A stretch of 36,396 bases of DNA, from assembly GCA_028289045.1 (NCBI GenBank), contig JAQGHB010000051.1, positions 1-36,396 of the forward strand. Direction: 5' to 3'. Numbering within the stretch: the stretch's first letter is position 1; each line of letters opens with the position of its first letter. Below are positions 1 to 36,396 of this stretch, piece after piece. A program made the position numbers and the translations under genes. The DNA is from Candidatus Saccharimonadota bacterium (GTDB taxonomy: Bacteria > Patescibacteriota > Saccharimonadia > Saccharimonadales > UBA4665). The notes under the pieces are model-generated. The model searched no databases. It worked only from the letters and a program-made list of their open reading frames with translations, and was not told where the DNA came from.

Positions 1-84
1 CAAATCTGCCATTTCTGCTCTCCTGTTTTACTAATTACAGAAGTAAAGTATGGAAGCTACAGCGATCAGTAACAATGAGATTTA

Positions 85-1956
85 TTACTCCCACTCGGTG
101 GTGCCAGGCGGTTTGGCGGTGAGGTCGTAGACGACGCGAGAGATGCCTGGAATAGCTAGCAAGCGTTCGACCATTTCATCAAGCGCTTCAAGCGGTAGAT
201 TTTCGCCAGGTGTAGCGGGTACGCCCGTCATGAAATCATTAGTGATAAAGGTGCGGATGCCGATTGAGCGATTACCTGGCGTGCCAAAATGCACCGGAAA
301 CGAAACCACCGGCACTTGGCTGAGAGCCTCATTAAGATCATACTCGCGAAGCACTTCGTTGACCTCTTGATCGGCACGGCGGAGCTGCTCCACGGCTTCG
401 GGTGTCGGTAGTGTTGGGGTAATATCGCGAATCGGCTCATTAATCGGATCGCCGAAGATGTAGACGACGCGGTTTACGTCATGTACTTTTTTGGGGATTG
501 CCTGAGCCTTTTGAAGTAAACGATGCCAGTCTGCGCTGCCACTCAGGCCGGCCAGATAACTATATGAGCGGCCGTCACCCTGTACGCCTACTGTGCGAAC
601 TGGCAGTAATTGAACGCCAATATCATCGTCGGCAAATTCCTGTAGTTTGGTGTTGATGTCATCGAAATCAGGGGTTATGTATGGTTCTTCGGCGCACAGT
701 AATCTGATGGCGAGGCCTGGACCTGGAAATGGCTGACGCCAGATAAGCTCGGCCGGCAAATCGAGCTGTTCCCCGAGAATTCTTACCTCGTCTTTATGAA
801 GTTCTTTGAGCGGTTCGATCACGCGGCCGGCATCACGTAGTTTGCGCACCAAATGCGTGTCATTATGGTGAGTTTTGATCGTGACAGCTTTGGAGCTGGC
901 CAAATGTGAAGCGCTTTCGATTAAATCCGGCCGGAGCGTGCCCTGCGCCAGCACGGTATTATTGGGATCAAGTTTGAGTTCGGCCACCACGCGGTCCATG
1001 ACGGCCATAAAGGTGTCGCCAATAATTGCGCGCTTGGTTTCGGGATCGGATACTTCTTTGAGCGGTGGTGTCTCGTTGCCGTTGATCGTCGTCGTGGCAT
1101 TGAAAAACTGTTCGCCGGCATCCACCACGTCGAGCGTAACATTCACTGTCGCCAGTGCTCTCTTGACGGCCTGACTTTCTTCGTGGCGCATGAAGCCGGT
1201 ATCGACGTGGACTACATTAATCTGTTCGGGCGGCAATGCCATACCAACTAACACCGCGCATACCGTGGAATCGACGCCGCCGCTGGCGAAGGTCAATACC
1301 TGCCGGTCACCGACTATCTCACGGATATATTGCAAGGCATCTTCCAGGCGATCTGTCAGTTCGTATGTCGCCTCAAGCTTAGCAACCTTAAATAAAAAGT
1401 TTTCGATCATGGCAACACCGTTATCTGTCAGATCCACTTCGGGATGAAACTGTACGCCGTAAATTTTACGCGCATCATCGGCGATTGCGGCAACTATCTC
1501 GCCCGAAGTGCCGGCCGTTTTAAAGCCTTCGGCGACTTCATCGATGCTATCGCCATGGCTCATAAGCACGTTTTGAGTTTCATTTAGTCCGTCAAAAATA
1601 ATTGCAGTTGGATCAACTGCGATGGTGGTGTGTCCGTCTTCTCGTGTGCCTTTTGGCGCCACACTGCCGCCGAAGGCCTGGTTAATAAGTTGCATGCCGT
1701 AACAAATACCCAGAATAGCTTTCCCTGCTCCCCAAAGCTTGGGATCCGGGTGCGGCGCATCTGGCCCGTACACACTTTCTGGGCCACCGGATAGAATGAA
1801 TGCACCATAATCTTGGAGCTGTTCGTATGGCGTATCGAGCGGCAGCAAATCCGATCGAACTGCTAACCCGCGTACTCGCCGATCAATCACTTTACCGTAC
1901 TGAGCACCGGCATCCAATATGGCGACTCGCTCTGCCAAATTGTTTTCCCTCGTCAT
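85..1956 (-). CDS. guaA: GMP synthase (glutamine-hydrolysing), long eukaryote-like form
   Basis: N-terminal class-I amidotransferase (GICYGMQ nucleophile elbow, QFHPE). ATP-pyrophosphatase P-loop SGGVDSTV. C-terminal dimerisation region ends KPPGTTEWE. I chose the ATG at 1956. The track start at 1971 is a GTG 5 codons upstream, and neither has a clear SD. Confidence 0.93.
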   Translation of the reverse strand: MTRENNLAERVAILDAGAQYGKVIDRRVRGLAVRSDLLPLDTPYEQLQDYGAFILSGGPESVYGPDAPHPDPKLWGAGKAILGICYGMQLINQAFGGSVAPKGTREDGHTTIAVDPTAIIFDGLNETQNVLMSHGDSIDEVAEGFKTAGTSGEIVAAIADDARKIYGVQFHPEVDLTDNGVAMIENFLFKVAKLEATYELTDRLEDALQYIREIVGDRQVLTFASGGVDSTVCAVLVGMALPPEQINVVHVDTGFMRHEESQAVKRALATVNVTLDVVDAGEQFFNATTTINGNETPPLKEVSDPETKRAIIGDTFMAVMDRVVAELKLDPNNTVLAQGTLRPDLIESASHLASSKAVTIKTHHNDTHLVRKLRDAGRVIEPLKELHKDEVRILGEQLDLPAELIWRQPFPGPGLAIRLLCAEEPYITPDFDDINTKLQEFADDDIGVQLLPVRTVGVQGDGRSYSYLAGLSGSADWHRLLQKAQAIPKKVHDVNRVVYIFGDPINEPIRDITPTLPTPEAVEQLRRADQEVNEVLREYDLNEALSQVPVVSFPVHFGTPGNRSIGIRTFITNDFMTGVPATPGENLPLEALDEMVERLLAIPGISRVVYDLTAKPPGTTEWE

Positions 1957-1990
1957 GGAGTAAGTATACACGCACTCGTGCGGGTGGAGT

Positions 1991-3313
1991 CTAGGCTTCG
2001 CGAGTTATGTATTGATCGCGGCCAGGGCCGACACCGATCATGGTTATGGGAACGTCGGTTTGATCTTCAATAAACTTGATGTAGTGTTGAGCATTTTTAG
2101 GTAGATCATCGAAATCACGGATGTCTTGGATGTTTTCTTCCCATGTCGGCAACTCTTCGTAGACTGGTTGGCACTTTTCGAGGTCAGCGCCCGAACCTGG
2201 CGCGATTTTTACATTTTGACCATTAAAATTATATCCGACACAGACTAAAGCAGTCGCACCATAGCGAGGAACGCAATCTAATTTAGAGAGTGCCATTTCG
2301 TGAGTTCCATTAACCATCTGAGCTCTGCGAATGCCAGCAATATCGAGGTGGCCCATGCGACGTATGCGTCCGGTCGTTGTTCCCCGCTCCGAATCAACCT
2401 CACCCTCTTTACCAACCAGCACTTCGAGTCGCTCGGGATCGTGAATTTCAGTTACAAATGGTCCCCCGCCAACGTGCGACTGGGTGGCTTTGACGACACC
2501 TATTACTCGCTCAATCGTGCTGGGAGGCACCCCAAGTCCTGGTGATACTGCACCTGATGTGGTGCCTGTCGACGTCACGAATGGGTACATACCATGGTCT
2601 ACATCCAGCAAAAATGCTTGTGCACCTTCTGCTAGTAGCGAGTTGCCTGCGCTCAGTGCTTCATTCAGATATATTGGTGTATCGATAATGAAGTCAGCTA
2701 GCTTGCGGGCTTTCTGAATATACTCCTCGACAATCTCCTCAACATGCAAAGGAGCCATGTCTTTAAGTTCTCTAGCTTGGTTTACTGCATCAATAATGTC
2801 GGGGGTAATTCCAGCAGTGACTGCATTGCATAGCGTGTCCTCATCGTCTACTACTTTGCCTACCTGCAAGCCGATTCTCTCGGACTTAGCGGAAGCGACC
2901 TGAGCAATGCCAGACTTGGTGCTGCCTTGCGCACCAGTGCCGTTTTCGCGAATTGAATCAAGCATTTCATGGTGCGGAAGGACCAAGTGCATAGCTGAAC
3001 TGATTTTTAGATTGTCCGGTGTAATTTCTATGCCTTGCTCACGGACGGAATCAATCTCATCGGAAAGTTTAGCGGCATTCATTAGAGTGCCATTACCAAT
3101 TACATTGATGGTGCCTGGGTGAGCGATGCCTGACGGAACACCATGGAGTGAGAGTATGCGGCCATTGTGAAATACTTTATGGCCAGCGTTTTGCCCGCCA
3201 TTGAAGCGAGCAACAAGATCAAATTCATGAGCAAGACGATCGATGAAAGCGCCTTTGGCTTCATCGCCTCGTTGCTCACCTACAATAACGGTATTGGGCA
3301 CTGTCTCGGGCAT
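1991..3313 (-). CDS. purA: adenylosuccinate synthetase
   Basis: GDEAKG phosphate loop, GGQNAGH and GTTTGRIRRMGHLD blocks are typical of PurA. The ATG at 3313 gives the canonical roughly 8-residue lead before the first beta strand. The track start at 3355 is a GTG 14 codons upstream. Confidence 0.9.
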   Translation of the reverse strand: MPETVPNTVIVGEQRGDEAKGAFIDRLAHEFDLVARFNGGQNAGHKVFHNGRILSLHGVPSGIAHPGTINVIGNGTLMNAAKLSDEIDSVREQGIEITPDNLKISSAMHLVLPHHEMLDSIRENGTGAQGSTKSGIAQVASAKSERIGLQVGKVVDDEDTLCNAVTAGITPDIIDAVNQARELKDMAPLHVEEIVEEYIQKARKLADFIIDTPIYLNEALSAGNSLLAEGAQAFLLDVDHGMYPFVTSTGTTSGAVSPGLGVPPSTIERVIGVVKATQSHVGGGPFVTEIHDPERLEVLVGKEGEVDSERGTTTGRIRRMGHLDIAGIRRAQMVNGTHEMALSKLDCVPRYGATALVCVGYNFNGQNVKIAPGSGADLEKCQPVYEELPTWEENIQDIRDFDDLPKNAQHYIKFIEDQTDVPITMIGVGPGRDQYITREA

Positions 3314-3366
3314 TTCAATCTGAGCATAACGGATACTGGCTCGACTAGCAAGCACAAGGATTTTGT

Positions 3367-4725
3367 TTATTTTTTAAGTTTAGCGGAAGGAACTTTCTCG
3401 ATGACCAGAAATGAGACAATGCCAGAGACTAAAGCCAATATGGCACAGAGCGCAATCGAGAAATGATAGAAGTTACTGGTTCCGGCTAGGCCTAAGAAGG
3501 CCACCACAATCAGGCCGGCGGCGCGGGACACCGCATTATTGATGCCCGATGCGATGCCCGAATCATGGTTATGGACTGAGGCCATTACCGTGCTGGTCAG
3601 CGGCGCAACCGTTAGAACCATGCCAGCGCTGAACAGCAAAGCCCCAGGTAGCACACCAGCCCAGTAACTATCGCCAGGCTGCAATGAGTACAATAGTGCG
3701 ATACCAAGTCCAGCAAGCAATGGGCCAATCGTCATGAATAGCCGCGGGCCATAGACGGCAGAGAGCTTCCCCACGCGGCCAGCAAAGACGAACATCAAAA
3801 AGCTCAGGGGCAAGAGGCTGAAGCCGGCCTGCAAACTGCTATAGTGCATACTCGTTTGCAGGTAAATGACCAGCGCGAAAATGAAACCGCTGAGGGCGCC
3901 GTACAACAGAAAGGTCATCAGATTAGAACCGGTAAAGTTCCGTGATTTAAACAGTGATAACCGTACTAATGGATCCCTTTTACGGTTCTCGAATGCAATA
4001 AAGAGTGTAAGAAGAGCGACACCTACGATTAGCGAAATGATAGTCCATGGCGCCCAATGCGTCACTGGCCCTTCGATAAGACCCGCGGTGATGCCAGCCA
4101 GGGATAAAGCGGCCAATCCTGCACCCACATAATCCACATGGCGCACTTCCTCGTCCTTGGTTTCGATGATCGATGGCCTGGCTAGCACAACGCAAAGCGC
4201 GATCAAGGGTAAATTAATCAGAAAAATCCAGCGCCAACTAGCCACCGACAAAATTAAGCCACCAACCAATGGGCCCAGTATGGTGCCAATGCTGAGCCAG
4301 GCTGTCCAGCGACCAATTGCTTGACCTCGAACCTTTGGTTGGAAGTTTGTATTGATGATCGCCAGCGCGCCTGGCACTAGCAGTGCGCCAAAAATTCCTT
4401 GAATAAAGCGAGCCGCGATTAGCAGAATTACCGTTGGTGCCAGTGCGCATATCAACGAGCTGACCCCAAAACCAATCAGGCCTATCAGATAGATCTTTTT
4501 GCGGCCAAAAATATCACCCAGTGAACCACCTAGTAAAATGAGCGCCGATAGCGATAGTAAATAGCCATCGGTGATCCACTGCAGCCCAGCGAAGTTAGCG
4601 TGTAAGTCGCTAGCTATTTTCGGGAGAGCCAGATTCACGATGGTGCCATCGAGCAGCACCACAGTACTGCCCAAAATAGTCGTAATCAAGACGATTAGCT
4701 GGCGCCGTTTACCGGTAAATTCCAT
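3367..4725 (-). CDS. MFS transporter, DHA2 (EmrB/QacA)-like drug:H+ antiporter family
   Basis: 452-aa polytopic membrane protein with many hydrophobic helices. MFS-type GDxxGRKK loop (GGSLGDIFGRKKIY) after TM2. Substrate unknown. Confidence 0.8.
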   Translation of the reverse strand: MEFTGKRRQLIVLITTILGSTVVLLDGTIVNLALPKIASDLHANFAGLQWITDGYLLSLSALILLGGSLGDIFGRKKIYLIGLIGFGVSSLICALAPTVILLIAARFIQGIFGALLVPGALAIINTNFQPKVRGQAIGRWTAWLSIGTILGPLVGGLILSVASWRWIFLINLPLIALCVVLARPSIIETKDEEVRHVDYVGAGLAALSLAGITAGLIEGPVTHWAPWTIISLIVGVALLTLFIAFENRKRDPLVRLSLFKSRNFTGSNLMTFLLYGALSGFIFALVIYLQTSMHYSSLQAGFSLLPLSFLMFVFAGRVGKLSAVYGPRLFMTIGPLLAGLGIALLYSLQPGDSYWAGVLPGALLFSAGMVLTVAPLTSTVMASVHNHDSGIASGINNAVSRAAGLIVVAFLGLAGTSNFYHFSIALCAILALVSGIVSFLVIEKVPSAKLKK

Positions 4726-4728
4726 AGC

Positions 4729-5328
4729 TTAGGGTTGTTGCTCGAAGCGTCGTTGTGCTTCGTGCCAGTTGACAACGTGCCACCAGGCTTTGATGTAGTC
4801 TGGGCGTTTGTAGGTGTAGTCCAGGTAGTAGGCGTGTTCCCAGACATCTAGGCCTAGAAGAGGCTCGGGAGCACCGCTGTTCAATGGAGAATCCTGATTA
4901 GGGGTAGTTACGATGGACATGTCAGGCTGCAACCAGGCCCAGCCGCTGCCAAATACACCGGTGGCCGCGGTGCTGAAGGCGTCCATAAAGCCTTGGAAAT
5001 CGCCATATTTGCTATTCAGTGCGTCGGCGAGTGCCCCTTTTGGTTCGACGCCGCCATCTGGCGACATAAATTTCCAAAACAGGCTGTGATTGTAGTGGCC
5101 GCCGCCATGGTTTCGGATGGCGGTACGGACGTTTTCGGGCAGTGAATCAACATTTCGCAGTAGTTCTTCAAGCTTTTTGCTTTGTAGCTCTGGCGCCTGC
5201 TCCAGCGCTGCGTTCAATTTATCAACATAGGTTTGATGGTGTTTACTATGGTGCAGCTCCATAATATCTTTGCTGATATAGGTGCCAAAGGCGTCATAAT
5301 CGTAGTCTAGAGCTGGAAGTGTATACAT
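4729..5328 (-). CDS. sodA: Fe/Mn-family superoxide dismutase (Mn-type signature)
   Basis: HHSKHHQTYV, GGGHYNHSLFW and DVWEHAYYLDY metal-ligand blocks. Strong SD AAGGAGG 6 nt upstream of the ATG. Its stop lies 3 nt upstream of the MFS start. Confidence 0.93.
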   Translation of the reverse strand: MYTLPALDYDYDAFGTYISKDIMELHHSKHHQTYVDKLNAALEQAPELQSKKLEELLRNVDSLPENVRTAIRNHGGGHYNHSLFWKFMSPDGGVEPKGALADALNSKYGDFQGFMDAFSTAATGVFGSGWAWLQPDMSIVTTPNQDSPLNSGAPEPLLGLDVWEHAYYLDYTYKRPDYIKAWWHVVNWHEAQRRFEQQP

Positions 5329-5447
5329 TATTCCCTCCTTATTTACACCTTAAAGTATAAGCCCCTTTTTTATTTTCCGAAAGCTTATAATAATTCGTGT
5401 ATACTGAAGTAATTCAATAATTCTTATGTTGCGAGAGTACAGAGGGT

Positions 5448-6461
5448 ATGACCAAAAAACCAACCTATAAAATAGGCACACTCGGCAGCCATTCCGCCCT
5501 GCAAATCCTCAAAGGTGCCCAAGACGAGGGCTTTCAGTCGGTAGCAATCTGCGAAGAAGGCCGTGTGAAGCCGTACGAATCGTTTCGAGTAGCCGATCAG
5601 ATCATCACAGTAAAAGATTTTTCTGAAATTGTTGATCTGGATAACCAACTGGCGGCTGAGAACGTGATTATGATTCCTCACGGCTCAATCCTGAATGCCT
5701 TGGAGCTCGAAAAAATTGGCGAACTGAAAGCACCTTACTTTGGTAATAAAAATATTTTGGCCTGGGAAGTAGACCGTACCAAGCAGCGAGAATGGCTCGC
5801 CAACGCTGGCCTGACACTGCCCCGTATTTACGAGACACCCGAGTCCATCGACGGTCCGGTCATCATCAAGTTTTTTGGTGCCGGCGGCGGTAAGGGTTAC
5901 TTCCTTGCCCATACACCGGCTGAGTTTGAGCGCAAAATCAAAGCGCACCCCAAAAAGAAGTACATTATTCAGGAATATATTGTCGGTGCGCCAATATATA
6001 TACATTATTTCTACTCACCGCTCACTAACGAGCTGGAAGTCATGGGCTTTGATAAGCGCTACGAAAGTAATGTCGACTCCATTGGTCGTATTGCTGCCAA
6101 AGATCAGATGGACCTCGGAATCGAAACGTCGTACAACATCACCGGTAATATGCCCTTGGTGGTACGAGAATCCCTGCTGCCCTGTATTTTTGAAATGGGT
6201 GAGGATGTCATAAAGGCTTCTAAAGCAGTTGATGGCCGTGGCTTGTTCGGGCCGTTTTGTCTGGAAACCGTCATTACGCCGGATCTGGAATTTTTCGCCT
6301 TTGAGATTTCGGCCCGTATTGTAGCTGGCACCAATCCATTTATTAATGGTTCGCCGTATACTGACCTGCGCTACAGTGAACCGATGAGCACTGGCCGCCG
6401 TATCGCCCGCGAAGTCAAACTGGCCATGGAAAGCGATCAGATGGATAAGGTGTTGGGATAA
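5448..6461 (+). CDS. purP: 5-formaminoimidazole-4-carboxamide ribonucleotide (FAICAR) synthetase, archaeal PurP type (ATP-grasp), paralogue 1
   Basis: Collinear similarity, recalled from memory, to Methanocaldococcus PurP (MJ0136). Shared blocks: LGSHSALQILKGA, FGN..IL.WE.DR, YFYSPL..ELE.MG.DKRYESN, ITGN.P.V.RESLLP, GPFCLE, STGRRIAREVK. Confidence 0.85.
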   Translation: MTKKPTYKIGTLGSHSALQILKGAQDEGFQSVAICEEGRVKPYESFRVADQIITVKDFSEIVDLDNQLAAENVIMIPHGSILNALELEKIGELKAPYFGNKNILAWEVDRTKQREWLANAGLTLPRIYETPESIDGPVIIKFFGAGGGKGYFLAHTPAEFERKIKAHPKKKYIIQEYIVGAPIYIHYFYSPLTNELEVMGFDKRYESNVDSIGRIAAKDQMDLGIETSYNITGNMPLVVRESLLPCIFEMGEDVIKASKAVDGRGLFGPFCLETVITPDLEFFAFEISARIVAGTNPFINGSPYTDLRYSEPMSTGRRIAREVKLAMESDQMDKVLG

Positions 6462-7591
6462 TGATTGGCAGCAGCGACATCGCTGAAATCTTGAAAGGTT
6501 ACGATAAGGGCGCGATTCGGATTGCCAGCTTGGGCGGCCACAGTGCCCTCGACGTTTGCCGTGGCGCTAAAGCCGAGGGCTTTGAAACCGTGGTTGTAGC
6601 TCAAAAAGGCCGCGAGCAAACCTATCAGAAATATTATAAAACGCGCAAAGATGGCCGCGGCTGCGTGGATCATGTGATTGTCGTCGATAACTTCAAAGAT
6701 GTCTCGAAGCCTGAAATCCAACAACAATTGCGCGACCTGAATGTGGTATTTGTGCATAGTCGATACTTTTGGGTCTACTGCGACTTTGATGAAATAGAAA
6801 ATAATTTCAAAGTACCTATCTTCGGCACACGCCAGTTAGTTCGCAAGGAAGAACGTGACGAGGAAAAGAATCAATATTTCCTGCTACAGCAAGGCGGAGT
6901 GCCCATTCCAATCCAGTTTGATGATCCTAAAAAAATCGACCGCTTGGTAATTGTAAAGACCAACGAAGCTTCGCGAGGATATGAGCGAGCGTTTTTCCTG
7001 GTGAATAACTTCGCCGAGTACAAAGCCCGCGGTGCTGAAATGATAGCCGCCGGCACTATTACCGAAGCCTCACTGCGTAGCGCTGTGATCGAAGAGTTTA
7101 TTGTCGGTCCACAGCTCAACATGAATTACTTCTACTCTCCGCTCACGGGTGAGTTGGAATTACTGGGTACCGATACTCGTCGTCAAACCAACCTCGATGG
7201 ACTACTGCGACTGACTGCTCCCGAACAGACCGAGGTACTCAAACATGTTGAGCCCAAATATATAGAGAACGGACACCAAAGCGTCACGATCAAGGAATCA
7301 TTGCTGGAACAGGCTTTTGTAATCGGTGAAAAATTTGTTGCCTCCACCAAACAGCATTATGATCCTGGTATCATCGGTCCTTTTGCGCTGCAGGGAGCCT
7401 TCACGGCCGGTCCGCCTAAAGAAGAATTTAAAGTCTTCGATGTCAGTATGCGTATCCCCGGCAGCCCAGGCACTATGTTTACGCCGTATACAGGCTATTT
7501 GCACGGCGAAAGCATCAGTACCGGCAGACGGATTGCCCAAGAGATTAAACAGGCTATCGCCACCGATCAGCTAGCACGCGTACTTACTTAG
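6461..7591 (+). CDS. PurP-family ATP-grasp protein, divergent paralogue 2 (substrate uncertain)
   Basis: Same fold blocks as paralogue 1 ([55 protein letters not shown]). The glycine-rich nucleotide-loop region is replaced ([16 protein letters not shown]) and there are insertions. Its start overlaps the upstream stop (TAATG). Confidence 0.7.
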
Positions 7592-10500
7592 AGGTATTAT
7601 TTTCTATCTGCGAGTCTACCCAGACGCGAGCATTCTGAAAGATTCGGAACCACGGCGAGTGTTCATCCCAATCCACCGGATGCCAGGACAGCTGCCGAGT
7701 CATCCAGGAACGCTCGGGATGGGGCATCAAAATCGTGGCGCGTCCATCAGGGGTAGTTAAACTAGTAATGCCGAGTGGCGAACCATTCGGATTAGCAGGA
7801 TAGGCCTCGGTGATTTTATGATTATTATCGATGTACTGAGCTGCCACTAAATTATTTTTGAGCACTGCACGGGTCTGCTCGTCACTCTGGAAATTGGCAC
7901 GACCTTCACCGTGAGCTACTGGAACCGGCAGAAACGAACCAGCCATGCCAGTAAGCATAATAGATGGGGATTCATTGATTTGAACCATAGACACTCGAGC
8001 TTCAAATTGTTCGGAGGTATTCTTCTGAAAGGTCGGCCAGTTTTCGGCCCCTGGGATGAGCTCTTTGAGTGCGGCCAGCATCTGGCATCCGTTGCAGACG
8101 CCAAGGCTGAAGGTATCTGTTCGCGCAAAAAAGTCACCAAAGGCAGTGCGTAATGTGTCGTTGAACAAAATGGATTTTGCCCAACCCTCACCAGCGCCCA
8201 ATACATCACCATAGGAAAAGCCGCCGCATACAGCCAGACCCACGAAGTCATCAAGTGAAGCTGGGCCCGCTACGAGATCGTTGAGATGGACGTCGACAGC
8301 GGTAAATCCGGCGCGATCGAAAGCTGCCGCCATCTCAATTTGGCCGTTTACGCCCTGTTCGCGAAAAATAGCCACTTTTGGTTTGCTGGTATATTGCTTG
8401 TCCAGGATTTTGAAGGTAACGACCGGTGATAGCCCAGAATCTTTGTCGTCACTAATGGCGGCATACTCTTGCTGAGCCGTTTGGGGATTATCGCGTAGTT
8501 TTTGTATCTGGTAGCTGGTATTGCCCCACCATTGCTCTAGCTGGGCGCGGCCTACGGTGTAGACGCCCTCTGTGTGGGTGACGACAATATCATTTGTCGA
8601 TGAGGGTGAGCCAATGGCGTATGTGTGTTCACCCAACAACTCTAGCACAGCGGCTTCATCGGCTTTTTTAACCTGGATGACTGCACCCAGCTCTTCGCTT
8701 AAGAGACTTTCCAGGGGTGTGCCGACGAGCTTTGTGATGTCGATGTCAAGACCACAACGCGCCGCAAAGGCCATTTCGCTGATGGTGGCTAGTAGGCCGC
8801 CATCCGATCGATCGTGGTAGGCCAGCACTTTTCCCTGTTTCTTCAGTGTCTGTAGGTTGGCAAAGAAAGCTTGCAAGGTCTTTGGATCGACATCTGGCGA
8901 TTCATTGCCGATTTGGTTATAAACTTGCGCCAGAGCCGAACCGCCAAGCCGATTTTTACGGTGACCGAGATCAATAAGGATTAAAGAGGTCTCCTGATCT
9001 GTTACGAGCTGTGGTGTGAGGGTCTTTTCGACCTCGACTACAGGAGAGAAAGCCGTGATTATCAGCGAAAGCGGTGAGGTCACGCTCTTATCGGCGCCAT
9101 CTTCTTGCCACGCAGTTCGCATACTCAGCGAATCCTTGCCAACAGGAATGGTTAAGCCGAGCGCGGGACAGAACTCTTCACCCACAGTCTTTACGGCCTG
9201 GAACAATTTTTCGTCCTGGTCGCCATAGCCGGCAGCTGCCATCCAGTTGGCCGACAGCTTGATATCTGACAGTTTGCCGATATCGGCAGCTGCGATATTG
9301 GTCAGTGCTTCGCCGATAGCTATGCGGGCCGAAGCCGCTGCGTCGATAACTGCCAATGGCGTCCGTTCACCCATAGCCATGGCTTCGCCGGTACTGGTGT
9401 CGAAGGCGGCGGCAGTGACTGCCACATCGCTGACGGGTACTTGCCAAGGGCCAATCATCTGGTCGCGGGCGACCAGGCCGCCAACTGTGCGATCACCGAT
9501 GGTGATCAGGAACTTTTTACTCCCTACGGCTGGCAGCTGCATCACTCTTTTGATGGCATCATCCAACATGATTCCCTCAGTAGAGAGTGCCGGAAGTGTC
9601 GTTTCGGTCGGGGTGAAGGTGCGAGTCATCTTCGGCGGTTTGCCAAATAGTACCGACATAGGTAGATCTATCGGCTTATTTTTGAAGAGCGCGTCATTGA
9701 GCACTAGTTGCTCCTTCTTCGTCGCCTGGCCGACGACGGCGAACGGACAGCGCTCCCGTTCACAGAGCTGTTTGAATAGTTCCAAATTCTCTTTGCTTAT
9801 GCCCAGCACATAGCGTTCTTGTGACTCATTGCACCAGATTTCCATGGGTGATAACTTGCTTTCGGCACTGGGGACGTTGCGTAACTCAAAGCTGGCACCA
9901 AGACCTGAGTCGTGCACGAGTTCAGGCAGGCCGTTGGAGAGACCGCCAGCGCCGATGTCGTGGATGGTAATGATCGGGTTATCGTCGCCTAATGCCCAAC
10001 AAGCATCAATTACCTCTTGGCAGCGACGTTCCATTTCGGCGTTGGCCCGTTGCACACTGGCAAAGTCCAGATCAGCGGCGCTGCTGCCGCTTTGCATGCT
10101 TGACGCCGCGCTGCCACCAAGACCGATTAACATCGACGGGCCGCCGAGCACAATCAACTGAGCGCCATCGGTTAGCTGATTCTTCTCAACGTGCATATCA
10201 CGGATGTTGCCTACCCCTCCGGCGATCATAATAGGCTTGTGGTAGCCCCAGCGTTCGTCGCCCGACTGTTCTTCGAAGGTACGAAAATAGCCGCCCAGAT
10301 TGGGGCGACCAAATTCGTTGGCGTAGGCGGCACCGCCGATTGGACCGTCGAGCATGATATCCAAAGCCGACACGATGCGGTCAGGCTTGCCGTAGGGCTG
10401 TTCCCAGGGCTGTGCAGCATCGGGAAGATTAAGGTTAGAAACGCTAAACCCACTTAGTCCCATTTTGGTCTTGCCGCCGCGGCCAGTGGCAGCTTCGTCA

Positions 10501-11435
10501 CGAATCTCGCCGCCTATGCCTGTGGCGGCACCTGGAATTGGCGCAATGGCAGTCGGATGGTTGTGAGTTTCTACTTTTATGACAGAGTGGATTGGCTCCT
10601 GGTGGTAGCTGTAGCTGTGATCACTGGGACTCGCGAAAAAGCGTCCGGCGGAAGCTCCACGTAGCACAGCGGCATTATCCGAATATGCCGAAAGCACGTC
10701 ATCATGACCCTGCTCGTAGGTATTTTTGATCATTTTAAACAGACTTTTGGGCTGCTTTTTGCCGTCGACCACCCAATCAGCATTAAAAATTTTGTGGCGA
10801 CAATGCTCACTGTTTACCTGTGCAAACATCATGAGTTCTACATCGGTAGGATTGCGGCCTAAATCCTGGTAGGCCCGCACGAGGTAATTGATTTCGTCTG
10901 GTGCAAGCGCAAAACCGTGGGATACATTGGCGACTAGCAAAGCTTTCTTGCCGCCGCCCAGGATATCAATAGTCTGCAATTGACTCGGTGCTTCATCAAC
11001 AAATAATACGGCGGCCTCTTCGATGCTCGCTAGGACACTCTCGGTCATGCGGTCATGCAGCGCTGCCCCCAGGGCTGAGCGATTGCTGGCCCTGCCCCCA
11101 ACAAAGTAGTAGGCCGTTGCTCGCTCAATCCGTTTAATGTCTGTCAGTCCAGAGTTGTGCGCGATATCAGTTGCCTTGGTAGACCACGGAGAGATCGTAC
11201 CGGGCCGCGGAATAACCAAAAAAAGCTCTCCAGGCGGAGTATCGGAAACTTCTTGGCCATAGGTTAATAGATCACGTAAACGGTCGTCTTCGGTTTTAGA
11301 AAGCGGTCCTGCATCAACCAGATGCGTATATACGGCTTGCACATCAGTGATGTCTGCGTCGATCAACTGCAGTTTCTGAAGCAGTTTCTGCTTGCGGAAA
11401 TCTGATAAAGCCGAAGTCCACGGATAGATTAGCAC
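7584..11435 (-). CDS. purL: phosphoribosylformylglycinamidine (FGAM) synthase, large single-chain type
   Basis: 1283 aa. N-terminal [11 protein letters not shown] as in E. coli PurL, duplicated PurM-like ATP-binding cores, C-terminal triad amidotransferase ([15 protein letters not shown]). The GTG start shares one nt with the purM stop (TAGTG). Confidence 0.95.
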
Positions 11436-12532
11436 TAGCGGACCTCTAAGGTGTCACCGGCAAAGGTGATATTCTTCGGCTCTATAATTACCTGTTTGGG
11501 ACCGGCTTCAACGGTTCCAGCAATCCAGGCCTGCAGGCCGCAACTCTTCGCGACCTGCACTGCATGTTCAGCCTGATTTGCCGGCAGGTAGACAGCATAG
11601 CCAGCGCCCATATTGTAGTTACCGTACATTTCTCGTTCGTCATTTTGGGCTTGTTCGGCTATGAAGTCAAAAATAGGTGCCACTGGAGTTATTTCCGTCA
11701 TGCGATATGTGAAATCAACTTCGGCCCGCATGATTTTACGCCACCCATGACCGGTGATATTCGAGAGATAGTGGATGTTAAGTTCGGCTACCTGCAAGGC
11801 TTGCACCAGCTCGGCATACAAATGCGATGCTGCCAACGCTGCCTCACCAAACGAGGTTCCGTCACTCAATTCTGTGGCGTAGCCTTCCGGTAGCCGTGCT
11901 GCAAGTTCGCGGATCAGGCTAATGCCATTGGCGTGCACGCCGTTAGACTCAACTAGAACAATGGCGTCACCGGCCTGCAGGTTTTTGCCCTGCACCAGAT
12001 GTTCTTCGTCAGTAATAATACCAAATGCAGAACCGGCGAATTCTAGCGCACCAGGTACCACGACACCTGATAGGGCTTGCGTTTCGCCACCGCCCCACAC
12101 CACGCCTGCCTTATCGCATGCCGCTCGCCAGCCTTTTATGAAGCCTTCGGCCAGCGCTTTGTCGGTTAGCCACTCATATGAGCTAGCTGACCAATAGGCA
12201 TTAAGTACGACCGGTGTCGCGCCTACGCTGACGAGATCATTAATAATGCAGGCCACGGTGTCCTGCGCAATGCCGGCGAACAATGATTTACCAGTCGATT
12301 CATACATACTTTGGGCGATCAGGCTTTTGGTGCCCAGGCCTTCCTGGACAAAAGCACCCCATTTGTCGCTCATCGAGAACATATAGGCTGATTCGCCGCG
12401 CGTGCCCTCAACCTCAGCAAAGCCAGCTGGCATATTGCCCTTAGTCGCTAGCCCTTCTTGCTGGGCGAGCACTTTCATAGGATCGGCCTGGTCATAGTTA
12501 ACGGATTGATGGTAGTCTAATTTTTGAGTCAT
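11435..12532 (-). CDS. purM: phosphoribosylformylglycinamidine cyclo-ligase (AIR synthetase), divergent
   Basis: PurM-family blocks: [60 protein letters not shown]. Its ATG overlaps the upstream stop (ATGA). Confidence 0.8.
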
Positions 12533-13080
12533 ACGGGCTGCTCCTGTTTTAGGTGATTGAGTACAAAAGTAACACGTTCATCAAGGCTTGCCGCCGGTAC
12601 AGTAATGGGTTCCATGCCGAATTCACGGTAACTGTCACGCAGTAATTGCTGGATGTTATCTATGAAACTCTGATCTTCAGTGCGCGCATAATCTTGCTGA
12701 TATTTTGGTAGTGGCTCGAGTAAAAAGATTTTTCTGTAGCGAGATGTTTCCATAAGCTGATGCACCCAATCTTCAATGGTGTAGCCGTAGTGTCGCATAT
12801 AGGCGAGCGTATCGTGCATGCCGCGGTCAAAAAATGTCAGCTGCTCGGCGGGAATTTTGGCTTCCGTGTCGCGTTTCATTTCCGCTACCTTTTCCTGAAA
12901 TGCCTTTTCATCGGCTCGCAGCTCCTGCACGCTGATTCCTTCGGCCAGCGACCGGTCGATCAGTGTGCGGGCCGCCTCTGGAAAAACCGGGTGACCTAAT
13001 TTTTCGAGCTCAGTCAAAAGCGCGCTCTTACCTGTCGATGGTCCGCCCGTAACCACATACCAATTATTTTGATTAGGCAC
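12529..13080 (-). CDS. small P-loop ATPase/kinase-like protein (AAA_28 / COG3911-like)
   Basis: Walker A GGPSTGKS, Walker-B-like IFLLEP, FFDRG..D.LAY block. GTG start overlaps the upstream gene by 8 nt. Substrate unknown. Confidence 0.65.
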   Translation of the reverse strand: MPNQNNWYVVTGGPSTGKSALLTELEKLGHPVFPEAARTLIDRSLAEGISVQELRADEKAFQEKVAEMKRDTEAKIPAEQLTFFDRGMHDTLAYMRHYGYTIEDWVHQLMETSRYRKIFLLEPLPKYQQDYARTEDQSFIDNIQQLLRDSYREFGMEPITVPAASLDERVTFVLNHLKQEQPV

Positions 13081-13891
13081 TGGCTACCTCTTCGTAAAGA
13101 TGTGGTACTAGCAATTTGCCGACTGCTTGCCAGCCAGGTACGGGATCTTCAGGATCAATCTTAACAAATTCTATGCCGGCGTTATCGGCTAGGCGGCTAT
13201 CTTTGTAATGACCGTCATCACCAACGCCGACGATGTAATTGCGCGAGAACGTAAGTGTCTCATGGCTGACGGGGAGCTCAAGATGCTTTAACCAACGGTG
13301 CTGCAAGAGGTCGATGATCAGGCGACCAGGTTTAACGCATAACTCGGTCGGTAAGTGCGTGAGTAAGGGCCGCATGTCATCGTCTGTGACCATGATGTCC
13401 GGCCGAGCTACTTCTTGTACATCACAGAAGCGTTCTATAAGAGGTTGATGCCCTGAGGAGGTCACGCCAGTTGTAATATTGGGCTGTTCAGATACTGCGT
13501 TCCAGGTATTCACAAAACCCGCCACCGGACGCGGCCAACGCCCTCCGTCAGGCAGAAGTTCTCCGACTTGAGACGATAGTACCTCAAGTTTTGCTTCTAC
13601 AAGATCTTCGCTGCGTTGCTGGACAGTAATATCATCAGCCGTAACTGGCAGTAGTTGAGCCGTGACTTCGACGGGTGAGCGATTTAGTAAGCCACCTTGA
13701 GTTCGGTAGATTTCAAGGGCGTTATAACCAAGTACCTTTTGTACAGCGTGTTCATACGCGAGTGCTACTGTCATACCATTTGGTGCCGGCTCGGACGTAA
13801 CAGCCATCGTTTCGTCAAAATCAGACGCCAACAAACGCTCTATGCTATGTTCACCCGATAGAACCTGGTTACCATTTCCCTGTGCACCCAT
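13073..13891 (-). CDS. HAD-superfamily (subfamily IA-like) hydrolase/phosphatase
   Basis: HAD motif I DFDET, motif II TGVTSSG, motif III Lys (VKPGR), motif IV VGVGDDGHYKD followed by ADNAGIEFV. SD GGAGGG 5 nt upstream of the ATG. Confidence 0.6.
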   Translation of the reverse strand: MGAQGNGNQVLSGEHSIERLLASDFDETMAVTSEPAPNGMTVALAYEHAVQKVLGYNALEIYRTQGGLLNRSPVEVTAQLLPVTADDITVQQRSEDLVEAKLEVLSSQVGELLPDGGRWPRPVAGFVNTWNAVSEQPNITTGVTSSGHQPLIERFCDVQEVARPDIMVTDDDMRPLLTHLPTELCVKPGRLIIDLLQHRWLKHLELPVSHETLTFSRNYIVGVGDDGHYKDSRLADNAGIEFVKIDPEDPVPGWQAVGKLLVPHLYEEVASA

Positions 13892-13963
13892 TACGACCCT
13901 CCAGATGTTATAAAAAGTATGCGATACCTGACGGATAAATACAAGTTAAACCCGAGGAGGAGT

Positions 13964-14653
13964 TTAGGAGGCTTGGAGGCGTCTCACTGCATCATCAACA
14001 GCTGACCAGGCTATATCCTGAGGGAAACTTGTAATGTCAAAAGCTTGCAGGCGGGGCGGCTGATCATGGGGGAGCAGATTTATGATAGGTGCGGCTGGGT
14101 CAATATCTGCTTTATGTATAAGCGTGACAGTGCCATCATCAAATTCCGAAGAGTGTAACGATCCACGGGGCATTTCATAATAATCACCATTTAGTTGATT
14201 AGGACCGTACACCTGCTCACTTTCTAGTTCCAAGGACGCACGATAATCAGAGGGACGATCTTCGCACACAGTGTCGGTGCAAATTGTTTCTGTTGGTCTC
14301 CATGGCCCTTGCTCGTCAGTAATGGGTTCTTTCCAGAATTGATTAGCAATTCTACCAAGTAGTACACGACTGCGCATGTAGGAATTATGGTTATGCGGTG
14401 CTTCATCTCGGTCCAGAAGATCTCTAGACCATACATGGAGTGAGTGGCCTGGCTCCAGCCGCGTAGGCGTAAATTGTAATCTAAAAAAACCGAATCGATA
14501 GACCTTGACTGGTTCGCCTAAAGTTCGTGCATGTTCTACTGCTTCTGAGACATGACCAATTAACTCTTTTCGTGGAAGTCGGAGGTCTAGCTTGGAATAT
14601 GGATGCTCTCTCATAAGGTTAGGTATTTTAAAAGCATATACCAGGCCTGTCAA
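13964..14653 (-). CDS. hypothetical protein, cupin-like (His-rich motifs)
   Basis: PHNHNSYMRSRVLLG (HxH ... G) and YYEMPRGSLH (PxGxxH) resemble cupin motifs 1 and 2, without the usual Glu. The track start is a TTG 3 nt after the purE stop, and an alternative ATG lies at 14614. Function unknown. Confidence 0.5.
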   Translation of the reverse strand: MTGLVYAFKIPNLMREHPYSKLDLRLPRKELIGHVSEAVEHARTLGEPVKVYRFGFFRLQFTPTRLEPGHSLHVWSRDLLDRDEAPHNHNSYMRSRVLLGRIANQFWKEPITDEQGPWRPTETICTDTVCEDRPSDYRASLELESEQVYGPNQLNGDYYEMPRGSLHSSEFDDGTVTLIHKADIDPAAPIINLLPHDQPPRLQAFDITSFPQDIAWSAVDDAVRRLQAS

Positions 14654-14656
14654 TGA

Positions 14657-15172
14657 CTATTTGCTGGCGAGATGGGCTTTCCAGCCGTTTTCGGTGAGTT
14701 TTTTGTCGGTCTCCAATACTGAATCATGCAGGTTCTGTTTGTACTGGTCGTATTTAACAGCTAACTGCTCGTCGAGAAGGCTAAGGATTTCAATGGCCAT
14801 TAAGCCAGCATTTTTGGCTCCGTTTTCGGGTAGTGTAGCTAGTGGGATGCCAGGAGGCATTTTGATGCTTGACCATAGGGCCTCGTGGTCGTGATTGTCG
14901 CGTTTTACAGGTACGGCTATGACTGGCAGCGGCGTGTGCGAGGCCGTCATGCCTGGTAAATGCGCCGAGCCGCCGGCACCGGCAATAATAACTTTCAGGC
15001 CGCGCCCTTTGGCTTCTGCGGCATACGTCATCATTTCCTCGGGAGTGCGGTGGGCAGAGATAACTCGTACCTCATACTCTACGCCAAAATCATCTAAGAC
15101 GGCGGCCGCGCCGCTCATGATGTCGAGGTCTGAATCTGATCCCATAATAATGCCGATAAGTGGTGTTGCCAT
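14657..15172 (-). CDS. purE: N5-carboxyaminoimidazole ribonucleotide mutase (class I PurE)
   Basis: IIMGSDSDL and the class-I signature AGGSAHLPGM. SD AGGAGA upstream. Follows purK by 8 nt. Confidence 0.95.
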   Translation of the reverse strand: MATPLIGIIMGSDSDLDIMSGAAAVLDDFGVEYEVRVISAHRTPEEMMTYAAEAKGRGLKVIIAGAGGSAHLPGMTASHTPLPVIAVPVKRDNHDHEALWSSIKMPPGIPLATLPENGAKNAGLMAIEILSLLDEQLAVKYDQYKQNLHDSVLETDKKLTENGWKAHLASK

Positions 15173-15180
15173 ATATTCTC

Positions 15181-16314
15181 CTAAATACTTAATTGTTTAC
15201 GTGCCTTGCGAGCTCTGGCTCGCGCTTCTTTCACGGTCTTGCCAGTGGCGGTGATGTGCCCCATCTTGCGGTCTACTTTTGTCGGCGATTTACCGTACAA
15301 ATGGACGCTGGTTCGGGGGTTTGCCAGCGCCTTGTCGAGACCTTTGATTTTAGTCATGTCATTGCGCTCGCCTAAAATGTTGATCATGACGGCGGCCGGT
15401 ACCGACAGTGTTGTGTCACCGAGCGGTAGACCGGTGATGGCCCGAACATGCTGTTCGAACTGCGAGGTATGGTTGGCTTCAATGGTATGGTGACCGGAGT
15501 TATGTACCCGCGGCGCGATTTCGTTGATCAGGATGTCGCCTTCTTTGGTTAAGAATAGCTCAACACCGAACATGCCCGCTCCATGGAGCATGCTCACTGC
15601 TTGCAAGGCTACGTTGGTTGCTTCTGTGGTCTGTGTCTTGCTAATTGGTGCCGGCGCTAGAACCTCGACACAAATGTTCCGCTCATGGATAGTTTCCACA
15701 ACCGGATAAGCAGCCACATCGCCATCTACTGTACGGGCTACCATAACAGCGAGCTCCTTGCTGAACGGTATGAGCTTTTCGGCGTAGAGCTGCTTGCCTG
15801 CAAATAGCTTGAAAGCCTTTTTGATCTGGGCGGCGTCTTCGACGACCATATTGCCGCGGCCATCGTATGCGCCGTGACGGGTCTTGATGAGCATCTTGCC
15901 CTCAAATGCTTTGAGGGCATCGTTGGCCGCACGCTCATCTGGTATCTCCACAAATGGCGCGACGGGGATGCCAGCTTCTTCAAAAAACTTTTTTTGAAGA
16001 TATTTATCTTGAATCAAACGAATGGTACTAGGCGCGGGATTGACTGGCTTGCCCAAGGCCACCAGCTCGTCGAGAATATCAGCATCAAGATGCTCAATTT
16101 CGATAGTGAGCCAGTCAGATTTCTCGGCTAACTGCTTCAAAGCAGTCCGATCATACAGATCTGCAACAATTTGCTTGGCGCCAACCTGGGCTGCCGGACT
16201 ATCTTCGCCAGGGTCGACTACTATGACTTTAAAACCAAGGGGTAAGGCGGCCAGCGTCAGCATGCGCCCCAGCTGTCCGCCACCGATAATGCCGATTGTT
16301 TGGCTCCCATGCAT
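15181..16314 (-). CDS. purK: N5-carboxyaminoimidazole ribonucleotide synthase (ATP-grasp)
   Basis: [12 protein letters not shown] dinucleotide-type N-terminus and an ATP-grasp core. I chose the ATG at 16314 ([13 protein letters not shown]). The 42 extra N-terminal residues in the track ORF overlap the purC promoter/start region and have no PurK counterpart. Confidence 0.9.
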
Positions 16315-16369
16315 GCCCTTAATATACATGAAACTTGCACTTTTTGGTGCTGTCGCTAACAATAGAGGC

Positions 16370-17332
16370 ATGCAGGATGCCCAGGCTATTACTACCACCG
16401 ACTTTAACTTCCCTGGACAGACAGCGCTGTACCACGGCAAAGTTCGCGATGTTTACAGCATCGGCGAGGACACAATGGTATCAGTGGCTACTGATCGTAT
16501 TTCGGCATTTGACGTTATTTTACCTCGACCGATTCCCTATAAAGGCCAAGTACTGAACCAGCTGGCTGCGCATTTCCTGGAGCAGACGGAGGATATTATA
16601 GACAATTGGCTGGTAGGCGTACCGGACCCAAATGTTAGCGTCGGACACCGCGCACAGCCTTTTAAAGTAGAAATGGTGATCCGCGGCAGCCTGGTCGGCT
16701 ATTCATGGAGGCAATATAAGGCCGGCGAGCGTGAGCTTTGCGGCGTCGCACTTCCCGAGCGCCTTGAAGAGTACGATCGTTTCCCCGTGCCCATTATCAC
16801 TCCTTCCACCAAAGCCGCTGAAGGCCACGATGAGGACATCTCGGCTAAGGACATTGTGGCGCAAGGGCTTGCCACCGCTGAAGAGTGGGAACAGCTCACG
16901 GCGTATACGCGCCAGCTCTTCGCTCGCGGTCAGGAAATGGCCGCCGCCCAAGGTCTGGTGCTGGCCGACACCAAGTACGAATTTGGCACGCTGGCCGGCA
17001 AAATCATTCTGATAGATGAAATCCACACCCCAGATTCTTCGCGCTATTTCTACAAGGATAGTTACGAAGCGTATATTGGCGGCCAAAAAGATACGGCGCC
17101 GAAACATCTTTCCAAAGAATTCGTGCGCGAATGGCTGCTAAAGAATAACTTTAGCGGTCAAACCGGTCAAACTATTCCAGAGATGACCGACGAGTTCGTG
17201 CAATCGGTCTCTGAACGCTATATAGAGCTGTATGAGCAATTGAGCGGGCATTCTTTTGAAAAAGCCGATATTTCGAATACCCTGCAGCGAATCGAAGCCA
17301 ATGTCACGACCTATCTGGAGCGGAACAAATAA
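16370..17332 (+). CDS. purC: phosphoribosylaminoimidazole-succinocarboxamide (SAICAR) synthase, long form
   Basis: [21 protein letters not shown] and ADTKYEFG blocks. I chose the ATG at 16370, preceded by AGAGG. The upstream 116 codons of the track ORF are antisense to purK. Confidence 0.9.
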
Positions 17333-18730
17333 ATGAAGCCAATACAGCTGCCGACACCATCTGCCGTTACGAACTTTAGTGCCATCGACCCGCTCGATAG
17401 TCGTTACTACGATCCGGAAATTGCACGTTATCTATCCGAACAGAGCCGAATCGCCTATCAAGCGCATGTGGAAGCTGCGCTGGCTTTTACGCTAGCCGAT
17501 TTCAAGATCTGCAGTCCCGATATTGCTCGTAAAATCGAAGCCGCTACTACTAAAGTCACCGCCCGAGCAGTATACGAAGCCGAAAAAACCACCAAACACG
17601 ACATTAAGGCATTAGTGAACACGATTAAGAGTGAGCTAGATGAGGATGCTCAGCCCTATGTGCACTTTGGGGCGACATCATATGACATCGTTGCCACAGC
17701 AACTGCCTTGCAGCTGCGCACAGCTATTCAGCAATTAGTGTTGCCACGCCTAAAGAAGCTTGATGAGACTCTACTGACTTTGACAAAACGCTACGCTGAT
17801 ACCGTCCAAATTGGTCGTACTCACGGCCAACACGCGGTGCCAGTCACCTTTGGTTTTGCGATGGCCGAATACGCCAGCCGACTCACTGACAGCACGCTAG
17901 CGCTCAAGGATCTCAGCGACATGCTCACCGGCAAATTCTCTGGCGCTGTGGGTGCCTATAACGCCCTTAGTTTATTCGTCGATGACCCTATGAAGTTCGA
18001 GGAAACTGTTCTGGGTCATTTAGGTTTAAAGCCAGCAGCCTATTCTACCCAGATCATTCCAGCCGAAAATATTATTCGCTTAATAGATGAGCTGGCGATC
18101 ACCGCTGGCATCATGGCTAATCTATCGCATGATATGCGCCACTTGCAGCGTACGGAAATCGCTGAAGTCCGCGAAGCATTCGAAAAAGGCCAAACCGGCT
18201 CCTCGACTATGGCTCACAAGCGTAACCCCTGGAACTTCGAAAATGTCATTAGCATGTCCAAGCAAGTCACCGCCCAGATCGTCAACGCCAACCTGAACAT
18301 CAGTAGTGAGCACCAGCGCGACCTGACAGATTCTGCTTCAGCCCGTTTTTATGGCATCGTCCTGGCGAGCGTGGCCTCCATGGCCGAACGTCTAGACCGA
18401 ATCATGAACAAGCTCGAAGTCGACGAAGCTAGCATGCAGCGCAACCTCTACCTCACCGGTGGCGCTATTGCAGCCGAACCCCTGTACTTGCTGCTCGAGA
18501 AATACGGTCACACCACGGCCCACGAAAAATCAAAAGAAGTCGCCCACGCCGCTCTCGATGCCGGCATCAAACTCTACGAAGCCGCTGAAAAAGATAAAGA
18601 ACTTAAACCTTACTTCGAAAAGTTCACCAAGCGAGAATTACAGATACTAGAGAACCCCGAAAAATATTACACAGGTCTAGCTTCTGAAAAAGCGCTGACT
18701 GTATACGAGCGCTGCAGCAGCCAGCTATAG
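17333..18730 (+). CDS. purB: adenylosuccinate lyase
   Basis: Fumarate-lyase signature GSSTMAHKRNP. The ATG directly abuts the purC stop (TAAATG). Confidence 0.93.
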   Translation: MKPIQLPTPSAVTNFSAIDPLDSRYYDPEIARYLSEQSRIAYQAHVEAALAFTLADFKICSPDIARKIEAATTKVTARAVYEAEKTTKHDIKALVNTIKSELDEDAQPYVHFGATSYDIVATATALQLRTAIQQLVLPRLKKLDETLLTLTKRYADTVQIGRTHGQHAVPVTFGFAMAEYASRLTDSTLALKDLSDMLTGKFSGAVGAYNALSLFVDDPMKFEETVLGHLGLKPAAYSTQIIPAENIIRLIDELAITAGIMANLSHDMRHLQRTEIAEVREAFEKGQTGSSTMAHKRNPWNFENVISMSKQVTAQIVNANLNISSEHQRDLTDSASARFYGIVLASVASMAERLDRIMNKLEVDEASMQRNLYLTGGAIAAEPLYLLLEKYGHTTAHEKSKEVAHAALDAGIKLYEAAEKDKELKPYFEKFTKRELQILENPEKYYTGLASEKALTVYERCSSQL

Positions 18731-19429
18731 CCGCGAAAGTCGCTGATCGTTCAAATAATCTTGTATGTCGATAGGCAGCCAGACTTTTTCGGTGGTTTGA
18801 ACATTCTGAGACAAGTCTTCGGCTGTGTCGCCAGGCATTACCGGAACGGGATGAGAACGAAAAACACTGCCAGTATCATAATCAGCGGCAACTGCGTGAG
18901 TGGTTTGCGCGGAGTAGCTCAGCCCGTCCTCTAACACCTTCTCCTGAACATGGATGCCGTGATAGCCCTGGGTGTGCGGAAGCGGCCCTGGGTGTGTGTT
19001 AAGCATGCGGGCGTCAAAACTTGAAGTATGGGTCGACAGCGCGCCGTATTCTTCCAGTAATTCGCCGCGAACCTTTCTCATATAGCCTACCAGACCCACC
19101 AGCGCGGTGTTGCTTGCGGCTGCGACAGCGCATATGGCCTCGGACTCAGCCAGGGATTGTTCGCCACGCTGGCCAGCGCCAGTTGGATGAGTCTGGCCGC
19201 TAATATGTAGCTTTCGGATGCCAAGACCATATTGCTTATTCAGACGGTCAACACGATCAAAGACACCGGCGTCCTCGTTGTTGGAGATAACCTGGACGAC
19301 TTCTGCCTGTAAGATGCCGGTTTGGGTGGCGTGAATTACTGCTTCGGCGGTTGAGCCGCTGCCGGAAGCGAGGAGGGTAATGACGGGATAGTGACGTTCA
19401 CTCATAATTGATTGCATGTATGGTGACAC
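18725..19429 (-). CDS. purN: phosphoribosylglycinamide formyltransferase (PurN-like), divergent
   Basis: LLASGSGS nucleotide loop, NTHPGPLP (Asn/His catalytic pair) and a later Asp block (ADYDTG). The track start at 19429 is a GTG, and ATG alternatives lie at 19417 and 19405. Confidence 0.78.
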   Translation of the reverse strand: MSPYMQSIMSERHYPVITLLASGSGSTAEAVIHATQTGILQAEVVQVISNNEDAGVFDRVDRLNKQYGLGIRKLHISGQTHPTGAGQRGEQSLAESEAICAVAAASNTALVGLVGYMRKVRGELLEEYGALSTHTSSFDARMLNTHPGPLPHTQGYHGIHVQEKVLEDGLSYSAQTTHAVAADYDTGSVFRSHPVPVMPGDTAEDLSQNVQTTEKVWLPIDIQDYLNDQRLSRL

Positions 19430-19459
19430 AAACTCGCCGCCAGCTCAAGCATGAGCGGG

Positions 19460-19642
19460 TTATCGGCACTGCAGATCAGCCTTGCGGGTGTGCACCTGGC
19501 TCTGGGCCTCTGCAGCAAGAGTTACCGCCGGTGCCACTCCCAGTGCGCCAGCAGCGCAGGCCAACACTGTAGCAGCCTGGCGTCTTAGGCTAGCCGTTTC
19601 GGGCATATGAATAGAGTGTGAGGAAGGGCTGACCTCTGACAT
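19460..19642 (-). CDS. possible small secreted peptide (Tat/Sec-like signal); may instead be non-coding leader of purN
   Basis: 60-aa ORF with SLRRQAATVLACAAGALGVAPAVTLAAEA followed by a 14-aa tail. No SD at either ATG. It lies inside the roughly 240-nt GC-rich region between a promoter-like element and purN. Confidence 0.25.
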   Translation of the reverse strand: MSEVSPSSHSIHMPETASLRRQAATVLACAAGALGVAPAVTLAAEAQSQVHTRKADLQCR

Positions 19643-19673
19643 AGAGGATTTAGTGTTGACTCATTTAATGAAA

Positions 19674-19702
19674 TTTTAATCTTTAGGATTAAAAATTACA
19701 AG
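19674..19702 (-). promoter_or_regulatory. sigma70-like promoter (TTGTAA-17-TAAAAT) upstream of the purN leader
   Basis: Minus-strand hexamers TTGTAA (19702-19697) and TAAAAT (19679-19674) with a 17-nt spacer, in the AT-rich gap after the dockerin gene. Confidence 0.4.
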
Positions 19703-19721
19703 TAAAGCCGGTCAGAGAGGC

Positions 19722-21269
19722 CTACTGACCCCAGAAGCTGCAGAGGGTAGACAGATCGAAGATATCAACCGTGCCGTTGCCATCGAGGTCACCTTGAGCT
19801 CGTGTGGCACCAGATGTCTTGCCGTAGTTGCTGGCGAGAGCGCTGAGATCGAAGATATCAACCGTGCCATTACCATCAACATCACCGCTCTTAACAATCG
19901 TAGTAACAGCCAGGGCTGTTGATGACGCAGAGGTCTTGGCTGCAGCGTCGTAGGCTTGGATGGTGAAGGAGTACGTGGCTCCGGAAGTTAAGCCTGTTGC
20001 GGTGTAAGAGGTCGTGGCGCTGGTACCAACCTTGGTGCCATTGCGGAGTATATTGTAGCCGGTTACGCCGACGTTATCGGTGGAGGCGGTCCAGCTCAGC
20101 GTGGCAGTGGTCGCAGTTTTAGATGGAGATGTCAGACCAGTTGGAACTGAAGGAGCGACGGTGTCAGCCAGCGTGCTTACAGACAATGCCGCTGTTTGGG
20201 CTGAAGTCTTGGCTGCGGCATCGTAAGCTTGAACCGTGAAGGAGTAGGCAGTGCCTGGCGTGAGGCCGGTGCTGGTGTATGAGGTTGTGGCGCTGGTACC
20301 AACTTTTGTGCCATCACGGTAGATGTTGTAGCCGATCACGCCGACATTATCGGTGGAGGCGGTCCAACCCAATGTGATGCTATTTACCGTGCTGGCCGAC
20401 GAAGTTAATCCGGTTGGAATGCTGGGCGCTACTGTATCGGCAGCCGTGCTTACTGCGAGAGCTGTTGATGAAGCTGAAGTCTTGCCTGCGGCATCGTACG
20501 CTTGAATGGTATACGAATAACTGGTGCTCGGGGTTAACCCTGTATTCGTGTAGGAGGTCGTAGTAGTGGTCGCTAGCTGGGTGCCATTGCGCAGGATATT
20601 GTAGCCAGCCACGCCCACATTGTCGGTGGCAGCTGCCCAGCTCAAACTAATGCTTGTCGCTGTCGTGGCGCTTGATGCCAGACCGGTCGGAACACTGGGA
20701 GGCGTCAAATCGGCAATGGTGTAGGTAGCGCCAGTGGTGGCGCCAGCCGCTATGTCCTGCTGCGTGGTCGTGCTCACGAGTGCAGTGCCGGTACCAAACG
20801 CAACAGAGGTCGTGCCGGTGGTAAGAGCTTTAAATGTCACGACCGCAACTGTCTGTGAGCCGGTGCGCACTGCGGTGGCGCCGCGGGCTATCTGTAGCAG
20901 GCCTGCGCCGTTATCGGTAGTTTGGGCGGCGATATCAAAGGCGCTGGTGCCGGTAGGTGTGTCAGTGCTGACGTAGCTTAACTTCGTAGGATCATAGGTA
21001 AGGTTGGCCTGAACCGCGTTGACCGTGTCTGTAGTACTATTTTCCATAATGGTCACCGTAAAGTTATTGCCAAGGCTAATTGATGAGCTGGCCGGTGACA
21101 AGCTCATGGAGCCTGGTGTGGCAGCGTGTGTGAAAGCTAGAATGTAGATTCCGACGCCGGCAAAGATAACGGCGAACAAAGCAGCAGTAAGCTGGGGGCC
21201 TTTCAAGTTTTTCAATTTTTTGGTTACTGATTTCATAGTAATGCCCAGATTAAGGTTTCTGCTCCTCAT
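19722..21269 (-). CDS. secreted/anchored cohesin - 3x fibronectin-type-III - dockerin protein
   Basis: N-terminal hydrophobic signal/anchor. Cohesin-like module (TVTIMENS..VNAVQANLTYDPTKLSYV..VTFKAL). Three roughly 91-aa FN3 repeats. C-terminal duplicated Ca-binding dockerin segments GDVDGNGTVDIFDLSAL and GDLDGNGTVDIFDLSTL. Alternative ATG at 21236. Confidence 0.85.
   Translation of the reverse strand: MRSRNLNLGITMKSVTKKLKNLKGPQLTAALFAVIFAGVGIYILAFTHAATPGSMSLSPASSSISLGNNFTVTIMENSTTDTVNAVQANLTYDPTKLSYVSTDTPTGTSAFDIAAQTTDNGAGLLQIARGATAVRTGSQTVAVVTFKALTTGTTSVAFGTGTALVSTTTQQDIAAGATTGATYTIADLTPPSVPTGLASSATTATSISLSWAAATDNVGVAGYNILRNGTQLATTTTTSYTNTGLTPSTSYSYTIQAYDAAGKTSASSTALAVSTAADTVAPSIPTGLTSSASTVNSITLGWTASTDNVGVIGYNIYRDGTKVGTSATTSYTSTGLTPGTAYSFTVQAYDAAAKTSAQTAALSVSTLADTVAPSVPTGLTSPSKTATTATLSWTASTDNVGVTGYNILRNGTKVGTSATTSYTATGLTSGATYSFTIQAYDAAAKTSASSTALAVTTIVKSGDVDGNGTVDIFDLSALASNYGKTSGATRAQGDLDGNGTVDIFDLSTLCSFWGQ
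19896..20711 (-). repeat. three tandem ~273-bp coding repeats (FN3 modules)
   Basis: Units at about 20711-20439, 20438-20166 and 20165-19896. Each encodes D(L/T)(T/V)(P/A)PS.PTGL.S......(I/T)(S/T)L.W.A.TDNVGV.GYNI.R.GT......TTSYT.TGLT....YS(Y/F)T(I/V)QAYDAA.KTSA. The similarity is visible at DNA level. Confidence 0.85.
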
Positions 21270-22467
21270 TAGTCGGCTTGGTGATACTACCAGGTGTTTG
21301 GGGTTTTGGACTGTCGGGGTGGATTGAGATCGGTTTGCTCAGATCGCCAACTACCATGGTATCTGGTGTGCCTGAGCCGCCCATGCCGGATGGCGGGTTG
21401 AACTTATTCTTGCGAGGGATGATGAAGCCCGCGATACCGAGTCCGGCGATGACCAGGAGTATGAGACCGTAGATGAGCCAGCTTGGTGTGGCATGGGATG
21501 CAAGTTTGATATTGAACTCTTGCAAGTTCTGCTTGTCTGAAGTTGGTTGAACGACTTTAACTGACTGAGACTGTGTTTTGCCAGAGTATGTGACTTTCGC
21601 GTTATAGGTACCGACGGCCACGCCGATGAAGCCAGCCAAGCCGTTGGCATCAGTTTTAAGTGTTTTACCATCAAGGGTCACAGTAGCGCCCACCACAGCT
21701 TTGTCCTTGCTGTCATGCACTTTAATGGCGACAAAGTAGGTGCCTGGGGTCAAAATGCCTGGAGTTTCGCCGGTAGCGCCTGTGGTGTTAGGAGTAGTCG
21801 CGGGTGTTGGGGAACCTGATACACCAGTGGTTGATGGTTTTGTAGGCTTGGAAGTCGTCGAACCACCGGAAGCAGGCTTGGAGCTACTCGAGCCACCGCT
21901 AGATGCAGGTGGCGTCACGGGGGTCGGAGGTGTCACTGCCGCGGCTTTCAACACGAAGTTTGCTCCTGCAGGATCGTCATTCCAAAGATTTGAATGATCG
22001 ATGCTACTGGCGACGATGGCGGTCGCGCCAACAAAGCGCAGTGGCGTGCCTGATGATGTTCCGATGACTTTAAAGACAAGCGTACCAGCTGTTTGGCTGC
22101 CTGTAAGTTGACCATTGAGCTGAGCACGAATAATATTCGCTACGCCGCCGCTTGCATCGGTTGAAATATCGACACTGCTAAAGGCGGCTGCTGAAGCGTC
22201 AAGGCTGATAAATTGCAGGACGCTAGGATCGTAGCTGAGATCAACATGCACTGCGTTTACGGCTTGCGTGCCGCTATTCTCGGTAATCTTAGCGCTAATC
22301 GTGTCACCAACAGTGTATGTACCGCTGGAGGGAGTAATACTATAGATTGCATTGCCTGCGGCTTTGGCGCTATGAACAGCAAATCCCAGGACCGCTACAC
22401 CTATAACTACTGCTAAAAGCCCGCTATGGGCGAAGGTTTTTATTTTTGATTGGGGTTTTATGGTCAT
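21250..22467 (-). CDS. membrane-anchored cohesin-domain surface protein (scaffoldin-like anchor)
   Basis: Signal peptide ending HSAKA. Cohesin-like module (ISAKITENSGTQAVNAVHVDLSYDPSVLQF..LVFKVIG). Ser/Thr/Pro-rich linker. CarboxypepD_reg-like beta-sandwich (VGATVTLDGKTLKTDANGLAGF). C-terminal TM helix WLIYGLILLVIAGLGIAGFII plus a cytoplasmic tail. Confidence 0.8.
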   Translation of the reverse strand: MTIKPQSKIKTFAHSGLLAVVIGVAVLGFAVHSAKAAGNAIYSITPSSGTYTVGDTISAKITENSGTQAVNAVHVDLSYDPSVLQFISLDASAAAFSSVDISTDASGGVANIIRAQLNGQLTGSQTAGTLVFKVIGTSSGTPLRFVGATAIVASSIDHSNLWNDDPAGANFVLKAAAVTPPTPVTPPASSGGSSSSKPASGGSTTSKPTKPSTTGVSGSPTPATTPNTTGATGETPGILTPGTYFVAIKVHDSKDKAVVGATVTLDGKTLKTDANGLAGFIGVAVGTYNAKVTYSGKTQSQSVKVVQPTSDKQNLQEFNIKLASHATPSWLIYGLILLVIAGLGIAGFIIPRKNKFNPPSGMGGSGTPDTMVVGDLSKPISIHPDSPKPQTPGSITKPTNEEQKP

Positions 22468-22503
22468 GTATTGAATTTTCCCAAATATTTCTATATAAAT
22501 ATG

Positions 22504-22532
22504 ACTATAGGCTATTCACATTAAAAGTACAA
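22504..22532 (-). promoter_or_regulatory. sigma70-like promoter (TTGTAC-17-TATAGT) for the cohesin/dockerin genes
   Basis: Minus-strand hexamers at 22532-22527 and 22509-22504 with a 17-nt spacer, in the AT-rich gap 22468-22574. Confidence 0.4.
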
Positions 22533-22574
22533 CAAAAACGTAAGCTTTTTACAGTTTTATTCGGCAACCCCGTG

Positions 22575-23639
22575 TTACTGCCATCTTTTTCCGCAATATA
22601 ACACAAGTTCTGTTAAGTACGTTTTGAGCTGCACGGGCATGCCAACTTCTTGCAGCACGGTAACGGCGGCTGCGCAGTAGTCGCCTATCAGGGCTTCTAC
22701 TTTTGTATGGGCGCCATTTTTCTGCAAAATCTGTTGTACCGAGTTGAGCTGAACTCTAGTGGCTAATGGATTGCCGAGAATATCAAGGAGCTTTTGGCGA
22801 TCTGTTTGGCTGGAAAGGCGCAGACCGTAACTCATGAGTAGTGTGCGCTTGCCTTCCCGTATGTCGCTGAGCGTGGATTTGCCTAGGCGCTGCTCGTCGC
22901 CAAAAATGCCGAGTATGTCATCTCGCAACTGAAAAGCTGTGCCAATGTGGGCTCCAAATCGTTCTAGCTGATCGAGTTGTGGCTGGCTAGCTCCAGCCAG
23001 CAGCGCCCCGAGCTGTAGCGGCGTCGAAAAGCTATAGGCCGCGGTCTTGGTCTGACTGACGTGTAGGAGATGCGTATCGTCATCTGTTTCTTCCCAGGTA
23101 GTACCCAGTGGCAAAGCAGTATCGGCCAGCTCGCCCCCAACCACCGAAAAAGTGGTCTGATGCACCAAGGCTGCCGCGCGTAGCAGGTCAGTGGCCGGAA
23201 AGTCGCTGGCTAGCAGTACCTCATGCGAAAGATTATGACAAATATCGCCAGCGAGCAGCGCCCAGGCATTGGCGTAGTGATGCGCCTCGCTATCTTTTAT
23301 AGTTTTTCTAAGTTCCTCATAGTAATGACCGCTAATATTGGGGCCGCCCCAGCGCACCACGTCGCGGTCGATAATATCGTCGTGCACCAGAATAAAGGCA
23401 TGGAAAAGCTCTTGACTGGCAGCGACAGGGATAATAGCGTCGGACTTCTTGCCGCCGTAGGCTGTGTACGCTCGAATGACGAGTTCCGGACGCATACGTT
23501 TGCCGCCCCGCGCGATCAGTACGGCAATTTGCTCTAAGAGGTCGGCGTAGGCGGGGCCAATGGCCTGCGCCTGAGCTGATTTACTCGCGAGAAGTTGGGC
23601 TATGAACGCTTCTATTTGCTGCTTTGATGAGTCTCTCAT
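22575..23639 (-). CDS. short-chain trans-prenyl diphosphate synthase (FPP/GGPP synthase family)
   Basis: First Asp-rich motif LVHDDIID with no insertion and Phe at -5. Second motif FQLRDDILGIFGDEQRLGKSTLSDIREGKRT. Its ATG overlaps the upstream stop (ATGA at 23636-23639). Confidence 0.9.
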   Translation of the reverse strand: MRDSSKQQIEAFIAQLLASKSAQAQAIGPAYADLLEQIAVLIARGGKRMRPELVIRAYTAYGGKKSDAIIPVAASQELFHAFILVHDDIIDRDVVRWGGPNISGHYYEELRKTIKDSEAHHYANAWALLAGDICHNLSHEVLLASDFPATDLLRAAALVHQTTFSVVGGELADTALPLGTTWEETDDDTHLLHVSQTKTAAYSFSTPLQLGALLAGASQPQLDQLERFGAHIGTAFQLRDDILGIFGDEQRLGKSTLSDIREGKRTLLMSYGLRLSSQTDRQKLLDILGNPLATRVQLNSVQQILQKNGAHTKVEALIGDYCAAAVTVLQEVGMPVQLKTYLTELVLYCGKRWQ

Positions 23640-25495
23640 TTCTGATATTCCAATATAAATTTTTGAGTTTCCTGGCTACCGGCGACGGCCCGTTCGGCTG
23701 ACGCTTCCAATGGAGTGAGCCAATCTAAAAACAGCTTTGGGCTGGCTATGTCGGATTGAGTGAGCGCTTTACGGGCGGCGCTGCTATGACTCGTGATGAG
23801 CTCGGCGACAACATGTATGGTCGATCGCCAAAATATCTGCCGCAAAACAGGCAATTCGGTTTTGAGGTTGATCGATCCCGCAGCGCCGTGCTCTTTGAGT
23901 AGCAAGCAAGCCACCGCGCTCAAGTGGCCGCGCGCCAGATCTTCTTCCCAATCATGGGCGTCATCATTAAGCTGGCGCGCAATCAGGAAATGATGAAAAA
24001 ATTTCTGAAGTTGCGGCACTTTGGCTGCACTGTTTCCGGCCATCAGCACGCCGCAGGCCGCCAAGCTGTGCCCCCACGAGCGCTCTGCCAGCTGCCGGTA
24101 GTCTCCATATGTCGGCAAGGTGTAGTGTAGCCTGCCCTTTAGCGCGGTGGCCCGAGCTTGAGTAACTTCCCAGAGATTGGCAGTGTCCATGGCGACAAAA
24201 GCGTCATCAACCAGTGCGGTAAAACGTACGTTGTCAGGCAGCGCTTTGGCAAAATGTGTAACCGATTGGCGGAGCGCGTAGTGCGCCGCGCTCAGCAGTG
24301 CCAGCTGTCCTTCCTCATCCAAAAAGTCATCATAGATACTGTAGGCAATCCAGCCATTGAGGCTACCCAGGTTGAGCTGTTCTAACATTTTTTTGTCGGC
24401 TGTACGGTCGTAGGCTCGGGCTGTCAGTGTGGCCATATCGCTAATTTGGCCATCATGATCACGCGCAGCAATTTGCCTAACAATGTTTTGATACGCTGTA
24501 CCGAGTTCCGCGGGTAGCGATTTGCTGCTGGCAAGGGCCGCTCGTATGGTCGGGCTGGTCACGACGAGAGTTTTTTTCGGTGTTTCCTCGGAATGGATTT
24601 CAGAAAGCGCTTCCAGCGCAAACGCAGTCGTCAATGCCGCCGAACCGGCGTAATACTGCTGACCATCGAGATGTGGGTCAACGTACAGCGCTTCGGCTGG
24701 CCAGTGTCCGTCATGGCGCAGCGCCAGCAATCGTCTACGCGCGGAAGCAATTTTGGATGCTGGCAGCTGTATATTGCGGGCGGCGGTTATAAGAAGCGCC
24801 AGCTGCAAGCTAGTATGAGTTTTGGACGCGTCCAAGCTGTCGGCAACGAGTTTTTGGAGCGCATTCAGCTGGGGCCCCTTGTACCAGCGCGACAGAAAAT
24901 ATAACGAAGGAATACTGCTCACGTAGTACGGCGATCTCAGCGTATTTTTCTGGATGGCTTCATCCAAGAAGCTGTTTAGACCAGCCAGCTCAACGCCTTG
25001 CCGGCTAAAAAAAGCACCAATATTAGCGTTGACCACAACATCGATATCTTGCCACTGCGTGCCATCAGATTTCACTAGCCAGGTACGATACGGTCCGCCT
25101 GGTGCCGCCTCGGTGGCAATCAGTAATTTAGCGAATTGAGCCAGCGCGGCGGCATCAACTAGCGTGGAGTTGAAGCTCTGCAGCGCCAAAAGCGCGCAAC
25201 TAGTATCGTCGAGATCATCCGGATACGGGTGCTGCAGGGCCATATCGCTGCTAGTTTGCCAGTAGTTCCAGGATCCCTGCGGACTCTGTTGGCCTTGCAA
25301 AAAAGCGACTGCTGCGGCGCGAATAGAATCAGTACCCGCGACATTGCGCAGACACCATACAATCAGCGATGTAAAAAAGTTGGTAGGATGCTGCCGCGTT
25401 GGTTCAAACGGCATCATCGCAGTACTGGCCTGCCCCATAAAACTGCCGTCCGCGGCTTGCTGGTTCGCCAAGTATGCCACCCCCTCTGTCATCAT
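23636..25495 (-). CDS. fusion protein: N-terminal squalene-hopene-cyclase/prenyltransferase-type alpha/alpha barrel + C-terminal squalene/phytoene-synthase-like class I isoprenoid synthase domain
   Basis: N-terminal roughly 300 aa: QW-type motifs YLANQQAADGSF and FLQGQQSPQGSW, plus YPDDLDDTS (nt 25202-25216), which resembles the DxDDTA of class II cyclases. C-terminal roughly 290 aa: DDFLD (nt 24317-24331) and, 121 aa later, QLNDDAHDWEEDLARG (nt 23942-23968 covers NDDAHDWEE). The second aligns with the QLxNIxRDVxED..RG motif of CrtM/CrtB/SQS. Confidence 0.75.
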   Translation of the reverse strand: MMTEGVAYLANQQAADGSFMGQASTAMMPFEPTRQHPTNFFTSLIVWCLRNVAGTDSIRAAAVAFLQGQQSPQGSWNYWQTSSDMALQHPYPDDLDDTSCALLALQSFNSTLVDAAALAQFAKLLIATEAAPGGPYRTWLVKSDGTQWQDIDVVVNANIGAFFSRQGVELAGLNSFLDEAIQKNTLRSPYYVSSIPSLYFLSRWYKGPQLNALQKLVADSLDASKTHTSLQLALLITAARNIQLPASKIASARRRLLALRHDGHWPAEALYVDPHLDGQQYYAGSAALTTAFALEALSEIHSEETPKKTLVVTSPTIRAALASSKSLPAELGTAYQNIVRQIAARDHDGQISDMATLTARAYDRTADKKMLEQLNLGSLNGWIAYSIYDDFLDEEGQLALLSAAHYALRQSVTHFAKALPDNVRFTALVDDAFVAMDTANLWEVTQARATALKGRLHYTLPTYGDYRQLAERSWGHSLAACGVLMAGNSAAKVPQLQKFFHHFLIARQLNDDAHDWEEDLARGHLSAVACLLLKEHGAAGSINLKTELPVLRQIFWRSTIHVVAELITSHSSAARKALTQSDIASPKLFLDWLTPLEASAERAVAGSQETQKFILEYQK

Positions 25496-26898
25496 GAACT
25501 CGGCTTAGTCTGGCTGCGCAGTCTGACAGTAAAACAAGTGCCGCGCTTCGGCGAACTGGTGACAGTGATGCGGCCCATAAAATCAGCGGTGACAATCTGC
25601 TGTACCATCGCCAGACCAATGCCCATATTCTGCTGATTATGCTGCTTAGTGCTGTAGAACGGCTCGAAAATATGCTGCTTTTCATCTGCGCTGAGGCCGT
25701 GTCCCCAGTCGCAGACCTGCACCTGACAGGTTTTCTCGGTGCGCTTAATGGTGATGACTACGCGCCTTTCACCAAAAGGTGTCGGGTGGTCATCGTATGC
25801 TTCAATGCTATTAATAAGCAGGTTAGCGATTAGCTGATTGAACTTCACCGGATCGCCAAACAAGCGAATCTGAGCGTCGCTTATGATCTCAAACTTGACG
25901 CCACCCTCGCGGGCTCGGTGGCCGAGAATACGCGTCACTTGCTTTACTTCCTGGTGCAGGCTGAAATTAGTGAGGTTGCCCTGCCCTTTGAGCTGCTTGC
26001 GTGCAGCGTCAACGAAGCGTTCAATGTGCTGCAGACTTTGAACGGCTCGGCGCAGCAGAACTGGCCGCGGCTCACTGCTGTGTTGCTCTAAGTTCAGTGA
26101 TGCTACCGTCAAAGGATTTGACATTTCATGTAGTAAACCGGCACTGAGCCGCCCAAATTCTGCTAGGCGCTGTAATTCCATAACGCGGACGAGTTGCGCC
26201 TGCTCTAGCTCGCGAGTGCGCTCGGCGACTTTAACTTCCAGATTATCGCGCTCTAGTTCCAGCGCATGTTCGGAGGTGCGAGCCCGAGCTAGCGAGCGAG
26301 TGGTCTCACGATTGGCCAGCCAGGCCACCAGCCCGATTATCAAAAGTATAACGGTGTAGCCAATCGCCGAGGCCATTTCAAGTCTAAAACCTGCCCAGCT
26401 CAGGTCGGGATGAAGATAGCCGTACACTTGCGCGTAACTGATTGGCAAAAGTCCCACCGCGACAACGCAGCTGGCAATCAGCGCCGCCCGCGCGGTGAGC
26501 AAGACGCCAGCTATAACAATGGCGAGCGCCAGAACAAGTTGAGCTGAGGGTAATTCAAAACTCCATGTCAGAACGAGCTGTAGGGCTGCGACCAGTAAAA
26601 ATCCCACCAATACGTAGGCGACAACTTGGTGGTAGCCTTTGCGTGATAATTTCCATAAGCCAGCGATAACCACCGTAAAAACAAGCAGTATTGGCAACGC
26701 AGAACCTTTGCCGCCACCATCCAGACGATTACCTATATTAGAAAGATCAGCAATAACCGCGATGACCGTTAGTCCACAGAGCAAAATATTCAGAATAAGC
26801 TCTCGACGCTGCTGGTCTGGGGTCAAGCTGCGCGGCGCGAGAAATTTTTTGTACCAATTTGAGGTGTCAATTTGAAAGCGGAAACGGGACACAGGCAC
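25492..26898 (-). CDS. sensor histidine kinase with six N-terminal TM helices and no extracytoplasmic domain
   Basis: Six hydrophobic helices joined by short loops, then a coiled coil. H-box FGRLSAGLLHEMSNPL, N-box LLINSIEAY, G1 DWGHGL, G2 GIGLAMV. GTG start. Its stop overlaps the next ATG (ATGA at 25492-25495). Confidence 0.9.
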   Translation of the reverse strand: MPVSRFRFQIDTSNWYKKFLAPRSLTPDQQRRELILNILLCGLTVIAVIADLSNIGNRLDGGGKGSALPILLVFTVVIAGLWKLSRKGYHQVVAYVLVGFLLVAALQLVLTWSFELPSAQLVLALAIVIAGVLLTARAALIASCVVAVGLLPISYAQVYGYLHPDLSWAGFRLEMASAIGYTVILLIIGLVAWLANRETTRSLARARTSEHALELERDNLEVKVAERTRELEQAQLVRVMELQRLAEFGRLSAGLLHEMSNPLTVASLNLEQHSSEPRPVLLRRAVQSLQHIERFVDAARKQLKGQGNLTNFSLHQEVKQVTRILGHRAREGGVKFEIISDAQIRLFGDPVKFNQLIANLLINSIEAYDDHPTPFGERRVVITIKRTEKTCQVQVCDWGHGLSADEKQHIFEPFYSTKQHNQQNMGIGLAMVQQIVTADFMGRITVTSSPKRGTCFTVRLRSQTKPSS

Positions 26899-26927
26899 AA
26901 CCTATACAGTAGTAATATTGATGTTTT

Positions 26928-26957
26928 ATGAAGGGATCGGTTACCCGATCCCTTCAT
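26928..26957 (-). other. perfect 13-bp stem / 4-nt loop hairpin directly after the 38-aa ORF (attenuator or transcript-stabilising element, not a canonical terminator)
   Basis: ATGAAGGGATCGG-GTAA-CCGATCCCTTCAT on the minus strand, starting 2 nt after the sORF stop. It is followed by AAAACATC, not a U-tract. Confidence 0.6.
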
Positions 26958-26959
26958 CA

Positions 26960-27076
26960 CTAGGCTACGTCAGCCCATGGCGTAAATGTCTCCGCCATGG
27001 AACTCGCCAAGTCTGGCATGCTCGCCGCGTCGCGTGCCGACACGTCGGTGAGCACTGTTTGCAAGAGCTCGTTCAT
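26960..27076 (-). CDS. unannotated 38-aa acidic small ORF between response regulator and kinase (MNELLQTVLTDVSARDAASMPDLASSMAETFTPWADVA)
   Basis: The ATG lies 20 nt after the RR stop and is preceded by AAAGGGGG with a 6-nt spacer. The ORF is followed by the hairpin. It falls below the 60-aa cut-off of the ORF track. It has a single Trp five residues from the C-terminus, no Cys and no signal peptide. Confidence 0.5.
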   Translation of the reverse strand: MNELLQTVLTDVSARDAASMPDLASSMAETFTPWADVA

Positions 27077-27096
27077 TGCCTACCCCCTTTATATTA

Positions 27097-27786
27097 CTAT
27101 GTGCTACTACTTTTGAATGCATCAATTTTGTAGCCAAGTCCATGTACCGTTTTGATTAACGGTGTCCCAAATGGGCGGTCAATTTTGTCGCGCAGGTATT
27201 TGATGTGCACGTCAACGGTATTGGTCAATGAATCATCGGTATCGTCCCAGGCGTAGCTGCTGAGCGTGGCCCGCGTCACGACCATGCCGGTATTTTGCAT
27301 CAGGCATTCCAGGACGGCGAATTCTTTGCGCCGCAGCGGAATGTTTTGCCCTGCTCGCTGTACTAGGTGCTTAATGGTATCAAGCTCCAGATCGCCGACA
27401 ACCAGACGATGGCGACTTTTGGATGAGCTGCCTGGACGGCGCGTCAGCACCCGCAAGCGAGCTTTTAGCTCGTCCATACTGAAAGGCTTGGTGAGATAGT
27501 CGTTGGCTCCGCTGTCGAGGAGGGTTACCTTGTTCATAACTTCAGTGGCACCGCTTAAAACCAGGATAGGCGTGGTGAGCCCGCTGGTACGAACTCGCTC
27601 GCAGATTTTGAGGCCTGGCGAATCAGGAAGGTTTAAATCCAGAATAATAGCGTCGTATGGGTGCTCGGTGAGCTTTTGCATGGCTCGGGCGCTGGTACCG
27701 ACCGTATCCACCGTATATAGCGTCGCTAGGGCGCGGTACAGCACCAGAACTATGCCTGGATCATCTTCTACAATCAGTAAGCGCAT
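27097..27786 (-). CDS. OmpR/PhoB-family response regulator
   Basis: Receiver domain (LLIVEDD, ILDLNLPD, TKPF) plus a winged-helix output domain (LRRKEFAVLECL ... VHGLGYKI). Confidence 0.93.
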   Translation of the reverse strand: MRLLIVEDDPGIVLVLYRALATLYTVDTVGTSARAMQKLTEHPYDAIILDLNLPDSPGLKICERVRTSGLTTPILVLSGATEVMNKVTLLDSGANDYLTKPFSMDELKARLRVLTRRPGSSSKSRHRLVVGDLELDTIKHLVQRAGQNIPLRRKEFAVLECLMQNTGMVVTRATLSSYAWDDTDDSLTNTVDVHIKYLRDKIDRPFGTPLIKTVHGLGYKIDAFKSSST

Positions 27787-27798
27787 AAGATTTTAATC

Positions 27799-27804
27799 AT
27801 TATA
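27799..27804 (-). promoter_or_regulatory. -10 box TATAAT located 12 nt upstream of the RR ATG (short-leader or leaderless transcript)
   Basis: A perfect TATAAT on the minus strand. No SD lies between it and the ATG at 27786. The -35 is weak. Confidence 0.35.
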
Positions 27805-27865
27805 GAGTTATTATCACCCTCAATCATTAAAAAATTATTAACTTTTACCTAAATTAGATGAAAAG

Positions 27866-28126
27866 TTAAGATCGTCGACGTGTCATGAGGCGTAAATTCG
27901 ACAGATATTGCTGCGGATTAACCTTGGGATGCTCGCTGAGGTAATGCATGTGCTTGTCGATAAATGAGATGTTGTGCTCGGGATGATCAACTTCATTGGC
28001 GCTGTAGCTGGATTCGGTGTTGTAGGATATGTCGCGCTCCATAGCGGTGAGGATGGCTTTAATTGCAGCGGCTTCCTCGGAGTCATAAAAACGGCGTTTG
28101 CTGGCGGTGGCATGCATGTTAGACAT
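27866..28126 (-). CDS. hypothetical 86-aa protein
   Basis: Clean ORF whose ATG is embedded in the end of the upstream 22-aa ORF (ATGTCTAA). I recognise no motifs. Confidence 0.5.
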   Translation of the reverse strand: MSNMHATASKRRFYDSEEAAAIKAILTAMERDISYNTESSYSANEVDHPEHNISFIDKHMHYLSEHPKVNPQQYLSNLRLMTRRRS

Positions 28127-28187
28127 CGTTTTTCACTTTCGGCTGTTTGGGTTTTTTAACTTCTTTACGTCCCTTGTCTTTCGACAT
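28119..28187 (-). CDS. possible 22-aa Lys-rich micro-ORF (MSKDKGRKEVKKPKQPKVKNDV)
   Basis: SD GGGGAG 7 nt upstream of the ATG. Its stop overlaps the start of the 86-aa ORF, which would couple their translation. Confidence 0.3.
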   Translation of the reverse strand: MSKDKGRKEVKKPKQPKVKNDV

Positions 28188-28341
28188 AGTATTCTCCCCT
28201 GTTAGGTATGGCGTGATCGGCTGGATAATTCTGATCCTCCGGCCAGGCTTACTCCTTAGTATGCGCCTTTTTGGCCATTTTGCCTAGCTCGTGTCTGATT
28301 ACGCCAGTACGACTACTGGCAGAACCTACAAAACTATAATA

Positions 28342-28370
28342 TTGAAAAATAATGAAAGACGTGTTAAAAT
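28342..28370 (+). promoter_or_regulatory. sigma70-like promoter TTGAAA-17-TAAAAT, 10 nt upstream of the GT2 ATG (leaderless-type)
   Basis: Hexamers at 28342-28347 and 28365-28370. The ATG at 28381 has no SD. Confidence 0.45.
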
Positions 28371-28380
28371 ATTGTTAATT

Positions 28381-29541
28381 ATGAAGACCGAGACAACTTC
28401 AGCTCGTCTGTTAAAAACACAGGCCCAACATTCTTCAAGCGCACGTGTATACAAGAAGAAGCTAGCTTTGCTGCTGCCTGCTCACAATGAAGAACTTATT
28501 ATCCAGGCCACCATTCTGTCGGCCATCGCCGCTGGCCAGCCCAAAGACCGTATTTTTGTGGTTGACGATAACTCATCGGATAAAACTCGCCGCAAAGCAA
28601 TGGAAATACTGGGACATAAGCAAGTCCTAACCGTTCAGCGCAGTGGCAAGGCCCTAGCTGTTTACAAGGCAATACGTCGCTTCAAAATTGTGGAACGCTA
28701 TCGCTGGTTGCACGTGGCTGACGCCGACAGCGTCTTCGGAAGTGATTATTTCCGAATCTACAGTCCGGCGCTCAAAGGCAAAGAGTACGTCGCAGCTGTG
28801 GGTTTCGTGCAGAGCCTACGTGGCAACTGGATCAGTAAATATCGAGTGTTTAGCTACACCTACGGACAGCAAATATTGAGACGCATGCAGTCAAAGGTGG
28901 GTATGATATCGGTCTTTCCTGGGCCTGTCACCAGTTTTCGTACTGACATCATTGAAAAGCTTGATTTCTCGGCCGAAAGCCTTACCGAAGATTTTGATAT
29001 TACATTACAATTCCATCGCCAGAAATTAGGCAAAATCCGCTATATACCTAATGCTGTTAACTTTACGCAGGATCCTCAAACACTTCGTGATTTCTGTAAG
29101 CAAACTGCGCGTTGGCATCGTGGATTTTTCCAGGGCGTTCGAAGGCATAAAATTGGCCGTCGTGCACAGCCCATCGATCTATACATCGGCTATCAGCTGA
29201 CCGAAACAGTGCTTTATTTGGCACAAATTTTTATACTCCTGCCGCTGCTTATTTTTAGTACACACCCTCATCGCTGGAGCATCATCCCGCTCTTTATGTT
29301 GACTGAATATTTTATGATTTGTATCATCGCGATTTTTACCGCTGCCGCCGCGAAGAGGCCCATCAGTCTGAGCGTTGTGCCAGTATTCTACCTGATGCGT
29401 ATGCTCGAGCTAGGAATCTTTACGATGGCGTTTTTCGAAGTCATTGTGCTGCGACGCTTTCAGCAGCAAACCATCGGCTGGCAAACCGAAAATCGTCGTT
29501 ACTCATTGGATAGTAATGCTCTGCAGGATGCAGCCTCATGA
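28381..29541 (+). CDS. processive family-2 glycosyltransferase (PgaC/IcaA/NodC/cellulose-synthase-like)
   Basis: LLPAHNEE, VVDDNSSD, ADADS, TEDFD and the QxxRW-type motif QTARWHRG, followed by C-terminal TM helices. I placed the start at 28381 on promoter evidence. The track ORF begins 30 codons upstream at a GTG. Confidence 0.85.
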   Translation: MKTETTSARLLKTQAQHSSSARVYKKKLALLLPAHNEELIIQATILSAIAAGQPKDRIFVVDDNSSDKTRRKAMEILGHKQVLTVQRSGKALAVYKAIRRFKIVERYRWLHVADADSVFGSDYFRIYSPALKGKEYVAAVGFVQSLRGNWISKYRVFSYTYGQQILRRMQSKVGMISVFPGPVTSFRTDIIEKLDFSAESLTEDFDITLQFHRQKLGKIRYIPNAVNFTQDPQTLRDFCKQTARWHRGFFQGVRRHKIGRRAQPIDLYIGYQLTETVLYLAQIFILLPLLIFSTHPHRWSIIPLFMLTEYFMICIIAIFTAAAAKRPISLSVVPVFYLMRMLELGIFTMAFFEVIVLRRFQQQTIGWQTENRRYSLDSNALQDAAS

Positions 29542-29669
29542 CAAAGCGTGCTATAGCTAAGCGTCGAATGCTCTTCGACCGCGTCGCCAGCTCACTGCTT
29601 ATTGTAATTGTTGTTGGCTACATCATTTTTCACTTGTATGGTTTTGCCACTTTTCTTGGCCACTTGTAA
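29538..29669 (+). CDS. possible 43-aa single-TM partner of the GT2 synthase (MTKRAIAKRRMLFDRVASSLLIVIVVGYIIFHLYGFATFLGHL)
   Basis: Its ATG overlaps the GT2 stop (ATGA). A basic N-terminus is followed by one hydrophobic helix. Below the ORF-track cut-off. Confidence 0.4.
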   Translation: MTKRAIAKRRMLFDRVASSLLIVIVVGYIIFHLYGFATFLGHL

Positions 29670-30263
29670 CTAGACTTTTTGGAAGCCAACGAACGCGAAC
29701 TGATACATCTGGCGATTTTGGAACCAGCTGCCTGAACATGTCTGGATAGTTAATAGCGGGGCACCCTGGTACTCAAATATTGAAGTATCTGTAGGGTTCG
29801 TAGCGTAAGCGCCGATATAACGGTAGGTGAAAACGTAGCCATTTGTAGCTTTTACCTGAACGAGACTGCCATCTTTTATCAAATGTAGCCGTGCGAAGAC
29901 CTCAGCGCGATAGTGGCCGTATATGAGCGTGTTGCCGCGAGCATTATTAGGTATGACGCTAGGCGTGGCGAACTGGGCTTTGTCAGACGTCAGTGTCCAA
30001 GTGCCCTCTGCGCGATTGTAGTAGCCATTAATAACAGGCAGATCAATCCCAAGGTCTGGAATGATAATTTCAGCTGGCTGACCGCTCACCGTTACCGGCG
30101 GAAGTTTACTGGCGGCGGATGACATCTGTTTGATGTTGCCGGGATTAATACTGCCGGCATCGGTAGTCTGATAATAAATGGTTGGCGCGATGCCGACGAT
30201 GCCAAGCACGACAAGCAGCAGGCTCAGTTTAAGTATTTTTCGTGGTGGGAGATGTAAATTCAT
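29670..30263 (-). CDS. sortase (cysteine transpeptidase)
   Basis: N-terminal membrane anchor. Catalytic His in LIYGHY, TLxTC-type Cys in LLTIQTCSG, and the conserved Arg in FQNRQMY. Confidence 0.9.
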   Translation of the reverse strand: MNLHLPPRKILKLSLLLVVLGIVGIAPTIYYQTTDAGSINPGNIKQMSSAASKLPPVTVSGQPAEIIIPDLGIDLPVINGYYNRAEGTWTLTSDKAQFATPSVIPNNARGNTLIYGHYRAEVFARLHLIKDGSLVQVKATNGYVFTYRYIGAYATNPTDTSIFEYQGAPLLTIQTCSGSWFQNRQMYQFAFVGFQKV

Positions 30264-30279
30264 AATGAGTTTACAAGCA

Positions 30280-30308
30280 AAGAGGCAACACGAATAGTGT
30301 CACCTCTT
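30280..30308 (-). other. 12-bp stem-loop between the LPNTG micro-ORF and the sortase gene
   Basis: Minus-strand RNA AAGAGGUGACAC-UAUUC-GUGUUGCCUCUU. The two non-Watson-Crick positions are G-U pairs only on the minus-strand transcript and would be C-A mismatches on the plus strand. It is followed by UGCUUGU. Confidence 0.5.
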
Positions 30309-30319
30309 TTACCTGCCTC

Positions 30320-30496
30320 TTAGCGAGTTGATCGCTGTCGGTAAGCCATAACGCCACTGACTGCGGTGCTGATCACACCGATAGCCAAAGCTGCCATAGC
30401 AACCCAGAAGAGAACGCGTGAGCTGCCAGTGTTTGGTAGTACAGCGATTGCTGCTCCACCGCCCAGGCCGCCAACTTTTGGTATAGAACCGCTCAT
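30320..30496 (-). CDS. unannotated 58-aa LPXTG sorting-signal micro-protein (MSGSIPKVGGLGGGAAIAVLPNTGSSRVLFWVAMAALAIGVISTAVSGVMAYRQRSTR)
   Basis: SD AAGGAG 6 nt upstream of the ATG, with an in-frame TAA 7 codons upstream. LPNTG (nt 30425-30439) is followed by a hydrophobic helix and the basic tail RQRSTR. It lies 56 nt upstream of the sortase gene. The track instead lists two implausible 90/93-aa ORFs here. Confidence 0.7.
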   Translation of the reverse strand: MSGSIPKVGGLGGGAAIAVLPNTGSSRVLFWVAMAALAIGVISTAVSGVMAYRQRSTR

Positions 30497-30676
30497 TGGT
30501 GCTCCTTTTATTACTTATCGGCGAGCAATAGATTGCCTTTTCTTCTGCCGATATGTAACTGCCAGCATAGGAAAAGCCCACGGCTCCCTCGCTCGTCTTA
30601 AGCTGAGAATACTACATAAGTGCATAAATGTAAAGAGTAGTATTTAGTAAGCATGCTTAAGCTTAAATTTGCCGTA

Positions 30677-30704
30677 TTGACAAATAAGTAGAACGATGTA
30701 TAGT
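30677..30704 (+). promoter_or_regulatory. sigma70-like promoter TTGACA-16-TATAGT for the deacetylase gene
   Basis: A consensus -35 at 30677-30682 and TATAGT at 30699-30704, 34 nt upstream of the ATG at 30739. Confidence 0.5.
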
Positions 30705-30738
30705 TTATTGAAATACTACTTACTTAATAAGGCATAGC

Positions 30739-32742
30739 ATGAAGCGATTTTTCTTATTCCTAGCGACGTTTTTACTACTAACTGTGAGCGTTTTCCCTGC
30801 TGTCACAGTCTTTGCTGACACACCAGCCAACAATCTTATCTCTAATCCATCGCTTGAAGCTGCAGACGCAGCCAATCCTGCCGCGCCATCTGCCTGGCTA
30901 AAAGGTGGTTGGGGCAGCAACACTTCTTCGCTTTCCTACGCCTCCACCGGAAACACCGGCAGTCGTAGCGTCCGTGTCGACGTTACCAGCTATACCGATG
31001 GCGATGCCAAATGGTATTTCGCGCCAGTGGCCGTCACCGGTGGCAACCAGTACTCCTTCAGCGATTATTATCAGTCAAATGTCGCCACCAATCTGGTAGC
31101 TCAGTTTGATGATGGCGCTGGAAAGATGACCTACCAGAGCCTAGCGACCTTGCCGGCATCGAGCACCTGGAGTCCTGCTAATCTGGTATTTAAGGCGCCA
31201 GCAACTGCGCACAATGTCACCGTATTTCATCTTATAAGTAGTGTGGGTTGGTTGCAGACAGATGATTTCTCGCTCAGCGCCTATGCGCCAGCACCAGCTC
31301 CCACGGTGAGTATTACAGCTCCTTCTGCCAACACTTCGGTAAGCAATACGGTAGCACTCACTGCTAGTGCTACAGACACGACCGGTGTTGCTGGCGTACA
31401 ATTCAAGGTAGATGGTGCTGCAGTTGGCTCTGAAGATACGACAGCCCCCTATGCTGTTAACTGGGATAGCAACGCCGTCATAAACGGCCTGCACAGCCTG
31501 ACCGCTGTTGCCCGTAACACCTCTGGCCAAACCAGCACCTCGGCTCCTGTGCAGATTCTGGTGGCTAACAAAAACACCAGCACATCGAACGTCGTGCCTA
31601 ACAGCTCCCTGGAGACCACCGATCCTGCCAATGCCAAACTGCCACAGAGCTGGCAAAAAGGCGGTTGGGGCAGCAATACCACGGCCTGGACCTATCCATC
31701 GAACGGGCACACCGGCAGCCGTAGTGTCAAAGCGCAAATCAGCGCGTACACCAATGGCTCGGCATACTGGTACTACGGTGCTCAAAATGTGACCTCCGGC
31801 CAGGTATATCGCTTCACCGACTACTACAAATCCAATGCGATCAGTGACGTCGAGGCTGGCGTAACCATGGCCGATGGCAGTGTGCAGTATGTCTATATTG
31901 GCAGCCCATCACCCAGTTCAACCGCTTGGACTAAGTTTGACGCTACACTGACTATGCCAGTCGGTGCAGTCTCGGCCACTATCTACCACAGCATCAATAG
32001 CGTCGGCTGGGTACAGATAGATGATATGACAATGGCGCCATTTGCGTACCAAGGCTTCAACCGCCCGCTGGTCAGTATCACCATAGATGACGGCTATGCC
32101 AGCTCCTACACCAATGGTTTGCCCATTCTGAAGAAGTACGGCTTCACCTCGACCAACTACATCATCACTGGCTCGATCGGTACTGACCCGTACATGACTA
32201 AGGCCCAGCTCAAGCAAATGGCGGCCAGTGGTCAGGAAATTGGCTCACACACCGTTACTCATCCGGACTTGACTACCCTGAGTGCCACCAAAATGGATAA
32301 CGAGCTCAAGAAATCCCAGGCTTCACTGGTGTCTTGGCTTGGTGCCGGTGTGCCAATTAAGCAATTCGCATCGCCTTATGGTGCTTATAACGGCGCTGCC
32401 GTGGCTGACGCTCAGAAATATTACAGCACCTACCGTGGCGTGCAGGCTGGTTACAATGCCAAGAATAATTTTGATCCATACAACATCCGCGTTCAGAACC
32501 TGGTGAGTACTACCACCCAGGCTGAAGTCCAATCCTGGGTCGACACCGCCAAAGCCACTAATACCTGGCTCGTGCTGGTTTACCACCAGATTGATACCAA
32601 TCTTGCCTCTGATGATAGCCTGTACAATACACCGCCCGCAGACTTTGACGCCCAGTTGGCCTACATTAAAGCCAGCGGCATCGCCGTCAAGAACATCACT
32701 CAGGCTATGGCTGAGCTGACCCCTCAGCTGACCTCAAACTAA
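30739..32742 (+). CDS. secreted polysaccharide deacetylase (NodB domain) with two CBM-like modules and an Ig-like module
   Basis: Sec signal ending VFA. Two paralogous roughly 150-aa modules (N..PN.SLE..D.AN...P..W.KGGWGSNT......GHTGSRSV...) flank an Ig-like segment. C-terminal NodB block VSITIDDGYAS ... GSHTVTHPDL. Confidence 0.85.
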   Translation: MKRFFLFLATFLLLTVSVFPAVTVFADTPANNLISNPSLEAADAANPAAPSAWLKGGWGSNTSSLSYASTGNTGSRSVRVDVTSYTDGDAKWYFAPVAVTGGNQYSFSDYYQSNVATNLVAQFDDGAGKMTYQSLATLPASSTWSPANLVFKAPATAHNVTVFHLISSVGWLQTDDFSLSAYAPAPAPTVSITAPSANTSVSNTVALTASATDTTGVAGVQFKVDGAAVGSEDTTAPYAVNWDSNAVINGLHSLTAVARNTSGQTSTSAPVQILVANKNTSTSNVVPNSSLETTDPANAKLPQSWQKGGWGSNTTAWTYPSNGHTGSRSVKAQISAYTNGSAYWYYGAQNVTSGQVYRFTDYYKSNAISDVEAGVTMADGSVQYVYIGSPSPSSTAWTKFDATLTMPVGAVSATIYHSINSVGWVQIDDMTMAPFAYQGFNRPLVSITIDDGYASSYTNGLPILKKYGFTSTNYIITGSIGTDPYMTKAQLKQMAASGQEIGSHTVTHPDLTTLSATKMDNELKKSQASLVSWLGAGVPIKQFASPYGAYNGAAVADAQKYYSTYRGVQAGYNAKNNFDPYNIRVQNLVSTTTQAEVQSWVDTAKATNTWLVLVYHQIDTNLASDDSLYNTPPADFDAQLAYIKASGIAVKNITQAMAELTPQLTSN

Positions 32743-34010
32743 AAGCTATCGAACAGCCAAAAGTCGATGTGGTTATCGACGAGCTTGTTGACGAAATCAA
32801 TAAACACCATGGTGTTGTCGCTTGGTACTGGCGCGCCAGCTTTCCAGTACGACCAGTCTGTCCCTTCGCTGGTAGCAGACTTATCCTCGCTGAATAGATT
32901 CACTGATATATTAAAACCACTGGTCTGGAGGTTGCGTGCTTGCTGAACGACGCCGGTGAGCATGGCTTGTCGCTGCAGCGGGCTAACGCTGACCTGCTGG
33001 CTGGCGTTCTGAGCGTACATGCGCCCAAAGGTGCCCGTATTGAGCCAAATGCTGTGTGCACCGAGCTGCCGGGCGGCTTCAGAAGCCAGAGACGAGGCAA
33101 GATACTGCGCGGGATTATAGCTGGACGCCTGGTTAACGCCAGCCGCTGGAGCCCACGGAAAGCCCTGGTACCCAAAACTATCGATTAGGCCAACTGGAAT
33201 GTCTTTGACATAAGGTAGCAAGCTCACATACGAGCCACCGCCCCAATCAGTGCTACCAGCCGGATAGGATTGACTATCTAGTAGAATACTAGCCTGGCTG
33301 CCAGGAAAATATTTCTTTTGCAGATTAACTGTGCGCGTAATGTTGGGCGCGAAGTCGGCTGGATTGGTCGGGCCCCATTCGGGGTGATTTGCCTCCGGAA
33401 AGTACGCCCAGGTGCCCATGGATGCACTGGTTACACCTCGCTGCTGCAAACTCTGATAATATGCGTCCAGAATACTGTCGTAGGCACCCTGGCTGTAGCT
33501 ACGAAAATCAACCACGCCTCGTTCGTTTGTCGGCTCCATGACAACCAGCGGTTGCACACCGTAGTGTGCAAATTCCTGCAGAGTGCCAGCCATATCAGCT
33601 GCCGCGGCTGGTACATCCGATTGGGTTGTGGGGATGTTGGTAAAAAGCATGGCGTGGCTGGCAAGCGCGCCGCCATACACCTTTTCGTACTCGGCTAGTT
33701 TGCGGAGCACCAGGCTGGAGCTTTGCGCCATGCCGACGTGGGCTTGGGCGATGCTTCGAGGCGTTACAGGAGTTATTTGATTCACAGATGCTGTTAACGG
33801 GTTAGTTTTCTTGGCTTGAGAGGCTGTGGTTTTGGGTGACGAATTTTTCCGAGCTGAGGCTTTATCTGCGGTCAGTTGTTTATGATATGCCGCCAGGCCT
33901 GGCGCCGCCCCGTGTGCGAACAGGAGACTAAATAAAAACATACAGAAAGCAAAGCCCAGCAAGCTGTGCCTCAAGCCCACCTTGCCATGAGTTACTCTCC
34001 GTACGTGCAC
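32739..34010 (-). CDS. secreted protein, putative TIM-barrel glycoside hydrolase-like (function uncertain)
   Basis: N-terminal hydrophobic signal/anchor, a Ser/Thr/Lys-rich linker, then roughly 320 aa with alternating strand/helix pattern and acidic strand ends (VVMEP, FPEANHPEW, FGYQGFPW, WLNTGTF). GTG start, uncertain. Confidence 0.5.
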   Translation of the reverse strand: MHVRRVTHGKVGLRHSLLGFAFCMFLFSLLFAHGAAPGLAAYHKQLTADKASARKNSSPKTTASQAKKTNPLTASVNQITPVTPRSIAQAHVGMAQSSSLVLRKLAEYEKVYGGALASHAMLFTNIPTTQSDVPAAAADMAGTLQEFAHYGVQPLVVMEPTNERGVVDFRSYSQGAYDSILDAYYQSLQQRGVTSASMGTWAYFPEANHPEWGPTNPADFAPNITRTVNLQKKYFPGSQASILLDSQSYPAGSTDWGGGSYVSLLPYVKDIPVGLIDSFGYQGFPWAPAAGVNQASSYNPAQYLASSLASEAARQLGAHSIWLNTGTFGRMYAQNASQQVSVSPLQRQAMLTGVVQQARNLQTSGFNISVNLFSEDKSATSEGTDWSYWKAGAPVPSDNTMVFIDFVNKLVDNHIDFWLFDSF

Positions 34011-34158
34011 CCCCCTAGTATACTAGCTTGTATGTAATTAATCTCATTGTTAGCCAAATCTGCTAATGGTAATCTTCTGCTAGAGACAACATCTCGATTT
34101 ACATAACAGTTTACCCGCGGGTACACCGGATATACCAAGCTAAGGTGAGGATTGCCAC

Positions 34159-35178
34159 ATGATAGATTTAACGGTCATAGTTCCGGCGTACAACGAAGCA
34201 GAATGCATCGGCTACACGATTGAATCTATCCAAAAACAAACCCTCCACCCAAAAGAGATAATCGTTGTGGATGATTTTTCGAACGACGGCACAGGTGACA
34301 TAGCTCGCTCTTATGGAGTCACGGTTATTCGGCCGCCAGCCAATACCGGTTCCAAAGCCGGTGCGCAGAACTTTGCCCTAAAAGAGGTAAAAACCAAGCT
34401 CGTCATGGTAACTGATGCCGACACGACTTTAGCGCCCGATGCCGTTAAACAGCTAGTGCCAGCCTTCCGGGAGCCCAGCGTGGCAGCGGCCTGCGGCTTT
34501 GTCATCCCCAAAAAAGTAACCACTGTTTGGGAGCGCGGGCGGTACATTGAATATTTATTTTCCTTTAGTTTTTATAAGCAGATTCAGGACTTTTATGGGA
34601 ACCCGCTGATATCGTCCGGCTGCTTATCCATGTATCGAACGCCGTATTTGCTAGAGGCCGGCGGGTGGTCTAACCGAACCATGGCCGAAGACATGGATTT
34701 AACCTGGAGCTTATACCTGCTGGGCTACCGGATCCGCTTTATACCTACCGCTATCTGCTACCCAATCGAGCCAGACACACTGTCGCTGATGCACAAGCAG
34801 CTCAAGCGTTGGTCGGCAGCATATTTACAAAACGTGCGATTACACTTCCGCGCAATTTCAAAGCTACCATTTTTGTTTACTGCCATGGCGGTATCTTTGA
34901 CTGACGCTCTGCTGAGTGCTTTGATCTACCTGATTGGCATTCCGCTCCTGATTCTGTTGGTCTCGCCGTGGTTTGGGCTTGGGTACATCCTGGACGCGCC
35001 AGTCATTCTGATTCCGACGCTGGTGATTGCTGCCAGGCGGCATGAGATTAAACAGGCTTTGACCAGCTTCCCTTCACTCTTCGTGTTGCGCATATTCAAC
35101 GGTTTTATTTTTTTGAAAGCAGTGCTGTTCGAAGTCGTACTACGGCAGCACCTCATAACGTACGAAAAGGGGCATTAA
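34159..35178 (+). CDS. processive family-2 glycosyltransferase (second copy)
   Basis: VIVPAYNEA, VVDDFSNDGT, TDADT, AEDMD and the QxxRW-type motif QLKRWSAAY, with C-terminal TM helices. SD AAGGTGAGG upstream. Confidence 0.85.
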   Translation: MIDLTVIVPAYNEAECIGYTIESIQKQTLHPKEIIVVDDFSNDGTGDIARSYGVTVIRPPANTGSKAGAQNFALKEVKTKLVMVTDADTTLAPDAVKQLVPAFREPSVAAACGFVIPKKVTTVWERGRYIEYLFSFSFYKQIQDFYGNPLISSGCLSMYRTPYLLEAGGWSNRTMAEDMDLTWSLYLLGYRIRFIPTAICYPIEPDTLSLMHKQLKRWSAAYLQNVRLHFRAISKLPFLFTAMAVSLTDALLSALIYLIGIPLLILLVSPWFGLGYILDAPVILIPTLVIAARRHEIKQALTSFPSLFVLRIFNGFIFLKAVLFEVVLRQHLITYEKGH

Positions 35179-35181
35179 AGT

Positions 35182-35715
35182 ATGAATAATGGATTTAACG
35201 GAACGGGCACAGCGTTTATTTTGTATATTATTTTGGCATTTTGTATGCCGTTTGTGTATGTCTACCGGCTCACGAAGCGCCAAAAAGACTTTAGCTATAA
35301 ATTTGTAGCAGGTCATTTTTTGTTGGGCACCAGCGTAACGATCCTAGCAGTACTATGTGTCGGGTATTTATGGCGAATGCTAGCCATCAGCAAGCACGGC
35401 CATCTCCACCAAGCATTGGTTGCGATGGCCTACTTAGTAATCCTGACCATACTGACCTGGATTTTAATACCACGGCTGGTACGTGGCTCCTACCGCGTCA
35501 GGCGTAAGCAAGACGTGTTAAATTACAAAAATCCGCTGATAGAGCCGTGGTTCGTGCAACCGTACTACTACAAATTTACAAAACCTGTGCGTGTCCGTCG
35601 CGGTAAAAATATCGTCTTACTACGACCACGGATGCTGTACCTCCCGAAGCCGCCTGCTGGGTTAACACGACGATTCCAACTGGCATATAAAAATCATAGT
35701 CATCGTAGCACGTAG
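35182..35715 (+). CDS. integral membrane protein, possible GT2 accessory subunit
   Basis: 177 aa with 3-4 hydrophobic helices followed by a basic C-terminal tail. It starts 3 nt after the GT2 stop. Confidence 0.55.
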   Translation: MNNGFNGTGTAFILYIILAFCMPFVYVYRLTKRQKDFSYKFVAGHFLLGTSVTILAVLCVGYLWRMLAISKHGHLHQALVAMAYLVILTILTWILIPRLVRGSYRVRRKQDVLNYKNPLIEPWFVQPYYYKFTKPVRVRRGKNIVLLRPRMLYLPKPPAGLTRRFQLAYKNHSHRST

Positions 35716-35731
35716 GCCTGATCTTAATCTG

Positions 35732-36061
35732 CTAAACTGGCCAGGTAGATTGATCAGGGCCAAATAGTTTAGCTCTTGATTGCTGTGCCGTTGCCTGGTG
35801 TTCTTGCACTGTTCTTTCATTAGGGTTTGGTCCGTAAAGCTCATCGTATACTTCTGCCACAAGTTCTCGCATCGCATATGGGTCAACCGCTTCATCTGGT
35901 TGCTGCCCGTCGCTAAGCCCCTCTACAATAAGACTAGGTTGCCTCTTGTCCGCACTCGTTTGGACAAGAGGTAAGCTGGCGATTCTCTGTGCTATCGTTA
36001 ACGGCGGAGGGAGTTCGGCCGTAGCTGCATTCTCTTTTGGAAGTCTGTTAAATAATCTCAT
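35732..36061 (-). CDS. hypothetical 109-aa protein
   Basis: ORF only. I recognise no motifs. Its stop lies 9 nt from the upstream ORF. Confidence 0.4.
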   Translation of the reverse strand: MRLFNRLPKENAATAELPPPLTIAQRIASLPLVQTSADKRQPSLIVEGLSDGQQPDEAVDPYAMRELVAEVYDELYGPNPNERTVQEHQATAQQSRAKLFGPDQSTWPV

Positions 36062-36070
36062 ACTATAACT

Positions 36071-36376
36071 CTAGTAAATTTGTTTCAGACGTGGCACACC
36101 TTGATCATCAAGCGAGCCGATCTCAGGCTCATCTCTACATGCAGAAGTGCTCGCTAGTATCCAGTCTATCGGCTCAAAGATACCGACATGGAGGGCGCGA
36201 TCGCTAAGCGGACCGTGTTCTAGCGGATTGTTGGGAAGTTGCCCTGCTGGCAACGGAATAGTGACTCGCCAGCTGTCTCCTTCGGGGTGCGTTTTAATAG
36301 CAAGTTCATCTGGCGGATGGTTGCTGTAGTCATAGGGGTTGAAATAGCCCGTCACGAGGCAGTCGACAGCCCTCAC
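36071..36376 (-). CDS. hypothetical protein, possibly 5'-truncated by the window edge
   Basis: The reading frame stays open from the GTG at 36376 to the window end at 36396. I recognise no motifs. Confidence 0.4.
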   Translation of the reverse strand: MRAVDCLVTGYFNPYDYSNHPPDELAIKTHPEGDSWRVTIPLPAGQLPNNPLEHGPLSDRALHVGIFEPIDWILASTSACRDEPEIGSLDDQGVPRLKQIY

Positions 36377-36396
36377 CGGCTTAAACTGAAAGCCTG

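Follow-up and report, generated by a model that had tools for sequence, protein, structure and literature searches.

A patescibacterial cassette that couples a two-component system to a fused terpenoid enzyme, a candidate ComQXPA-like system with a terpenylated peptide

What does a sensor kinase detect when its gene overlaps that of a terpenoid enzyme, and what does the enzyme make? The question is raised by the minus strand of a 36,396-nucleotide stretch of DNA from a Candidatus Saccharimonadota bacterium (GCA_028289045.1 JAQGHB010000051.1:1-36396; the window), in which a reading made from the sequence alone had recognized five frames: a response regulator (RR), a 38-aa small ORF (sORF), a sensor histidine kinase (HK), a cyclase/synthase-like fusion and a prenyl diphosphate (prenyl-PP) synthase. 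All five ORFs are present between 22575 and 27786 with the limits first assigned to them (Table 1), and the ATGA start/stop overlaps proposed for the kinase/fusion and fusion/synthase junctions were both found.

Table 1. Features of the cassette in the window, from the highest to the lowest coordinate
Feature	Coordinates	Strand	Basis and remarks
Putative RR operator, direct repeat TTAAT-AATTTT-TTAAT	27826..27841	-	half-sites 11 bp apart; overlaps -35 of RR/peptide promoter
-10-like box GATAAT	27810..27815	-	10 nt downstream of second half-site
OmpR-family response regulator, 229 aa	27097..27786	-	Response_reg 3.7e-24; Trans_reg_C 1.3e-23
Shine-Dalgarno AAGGGGGT of peptide gene	27082..27089	-	read from sequence; 5 nt upstream of ATG at 27076
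Candidate precursor peptide gene (sORF), 38 aa, MNELLQTVLTDVSARDAASMPDLASSMAETFTPWADVA	26960..27076	-	homologous ORFs in RR-HK gap
Stem-loop, perfect 13-bp arms, GTAA loop	26928..26957	-	directly after peptide stop codon
Polytopic sensor histidine kinase, 468 aa, GTG start	25492..26898	-	HisKA + HATPase_c; 5-6 TM
Fusion gene, 619 aa, two domains	23636..25495	-	
Fusion N-terminal domain, residues 1-303, monodomain class II terpene cyclase (TC-beta)	24587..25495	-	YPDDLDDT invariant
Fusion C-terminal domain, residues ~312-619, all-alpha trans-IPPS-fold, prenyltransferase-like	23636..24562	-	Foldseek, hhalign
Short-chain trans-prenyl diphosphate synthase, 354 aa	22575..23639	-	polyprenyl_synt (PF00348) 1.5e-49; DDIID, DDILG motifs

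The neighbourhood of kinase and fusion in other genomes had been set beforehand as a refutation test of the sequence-only reading. In 77 of 80 loci, the HK gene directly precedes the fusion gene in the same orientation, and the upstream sequence is missing in two of the three exceptions, which leaves 77 of 78 informative loci, from many classes of Patescibacteria. Evolution has kept the two-component system (TCS) and the fusion protein together as a fixed unit, and the order RR-sORF-HK-fusion, seen again in dozens of distantly related genomes, recurs far beyond chance expectation. The RR lies upstream of the HK on the same strand in 58 of the 80 loci, and look-ups that started from the peptide recovered an HK with a ~650-aa protein downstream in five of six independent loci. 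The cassette was found in hundreds of Patescibacteria (CPR); in one locus (L015) the enzyme stands without a kinase. Around peptide, HK and enzyme, the neighbourhoods of related loci contain no further conserved gene family; in particular, no exporter or leader peptidase, and no immunity, ABC-export or protease gene, is conserved with the cassette, and the flanking genes differ between loci. In the window, the flanks encode cell-surface functions (cohesin/dockerin/FN3 proteins, a sortase and glycosyltransferases).

The prenyl-PP synthase, initially counted as a core part of the unit, had to be moved to its periphery: it belongs to the cassette in ~23-27 of the 80 loci only, roughly a quarter to a third, at variable positions and in one case (L083) as a NUDIX-IPPS fusion (IPPS, isoprenyl diphosphate synthase). 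The window's enzyme has both the FARM and the SARM expected of a trans-isoprenyl diphosphate synthase and scores below the equivalog cut-offs of all NCBIfam GGPP, FPP and short-chain models. It is best read, with a little more confidence than doubt, as an optional accessory gene for donor supply.

The sORF, which had been listed correctly and given no role, is nevertheless among the most tightly conserved parts of the cassette. A homologous ORF of 34-43 aa, adjoining the fusion-HK unit, occupies the RR-HK gap at ~58 loci in a nearly gap-free alignment, with a conserved N-terminal LLxxVLTDxxxR block, Arg15, Pro33-Trp34 and, in the window, a four-residue tail. Arg15 and Trp34 are invariant (58/58), Pro directly precedes the Trp in 45 of 57 peptides, and one to six residues follow it. 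The peptide has no Pfam match, its database copies are all annotated as "hypothetical", and domain and family scans detected no proteusin, Nif11 or lasso leader; it represents a new family. Microgenomates-type loci encode a hydrophobic, TM-like middle region, Saccharibacteria a polar one; conceivably, the small peptide might partner the kinase in the membrane. From context and by analogy, however, we infer that its Trp is a prenyl acceptor: ComX, PalX and StheX are proven substrates with a Trp near the C-terminus (PMC10853753; bioRxiv 10.64898/2026.08.29.745113). The likeness to ComX is one of features only, because there is no sequence similarity between the two.

The assignment of the fusion to terpenoid enzymology is borne out by profile and Foldseek comparisons, which identify a class II cyclase followed by a class I/IPPS-fold domain. 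The profile of the N-terminal domain matches the cyclase domain of drimenol synthase AsDMS in the PDB with an E-value of 1.8e-18, and Foldseek superimposes the two over ~315 columns (E 3.5e-10, rmsd 3.2-3.5 Å), with further matches to SHC and SsDMS; the match to MstE is weak (E 0.017). AsDMS (PDB 9mhs, 9m7d-f) is the closest solved relative and likewise a single beta-domain class II enzyme, which shares the PDDLD(D/T)T motif and the catalytic residues D331, D333 and Y427 (D94, D96 and Y191 of the fusion, all invariant). It differs in its partner, a HAD phosphatase instead of an IPPS-fold domain, and in its diphosphate-binding arginines: R378, R380, R425 and R513 are replaced by W148, D150, P189 and a variable residue, a loss that would suit a head group different from free diphosphate. 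The cyclase part is a single ~300-aa alpha/alpha barrel, which aligns with the one TC-beta domain that AsDMS has. It has no beta-gamma didomain, unlike bifunctional class II/class I synthases of the alpha-beta-gamma type.

For the C-terminal domain, the Foldseek matches are solanesyl-, GGPP and octaprenyl-PP synthases together with the indole farnesyltransferase Ord1 (TM 0.6-0.64), and hhalign aligns it to the IPPS SARM region with 73% probability (E 3e-5). Among Pfam and NCBIfam models, neither ComQ (family IPR033965) nor polyprenyl_synt (best E 0.086-0.09) matches above threshold, nor does any other Pfam family, and there is no SQS/PSY match, although the trans-IPPS fold and a FARM-like motif (D389-D390-x-x-D393) are present. 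The second motif reads Q508-x-x-D511-D512-x-x-D515-x-x-x-D519-x-x-x-G523. The marks of a class I cyclase alpha domain are incomplete: the DDxxD is present, but His514 stands where NSE/DTE has Ser/Thr, and residue 518, at the place of the Glu, varies. With neither SQS/PSY match nor conserved NSE/DTE triad, the suggestion that the locus makes C30/C40 lipids or serves membrane homeostasis finds no support. Relatives of the domain fall into 1,139 50%-clusters (E < 1e-10), almost all of them fused proteins of ~640 aa.

Among sequences only ~35-54% identical to the window protein, neither the catalytic acid and its Tyr partner nor any metal-binding Asp varies, which argues for retained catalysis. 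This makes it very improbable that the didomain protein has no catalytic role and, as a cytoplasmic sensor or accessory of the kinase, binds an isoprenoid metabolite without changing it, even if its strict adjacency to, and translational coupling with, the kinase gene would suit such a role. Another arrangement would be an assembly line like that of PvCPS, the C-terminal domain making GGPP for the class II cyclase, with a copalyl-PP-type product and an unrelated peptide. It would account for the IPPS-fold matches and the local hhalign similarity to the SARM region, and fusions of a prenyltransferase with a class II cyclase are known in fungi (PMC12393454); however, polyprenyl_synt stays below threshold, the GK[RK]xR motif with which chain-elongating synthases bind IPP occurs in none of 31 C-terminal domains, and the genuine, separate IPPS repeatedly recruited to the cassette would be redundant, so that this arrangement, too, has a very low probability.

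Prenylation of a peptide is suggested by the enzymes with which the C-terminal domain shares its fold, namely the indole prenyltransferases ComQ, PalQ, StheQ and Ord1. Both the indole farnesyltransferases Ord1/XiaM, of the oridamycin/xiamycin indolosesquiterpenes, and the peptide Trp prenyltransferases StheQ/PalQ are all-alpha members of the IPPS fold and alkylate the indole ring at C3. The FARM and a Q-x-x-D-D are shared with Ord1 (catalytic Q216/D219), but the latter is not discriminating because ordinary IPPS, including the window's own, also carry it. Ord1 differs in accepting free indole and in its second Asp-rich motif, which in ComQ, StheQ and Ord1 is degenerate ("pseudo-SARM") and binds no metal, whereas here it is intact and invariant through D519; thus, the domain may ionise diphosphate in a more cyclase- or synthase-like manner. 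The cyclase of xiamycin-type pathways is a separate membrane protein, in contrast to the soluble TC-beta domain fused here. In these pathways the prenyl group is transferred first and then cyclised to a ring system of the drimane type (PMC12510300). The nearest counterparts in predicted enzymology, compared by description only, are ChrPC and NctPC, fused prenyltransferase-cyclases which, as described in PMC13290415 (citing Hubrich et al. 2024, Chem 10:3224), prenylate a peptide Trp with C10-C20 units and then cyclise the chain. By that description, ChrPC likewise joins a trans-IDS-like prenyltransferase domain (a likeness at the level of fold here) and an MstE-like monodomain class II cyclase in one polypeptide; in the present enzyme the cyclase is N-terminal, and differences lie in the precursor family, the fixed association with a TCS under a putative autoregulatory operator and the phylum-wide distribution in CPR.

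These comparisons also bear on the possibility that the 619-aa enzyme acts as a bifunctional terpene synthase, by class II and then by class I-type chemistry, converting GGPP or FPP to a free cyclic terpenoid sensed by the kinase, and that the peptide is a kinase-associated regulator or membrane adaptor and not a substrate. Neither the class II DxDD nor the two complete Asp-rich motifs vary, as would be expected of sequential cyclisation and diphosphate ionisation, and Terpene_synth_C gives weak matches (6e-4 to 0.03, below cut-off); an IPPS gene often adjoins, the kinase sensor is of the intramembrane type, the peptide's mid-region is TM-like in some lineages, and in one locus (L082) RR, peptide and HK are not followed by an enzyme gene in the next 3.7 kb. 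We nevertheless consider a free terpenoid fairly unlikely: the class I triad is not conserved, the best structural matches of the C-terminal domain are prenyl-PP synthases and Ord1 and not terpene cyclases, and the cyclase domain is without the diphosphate-binding arginines of AsDMS. Moreover, the invariant Trp near the C-terminus and the Arg, at fixed spacing over phylum-level divergence, would be left without explanation, and the action of a fused prenyltransferase-cyclase on a peptide Trp is already established, by the account in PMC13290415.

On the receiving side, the kinase has a weak HisKA match (2e-4), HATPase_c at 3.5e-21 and an H-box HEMSNPL. Hydropathy indicates five clear TM segments (34-52, 66-84, 92-110, 123-141 and 176-194), one weaker segment at ~143-165 and short loops, so that "about six" is a fair rendering of the six helices first proposed. 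Of the two candidate signals named by the sequence-only reading, a membrane-soluble isoprenoid and an isoprenylated peptide, the peptide is the better supported, and the kinase is predicted to sense a terpenyl-peptide.

With respect to regulation, a promoter upstream of the RR had been proposed from AT-richness. Generic sigma-70 and terminator scans do not rise above shuffled expectation, but a conserved operator-like repeat followed by a -10 box backs the proposal. A TTAAT-N6-TTAAT-type repeat overlaps the -35 of the RR promoter in at least 44 of 67 loci, and in several loci (L004, L005, L009, L013, L014 and others) a (T/G)A(T/A)AAT box follows at the same 9-10 nt spacing. TTAAT-N6-TTAA(T/G) occurs 112 times on both strands of 2.83 Mb of related loci; 47 of these copies lie 30-140 nt upstream of a cassette RR and five more at 27-29 nt, and the 7-mer ATTTAAT is found in 37 of 47 upstream regions against four expected. 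At least seven loci (L041, L047, L055, L062, L063, L065, L079) have extra copies ~39 nt upstream of the enzyme gene, and six of these seven rank among those with the longest HK-enzyme gaps. The RR is predicted from these patterns to bind the repeat, and because such a conserved RR-type direct repeat sits at the RR promoter, the autoregulatory circuit envisaged at the outset is very probable. A strict single mRNA is doubtful given the stem-loop after the sORF (dG -24.3 kcal/mol, z = -6.3). Of 58 related loci, 32 have a comparable hairpin (z < -2) downstream of the peptide gene, whereas a control region inside the HK yields 1 in 57. The hairpin sequences themselves are not conserved between loci, and several carry T-runs. 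As a putative attenuator or transcript-stabilising element, the conserved stem-loop probably attenuates transcription between peptide and kinase.

Stem-loops after the precursor gene are common in lantibiotic operons, and lantibiotic systems combine a precursor, a maturase and an autoinducing TCS. The agr and nisin-type systems resemble the cassette in precursor, maturase, polytopic kinase, regulator and positive feedback on the own promoter, and differ in their thiolactone or lanthionine chemistry, as opposed to terpenylation, and in that the present cassette comes without a dedicated exporter or protease. This parallel raises the alternative that, with the same chemistry, the product is chiefly an effector (an antimicrobial, membrane-inserting or host-interaction lipopeptide) and the TCS a device of producer autoregulation, as for nisin and subtilin, serving no population-density sensing. 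The cyclic-isoprenoid RiPPs of the primary ChrPC study are reportedly bioactive natural products rather than pheromones, and the cell-surface genes around the cassette in the window would be in keeping with an effector. Yet those flanks vary between loci, immunity, ABC-export and protease genes do not travel with the cassette, and the cassette is minimal and self-contained, like agr and comQXPA; an effector appears quite unlikely.

The supposition that this gene order is without precedent does not hold for its logic, which matches the four parts of ComQXPA (PMC4008528) and the fused prenyltransferase-cyclases of 2024, as described in PMC13290415. ComQXPA comprises a prenyltransferase, a Trp pre-peptide, a polytopic kinase and a regulator (PMC4008528, PMC5331326), and both systems have an IPPS-superfamily prenyltransferase (a predicted one in the cassette), a short Trp pre-peptide, a polytopic HK and an RR on one strand with tight gene overlaps. 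They differ in gene order (Q-X-P-A against RR-peptide-HK-enzyme), regulator (NarL/LuxR-type against OmpR-type, Trans_reg_C), kinase (HisKA_3 against HisKA + HATPase_c), the extra class II cyclase domain and complete second Asp-rich motif of the enzyme described here, and host (Firmicutes only in a 2014 census, against Patescibacteria). The cassette is analogous and not demonstrably orthologous to ComQXPA.

What is directly established is the gene content and its conservation, the folds with their conserved catalytic residues, the operator-like repeat and the hairpin. Proceeding from there we favour, on balance, an autoinducing system similar to ComQXPA, with a cyclised peptide terpenylated on Trp as its pheromone. 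The locus would then comprise four parts for autoinducing peptide signalling and a gene for donor supply, with the sORF product as precursor. The C-terminal domain would alkylate the indole of Trp34 with a C15-C20 allylic diphosphate from the adjacent prenyl-PP synthase, after which the class II domain would protonate the distal double bond of the attached chain to give a drimane- or labdane-like polycycle. The lipophilic terpenyl-peptide would be released or partition into the membrane, there to be detected by the 5-6-TM kinase; this order of the two reactions and the export of the product are what we infer. The kinase would phosphorylate the OmpR-type regulator, which, acting on TTAAT-N6-TTAAT at its own promoter, would raise the output of regulator, peptide, kinase and enzyme in positive feedback, while the stem-loop 3' of the peptide gene would keep peptide mRNA above kinase and enzyme mRNA.

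We found no native signalling system of this kind described for Patescibacteria (CPR) in the literature. Tentatively, and with less than even confidence, we propose that the cassette represents an ancient, phylum-wide autoinduction system native to CPR, with a ribosomal-peptide pheromone that carries a polycyclic terpene on Trp, is made by the cyclase-prenyltransferase fusion and is sensed inside the membrane by its own 6-TM kinase, and with an OmpR-type regulator that amplifies the response through TTAAT-N6-TTAAT. If this is correct, these ultra-small epibionts would have a cell-cell signalling system assigned to them for the first time, and cyclic-terpene modification of a peptide would, in a first case, serve signalling instead of antibiosis.

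We consider it somewhat probable, by analogy with characterized peptide-signaling circuits, that this locus is a terpenyl-tryptophan peptide autoinducer system. The best homologues place the window in a bacterium of the Saccharimonadales (CPR/Patescibacteria). All five minus-strand ORFs delineated in the sequence-only reading are present where it placed them, and the ATGA overlaps that it noted at the kinase/fusion and fusion/synthase junctions are confirmed. With respect to the six transmembrane segments it ascribed to the sensor kinase, hydropathy analysis bears out five strong segments and the short loops, the sixth segment being weaker.

Coordinates of the cassette genes, regulatory signals and neighboring features in the window and in related loci
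Feature	Sequence	Coordinates	Strand	Characteristics
Response regulator (RR)	window	27097-27786	-	OmpR-type; Response_reg 3.7e-24, Trans_reg_C 1.3e-23
Small Trp peptide	window		-	38 aa
Sensor kinase (HK)	window	25492-26898	-	GTG start; HisKA weak, HATPase_c strong; normal H-box, HEMSNPL
Didomain fusion enzyme	window	23636-25495	-	619 aa
Trans-prenyl diphosphate synthase (IPPS)	window	22575-23639	-	bona fide; PF00348 1.5e-49; DDIID and DDILG motifs
Stem-loop	window	26928-26957	-	directly 3' of peptide stop codon; perfect 13-bp arms, dG -24.3 kcal/mol
Putative operator (RR box)	window	27826-27841		TTAAT-N6-TTAA(T/G) direct repeat; half-sites 11 bp apart
Second perfect RR box	window	19665-19680	+	between purN-like gene and 3' end of dockerin gene
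Small ORF	window	27866-28126	-	86 aa; just upstream of cassette promoter; no Pfam match
PurP, first copy	window	5448-6461	+	archaeal-type; DUF1246 + DUF1297
PurP, second copy	window	6461-7591	+	archaeal-type; DUF1246 + DUF1297
Purine biosynthesis block	window	85-19429		near-complete de novo pathway
Cell-surface-themed flank	window	19722-22467	-
Cell-surface-themed flank	window	28291-29541	+
Cell-surface-themed flank	window	29670-30263	-
Cell-surface-themed flank	window	30739-35178
RR-peptide-HK	L082	4290-6442
NUDIX + polyprenyl_synt fusion	L083	8493-10079	+	528 aa; directly downstream of didomain enzyme
Extra RR box	L025	6571
Extra RR box	L032	12851	-
Extra RR box	L054	12851	-
Extra RR box	L028	6004
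Extra RR box	L058	6811

The association of the fusion with the kinase, which the sequence-only reading staked on the two being neighbors elsewhere, holds across genomes: in tblastn searches of 80 related loci with the window proteins, 77 loci have the kinase gene as the immediate same-strand upstream neighbor of the fusion. Of the other three, two lack upstream sequence, and only locus L015, with an alpha/beta hydrolase in place of the kinase, truly differs. Clustering of the ORFs from these loci recovered four recurrent families only, namely the fusion (80), the response regulator (68 loci, at the canonical upstream position in 58), the kinase (a single cluster of 65 under a strict 60%-coverage criterion) and the prenyl diphosphate synthase (23 loci). 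The last is a recurrent but dispensable accessory, found mostly directly downstream, between the regulator and the peptide in L026, and upstream in L013 and L051. Around the cassette, the 80 loci share no conserved gene for transport, proteolysis or immunity. In L004, L014 and L082, homologues (48-53% identity) of an 86-aa ORF that adjoins the cassette promoter of the window occur a few kb or less from the cassette. Several cassette-bearing genomes carry labels outside Patescibacteria, namely 'uncultured Gammaproteobacteria' (L025, L027, L047, L062), 'Verrucomicrobiia' (L003), 'Bacillota' (L059), 'Vitreimonas sp.' (L063), 'Methylomirabilota' (L061) and 'Dormiibacterota' (L028); the explanation may be mislabelling of the MAGs or an occurrence of the cassette beyond the CPR.

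The fusion belongs to a large, wholly unannotated family, with at least 339 proteins in a word-indexed database and relatives in at least 299 species-representative genomes spanning Saccharibacteria, Levyi-, Davies-, Shapiro-, Doudna-, Colwell- and Moraniibacteria, among others; a tblastn search of 72,556 plasmids gave no match. The C-terminal domain alone retrieves 1,139 clusters (50% identity, E < 1e-10), nearly all of them fused proteins of ~640 aa, and the best 150 matches listed in a deep search with this domain belong to the same fused family throughout. A scan of family models with the fusion yielded no match above threshold and sub-threshold signals only, squalene-cyclase-like in the N-terminal part and Terpene_synth_C-like in the C-terminal part. 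An alignment of 31 diverse members, each 36-54% identical to the window protein, reveals invariant YPDDLDDT (D94, D96, D97), Y191, D389/D393 of YDDFLD, Q508, D511, D512, H514, D515, D519 and G523. A lesser alternative, namely that the fusion is a non-catalytic sensor, is countered by this invariance of the catalytic residues.

The AlphaFold2 model of the fusion is confident (pLDDT 92) and consists of two domains joined by a linker at residues 304-311. The N-terminal domain resembles the single-barrel class II cyclase TC-beta domain of AsDMS, a bacterial drimenol synthase (profile E 1.8e-18; Foldseek E 3.5e-10 over ~315 columns, rmsd 3.2-3.5 A), the next structural matches being squalene-hopene cyclase and drimenyl-PP synthase. 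When the published active-site residues of AsDMS (PMC12365925) were transferred through HMMER alignments, the general acid D333, its partner D331 and the acid-hydrogen-bonding Y427 corresponded to the invariant D96, D94 and Y191, because of which this domain looks catalytically competent. The diphosphate-binding R378, R380, R425 and R513 are not kept, being replaced by W148 (invariant), D150, P189 and a variable residue, so the head group is probably other than the free diphosphate bound by AsDMS.

For the C-terminal domain, no Pfam family was found. Its best structural matches in Foldseek are enzymes of the IPPS fold, both Ord1, an all-alpha indole farnesyltransferase (TM ~0.6), and synthases that elongate chains to solanesyl-, geranylgeranyl- and octaprenyl-PP. 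Moreover, hhalign relates its RQLNDDAHD...WEEDLxxGH block to the second Asp-rich region of IPPS enzymes (73% probability, E 3e-5). The first Asp-rich motif (FARM) and the Q216-x-x-D219-D220 arrangement described for Ord1 (PMC12510300) are likewise present, but since ordinary IPPS enzymes have the same, these features are necessary rather than discriminating. By eye the second motif also fits the DxxxDxxxG(R/H) pattern of squalene and phytoene synthases; this assignment was rejected, as no SQS_PSY match appeared at E <= 10 and the structural matches are of the IPPS type. Identity with the YtpB/class IB 'large terpene synthases' found no Pfam support. The NSE/DTE triad of class I cyclases is not conserved in the 31-member alignment, and the IPP-binding GK[RK]xR motif is absent from all 31 sequences. 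This absence, together with the repeated recruitment of a separate IPPS, speaks against the lesser alternative of a PvCPS-like enzyme combining GGPP synthase and cyclase. In locus L083, a NUDIX-IPPS protein encoded next to the didomain enzyme is possibly an IPP-isomerase-like/IPPS fusion that provides the prenyl donor.

The second Asp-rich motif of the fusion is intact, in contrast to the pseudo-SARM of ComQ, StheQ and Ord1, and this favors the main rival explanation, in which sequential class II and class I-like steps would release a free cyclic terpenoid, with the small peptide serving as a kinase accessory. We regard this explanation as unlikely, although two properties of the peptide loci also point toward it, namely a mid-region that is transmembrane-like in some lineages and a locus, L082, without the enzyme.

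The terpenyl-tryptophan peptide interpretation draws on a same-strand ORF of 34-43 aa that occupies the regulator-kinase gap in nearly all loci. Fifty-eight such peptides align almost gap-free, with a conserved N-terminal block (M-x-x-L-L-x-x-V-L-T-D-x-x-x-R) and with Arg15 and Trp34 invariant and at fixed spacing; the Trp is preceded by Pro in 45 of 57 and followed by 1-6 residues. The intervening segment is variable, polar in Saccharibacteria and hydrophobic in Microgenomates-type genomes. In the window, the peptide gene has a strong Shine-Dalgarno sequence, AAGGGGGT. The family has no Pfam match and is unannotated, all 30 database matches being 'hypothetical'. In the reverse test, six loci were found from peptides independently of the enzyme, and five of these encode a kinase and a 642-667-aa protein immediately downstream, L081 additionally encoding an IPPS. 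The sixth, L082, shows no gene for the didomain enzyme within the 3.7 kb of downstream sequence covered; this genome may be 'listener-only' or may encode the enzyme at another site.

Within the proposed autoinducer system, the most likely order of steps would be prenyl transfer followed by cyclization, because the cyclase lacks the diphosphate-binding arginines and a drimenyl-type diphosphate is no longer allylic, as is established in terpene chemistry. Taken together, the short peptide with its invariant Trp close to the C-terminus, the prenyltransferase-like domain of IPPS fold, the polytopic kinase, the regulator and the putative autoregulatory operator reproduce the logic of Bacillus ComQXPA. 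In Bacillus, ComQ, a member of the IPPS superfamily, geranylates or farnesylates the ComX Trp, and the product is sensed by ComP/ComA (PMC5331326, PMC4008528); relatives that also prenylate a peptide Trp include PalQ (PMC10853753) and StheQ of a Chloroflexi species (bioRxiv 10.64898/2026.08.29.745113). The class II cyclase domain is an addition to this set of parts, and precedent for it comes from NctPC and ChrPC (Hubrich et al. 2024), which a 2026 review describes as fused prenyltransferase-cyclase maturases that prenylate the Trp of a ribosomal peptide with C10-C20 donors and then cyclize the prenyl group, the P domain of ChrPC being trans-IDS-like and its C domain MstE-like (PMC13290415); the likeness to ChrPC is drawn from this description. 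In the oridamycin/xiamycin pathway, Ord1/XiaM followed by a cyclase perform the same chemistry on a free indole (PMC12510300). A lesser alternative retains the same modified peptide as an effector instead of a pheromone.

A direct repeat is conserved upstream of the regulator genes, and its 11-bp half-site spacing is the usual geometry of OmpR/PhoB-family sites; we infer that the regulator binds TTAAT-N6-TTAAT. The box overlaps the -35 region, with (T/G)A(T/A)AAT 9-10 nt further on. The box occurs 112 times in 2.83 Mb; 47 of these copies, from 44 of 67 loci, are found 30-140 nt upstream of the cassette regulator, and a further five at 27-29 nt. An extra box ~39 nt upstream of the enzyme gene is present in at least seven loci (L041, L047, L055, L062, L063, L065, L079), six of which are among those with the longest kinase-enzyme gaps. 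This is how positive autoregulation of the regulator, peptide, kinase and enzyme would look. The window contains two perfect boxes only, the second of which has no plus-strand gene downstream and is probably due to chance; a window regulon scan allowing up to one mismatch gave six matches against 2.2 expected, which is not significant, and no link to the neighboring cohesin/dockerin genes was found in the window. Near the cassettes of L025, L032, L054, L028 and L058, extra boxes precede, by 39-64 nt, a gene of the beta-lactamase family (three loci) or a Crp-like regulator gene (two), which are possible additional regulon members.

The sequence-only reading envisaged one simple transcript, against which the conserved stem-loop following the peptide gene argues. 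A strong stem-loop occurs at this site in 32 of 58 loci (z < -2) versus 1 of 57 in a control region inside the kinase gene; the hairpin sequence differs between loci, and several are canonical terminators with T-runs. Such a pattern is expected if the cell maintains an excess of precursor mRNA. Generic sigma-70 and terminator scans performed at chance level.

The cassette is flanked in the window by genes for cohesin + CarboxypepD_reg, triple-FN3 + dockerin and sortase proteins, two glycosyltransferases of family GT2 and a Big_7-containing polysaccharide deacetylase. In the 80 loci, conservation next to the cassette does not extend to these flanks, and no RR box precedes the flank genes of the window. 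The purine block comprises guaA-, purA-, purL-, purM-, purE-, purK-, purC-, purB- and purN-like ORFs besides the tandem PurP genes (E 1e-38 to 1e-69). Such a block is unusual for Saccharibacteria, a group usually portrayed as devoid of de novo nucleotide synthesis.

Prenyltransferase and cyclase action on a peptide Trp, and the circuit logic of ComQXPA and agr, are already known kinds. Judging by the searchable literature, which yielded nothing specific tying Patescibacteria or Saccharibacteria to terpenes, prenylation or quorum sensing, what appears new is the combination of this enzymology with autoinducing logic, the 34-43-aa precursor family, the fixed linkage to a two-component system of the OmpR type that has a defined operator, and the phylum-wide spread in Patescibacteria. 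The predicted chemistry would add a new precursor family to the recently discovered cyclic-isoprenoid modification of peptides and provide its first link to a two-component receptor. The small size of the parts (a 38-aa peptide, one soluble enzyme and one IPPS) makes heterologous reconstitution feasible, with the operator as a ready reporter, and the fusion enzyme could serve as a tool for peptide lipidation with rigid polycyclic terpenes. The CPR account for a large share of bacterial diversity and live mostly attached to other cells; their genomes are tiny, and the majority of the conserved genes of unknown function in them lack an explanation. A module of four genes that is self-contained and widely conserved offers a directly testable handle on how these bacteria may sense each other or their hosts.

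Follow-up and report, generated by a model that had tools for sequence, protein, structure and literature searches.

In Bacillus, the comQXPA locus encodes a polyprenyl-synthase-like enzyme that isoprenylates a Trp near the C-terminus of a small precursor, which is itself encoded beside a kinase and a response regulator. Patescibacteria are largely episymbionts with minimal genomes and few recognised biosynthetic clusters. According to a 2026 review, Trp is the common target of the trans-IDS-like prenyltransferases ComQ, PalQ, the P domain of ChrPC and Ord1, all of which also carry a Gln shortly before their second Asp-rich motif (PMC13290415). The same text, citing Hubrich et al. 2024 (Chem 10:3224), describes ChrPC and NctPC as prenyltransferase-cyclase fusions that attach C10-C20 chains to the Trp of a ribosomal peptide, followed by cyclisation (PMC13290415). 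The PalQ cluster combines a histidine kinase, a precursor and a prenyltransferase (PMC10853753). A Saccharibacteria MAG has been said to 'encode a terpene' cluster (PMC7298704), and a literature search on ComX-like or terpene systems in Saccharibacteria, Patescibacteria and CPR found nothing relevant.

Here we describe a locus from Candidatus Saccharimonadota bacterium, located in a 36,396-nt stretch of DNA (contig JAQGHB010000051.1, hereafter the window). The names carried by homologues assign its source to Candidatus Saccharimonadales, within Patescibacteria. A reading made from the sequence alone had pointed to a hidden 38-aa ORF with a hairpin, located between the response regulator and kinase genes, as a candidate precursor of an isoprenylated signalling peptide.

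Organisation and distribution of the module

The locus is an operon on the minus strand that comprises, in this order, the genes for a response regulator (RR), the small ORF (sORF), a histidine kinase (HK), a 619-aa enzyme and a polyprenyl synthase. The HK/enzyme and enzyme/synthase junctions each overlap by 4 nt. The following features were assigned:

27822..27841, minus strand: candidate RR operator TTAATAATTTTTTAATGATT, a TTAAT direct repeat with 11-bp spacing (repeat scan)
27097..27786, minus strand: OmpR/PhoB-type response regulator, 229 aa (Pfam Response_reg and Trans_reg_C; NCBIfam OmpR-family models)
27083..27090, minus strand: Shine-Dalgarno site AAAGGGGG, with a 6-nt spacer to the sORF ATG
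26960..27076, minus strand: sORF, proposed precursor peptide, 38 aa (ORF call and family conservation)
26928..26957, minus strand: perfect 13-bp stem-loop with a GTAA loop (arms 26957-26945 and 26940-26928), 2 nt past the sORF stop
25492..26898, minus strand: histidine kinase, 468 aa (Pfam HisKA and HATPase_c; hydropathy)
23636..25495, minus strand: predicted two-domain enzyme, 619 aa (AF2, profile, Foldseek)
25495-24587, minus strand: predicted class II terpene cyclase domain of this enzyme, residues 1-303, with DLDDT at 25216-25202
24553-23639, minus strand: predicted trans-IDS-like domain of this enzyme, residues 315-619, with DDFLD at 24331-24317 and QLNDDAHD at 23974-23951
22575..23639, minus strand: canonical short-chain polyprenyl diphosphate synthase, 354 aa (Pfam polyprenyl_synt, 1.5e-49)

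The neighbours named in the sequence-only reading, an OmpR-type RR, a polytopic kinase and a canonical polyprenyl synthase, agree with the Pfam, NCBIfam and hydropathy results.

The order sORF-HK-enzyme was found in all 11 loci with enough sequence to be judged (the window, L002, L006, L007, L009, L015, L020, L022, L024, L026 and L028). An RR gene was located upstream of the sORF except in L016, which gave no RR match, and in L028, where one opposite-strand gene lies in between. The polyprenyl diphosphate synthase gene usually came next after that of the ~620-aa protein. Overall, the module spans Saccharimonadales to Parcubacteria. Outside the source population, the closest relative of the 619-aa protein (L002, 53% identity) is encoded in a locus that kept the order RR-sORF-HK-enzyme-synthase, and the same module was also detected in L006, L007/8, L009 and L015. 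Enzyme identity to the window was 45% in L020, 37% in L022 (a Parcubacteria MAG), 34% in L024 and 35% in L026, the most distant enzymes (L024, L026 and L028) being about 30-35% identical to that of the window.

The genes bordering the module differed from locus to locus. Among the loci examined there was no case of the peptide without the cyclase/IDS-like enzyme, and the kinase was never apart from peptide and enzyme. The module contains no protease or exporter gene, as is to our knowledge also the case for ComX loci, and neither immunity nor export genes accompany it. Contig scans of genomes returned no match when run with the single 619-aa protein, and only two loci, both already known, when run with the peptide alignment. 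Since the sORF is placed between the RR and HK genes and not beside the enzyme gene, its linkage could reflect a role in the two-component system alone.

The sORF is a conserved gene under purifying selection

The sORF (27076-26960, minus strand) comprises 38 codons, starting with ATG at 27076 and ending with TAG at 26962-26960. Its product, MNELLQTVLTDVSARDAASMPDLASSMAETFTPWADVA, has a net charge of -5, no Cys and no signal peptide, and its only Trp is residue 34, encoded by TGG at 26977-26975. The RR stop codon TAG (27099-27097) is followed by a spacer of 20 nt before the sORF ATG. The ORF itself, its Shine-Dalgarno sequence, the 20-nt spacing, the single Trp near the C-terminus, the acidity and the lack of Cys and signal peptide had all been noticed before, and the sequence agrees in each respect, the strand being minus.

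In most Saccharimonadales loci the Shine-Dalgarno position is occupied by GAAAGGAGG-type sites. The 20-nt spacer includes -10-like CATAGT/TAATAT boxes; a search for a separate sORF promoter within it found no -35, and the implied 5' UTR would be too short. A GTAGC motif in this spacer is kept irrespective of the RR reading frame. Two antisense ORFs on the plus strand (26918-27133 and 26997-27116) were rejected as the true gene: they are not conserved in L002, and the codon-position pattern agrees with the minus frame.

When 1.84 billion cluster representatives were searched exhaustively with an HMM (cut-off E<=1e-3), 179 clusters at 50% identity emerged as members of the peptide family. A profile search of 5.8 billion proteins, whose query was an alignment led by a 40-aa family member, called 34 homologues, all labelled 'hypothetical' and none with a Pfam domain. 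Inspection of 172 sequences, made up of 150 listed HMM matches and homologues from the profile search, showed that 169 were 32-58 aa long. In all 169 of these small homologues R15 and W34 are invariant; M1 (98%), L9 (92%), P33 (91%), L4 (87%) and A24 (85%) are also conserved. Exactly one Trp is present in 163 of the 169, and in 129 its position is residue 34. The Trp is never the final residue in this set, being followed by a tail of 1-8 variable residues, the first of which is A, S or G in 68% of the sequences.

Across 12 loci, the first 34 codons of the sORF are free of indels. Comparison of six Saccharimonadales orthologues yielded dN/dS values of 0.07-0.24, with pN of 0.07-0.33 and pS of 0.55-0.91, indicating that synonymous sites are saturated. 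Conservation of the peptide equals or exceeds that of the RR, unlike in the hypervariable ComX pherotypes. Loss or frameshifting of the reading frame in orthologous loci had been named beforehand as evidence that would speak against the sORF; when this was checked, frame and Trp were found to be kept from close relatives to Parcubacteria. The sORF is a genuine gene under purifying selection, and family-wide amino-acid conservation together with saturated synonymous change excludes both a chance ORF and a purely cis-acting leader.

The sORF had been left uncalled as a gene in L002, where its product is MSELLQKVLTDTSARDSASMPALASSMAEKFLPWGDGET, and likewise in L022 and L024. Scans of the window peptide against Pfam (E<=0.01) and NCBIfam (E<=1) gave no match, including none to ComX, and no NHLP domain was detected with Pfam. 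The earlier suggestion that any resemblance to comQXPA would be analogy and not homology is in line with the missing ComX match in Pfam and NCBIfam and with the OmpR type of the RR. As judged by sequence comparison, the peptide family is new: it is not represented by any Pfam or NCBIfam model and shows no homology to either ComX or PalX. With at least 179 clusters, it is a family of small proteins that annotation pipelines for the most part overlook or tag 'hypothetical'.

In an AF2 model of the peptide built from the family alignment (overall pLDDT 74), residues 3-15 and 20-28 are predicted to form helices, and residues 29-38, including Trp34, a lower-confidence coil. As weak evidence, N-terminal helices with a flexible Trp-bearing end would fit a docking segment joined to an acceptor region.

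A hairpin frequently accompanies the sORF

For the hairpin in the window a dG of -24.3 kcal/mol was calculated, corresponding to z = -5.3 against shuffled sequences; the 201-nt region around the sORF gave a folding z of -5.8. The hairpin is directly followed by AAAACAUCAA and lacks the U-tract that, together with a stem, defines an intrinsic terminator, and it was not called by a consensus terminator scan. In all its details, 13 perfectly paired bp starting 2 nt after the stop codon and no U-tract, the structure is as first described. Searches of Rfam returned no match at E<=1 around the sORF and none at gathering score in the window, a tRNA scan found none, and inspection for an alternative antiterminator pairing revealed only the single stem.

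A comparison of the hairpin in related genomes had also been suggested, and it showed conservation in part: a strong stem-loop within about 25 nt of the sORF stop was present in 12 of 17 loci, but the stem sequences are unrelated, and in the other 5 the post-stop hairpin is absent and the peptide retained. In L002, for example, a 16-bp perfect hairpin behind the sORF has a sequence unrelated to that in the window. U-rich tails behind the equivalent stems were found in L007, L020 and L022. Presence in 12 and absence in 5 of 17 loci make the hairpin a frequent but dispensable companion of the sORF. In RiPP loci, hairpins behind precursor genes commonly raise the ratio of precursor to enzyme transcript. 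Judging from its position and from other peptide operons, we propose that the hairpin most plausibly acts as a partial terminator or as a stabiliser of the 3' end.

The 619-aa enzyme is predicted to combine a class II cyclase with a trans-IDS-like domain

Pfam detected almost nothing on the 619-aa protein, and its IDS-like domain was missed by PF00348. PF28380, which lies outside the Pfam version scanned, is precomputed on some homologues. An AF2 model based on a 59-sequence alignment (mean pLDDT 93.7) has two domains connected by a disordered linker at residues 304-311.

A profile of the N-terminal domain matched bacterial drimenol synthase with an E-value of 2.5e-18. In this comparison the family motif YPDDLDDT aligns with FPDDLDTT, and the invariant D96 corresponds to the Asp mutated in the D333N crystal form. 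Foldseek likewise placed the N-terminal domain with drimenol/drimenyl-diphosphate synthases and squalene-hopene cyclase. For the C-terminal domain, Foldseek returned SPS (solanesyl-), GGPPS, FPPS and the Trp farnesyltransferase Ord1, the match to Ord1 being no better than those to ordinary synthases. Both the FARM (DDFLD) and the Q-x-x-DDxxD motif are invariant in the 59-sequence alignment. A phmmer search of the C-terminal domain against PDB sequences gave no significant match, and hhalign against the window's own synthase produced a weak alignment confined to the SARM region (E 0.016), in which ARQLNDD is placed over AFQLRDD.

In the alignment consensus, the stretch before the first Asp-rich motif lacks a conserved IPP-binding motif of GKxxR type. 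Combined with the separately encoded canonical synthase, this suggests that the C-terminal domain is non-elongating. The canonical synthase, whose best NCBIfam matches are GGPP, FPP and GFPP synthases, has DDIID as its FARM, with F at position -5, and probably supplies a C15-C20 donor. The likely ComQ analogue, on profile and model evidence, is the C-terminal trans-IDS-like domain and not the canonical polyprenyl synthase, and we propose the 619-aa protein as a putative Trp prenyltransferase and prenyl cyclase. IDS-like folds can also be plain terpene synthases, and bifunctional terpene synthases with class II and class I activity require no peptide.

Putative autoregulation and a membrane-embedded sensor

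RR proteins of the orthologous loci share 44-75% identity. In the window, the repeat TTAATAATTTTTTAATGATT begins 55 nt before the ATG of the RR gene, with GTGATAAT / TATAAT -10-like boxes behind it. It is the sole site in the window when up to 3 mismatches are allowed, with 0 expected. In 10 of 14 loci an exact TTAAT-N6-TTAAT begins 41-65 nt ahead of the RR start; with both strands counted, 180 kb of sequence contain just three further matches. Two of these are inverted copies in the enzyme-synthase spacers of L006 and L007, where they precede a TTGTGC-N17-GATAAT promoter-like site of the separately promoted synthase gene. An 11-bp direct repeat in place of a -35 box is typical of OmpR/PhoB-family activators. 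The TTAAT repeat upstream of the RR gene suggests that the module is probably autoregulated via its RR. Such autoregulation fits a signalling model, yet it does not separate that model from one in which the peptide is an unmodified regulator of the two-component system.

The HK sensor (about residues 30-205) consists of 5-6 hydrophobic/TM segments, located within residues 34-194, with short loops only, followed by HisKA and HATPase_c. It aligns indel-free across orthologues, among which identity is 28-59% in the sensor versus 35-67% in the catalytic core. An all-membrane and somewhat more divergent sensor would fit a ligand that is sensed in the membrane.

Proposed mechanism and competing explanations

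That the peptide is always found beside a sensor kinase and a cyclase/prenyltransferase fusion points to a terpene-decorated signalling peptide as the probable product of this precursor gene. Considering sequence and model evidence as a whole, we hold belief and doubt about evenly balanced for the full proposal that the sORF encodes the precursor of a terpene-modified, ComX-like peptide that is modified by the enzyme and sensed by the adjacent kinase. In the mechanism envisaged, the polyprenyl synthase (22575-23639) would provide a C15-C20 diphosphate, which the C-terminal trans-IDS-like domain would ionise in order to alkylate Trp34; the class II cyclase at the N-terminus would then use D96 of DLDDT as its acid to cyclise the attached chain. 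The helical N-terminal 33 residues may serve as a docking segment of fixed length, and the variable tail of 1-8 residues may confer lineage specificity. The lipophilic product would be sensed inside the membrane by the 5-6-TM histidine kinase, and the OmpR-type RR would bind TTAAT-N6-TTAAT before its own operon, establishing a positive loop as in comQXPA. The stem-loop would end or protect a share of the transcripts, such that message for RR and precursor exceeds that for kinase and enzyme. Prenylation, cyclisation, processing or export, kinase sensing, RR binding and the role of the hairpin are steps that we only infer.

Three lines of evidence favour a modified peptide: a single invariant Trp at a fixed distance from a conserved helix and with a short variable tail behind it, the strict co-occurrence with an enzyme whose second domain is folded like the one class of long-chain Trp prenyltransferases known so far, and the existence of direct precedents. 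These have to be weighed against the possibility that the peptide is an unmodified small cytoplasmic regulator, a helical mini-protein acting on kinase or RR in the manner for which Sda binding to KinA is the model. The enzyme and the synthase would in that case make a free cyclic terpenoid under control of the two-component system, serving as a membrane lipid or a small-molecule signal. This explanation, which we rate as unlikely though deserving serious attention, is in keeping with the location of the sORF between the RR and HK genes instead of beside the enzyme gene, with the two short helices predicted and with a peptide that has neither signal peptide nor Cys and is as conserved as the RR. 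Moreover, a class II cyclase and an ionising alpha domain provide a complete terpene-synthase logic that can use free prenyl diphosphates, and the pattern of RR boxes shows self-regulation of the operon only. What an unmodified regulator leaves unexplained is the invariant Trp, with its fixed distance, the Pro before it and the short variable tail after it, as well as the constant pairing with the cyclase/IDS-like enzyme in the loci examined. It is further disfavoured by the position of the Trp in the least structured part of the peptide model, and by the fact that the characterised non-elongating trans-IDS-like transferases all act on Trp (PMC13290415).

If the peptide is modified by the 619-aa enzyme, it could still be a secreted bioactive lipopeptide, for instance antimicrobial or host-acting, and not the ligand of the kinase; the two-component system would then merely regulate production or answer another cue. 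The enzyme and peptide evidence is the same here as for the signalling peptide, host-directed molecules are plausible for episymbionts, and the ChrPC and NctPC products are described as RiPP natural products and not as pheromones in PMC13290415. We nevertheless consider this quite improbable: the kinase is never separated from peptide and enzyme, its all-membrane sensor suits a lipophilic ligand, the module is accompanied by neither immunity nor export genes, and in the precedents, ComQXPA and PalPXQ, peptides of this kind go together with a kinase (PMC10853753).

The least credible alternative is a cis-acting leader peptide that attenuates the kinase and enzyme genes via the hairpin, or a chance ORF, a very improbable reading suggested by a short ORF with a Trp codon and a stable hairpin directly behind it, and refuted as sole explanation by the size of the family (179 homologous clusters), its whole-length residue conservation and dN/dS of 0.07-0.24 with saturated synonymous change, in addition to which there is one Trp codon instead of a run, inspection showed no alternative antiterminator pairing, 5 of 17 loci lack the hairpin but keep the peptide, and the antisense ORFs are not conserved.

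Significance

Returning to the signalling peptide, we tentatively suggest, with somewhat more doubt than confidence, that the module is a Patescibacteria-wide, self-contained autoinducer cassette in which a 35-42-aa peptide is Trp-prenylated and cyclised, sensed in the membrane and linked to feedback via TTAAT-N6-TTAAT. If true, the ultra-small, mostly episymbiotic Patescibacteria would have their first proposed native system of cell-cell signalling, the cassette would represent a new class of peptide-terpenoid pheromone, and Trp-prenylated, cyclised ribosomal peptides would be extended to a new phylum, precursor type and enzyme architecture. A four- or five-gene cassette distributed from Saccharimonadales to Parcubacteria turns this into a concrete, testable signalling hypothesis. 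As assigned from profiles and structural models, what is new here is an architecture of N-terminal cyclase and C-terminal IDS-like domain inside an OmpR-type two-component cassette that is spread through Patescibacteria; the novelty would be smaller if Hubrich et al. 2024 already lists such Patescibacteria fusions and precursors.

Comparison with known systems

The module resembles ComQXPA in its small precursor without signal peptide and with a Trp a few residues from the C-terminus (here W34 of 38), in a cassette enzyme with isoprenoid-synthase fold (here a domain predicted to have a trans-IDS fold, with FARM and SARM motifs), in the pairing of a polytopic membrane kinase with a response regulator, and in the lack of a dedicated protease or exporter and the probable autoregulation. 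It differs from ComQXPA in that there is no sequence homology, the peptide having no ComX match in Pfam and the IDS-like domain being missed by PF00348. Furthermore, the RR is OmpR-type, whereas ComA is NarL-type, and the gene order is RR-X-HK-enzyme instead of Q-X-P-A. The predicted transferase domain shares its polypeptide with a class II cyclase, the donor synthase has a gene of its own, the peptide, at about 35-42 aa, is shorter and far less polymorphic, and the hosts are Patescibacteria.

With ChrPC and NctPC, as described in the review, the locus shares a single protein that joins a prenyltransferase domain (trans-IDS-like in ChrPC) to a class II cyclase, the transferase role being model-based here, where the cyclase is N-terminal. 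It also shares a Trp-bearing precursor encoded with its putative maturase, as found here in all 11 loci with the enzyme and enough upstream sequence. ChrPC and NctPC are described as using C10-C20 donors to modify an internal Trp within a ribosomal peptide, the chain being cyclised once it is attached (PMC13290415). The cyclase in the window is nearest to the drimenol-synthase type, whereas that of NctPC has been likened to MstE in the review (PMC13290415). In contrast to those systems, the cassette centres on a two-component system, and its precursors form a new family of very short peptides.

In Paenibacillus alvei, PalPXQ similarly groups a histidine kinase with a precursor that contains a Trp and a Trp prenyltransferase of the trans-IDS-like type (PMC10853753). 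There, PalX is stated to have a long NHLP-type leader and its C-terminal Trp as acceptor, and PalQ to be intolerant of a C-terminal extension (PMC10853753); here, the Trp is never terminal, no NHLP domain is present and a cyclase domain is added. The drimenol synthase AsDMS (PDB 9mhs, 9m7d-f) is a homologue of the N-terminal domain (E 2.5e-18), and the two align at the catalytic Asp of DDLD(T/D)T; it differs in that its cyclase is fused to a HAD phosphatase and acts on free FPP, whereas the partner here is IDS-like and the proposed substrate peptide-bound. Altogether, the window module combines elements of ComQXPA and PalPXQ, namely a Trp peptide, a kinase and a regulator, with a ChrPC-like fusion of a predicted cyclase and an IDS-like domain.

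A direct repeat upstream of the response regulator gene

Upstream of the OmpR-type response regulator (RR) gene, a TTAAT-N6-TTAAT direct repeat with an 11-bp period was found in 10 of 14 loci, where it starts 41-65 nt 5' of the RR start codon, at the following positions (L numbers denote homologous loci from other genomes):

window 27822-27841, minus strand
L002 912
L006 5655
L007 5700
L012 810
L014 4212
L015 6239
L017 541
L019 6235
L020 3651

Downstream of the repeat lies a GATAAT-type -10 box, followed by a very short 5'-UTR. The repeat is probably the operator of the RR itself.

Inverted copies of the repeat (ATTAA-N6-ATTAA) occur in the spacer between the genes of the 619-aa enzyme and the polyprenyl diphosphate synthase where these genes stand apart (L006 9939, L007 9895), and are followed on their 3' side by (A/C)TTGTGCT..N17..GATAAT. 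Similar sequences are also present in L002 (5142-5343) and L004 (3347-3521). The combination of inverted repeat and promoter-like motif suggests that the synthase, the proposed supplier of the prenyl donor, has its own RR-controlled promoter.

The window carries a third copy of the repeat, in inverted orientation (19665-19680), just past the stop codon of a gene for a surface protein with fn3 and dockerin domains. About 20 nt downstream of it, on the minus strand, begins an ORF of 60 aa (or 48 aa; ...MPETASLRRQAATVLACAAGALGVAPAVTLAAEAQSQVHTRKADLQCR, 19460-19642), a candidate gene and possible member of the regulon, which bears a signal-peptide-like stretch and lies within a GC-rich 250-nt spacer preceding a purN-like gene.

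The junction between the RR gene and the sORF

Alignment of the junctions between the RR gene and the sORF, which encodes the 38-aa candidate precursor peptide, revealed a GTAGC(A/G)C...ATAGTAaTAT stretch immediately 5' of the sORF Shine-Dalgarno sequence (window 27097-27110, minus strand). It is conserved at the nucleotide level despite a differing RR reading frame across it in the window, L002 and L009, and may act in cis, for example as a -10-like box, as a site of RNA processing or by pairing with another RNA segment. In L002, a MAG locus, the RR frame (953-1696) lacks the usual stop and extends 30 nt into the sORF, and this overlap is probably the reason why the sORF went uncalled there.

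Reading frames, family assignment and source of the homologous loci

The RR of L024 is broken into two ORFs (2115-2306 and 2344-2781), and L001, 98% identical to the window, has a frameshift near codon 70 of the enzyme gene. Around codon 13 (approximately 6615-6660), the reading frame of the kinase gene in L007 and L008 is interrupted by a TAA, between MNLLRFNTDNWY and KFIAPRS..., which is present in two independent samples (JGI, Logan). Gene callers therefore begin at an internal Met, and the gene as called lacks the membrane sensor. The gene could be a pseudogene, the TAA could be recoded, or translation could begin at an alternative start.

Among homologues of the 619-aa protein, some (P0007, P0018, P0032 and others) have a precomputed Pfam match to PF28380, a model that may already describe this enzyme family. 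Record DATHNF010000027.1 (L006/L011) is labelled Verrucomicrobiia; its cassette is of Saccharimonadales type, with proteins 52-74% identical, and its flanking genes are like those at other Saccharimonadales loci. The contig is probably mis-binned.

Neighbouring genes

Two surface-protein genes lie directly 3' of the synthase gene in the window, and the module has a sortase gene on its upstream side:

19722-22467 (within), minus strand, first surface protein after the synthase: cohesin domain and C-terminal membrane anchor
19722-22467 (within), minus strand, second surface protein: three fn3 repeats and dockerin domain
29670-30263, minus strand, sortase

Conservation of these cohesin, fn3/dockerin and sortase genes does not extend to the other loci. 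In the Parcubacteria locus L022, no polyprenyl synthase gene adjoins the cassette, and an HMG-CoA reductase gene (1043-2161) lies directly upstream of the RR gene. HMG-CoA reductase belongs to the mevalonate pathway, and its presence in L022 is another tie between the cassette and isoprenoid precursor supply.

Follow-up and report, generated by a model that had tools for sequence, protein, structure and literature searches.

By definition, a sortase substrate is exported by Sec and has a passenger domain that is displayed on the wall. Some sortases form a pair with one target, as SrtB does with IsdC and as the class GN 'marine' sortase (TIGR03784) does with its single neighbouring target, and the targets in these known pairs are folded secreted proteins. 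Small Sec-independent phage coat proteins of the Pf3 coat and M13 procoat type are N-out proteins, are YidC substrates, and carry no sorting motif. Braun's lipoprotein Lpp, a very abundant protein of about 58 aa in diderms, is exported by Sec/Lol, and its C-terminal Lys is joined to peptidoglycan by L,D-transpeptidases. Saccharibacteria are epibionts that are difficult to grow in culture and attach to their hosts by means of their envelopes.

Among small sortase-linked proteins, the actinobacterial SafA (52 aa) is encoded downstream of srtA, carries PGP and FPW motifs but no LPXTG, and shields SrtA from signal peptidase (PMC9282373). For the CPR, the 'Pam pilus' preprint describes pilins of the donor-strand-exchange type, which have signal peptides; neither a sortase nor an LPXTG protein is named in its supplement. 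Our literature search found no description of a leaderless mini LPXTG family.

In this study, we analysed a sortase locus in a 36,396-nucleotide stretch of Saccharimonadales DNA (the window), and found an ATG ORF of 58 aa, the mini-ORF, on its minus strand (30320..30496, stop codon included). The encoded mini-protein has the layout MSGSIPKVGGLGGGAAIAV-LPNTG-SSR-VLFWVAMAALAIGVISTAVSGVMAY-RQRSTR. The LPNTG codons (residues 20-24; 30425..30439, minus strand) hold the predicted sortase cut between T23 and G24, and residues 28-52 make up a hydrophobic transmembrane segment of 25 residues (30341..30415, minus strand) with a nearly invariant mid-helix G40. Just 19 residues, the N-tail, precede LPNTG, with neither a signal peptide nor a passenger domain in the mini-protein, and the predicted product of a cut after Thr23 is a 23-mer. 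A Shine-Dalgarno (SD) sequence, AAGGAG, is located 5 nt ahead of the ATG (30502..30507, minus strand). The sequence thus confirms the original prediction of a 58-aa ORF with AAGGAG, LPNTG, a helix and RQRSTR that has no leader and no passenger. The claim that the window encodes no other LPXTG protein also agrees with our six-frame scan, which gave zero further LPXTG-type sorting signals in the 36 kb window.

The mini-protein scored 14.8 bits with the LPXTG_anchor model TIGR01167, slightly under the cutoff of 15.9, and the window mini-protein gave no match to Pfam PF00746. One homologue (P0135) has a precomputed PF00746 match, and some homologues are named 'LPXTG cell wall anchor domain-containing protein' by their sources. 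We rejected a match to Pfam DUF4231 (18.8 bits, cutoff 24.7) as a chance match to the transmembrane region.

The sortase gene (29670..30263, minus strand) encodes a 197-aa protein, in which a membrane anchor at the N-terminus precedes the catalytic domain. Its start is 56 nt downstream of the mini-ORF, and the coordinates together with a match to Pfam PF04203 Sortase (58.6 bits, cutoff 26.6) bear out the earlier claim of a sortase gene at this distance. We found that H117, C176 (in LTIQTC, the TxxC motif) and R184 are invariant among 28 homologues. The AlphaFold model of the sortase (pLDDT 85.9) matched SrtA, SrtE and SrtC structures in Foldseek (probability 1.0, target-normalised TM 0.6-0.7), and this modelled structure confirms the predicted eight-stranded beta-barrel sortase fold. 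A class assignment from structure was rejected because Foldseek scores classes A, E and C alike. With the NCBIfam sortase class models (cutoffs 135-166), class D came closest at 33.2 and 30.6 bits, followed by class F at 28.7 bits, where 140-166 bits are required; classes E, C and GN scored below them. By score, the sortase lies outside NCBIfam classes A-F and GN, and is unclassified.

For comparison, we used 76 related Saccharimonadales loci with upstream DNA, all from distinct species. A same-strand LPXTG ORF is located directly upstream of the sortase in 100% (76/76) of these loci. The original prediction had proposed a search for similar micro-ORFs upstream of orthologous sortases, and they were found: 65/76 loci carry the mini form (51-70 aa, leaderless, no passenger), and 11/76 carry a long form of 169-201 aa with a normal signal peptide. 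All but one of the long substrates (10/11) fall within one sortase clade. Since a long conventional substrate fills the same slot in one clade, the mini form may most simply be explained as a passenger-less variant of an ancestral one-sortase, one-substrate pair. Across the sequences compared, the predicted mini-ORF is always paired with an unclassified Saccharimonadales sortase. The related flanks, about 650 kb in total, contained one other LPXTG candidate (in locus L080), and a second sortase was found nearby in at least two loci (cluster 12).

The mini-ORF was also predicted by gene callers in independent assemblies. A profile search collected 586 clusters of the mini family at 90% identity, almost all of 55-62 aa, and an exhaustive search collected 248 clusters at 50% identity, nearly all of 65 aa or less. 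Across the family, P and T of the LPXTG motif are invariant, L and G are nearly invariant, and 117 of the best 120 database homologues have LPNTG. Of these best 120 homologues, 119 have a C-tail with a net charge of +3 to +5; the net charge of the N-tail is 0 in 73 and ±1 in 46. The N-tail is 11-38 residues long (median 18 aa), and no n-region, h-region or AXA architecture was seen in family N-tails over this range. A Met-Tyr start is present in 113 of the best 120 homologues (consensus MYGxVLGAxT), and the C-terminal end of the family is conserved as ...VAKKAYKA.

Furthermore, we counted synonymous and non-synonymous changes between close pairs of mini-ORFs, and obtained 19/1, 15/3, 19/4 and 24/6; for the N-tail alone, the corresponding counts were 8/1, 10/2 and 5/0. 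Judged by these substitution patterns, the mini-ORF is under purifying selection, its short N-terminal tail included. Every mini-ORF has an ATG start plus an SD. Given the conservation, the ATG and SD in every locus and the synonymous excess, we rejected a chance ORF or a pseudogene remnant; on this comparative evidence, the mini-ORF is a real protein-coding gene under selection.

The expression signals of the mini-ORF are much stronger than those of the sortase gene, whose SD is weak. A core SD of 5 nt or more precedes 50/64 mini-ORFs versus 2/64 sortase genes. Upstream of the mini-ORF in the window, we identified a promoter-like TTTACA-17-TATTCT (30606..30634, minus strand) with a consensus score of 9/12. 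At the same relative position, TTTACA-16/17-TATAAT sequences scoring at least 10/12 occur in 69% of related loci versus 2.6% of control windows.

The gap between the mini-ORF and the sortase gene contains a terminator-like hairpin, AGAGGTGACAC/GTGTTGCCTCT (30281..30307, minus strand), with an 11-bp core that is extendable to about 22 bp over 30267-30319. As minus-strand RNA, the hairpin reached -26.7 kcal/mol (z -5.9), and 0/200 shuffles were as good; the plus-strand RNA of the region reached -16.8 kcal/mol without that stem. These folding energies agree with the earlier claim of a stem-loop (about 30280-30308) formed on the minus-strand RNA only. An alternative 7-nt arm, AGAGGCA, had been proposed to compete for the same pairing. 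The arm is present (30314-30320), is complementary to TGCCTCT and overlaps the stop, but the competing pairing gained no support as a switch: it is unused in the minimum-energy fold, which extends the main helix with the AGAGGCA stretch.

Hairpins of unrelated sequence occupy this position in the related loci, with z < -2 in 55/62 mini loci and a mean z of -4.1. The hairpin is absent from the long-substrate loci, where the gaps are 4-38 nt. The U-run in the window (UUUGCUUGU) is broken and base-pairs with an A-run upstream of it, and a consensus terminator scan gave no flag. Clear T-runs follow the stem in some loci only, and these counts are too low, since our extension script under-counted U-runs, which are paired with A-runs upstream of them in the predicted fold. 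Rfam gave no match to the hairpin and the 5' UTR surroundings at E up to 1. With a strong promoter and SD of its own ahead of the mini-ORF and a terminator-like hairpin behind it, the locus would be expected to make substrate in large excess over enzyme.

We also examined the neighbouring genes. A membrane GT2 synthase-type glycosyltransferase of PgaC/IcaA/NodC-like type (28291..29541, plus strand) is a conserved neighbour that is convergent with the sortase in the window. GT2 was found in 74/75 loci. In 37 loci, it is encoded on the same strand as the sortase and adjoins the sortase stop, with a gap of -45 to +6 nt; in 34 further loci, 27 of them within 400 nt, it is convergent as in the window. 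Altogether, it adjoins the sortase in about 95% of loci. Its best family matches were PgaC/IcaA and NodC, with the XrtG/XrtP-associated GT2 models (TIGR03111, NF053846) among the weak matches. Divergent from the mini-ORF, there is a gene for a secreted CE4 polysaccharide deacetylase with Big_7 and CBM-like domains (30739..32742, plus strand), whose best NCBIfam matches were HfsH-, PdaB-, PgdA- and IcaB-type models. CE4 homologues were found in 56 loci, mostly directly upstream. All family matches of GT2 and CE4 are far under the curated cutoffs. The operon link to GT2 and CE4 suggests a role for the peptide in a surface-polysaccharide module, such as that of a wall-bound anchor. However, the adjacency may reflect conserved gene order and not shared function, because Saccharibacteria genomes are highly syntenic. 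A two-component system (25492-27786) is located 2.5 kb away in the window, and was not found among the conserved neighbours of related loci.

The original prediction interpreted the mini-ORF as a dedicated mini-substrate and not a conventional surface protein. This interpretation gained support from the 76/76 conservation, the 65 mini forms, the synonymous excess and the expression signals. On this basis, the mini-ORF probably encodes a dedicated, abundantly expressed substrate, leaderless and passenger-less, that is cleaved and ligated to an envelope amine. From charge and length only, we infer that the mini-protein would insert N-out/C-in without a signal peptide, because a short (11-38 residues), near-neutral N-tail is combined with a C-tail of +3 to +5. 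Pf3 coat and other small YidC-dependent proteins may, by analogy, serve as a model for this insertion. LPNTG would then end at the outer membrane face beside the membrane-anchored sortase, where Cys176 would cut between Thr23 and Gly24 to give an acyl-enzyme with the 23-residue peptide. The peptide would be passed to an envelope amine, with lipid II or peptidoglycan as the likeliest candidate acceptor, and the wall would be decorated with many copies of a short peptide.

One point against this reading is that the mini-protein lacks a Sec signal peptide, which canonical sortase substrates require. We considered whether the N-terminal segment is a second transmembrane helix or a hidden signal peptide, and rejected both, as the tail is as short as 11 residues and signal-peptidase cleavage would leave nothing. 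Pilin-like polymerisation through a Lys nucleophile was rejected as a general mechanism, since an N-tail Lys is present in just 44 of the best 120 homologues and its position is variable. Taken together, the data point to an undescribed usage, in which a sortase handles a short peptide in place of a surface protein.

The polysaccharide genes allow for another fate of the peptide. It could be covalently joined to a putative GlcNAc-type polymer, made by GT2 and trimmed by CE4, to form a wall-tethered adhesive polymer, with either de-N-acetylated sugar amines as the sortase nucleophile or an N-tail (conserved Tyr2, Ser/Thr) that is glycosylated before the glycopeptide is fixed to the wall by the sortase. 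The abutting or overlapping of GT2 and the sortase stop in 37 loci and its adjacency in 34, the presence of GT2 in 74/75 loci and of CE4 in 56, and the PgaC/IcaA, NodC, HfsH, PgdA and IcaB types of the family matches are consistent with such a polymer, and so is the Met-Tyr start in 113 of the best 120 homologues. We consider it unlikely all the same: the GT2 and CE4 matches are all far under curated cutoffs, synteny says little about shared function where genomes are small and conserved, and the Tyr2 conservation could reflect N-terminal processing or insertion. It also counts against this possibility that, to our knowledge, transfer to sugar amines by a sortase has not been established in nature. 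It is quite unlikely, too, that the sortase is itself a peptide-glycan ligase or anchor-maker and not an enzyme that anchors proteins, with the mini-peptide as the handle that would tie a PgaC/IcaA-type, CE4-deacetylated polysaccharide to the wall. Here the link could run via sugar amines or a glycosylated N-tail, and N-tail entry could even be coupled to the synthase. If true, this would provide a holdfast-like adhesive layer used by epibiotic, ultrasmall bacteria on their hosts.

Other explanations leave the peptide mostly uncleaved, free it, or assign the function to the RNA. The mini-protein could be a membrane partner or pseudo-substrate regulator that binds the sortase through its transmembrane helix and LPNTG, and stabilises, positions or gates it in a SafA-like manner. 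The nearly invariant Gly of the transmembrane segment and its conserved flanks are unlike generic sorting signals, and the size is near that of SafA (52 aa), which is likewise genetically linked to a sortase (PMC9282373). However, the position and motifs of SafA (downstream of srtA, PGP, FPW, no LPXTG) do not apply here, a perfect LPNTG beside the active Cys should be cut, and one clade has a normal secreted LPXTG protein in the same slot. The predicted large excess of mini-protein also fits a consumable more readily than a partner at 1:1, and we regard this role as distinctly improbable. Release of a signal is very unlikely, whether as a 23-mer freed by hydrolysis and diffusing away or as a membrane C-peptide sensed by a histidine kinase. 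Given an available nucleophile, sortases transpeptidate in preference to hydrolysing, a signalling molecule would not usually have such strong expression signals, and the N-tail is likewise under purifying selection. The conservation of ...VAKKAYKA does exceed a bare charge requirement, and the window has a two-component system 2.5 kb away, but this system is not a conserved neighbour. C-peptide signalling after sortase cleavage of streptococcal adhesins offers a precedent, as a described concept (PMC11502775, which cites work in S. gordonii). Finally, the ORF could be a leader peptide or the decayed remnant of a long substrate, whose translation together with the hairpin attenuates sortase transcription. 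The hairpin is directly 3' of the stop codon, the alternative AGAGGCA/TGCCTCT pairing overlaps the stop, and one clade has long homologues at the same position. A mere leader would have no need of purifying selection over the whole peptide, or of sorting-signal features kept over 248 clusters at 50% identity; the alternative arm is no competitor in the minimum-energy fold, and no conserved antiterminator is apparent because the hairpin sequences are not conserved. We consider this explanation extremely improbable.

If the reading as a dedicated substrate is true, a sorting signal alone can reach a sortase by another membrane-insertion route, and bacteria use a sortase for the bulk installing or consuming of short peptides, a natural counterpart of laboratory 'sortagging'. 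The locus would be a concrete, testable handle on the surface chemistry of Saccharibacteria, including a possible link between sortase and surface polysaccharide. With a 23-mer, a compact sortase and a defined motif, direct biochemistry should be straightforward.

Compared with canonical LPXTG sorting by sortases of classes A-F, the locus has the same pentapeptide, hydrophobic segment and positive tail, and the same sortase fold with His-Cys-Arg. It differs in that the whole protein has 58 aa, with a 19-residue tail as 'cargo' and no signal peptide or passenger. Like SafA, the mini-protein is a single-TM protein of about 50-60 aa that has a genetic link to a sortase and is conserved throughout a phylum-level group. 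However, it is encoded upstream of the sortase, LPNTG is present, and PGP and FPW are absent from the family alignments; homology to SafA was excluded by gene position and motifs.

The phage coat proteins of the Pf3 and M13 type share with the mini-protein a short, weakly charged N-tail, one transmembrane helix, a positive C-tail and the lack of a cleavable signal peptide. They have no sorting motif, and YidC dependence of the mini-protein is suggested by analogy only. The exosortase/PEP-CTERM EPS loci (XrtG/XrtP GT2) similarly couple a C-terminal sorting enzyme genetically to a GT2, but the protease family and the motif are different, and the GT2 matches are far under cutoffs, which makes this an analogy only. 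Lpp has no sequence or mechanistic homology to the mini-protein, and the likeness would be a functional analogy, in that the role rests on covalent attachment to peptidoglycan by a transpeptidase. In the one-sortase, one-target pairs, a sortase is likewise found beside a single cognate LPXTG-type substrate, and the long-substrate clade fits them directly. In most lineages here, by contrast, the substrate is a sorting signal with a short tail, provided with its own strong promoter and a terminator-like hairpin.

The mini-ORF, a leaderless 58-aa reading frame with an ATG start (30320-30496, minus strand), encodes MSGSIPKVGGLGGGAAIAV-LPNTG-SSR-VLFWVAMAALAIGVISTAVSGVMAY-RQRSTR. It has neither a signal peptide nor a passenger, and AAGGAG stands 5 nt before its ATG. 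The sortase ORF (29670-30263, minus strand; 197 aa) starts 56 nt downstream and matches Pfam Sortase at 58.6 bits (cutoff 26.6). These features bear out the original prediction of a 58-aa LPNTG ORF with a Shine-Dalgarno (SD) sequence, 56 nt before a sortase gene. A six-frame scan of the window for LPXTG-like motifs with a downstream hydrophobic stretch and basic tail returned the mini-ORF only, with no second signal in 36 kb, in agreement with the claim that it encodes the sole LPXTG protein there. The mini-protein scored 14.8 bits against the generic LPXTG_anchor model, marginally under the cutoff of 15.9, and the identical protein was gene-called in two other assemblies.

Across 28 aligned homologues, His117, Cys176 (LTIQTC) and Arg184 of the sortase are invariant. 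Homologues of the enzyme belong to Candidatus Saccharimonadales (Saccharibacteria or TM7, within Patescibacteria/CPR). Its AlphaFold model (pLDDT 85.9) shows a membrane helix at the N-terminus and a compact beta-barrel, for which Foldseek scored sortases of classes A, E and C similarly (probability 1.0). None of the NCBIfam sortase class models came near its cutoff (best about 33 bits, cutoffs 140-166). The enzyme is a true sortase outside every recognised class. Earlier genome papers had already recorded CPR sortases and, for TM7, proteins predicted to be sorted (PMC3812714; PMC6744442). In one related locus (L010, 684-1259, plus strand) and in one other, a different sortase-like gene (…LLTIYTCTP…) is also present, about 3 kb upstream of the mini-ORF/sortase pair, and the pair is therefore not necessarily the sole sortase system there. 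Larger substrates of the studied sortase may be encoded elsewhere in the genomes.

To determine how widely the arrangement occurs, we ran the sortase profile against one genome per GTDB species and obtained 80 loci (L001-L080), in 4 of which the contig ends a short way upstream of the sortase. The search for micro-ORFs upstream of orthologous sortases, suggested as a check on the original prediction, gave a clear result: an LPXTG-ending ORF lies directly upstream on the same strand in 76/76 evaluable loci, as a mini-protein of 51-70 aa in 65 and as a long protein of 169-201 aa in 11. The mini-protein profile collected 586 clusters at 90% identity, almost all of 55-62 aa, named 'hypothetical protein' or 'LPXTG cell wall anchor domain-containing protein' by their sources. 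An exhaustive HMM search (1.84 billion representatives) gave 248 clusters at 50% identity, nearly all of at most 65 aa. Most of the longer matches align through their C-terminal part, suggesting that their starts were called too far upstream, and no ordinary large LPXTG protein was present among the best 150 matches. In one locus (L022, ~3740-3920) LPNTH replaces LPNTG, a natural variant or an assembly error.

Every mini-ORF has an ATG start and an SD, which is AAGGAG in most cases and usually stands 5-8 nt away. In close pairs, synonymous differences greatly outnumber non-synonymous ones, at 19 and 1 (L010/L028), 15 and 3 (L014/L019), 19 and 4 (L025/L031), and 24 and 6 (L016/L040); the N-terminal tail alone gave 8/1, 10/2 and 5/0, indicating that it is constrained too. 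Across the family the consensus reads MYGxVLGAxTxxxGAxVLPNTGGNxxLTxxAxxSIxVGxAILxxTxVRxVAKKAYKA. Of the 120 best homologues, 113 have a Met-Tyr start and 117 have LPNTG; N-tails are neutral or carry a net charge of ±1, at a median length of 18 residues, and the final 14 residues carry +3 to +5 in 119. Judged by sequence comparison, the mini-ORF is a real gene under selection, with a complete sorting signal and signals for high expression, paired with a catalytically intact sortase. The nearest relatives of the window mini-protein (L004 and the database homologues P0134 and P0137) have two N-tail cysteines (VLGCSTTAC), which could form a small disulphide loop.

Between the mini-ORF and the sortase lies a stem at 30281-30307 (minus strand; AGAGGTGACAC/GTGTTGCCTCT). 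The stem and the A- and U-rich sequence around it reach -26.7 kcal/mol in the minus-strand RNA (z -5.9; equalled by 0/200 shuffles), compared with only -16.8 kcal/mol for the plus-strand transcript, where the stem is lost. The argument that G-U pairs make the stem-loop minus-strand-specific is therefore correct. The alternative arm AGAGGCA is present at 30314-30320, but in the minimum-energy fold it extends the main helix and is not used as the proposed competitor. A stable hairpin 3' of the mini-ORF stop was found in 55/62 mini loci (z below -2, mean z -4.1), with unrelated sequences and, in many copies, a T-run within or after it. Long-substrate loci have substrate-sortase gaps of 4-38 nt and no hairpin. 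The hairpin is at most a putative terminator: a terminator consensus scan passed over the window copy, and the count of U-runs after hairpins is confounded, as the predicted fold pairs them with A-runs farther upstream. Rfam had no match for the hairpin or the 5' UTR.

Upstream of the mini-ORF we identified a near-consensus promoter, typically TTTACA-16/17-TATAAT (TTTACA-17-TATTCT at 30606-30634, minus strand, in the window); at least 10/12 positions agree in 69% of loci, whereas windows drawn at random from these loci reach this level in 2.6% of cases. Of 64 mini-ORFs, 50 have an SD core of 5 nt or more, as do only 2 of 64 sortase genes. Read most simply, this architecture yields a mini-ORF message that is strongly expressed and largely monocistronic, with limited read-through to a weakly translated sortase; the predicted expression ratio would suit an enzyme and a substrate that it consumes. 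The 5' UTR is long (30497-30605, minus strand; 57-126 nt in related loci), often with a stem-loop at its start. Its structure is modest (mean z -1.4, 18/58 below -2, window z -2.4), and it may be an mRNA stabiliser or a regulatory leader.

The long substrates (L049, L054, L055, L058, L060, L064, L069, L070, L075, L078 and L080; ~3300-3950 in each) have a classical signal peptide, then an Asn/Thr/Ser/Gly-rich domain (motif NTGP[G/D]SxN), a linker and LPXTG. In a neighbour-joining tree of the sortases, 10/11 of these loci fall in one clade and L069 stands apart, beside a mini locus; the tree is rough and midpoint-rooted and sets no direction of change between the two forms. Across 12 loci there are 33 paralogous small secreted proteins like the long substrates. 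The composition recalls chaplins or curli, and no Pfam or NCBIfam family matched.

A membrane GT2 glycosyltransferase, with best sub-threshold NCBIfam matches to PgaC/IcaA, EpsU and NodC, is present in 74/75 loci. It starts -45 to +6 nt from the sortase stop on the same strand in 37 loci (10/11 long-substrate, 27 mini) and is convergent with the sortase in 34 more, 27 of them within 400 nt, as in the window (28291-29541, plus strand). CE4 polysaccharide deacetylase homologues occur in 56 loci, usually directly upstream and divergent; the window copy is secreted, has Big_7 and CBM-like domains, and diverges from the mini-ORF (30739-32742, plus strand). Substrate, sortase and GT2 thus form the conserved unit, frequently joined by CE4. 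A tie to a surface polysaccharide is suggested by this, conserved gene order in small genomes being no proof of shared function.

A 43-aa single-TM ORF (MTKRAIAKRRMLFDRVASSLLIVIVVGYIIFHLYGFATFLGHL; 29538-29669, plus strand), gene-called in other assemblies too, overlaps the GT2 stop (ATGA) and abuts the sortase stop. ORFs like it, each encoding a single TM helix after a basic N-terminus, follow GT2 only in the window subclade (L001, L003, L004, L006, L016, L020, L030, L040), and it could be an IcaD/PgaD-like accessory subunit. A secreted 423-aa protein (32739-34010, minus strand) without a Pfam or NCBIfam family is kept upstream of the CE4 gene in 19 related loci. Farther along come another PgaC/NodC-like GT2, of 339 aa, and a 177-aa ORF without a family (34159-35715, plus strand); the surface-polysaccharide region thus reaches past the genes discussed here. 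Elsewhere, two adjacent genes (19722-22467, minus strand) resemble a cohesin-dockerin pair in a CPR genome, one with three fn3 domains and a type I dockerin, its partner with cohesin and CarboxypepD_reg domains. The region 85-19429 contains a gene cluster for de novo purine biosynthesis that is nearly complete (GuaA, PurA, two PurP-like DUF1246/DUF1297 proteins, large PurL, PurM, PurK, PurC, PurB and a formyltransferase), and also encodes an MFS transporter and an Fe/Mn superoxide dismutase. The cluster is unusual for a Saccharibacteria-type genome, since members of the group are usually portrayed as unable to make nucleotides de novo.

We consider it probable that the mini-protein is inserted N-out/C-in, cleaved by the sortase, and transferred as a 23-mer to an envelope amine, the acceptor being the less confident part. 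By the positive-inside rule, the short neutral N-tail and strongly basic C-tail would favour this orientation. Such short N-tails can cross the membrane without a signal peptide, as in the YidC-dependent Pf3 coat, which would remove the apparent paradox of a leaderless sortase substrate. LPNTG would then be exposed on the outer side of the membrane, close to the membrane-anchored sortase; Cys176 would cut after Thr23, and the 23-mer would pass most probably to lipid II or peptidoglycan, decorating the wall with a short peptide. Lys-mediated pilin-like polymerisation was rejected as a general mechanism, as Lys occurs in only 44/120 N-tails of the best 120 homologues.

The operon structure and the conserved Met-Tyr start would also fit a peptide covalently coupled to the GT2/CE4 polysaccharide, or anchoring it, a reading we hold to be unlikely. 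It is rather more doubtful that the mini-protein is a SafA-like partner or a pseudo-substrate regulator: its position and motifs are unlike SafA (PMC9282373), its predicted excess over the enzyme argues against a 1:1 partner, and a perfect LPNTG is expected to be cleaved. A signalling role for the released peptide or the membrane C-peptide, a concept known from streptococci (PMC11502775), seems very improbable, and the nearby two-component system is not among the conserved neighbours. Finally, a leader-peptide attenuator or decayed remnant is hardly to be expected, being contradicted by selection that acts on the entire peptide in hundreds of lineages.

Literature searches found no description of a leaderless mini-substrate family. 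The original view that this is unlikely to be a conventional surface protein agrees with the family-wide recurrence of a form with neither signal peptide nor passenger. Canonical sortase substrates have both, and in this one defining feature the mini form differs. The locus works like known sortase/LPXTG pairs, specifically as a one-sortase, one-neighbouring-target pair, which the long-substrate clade fits directly. Taken together, the genomic data suggest that the mini-substrate locus is a sortase/LPXTG pair of known type, whose leaderless, passenger-less form appears to be new.
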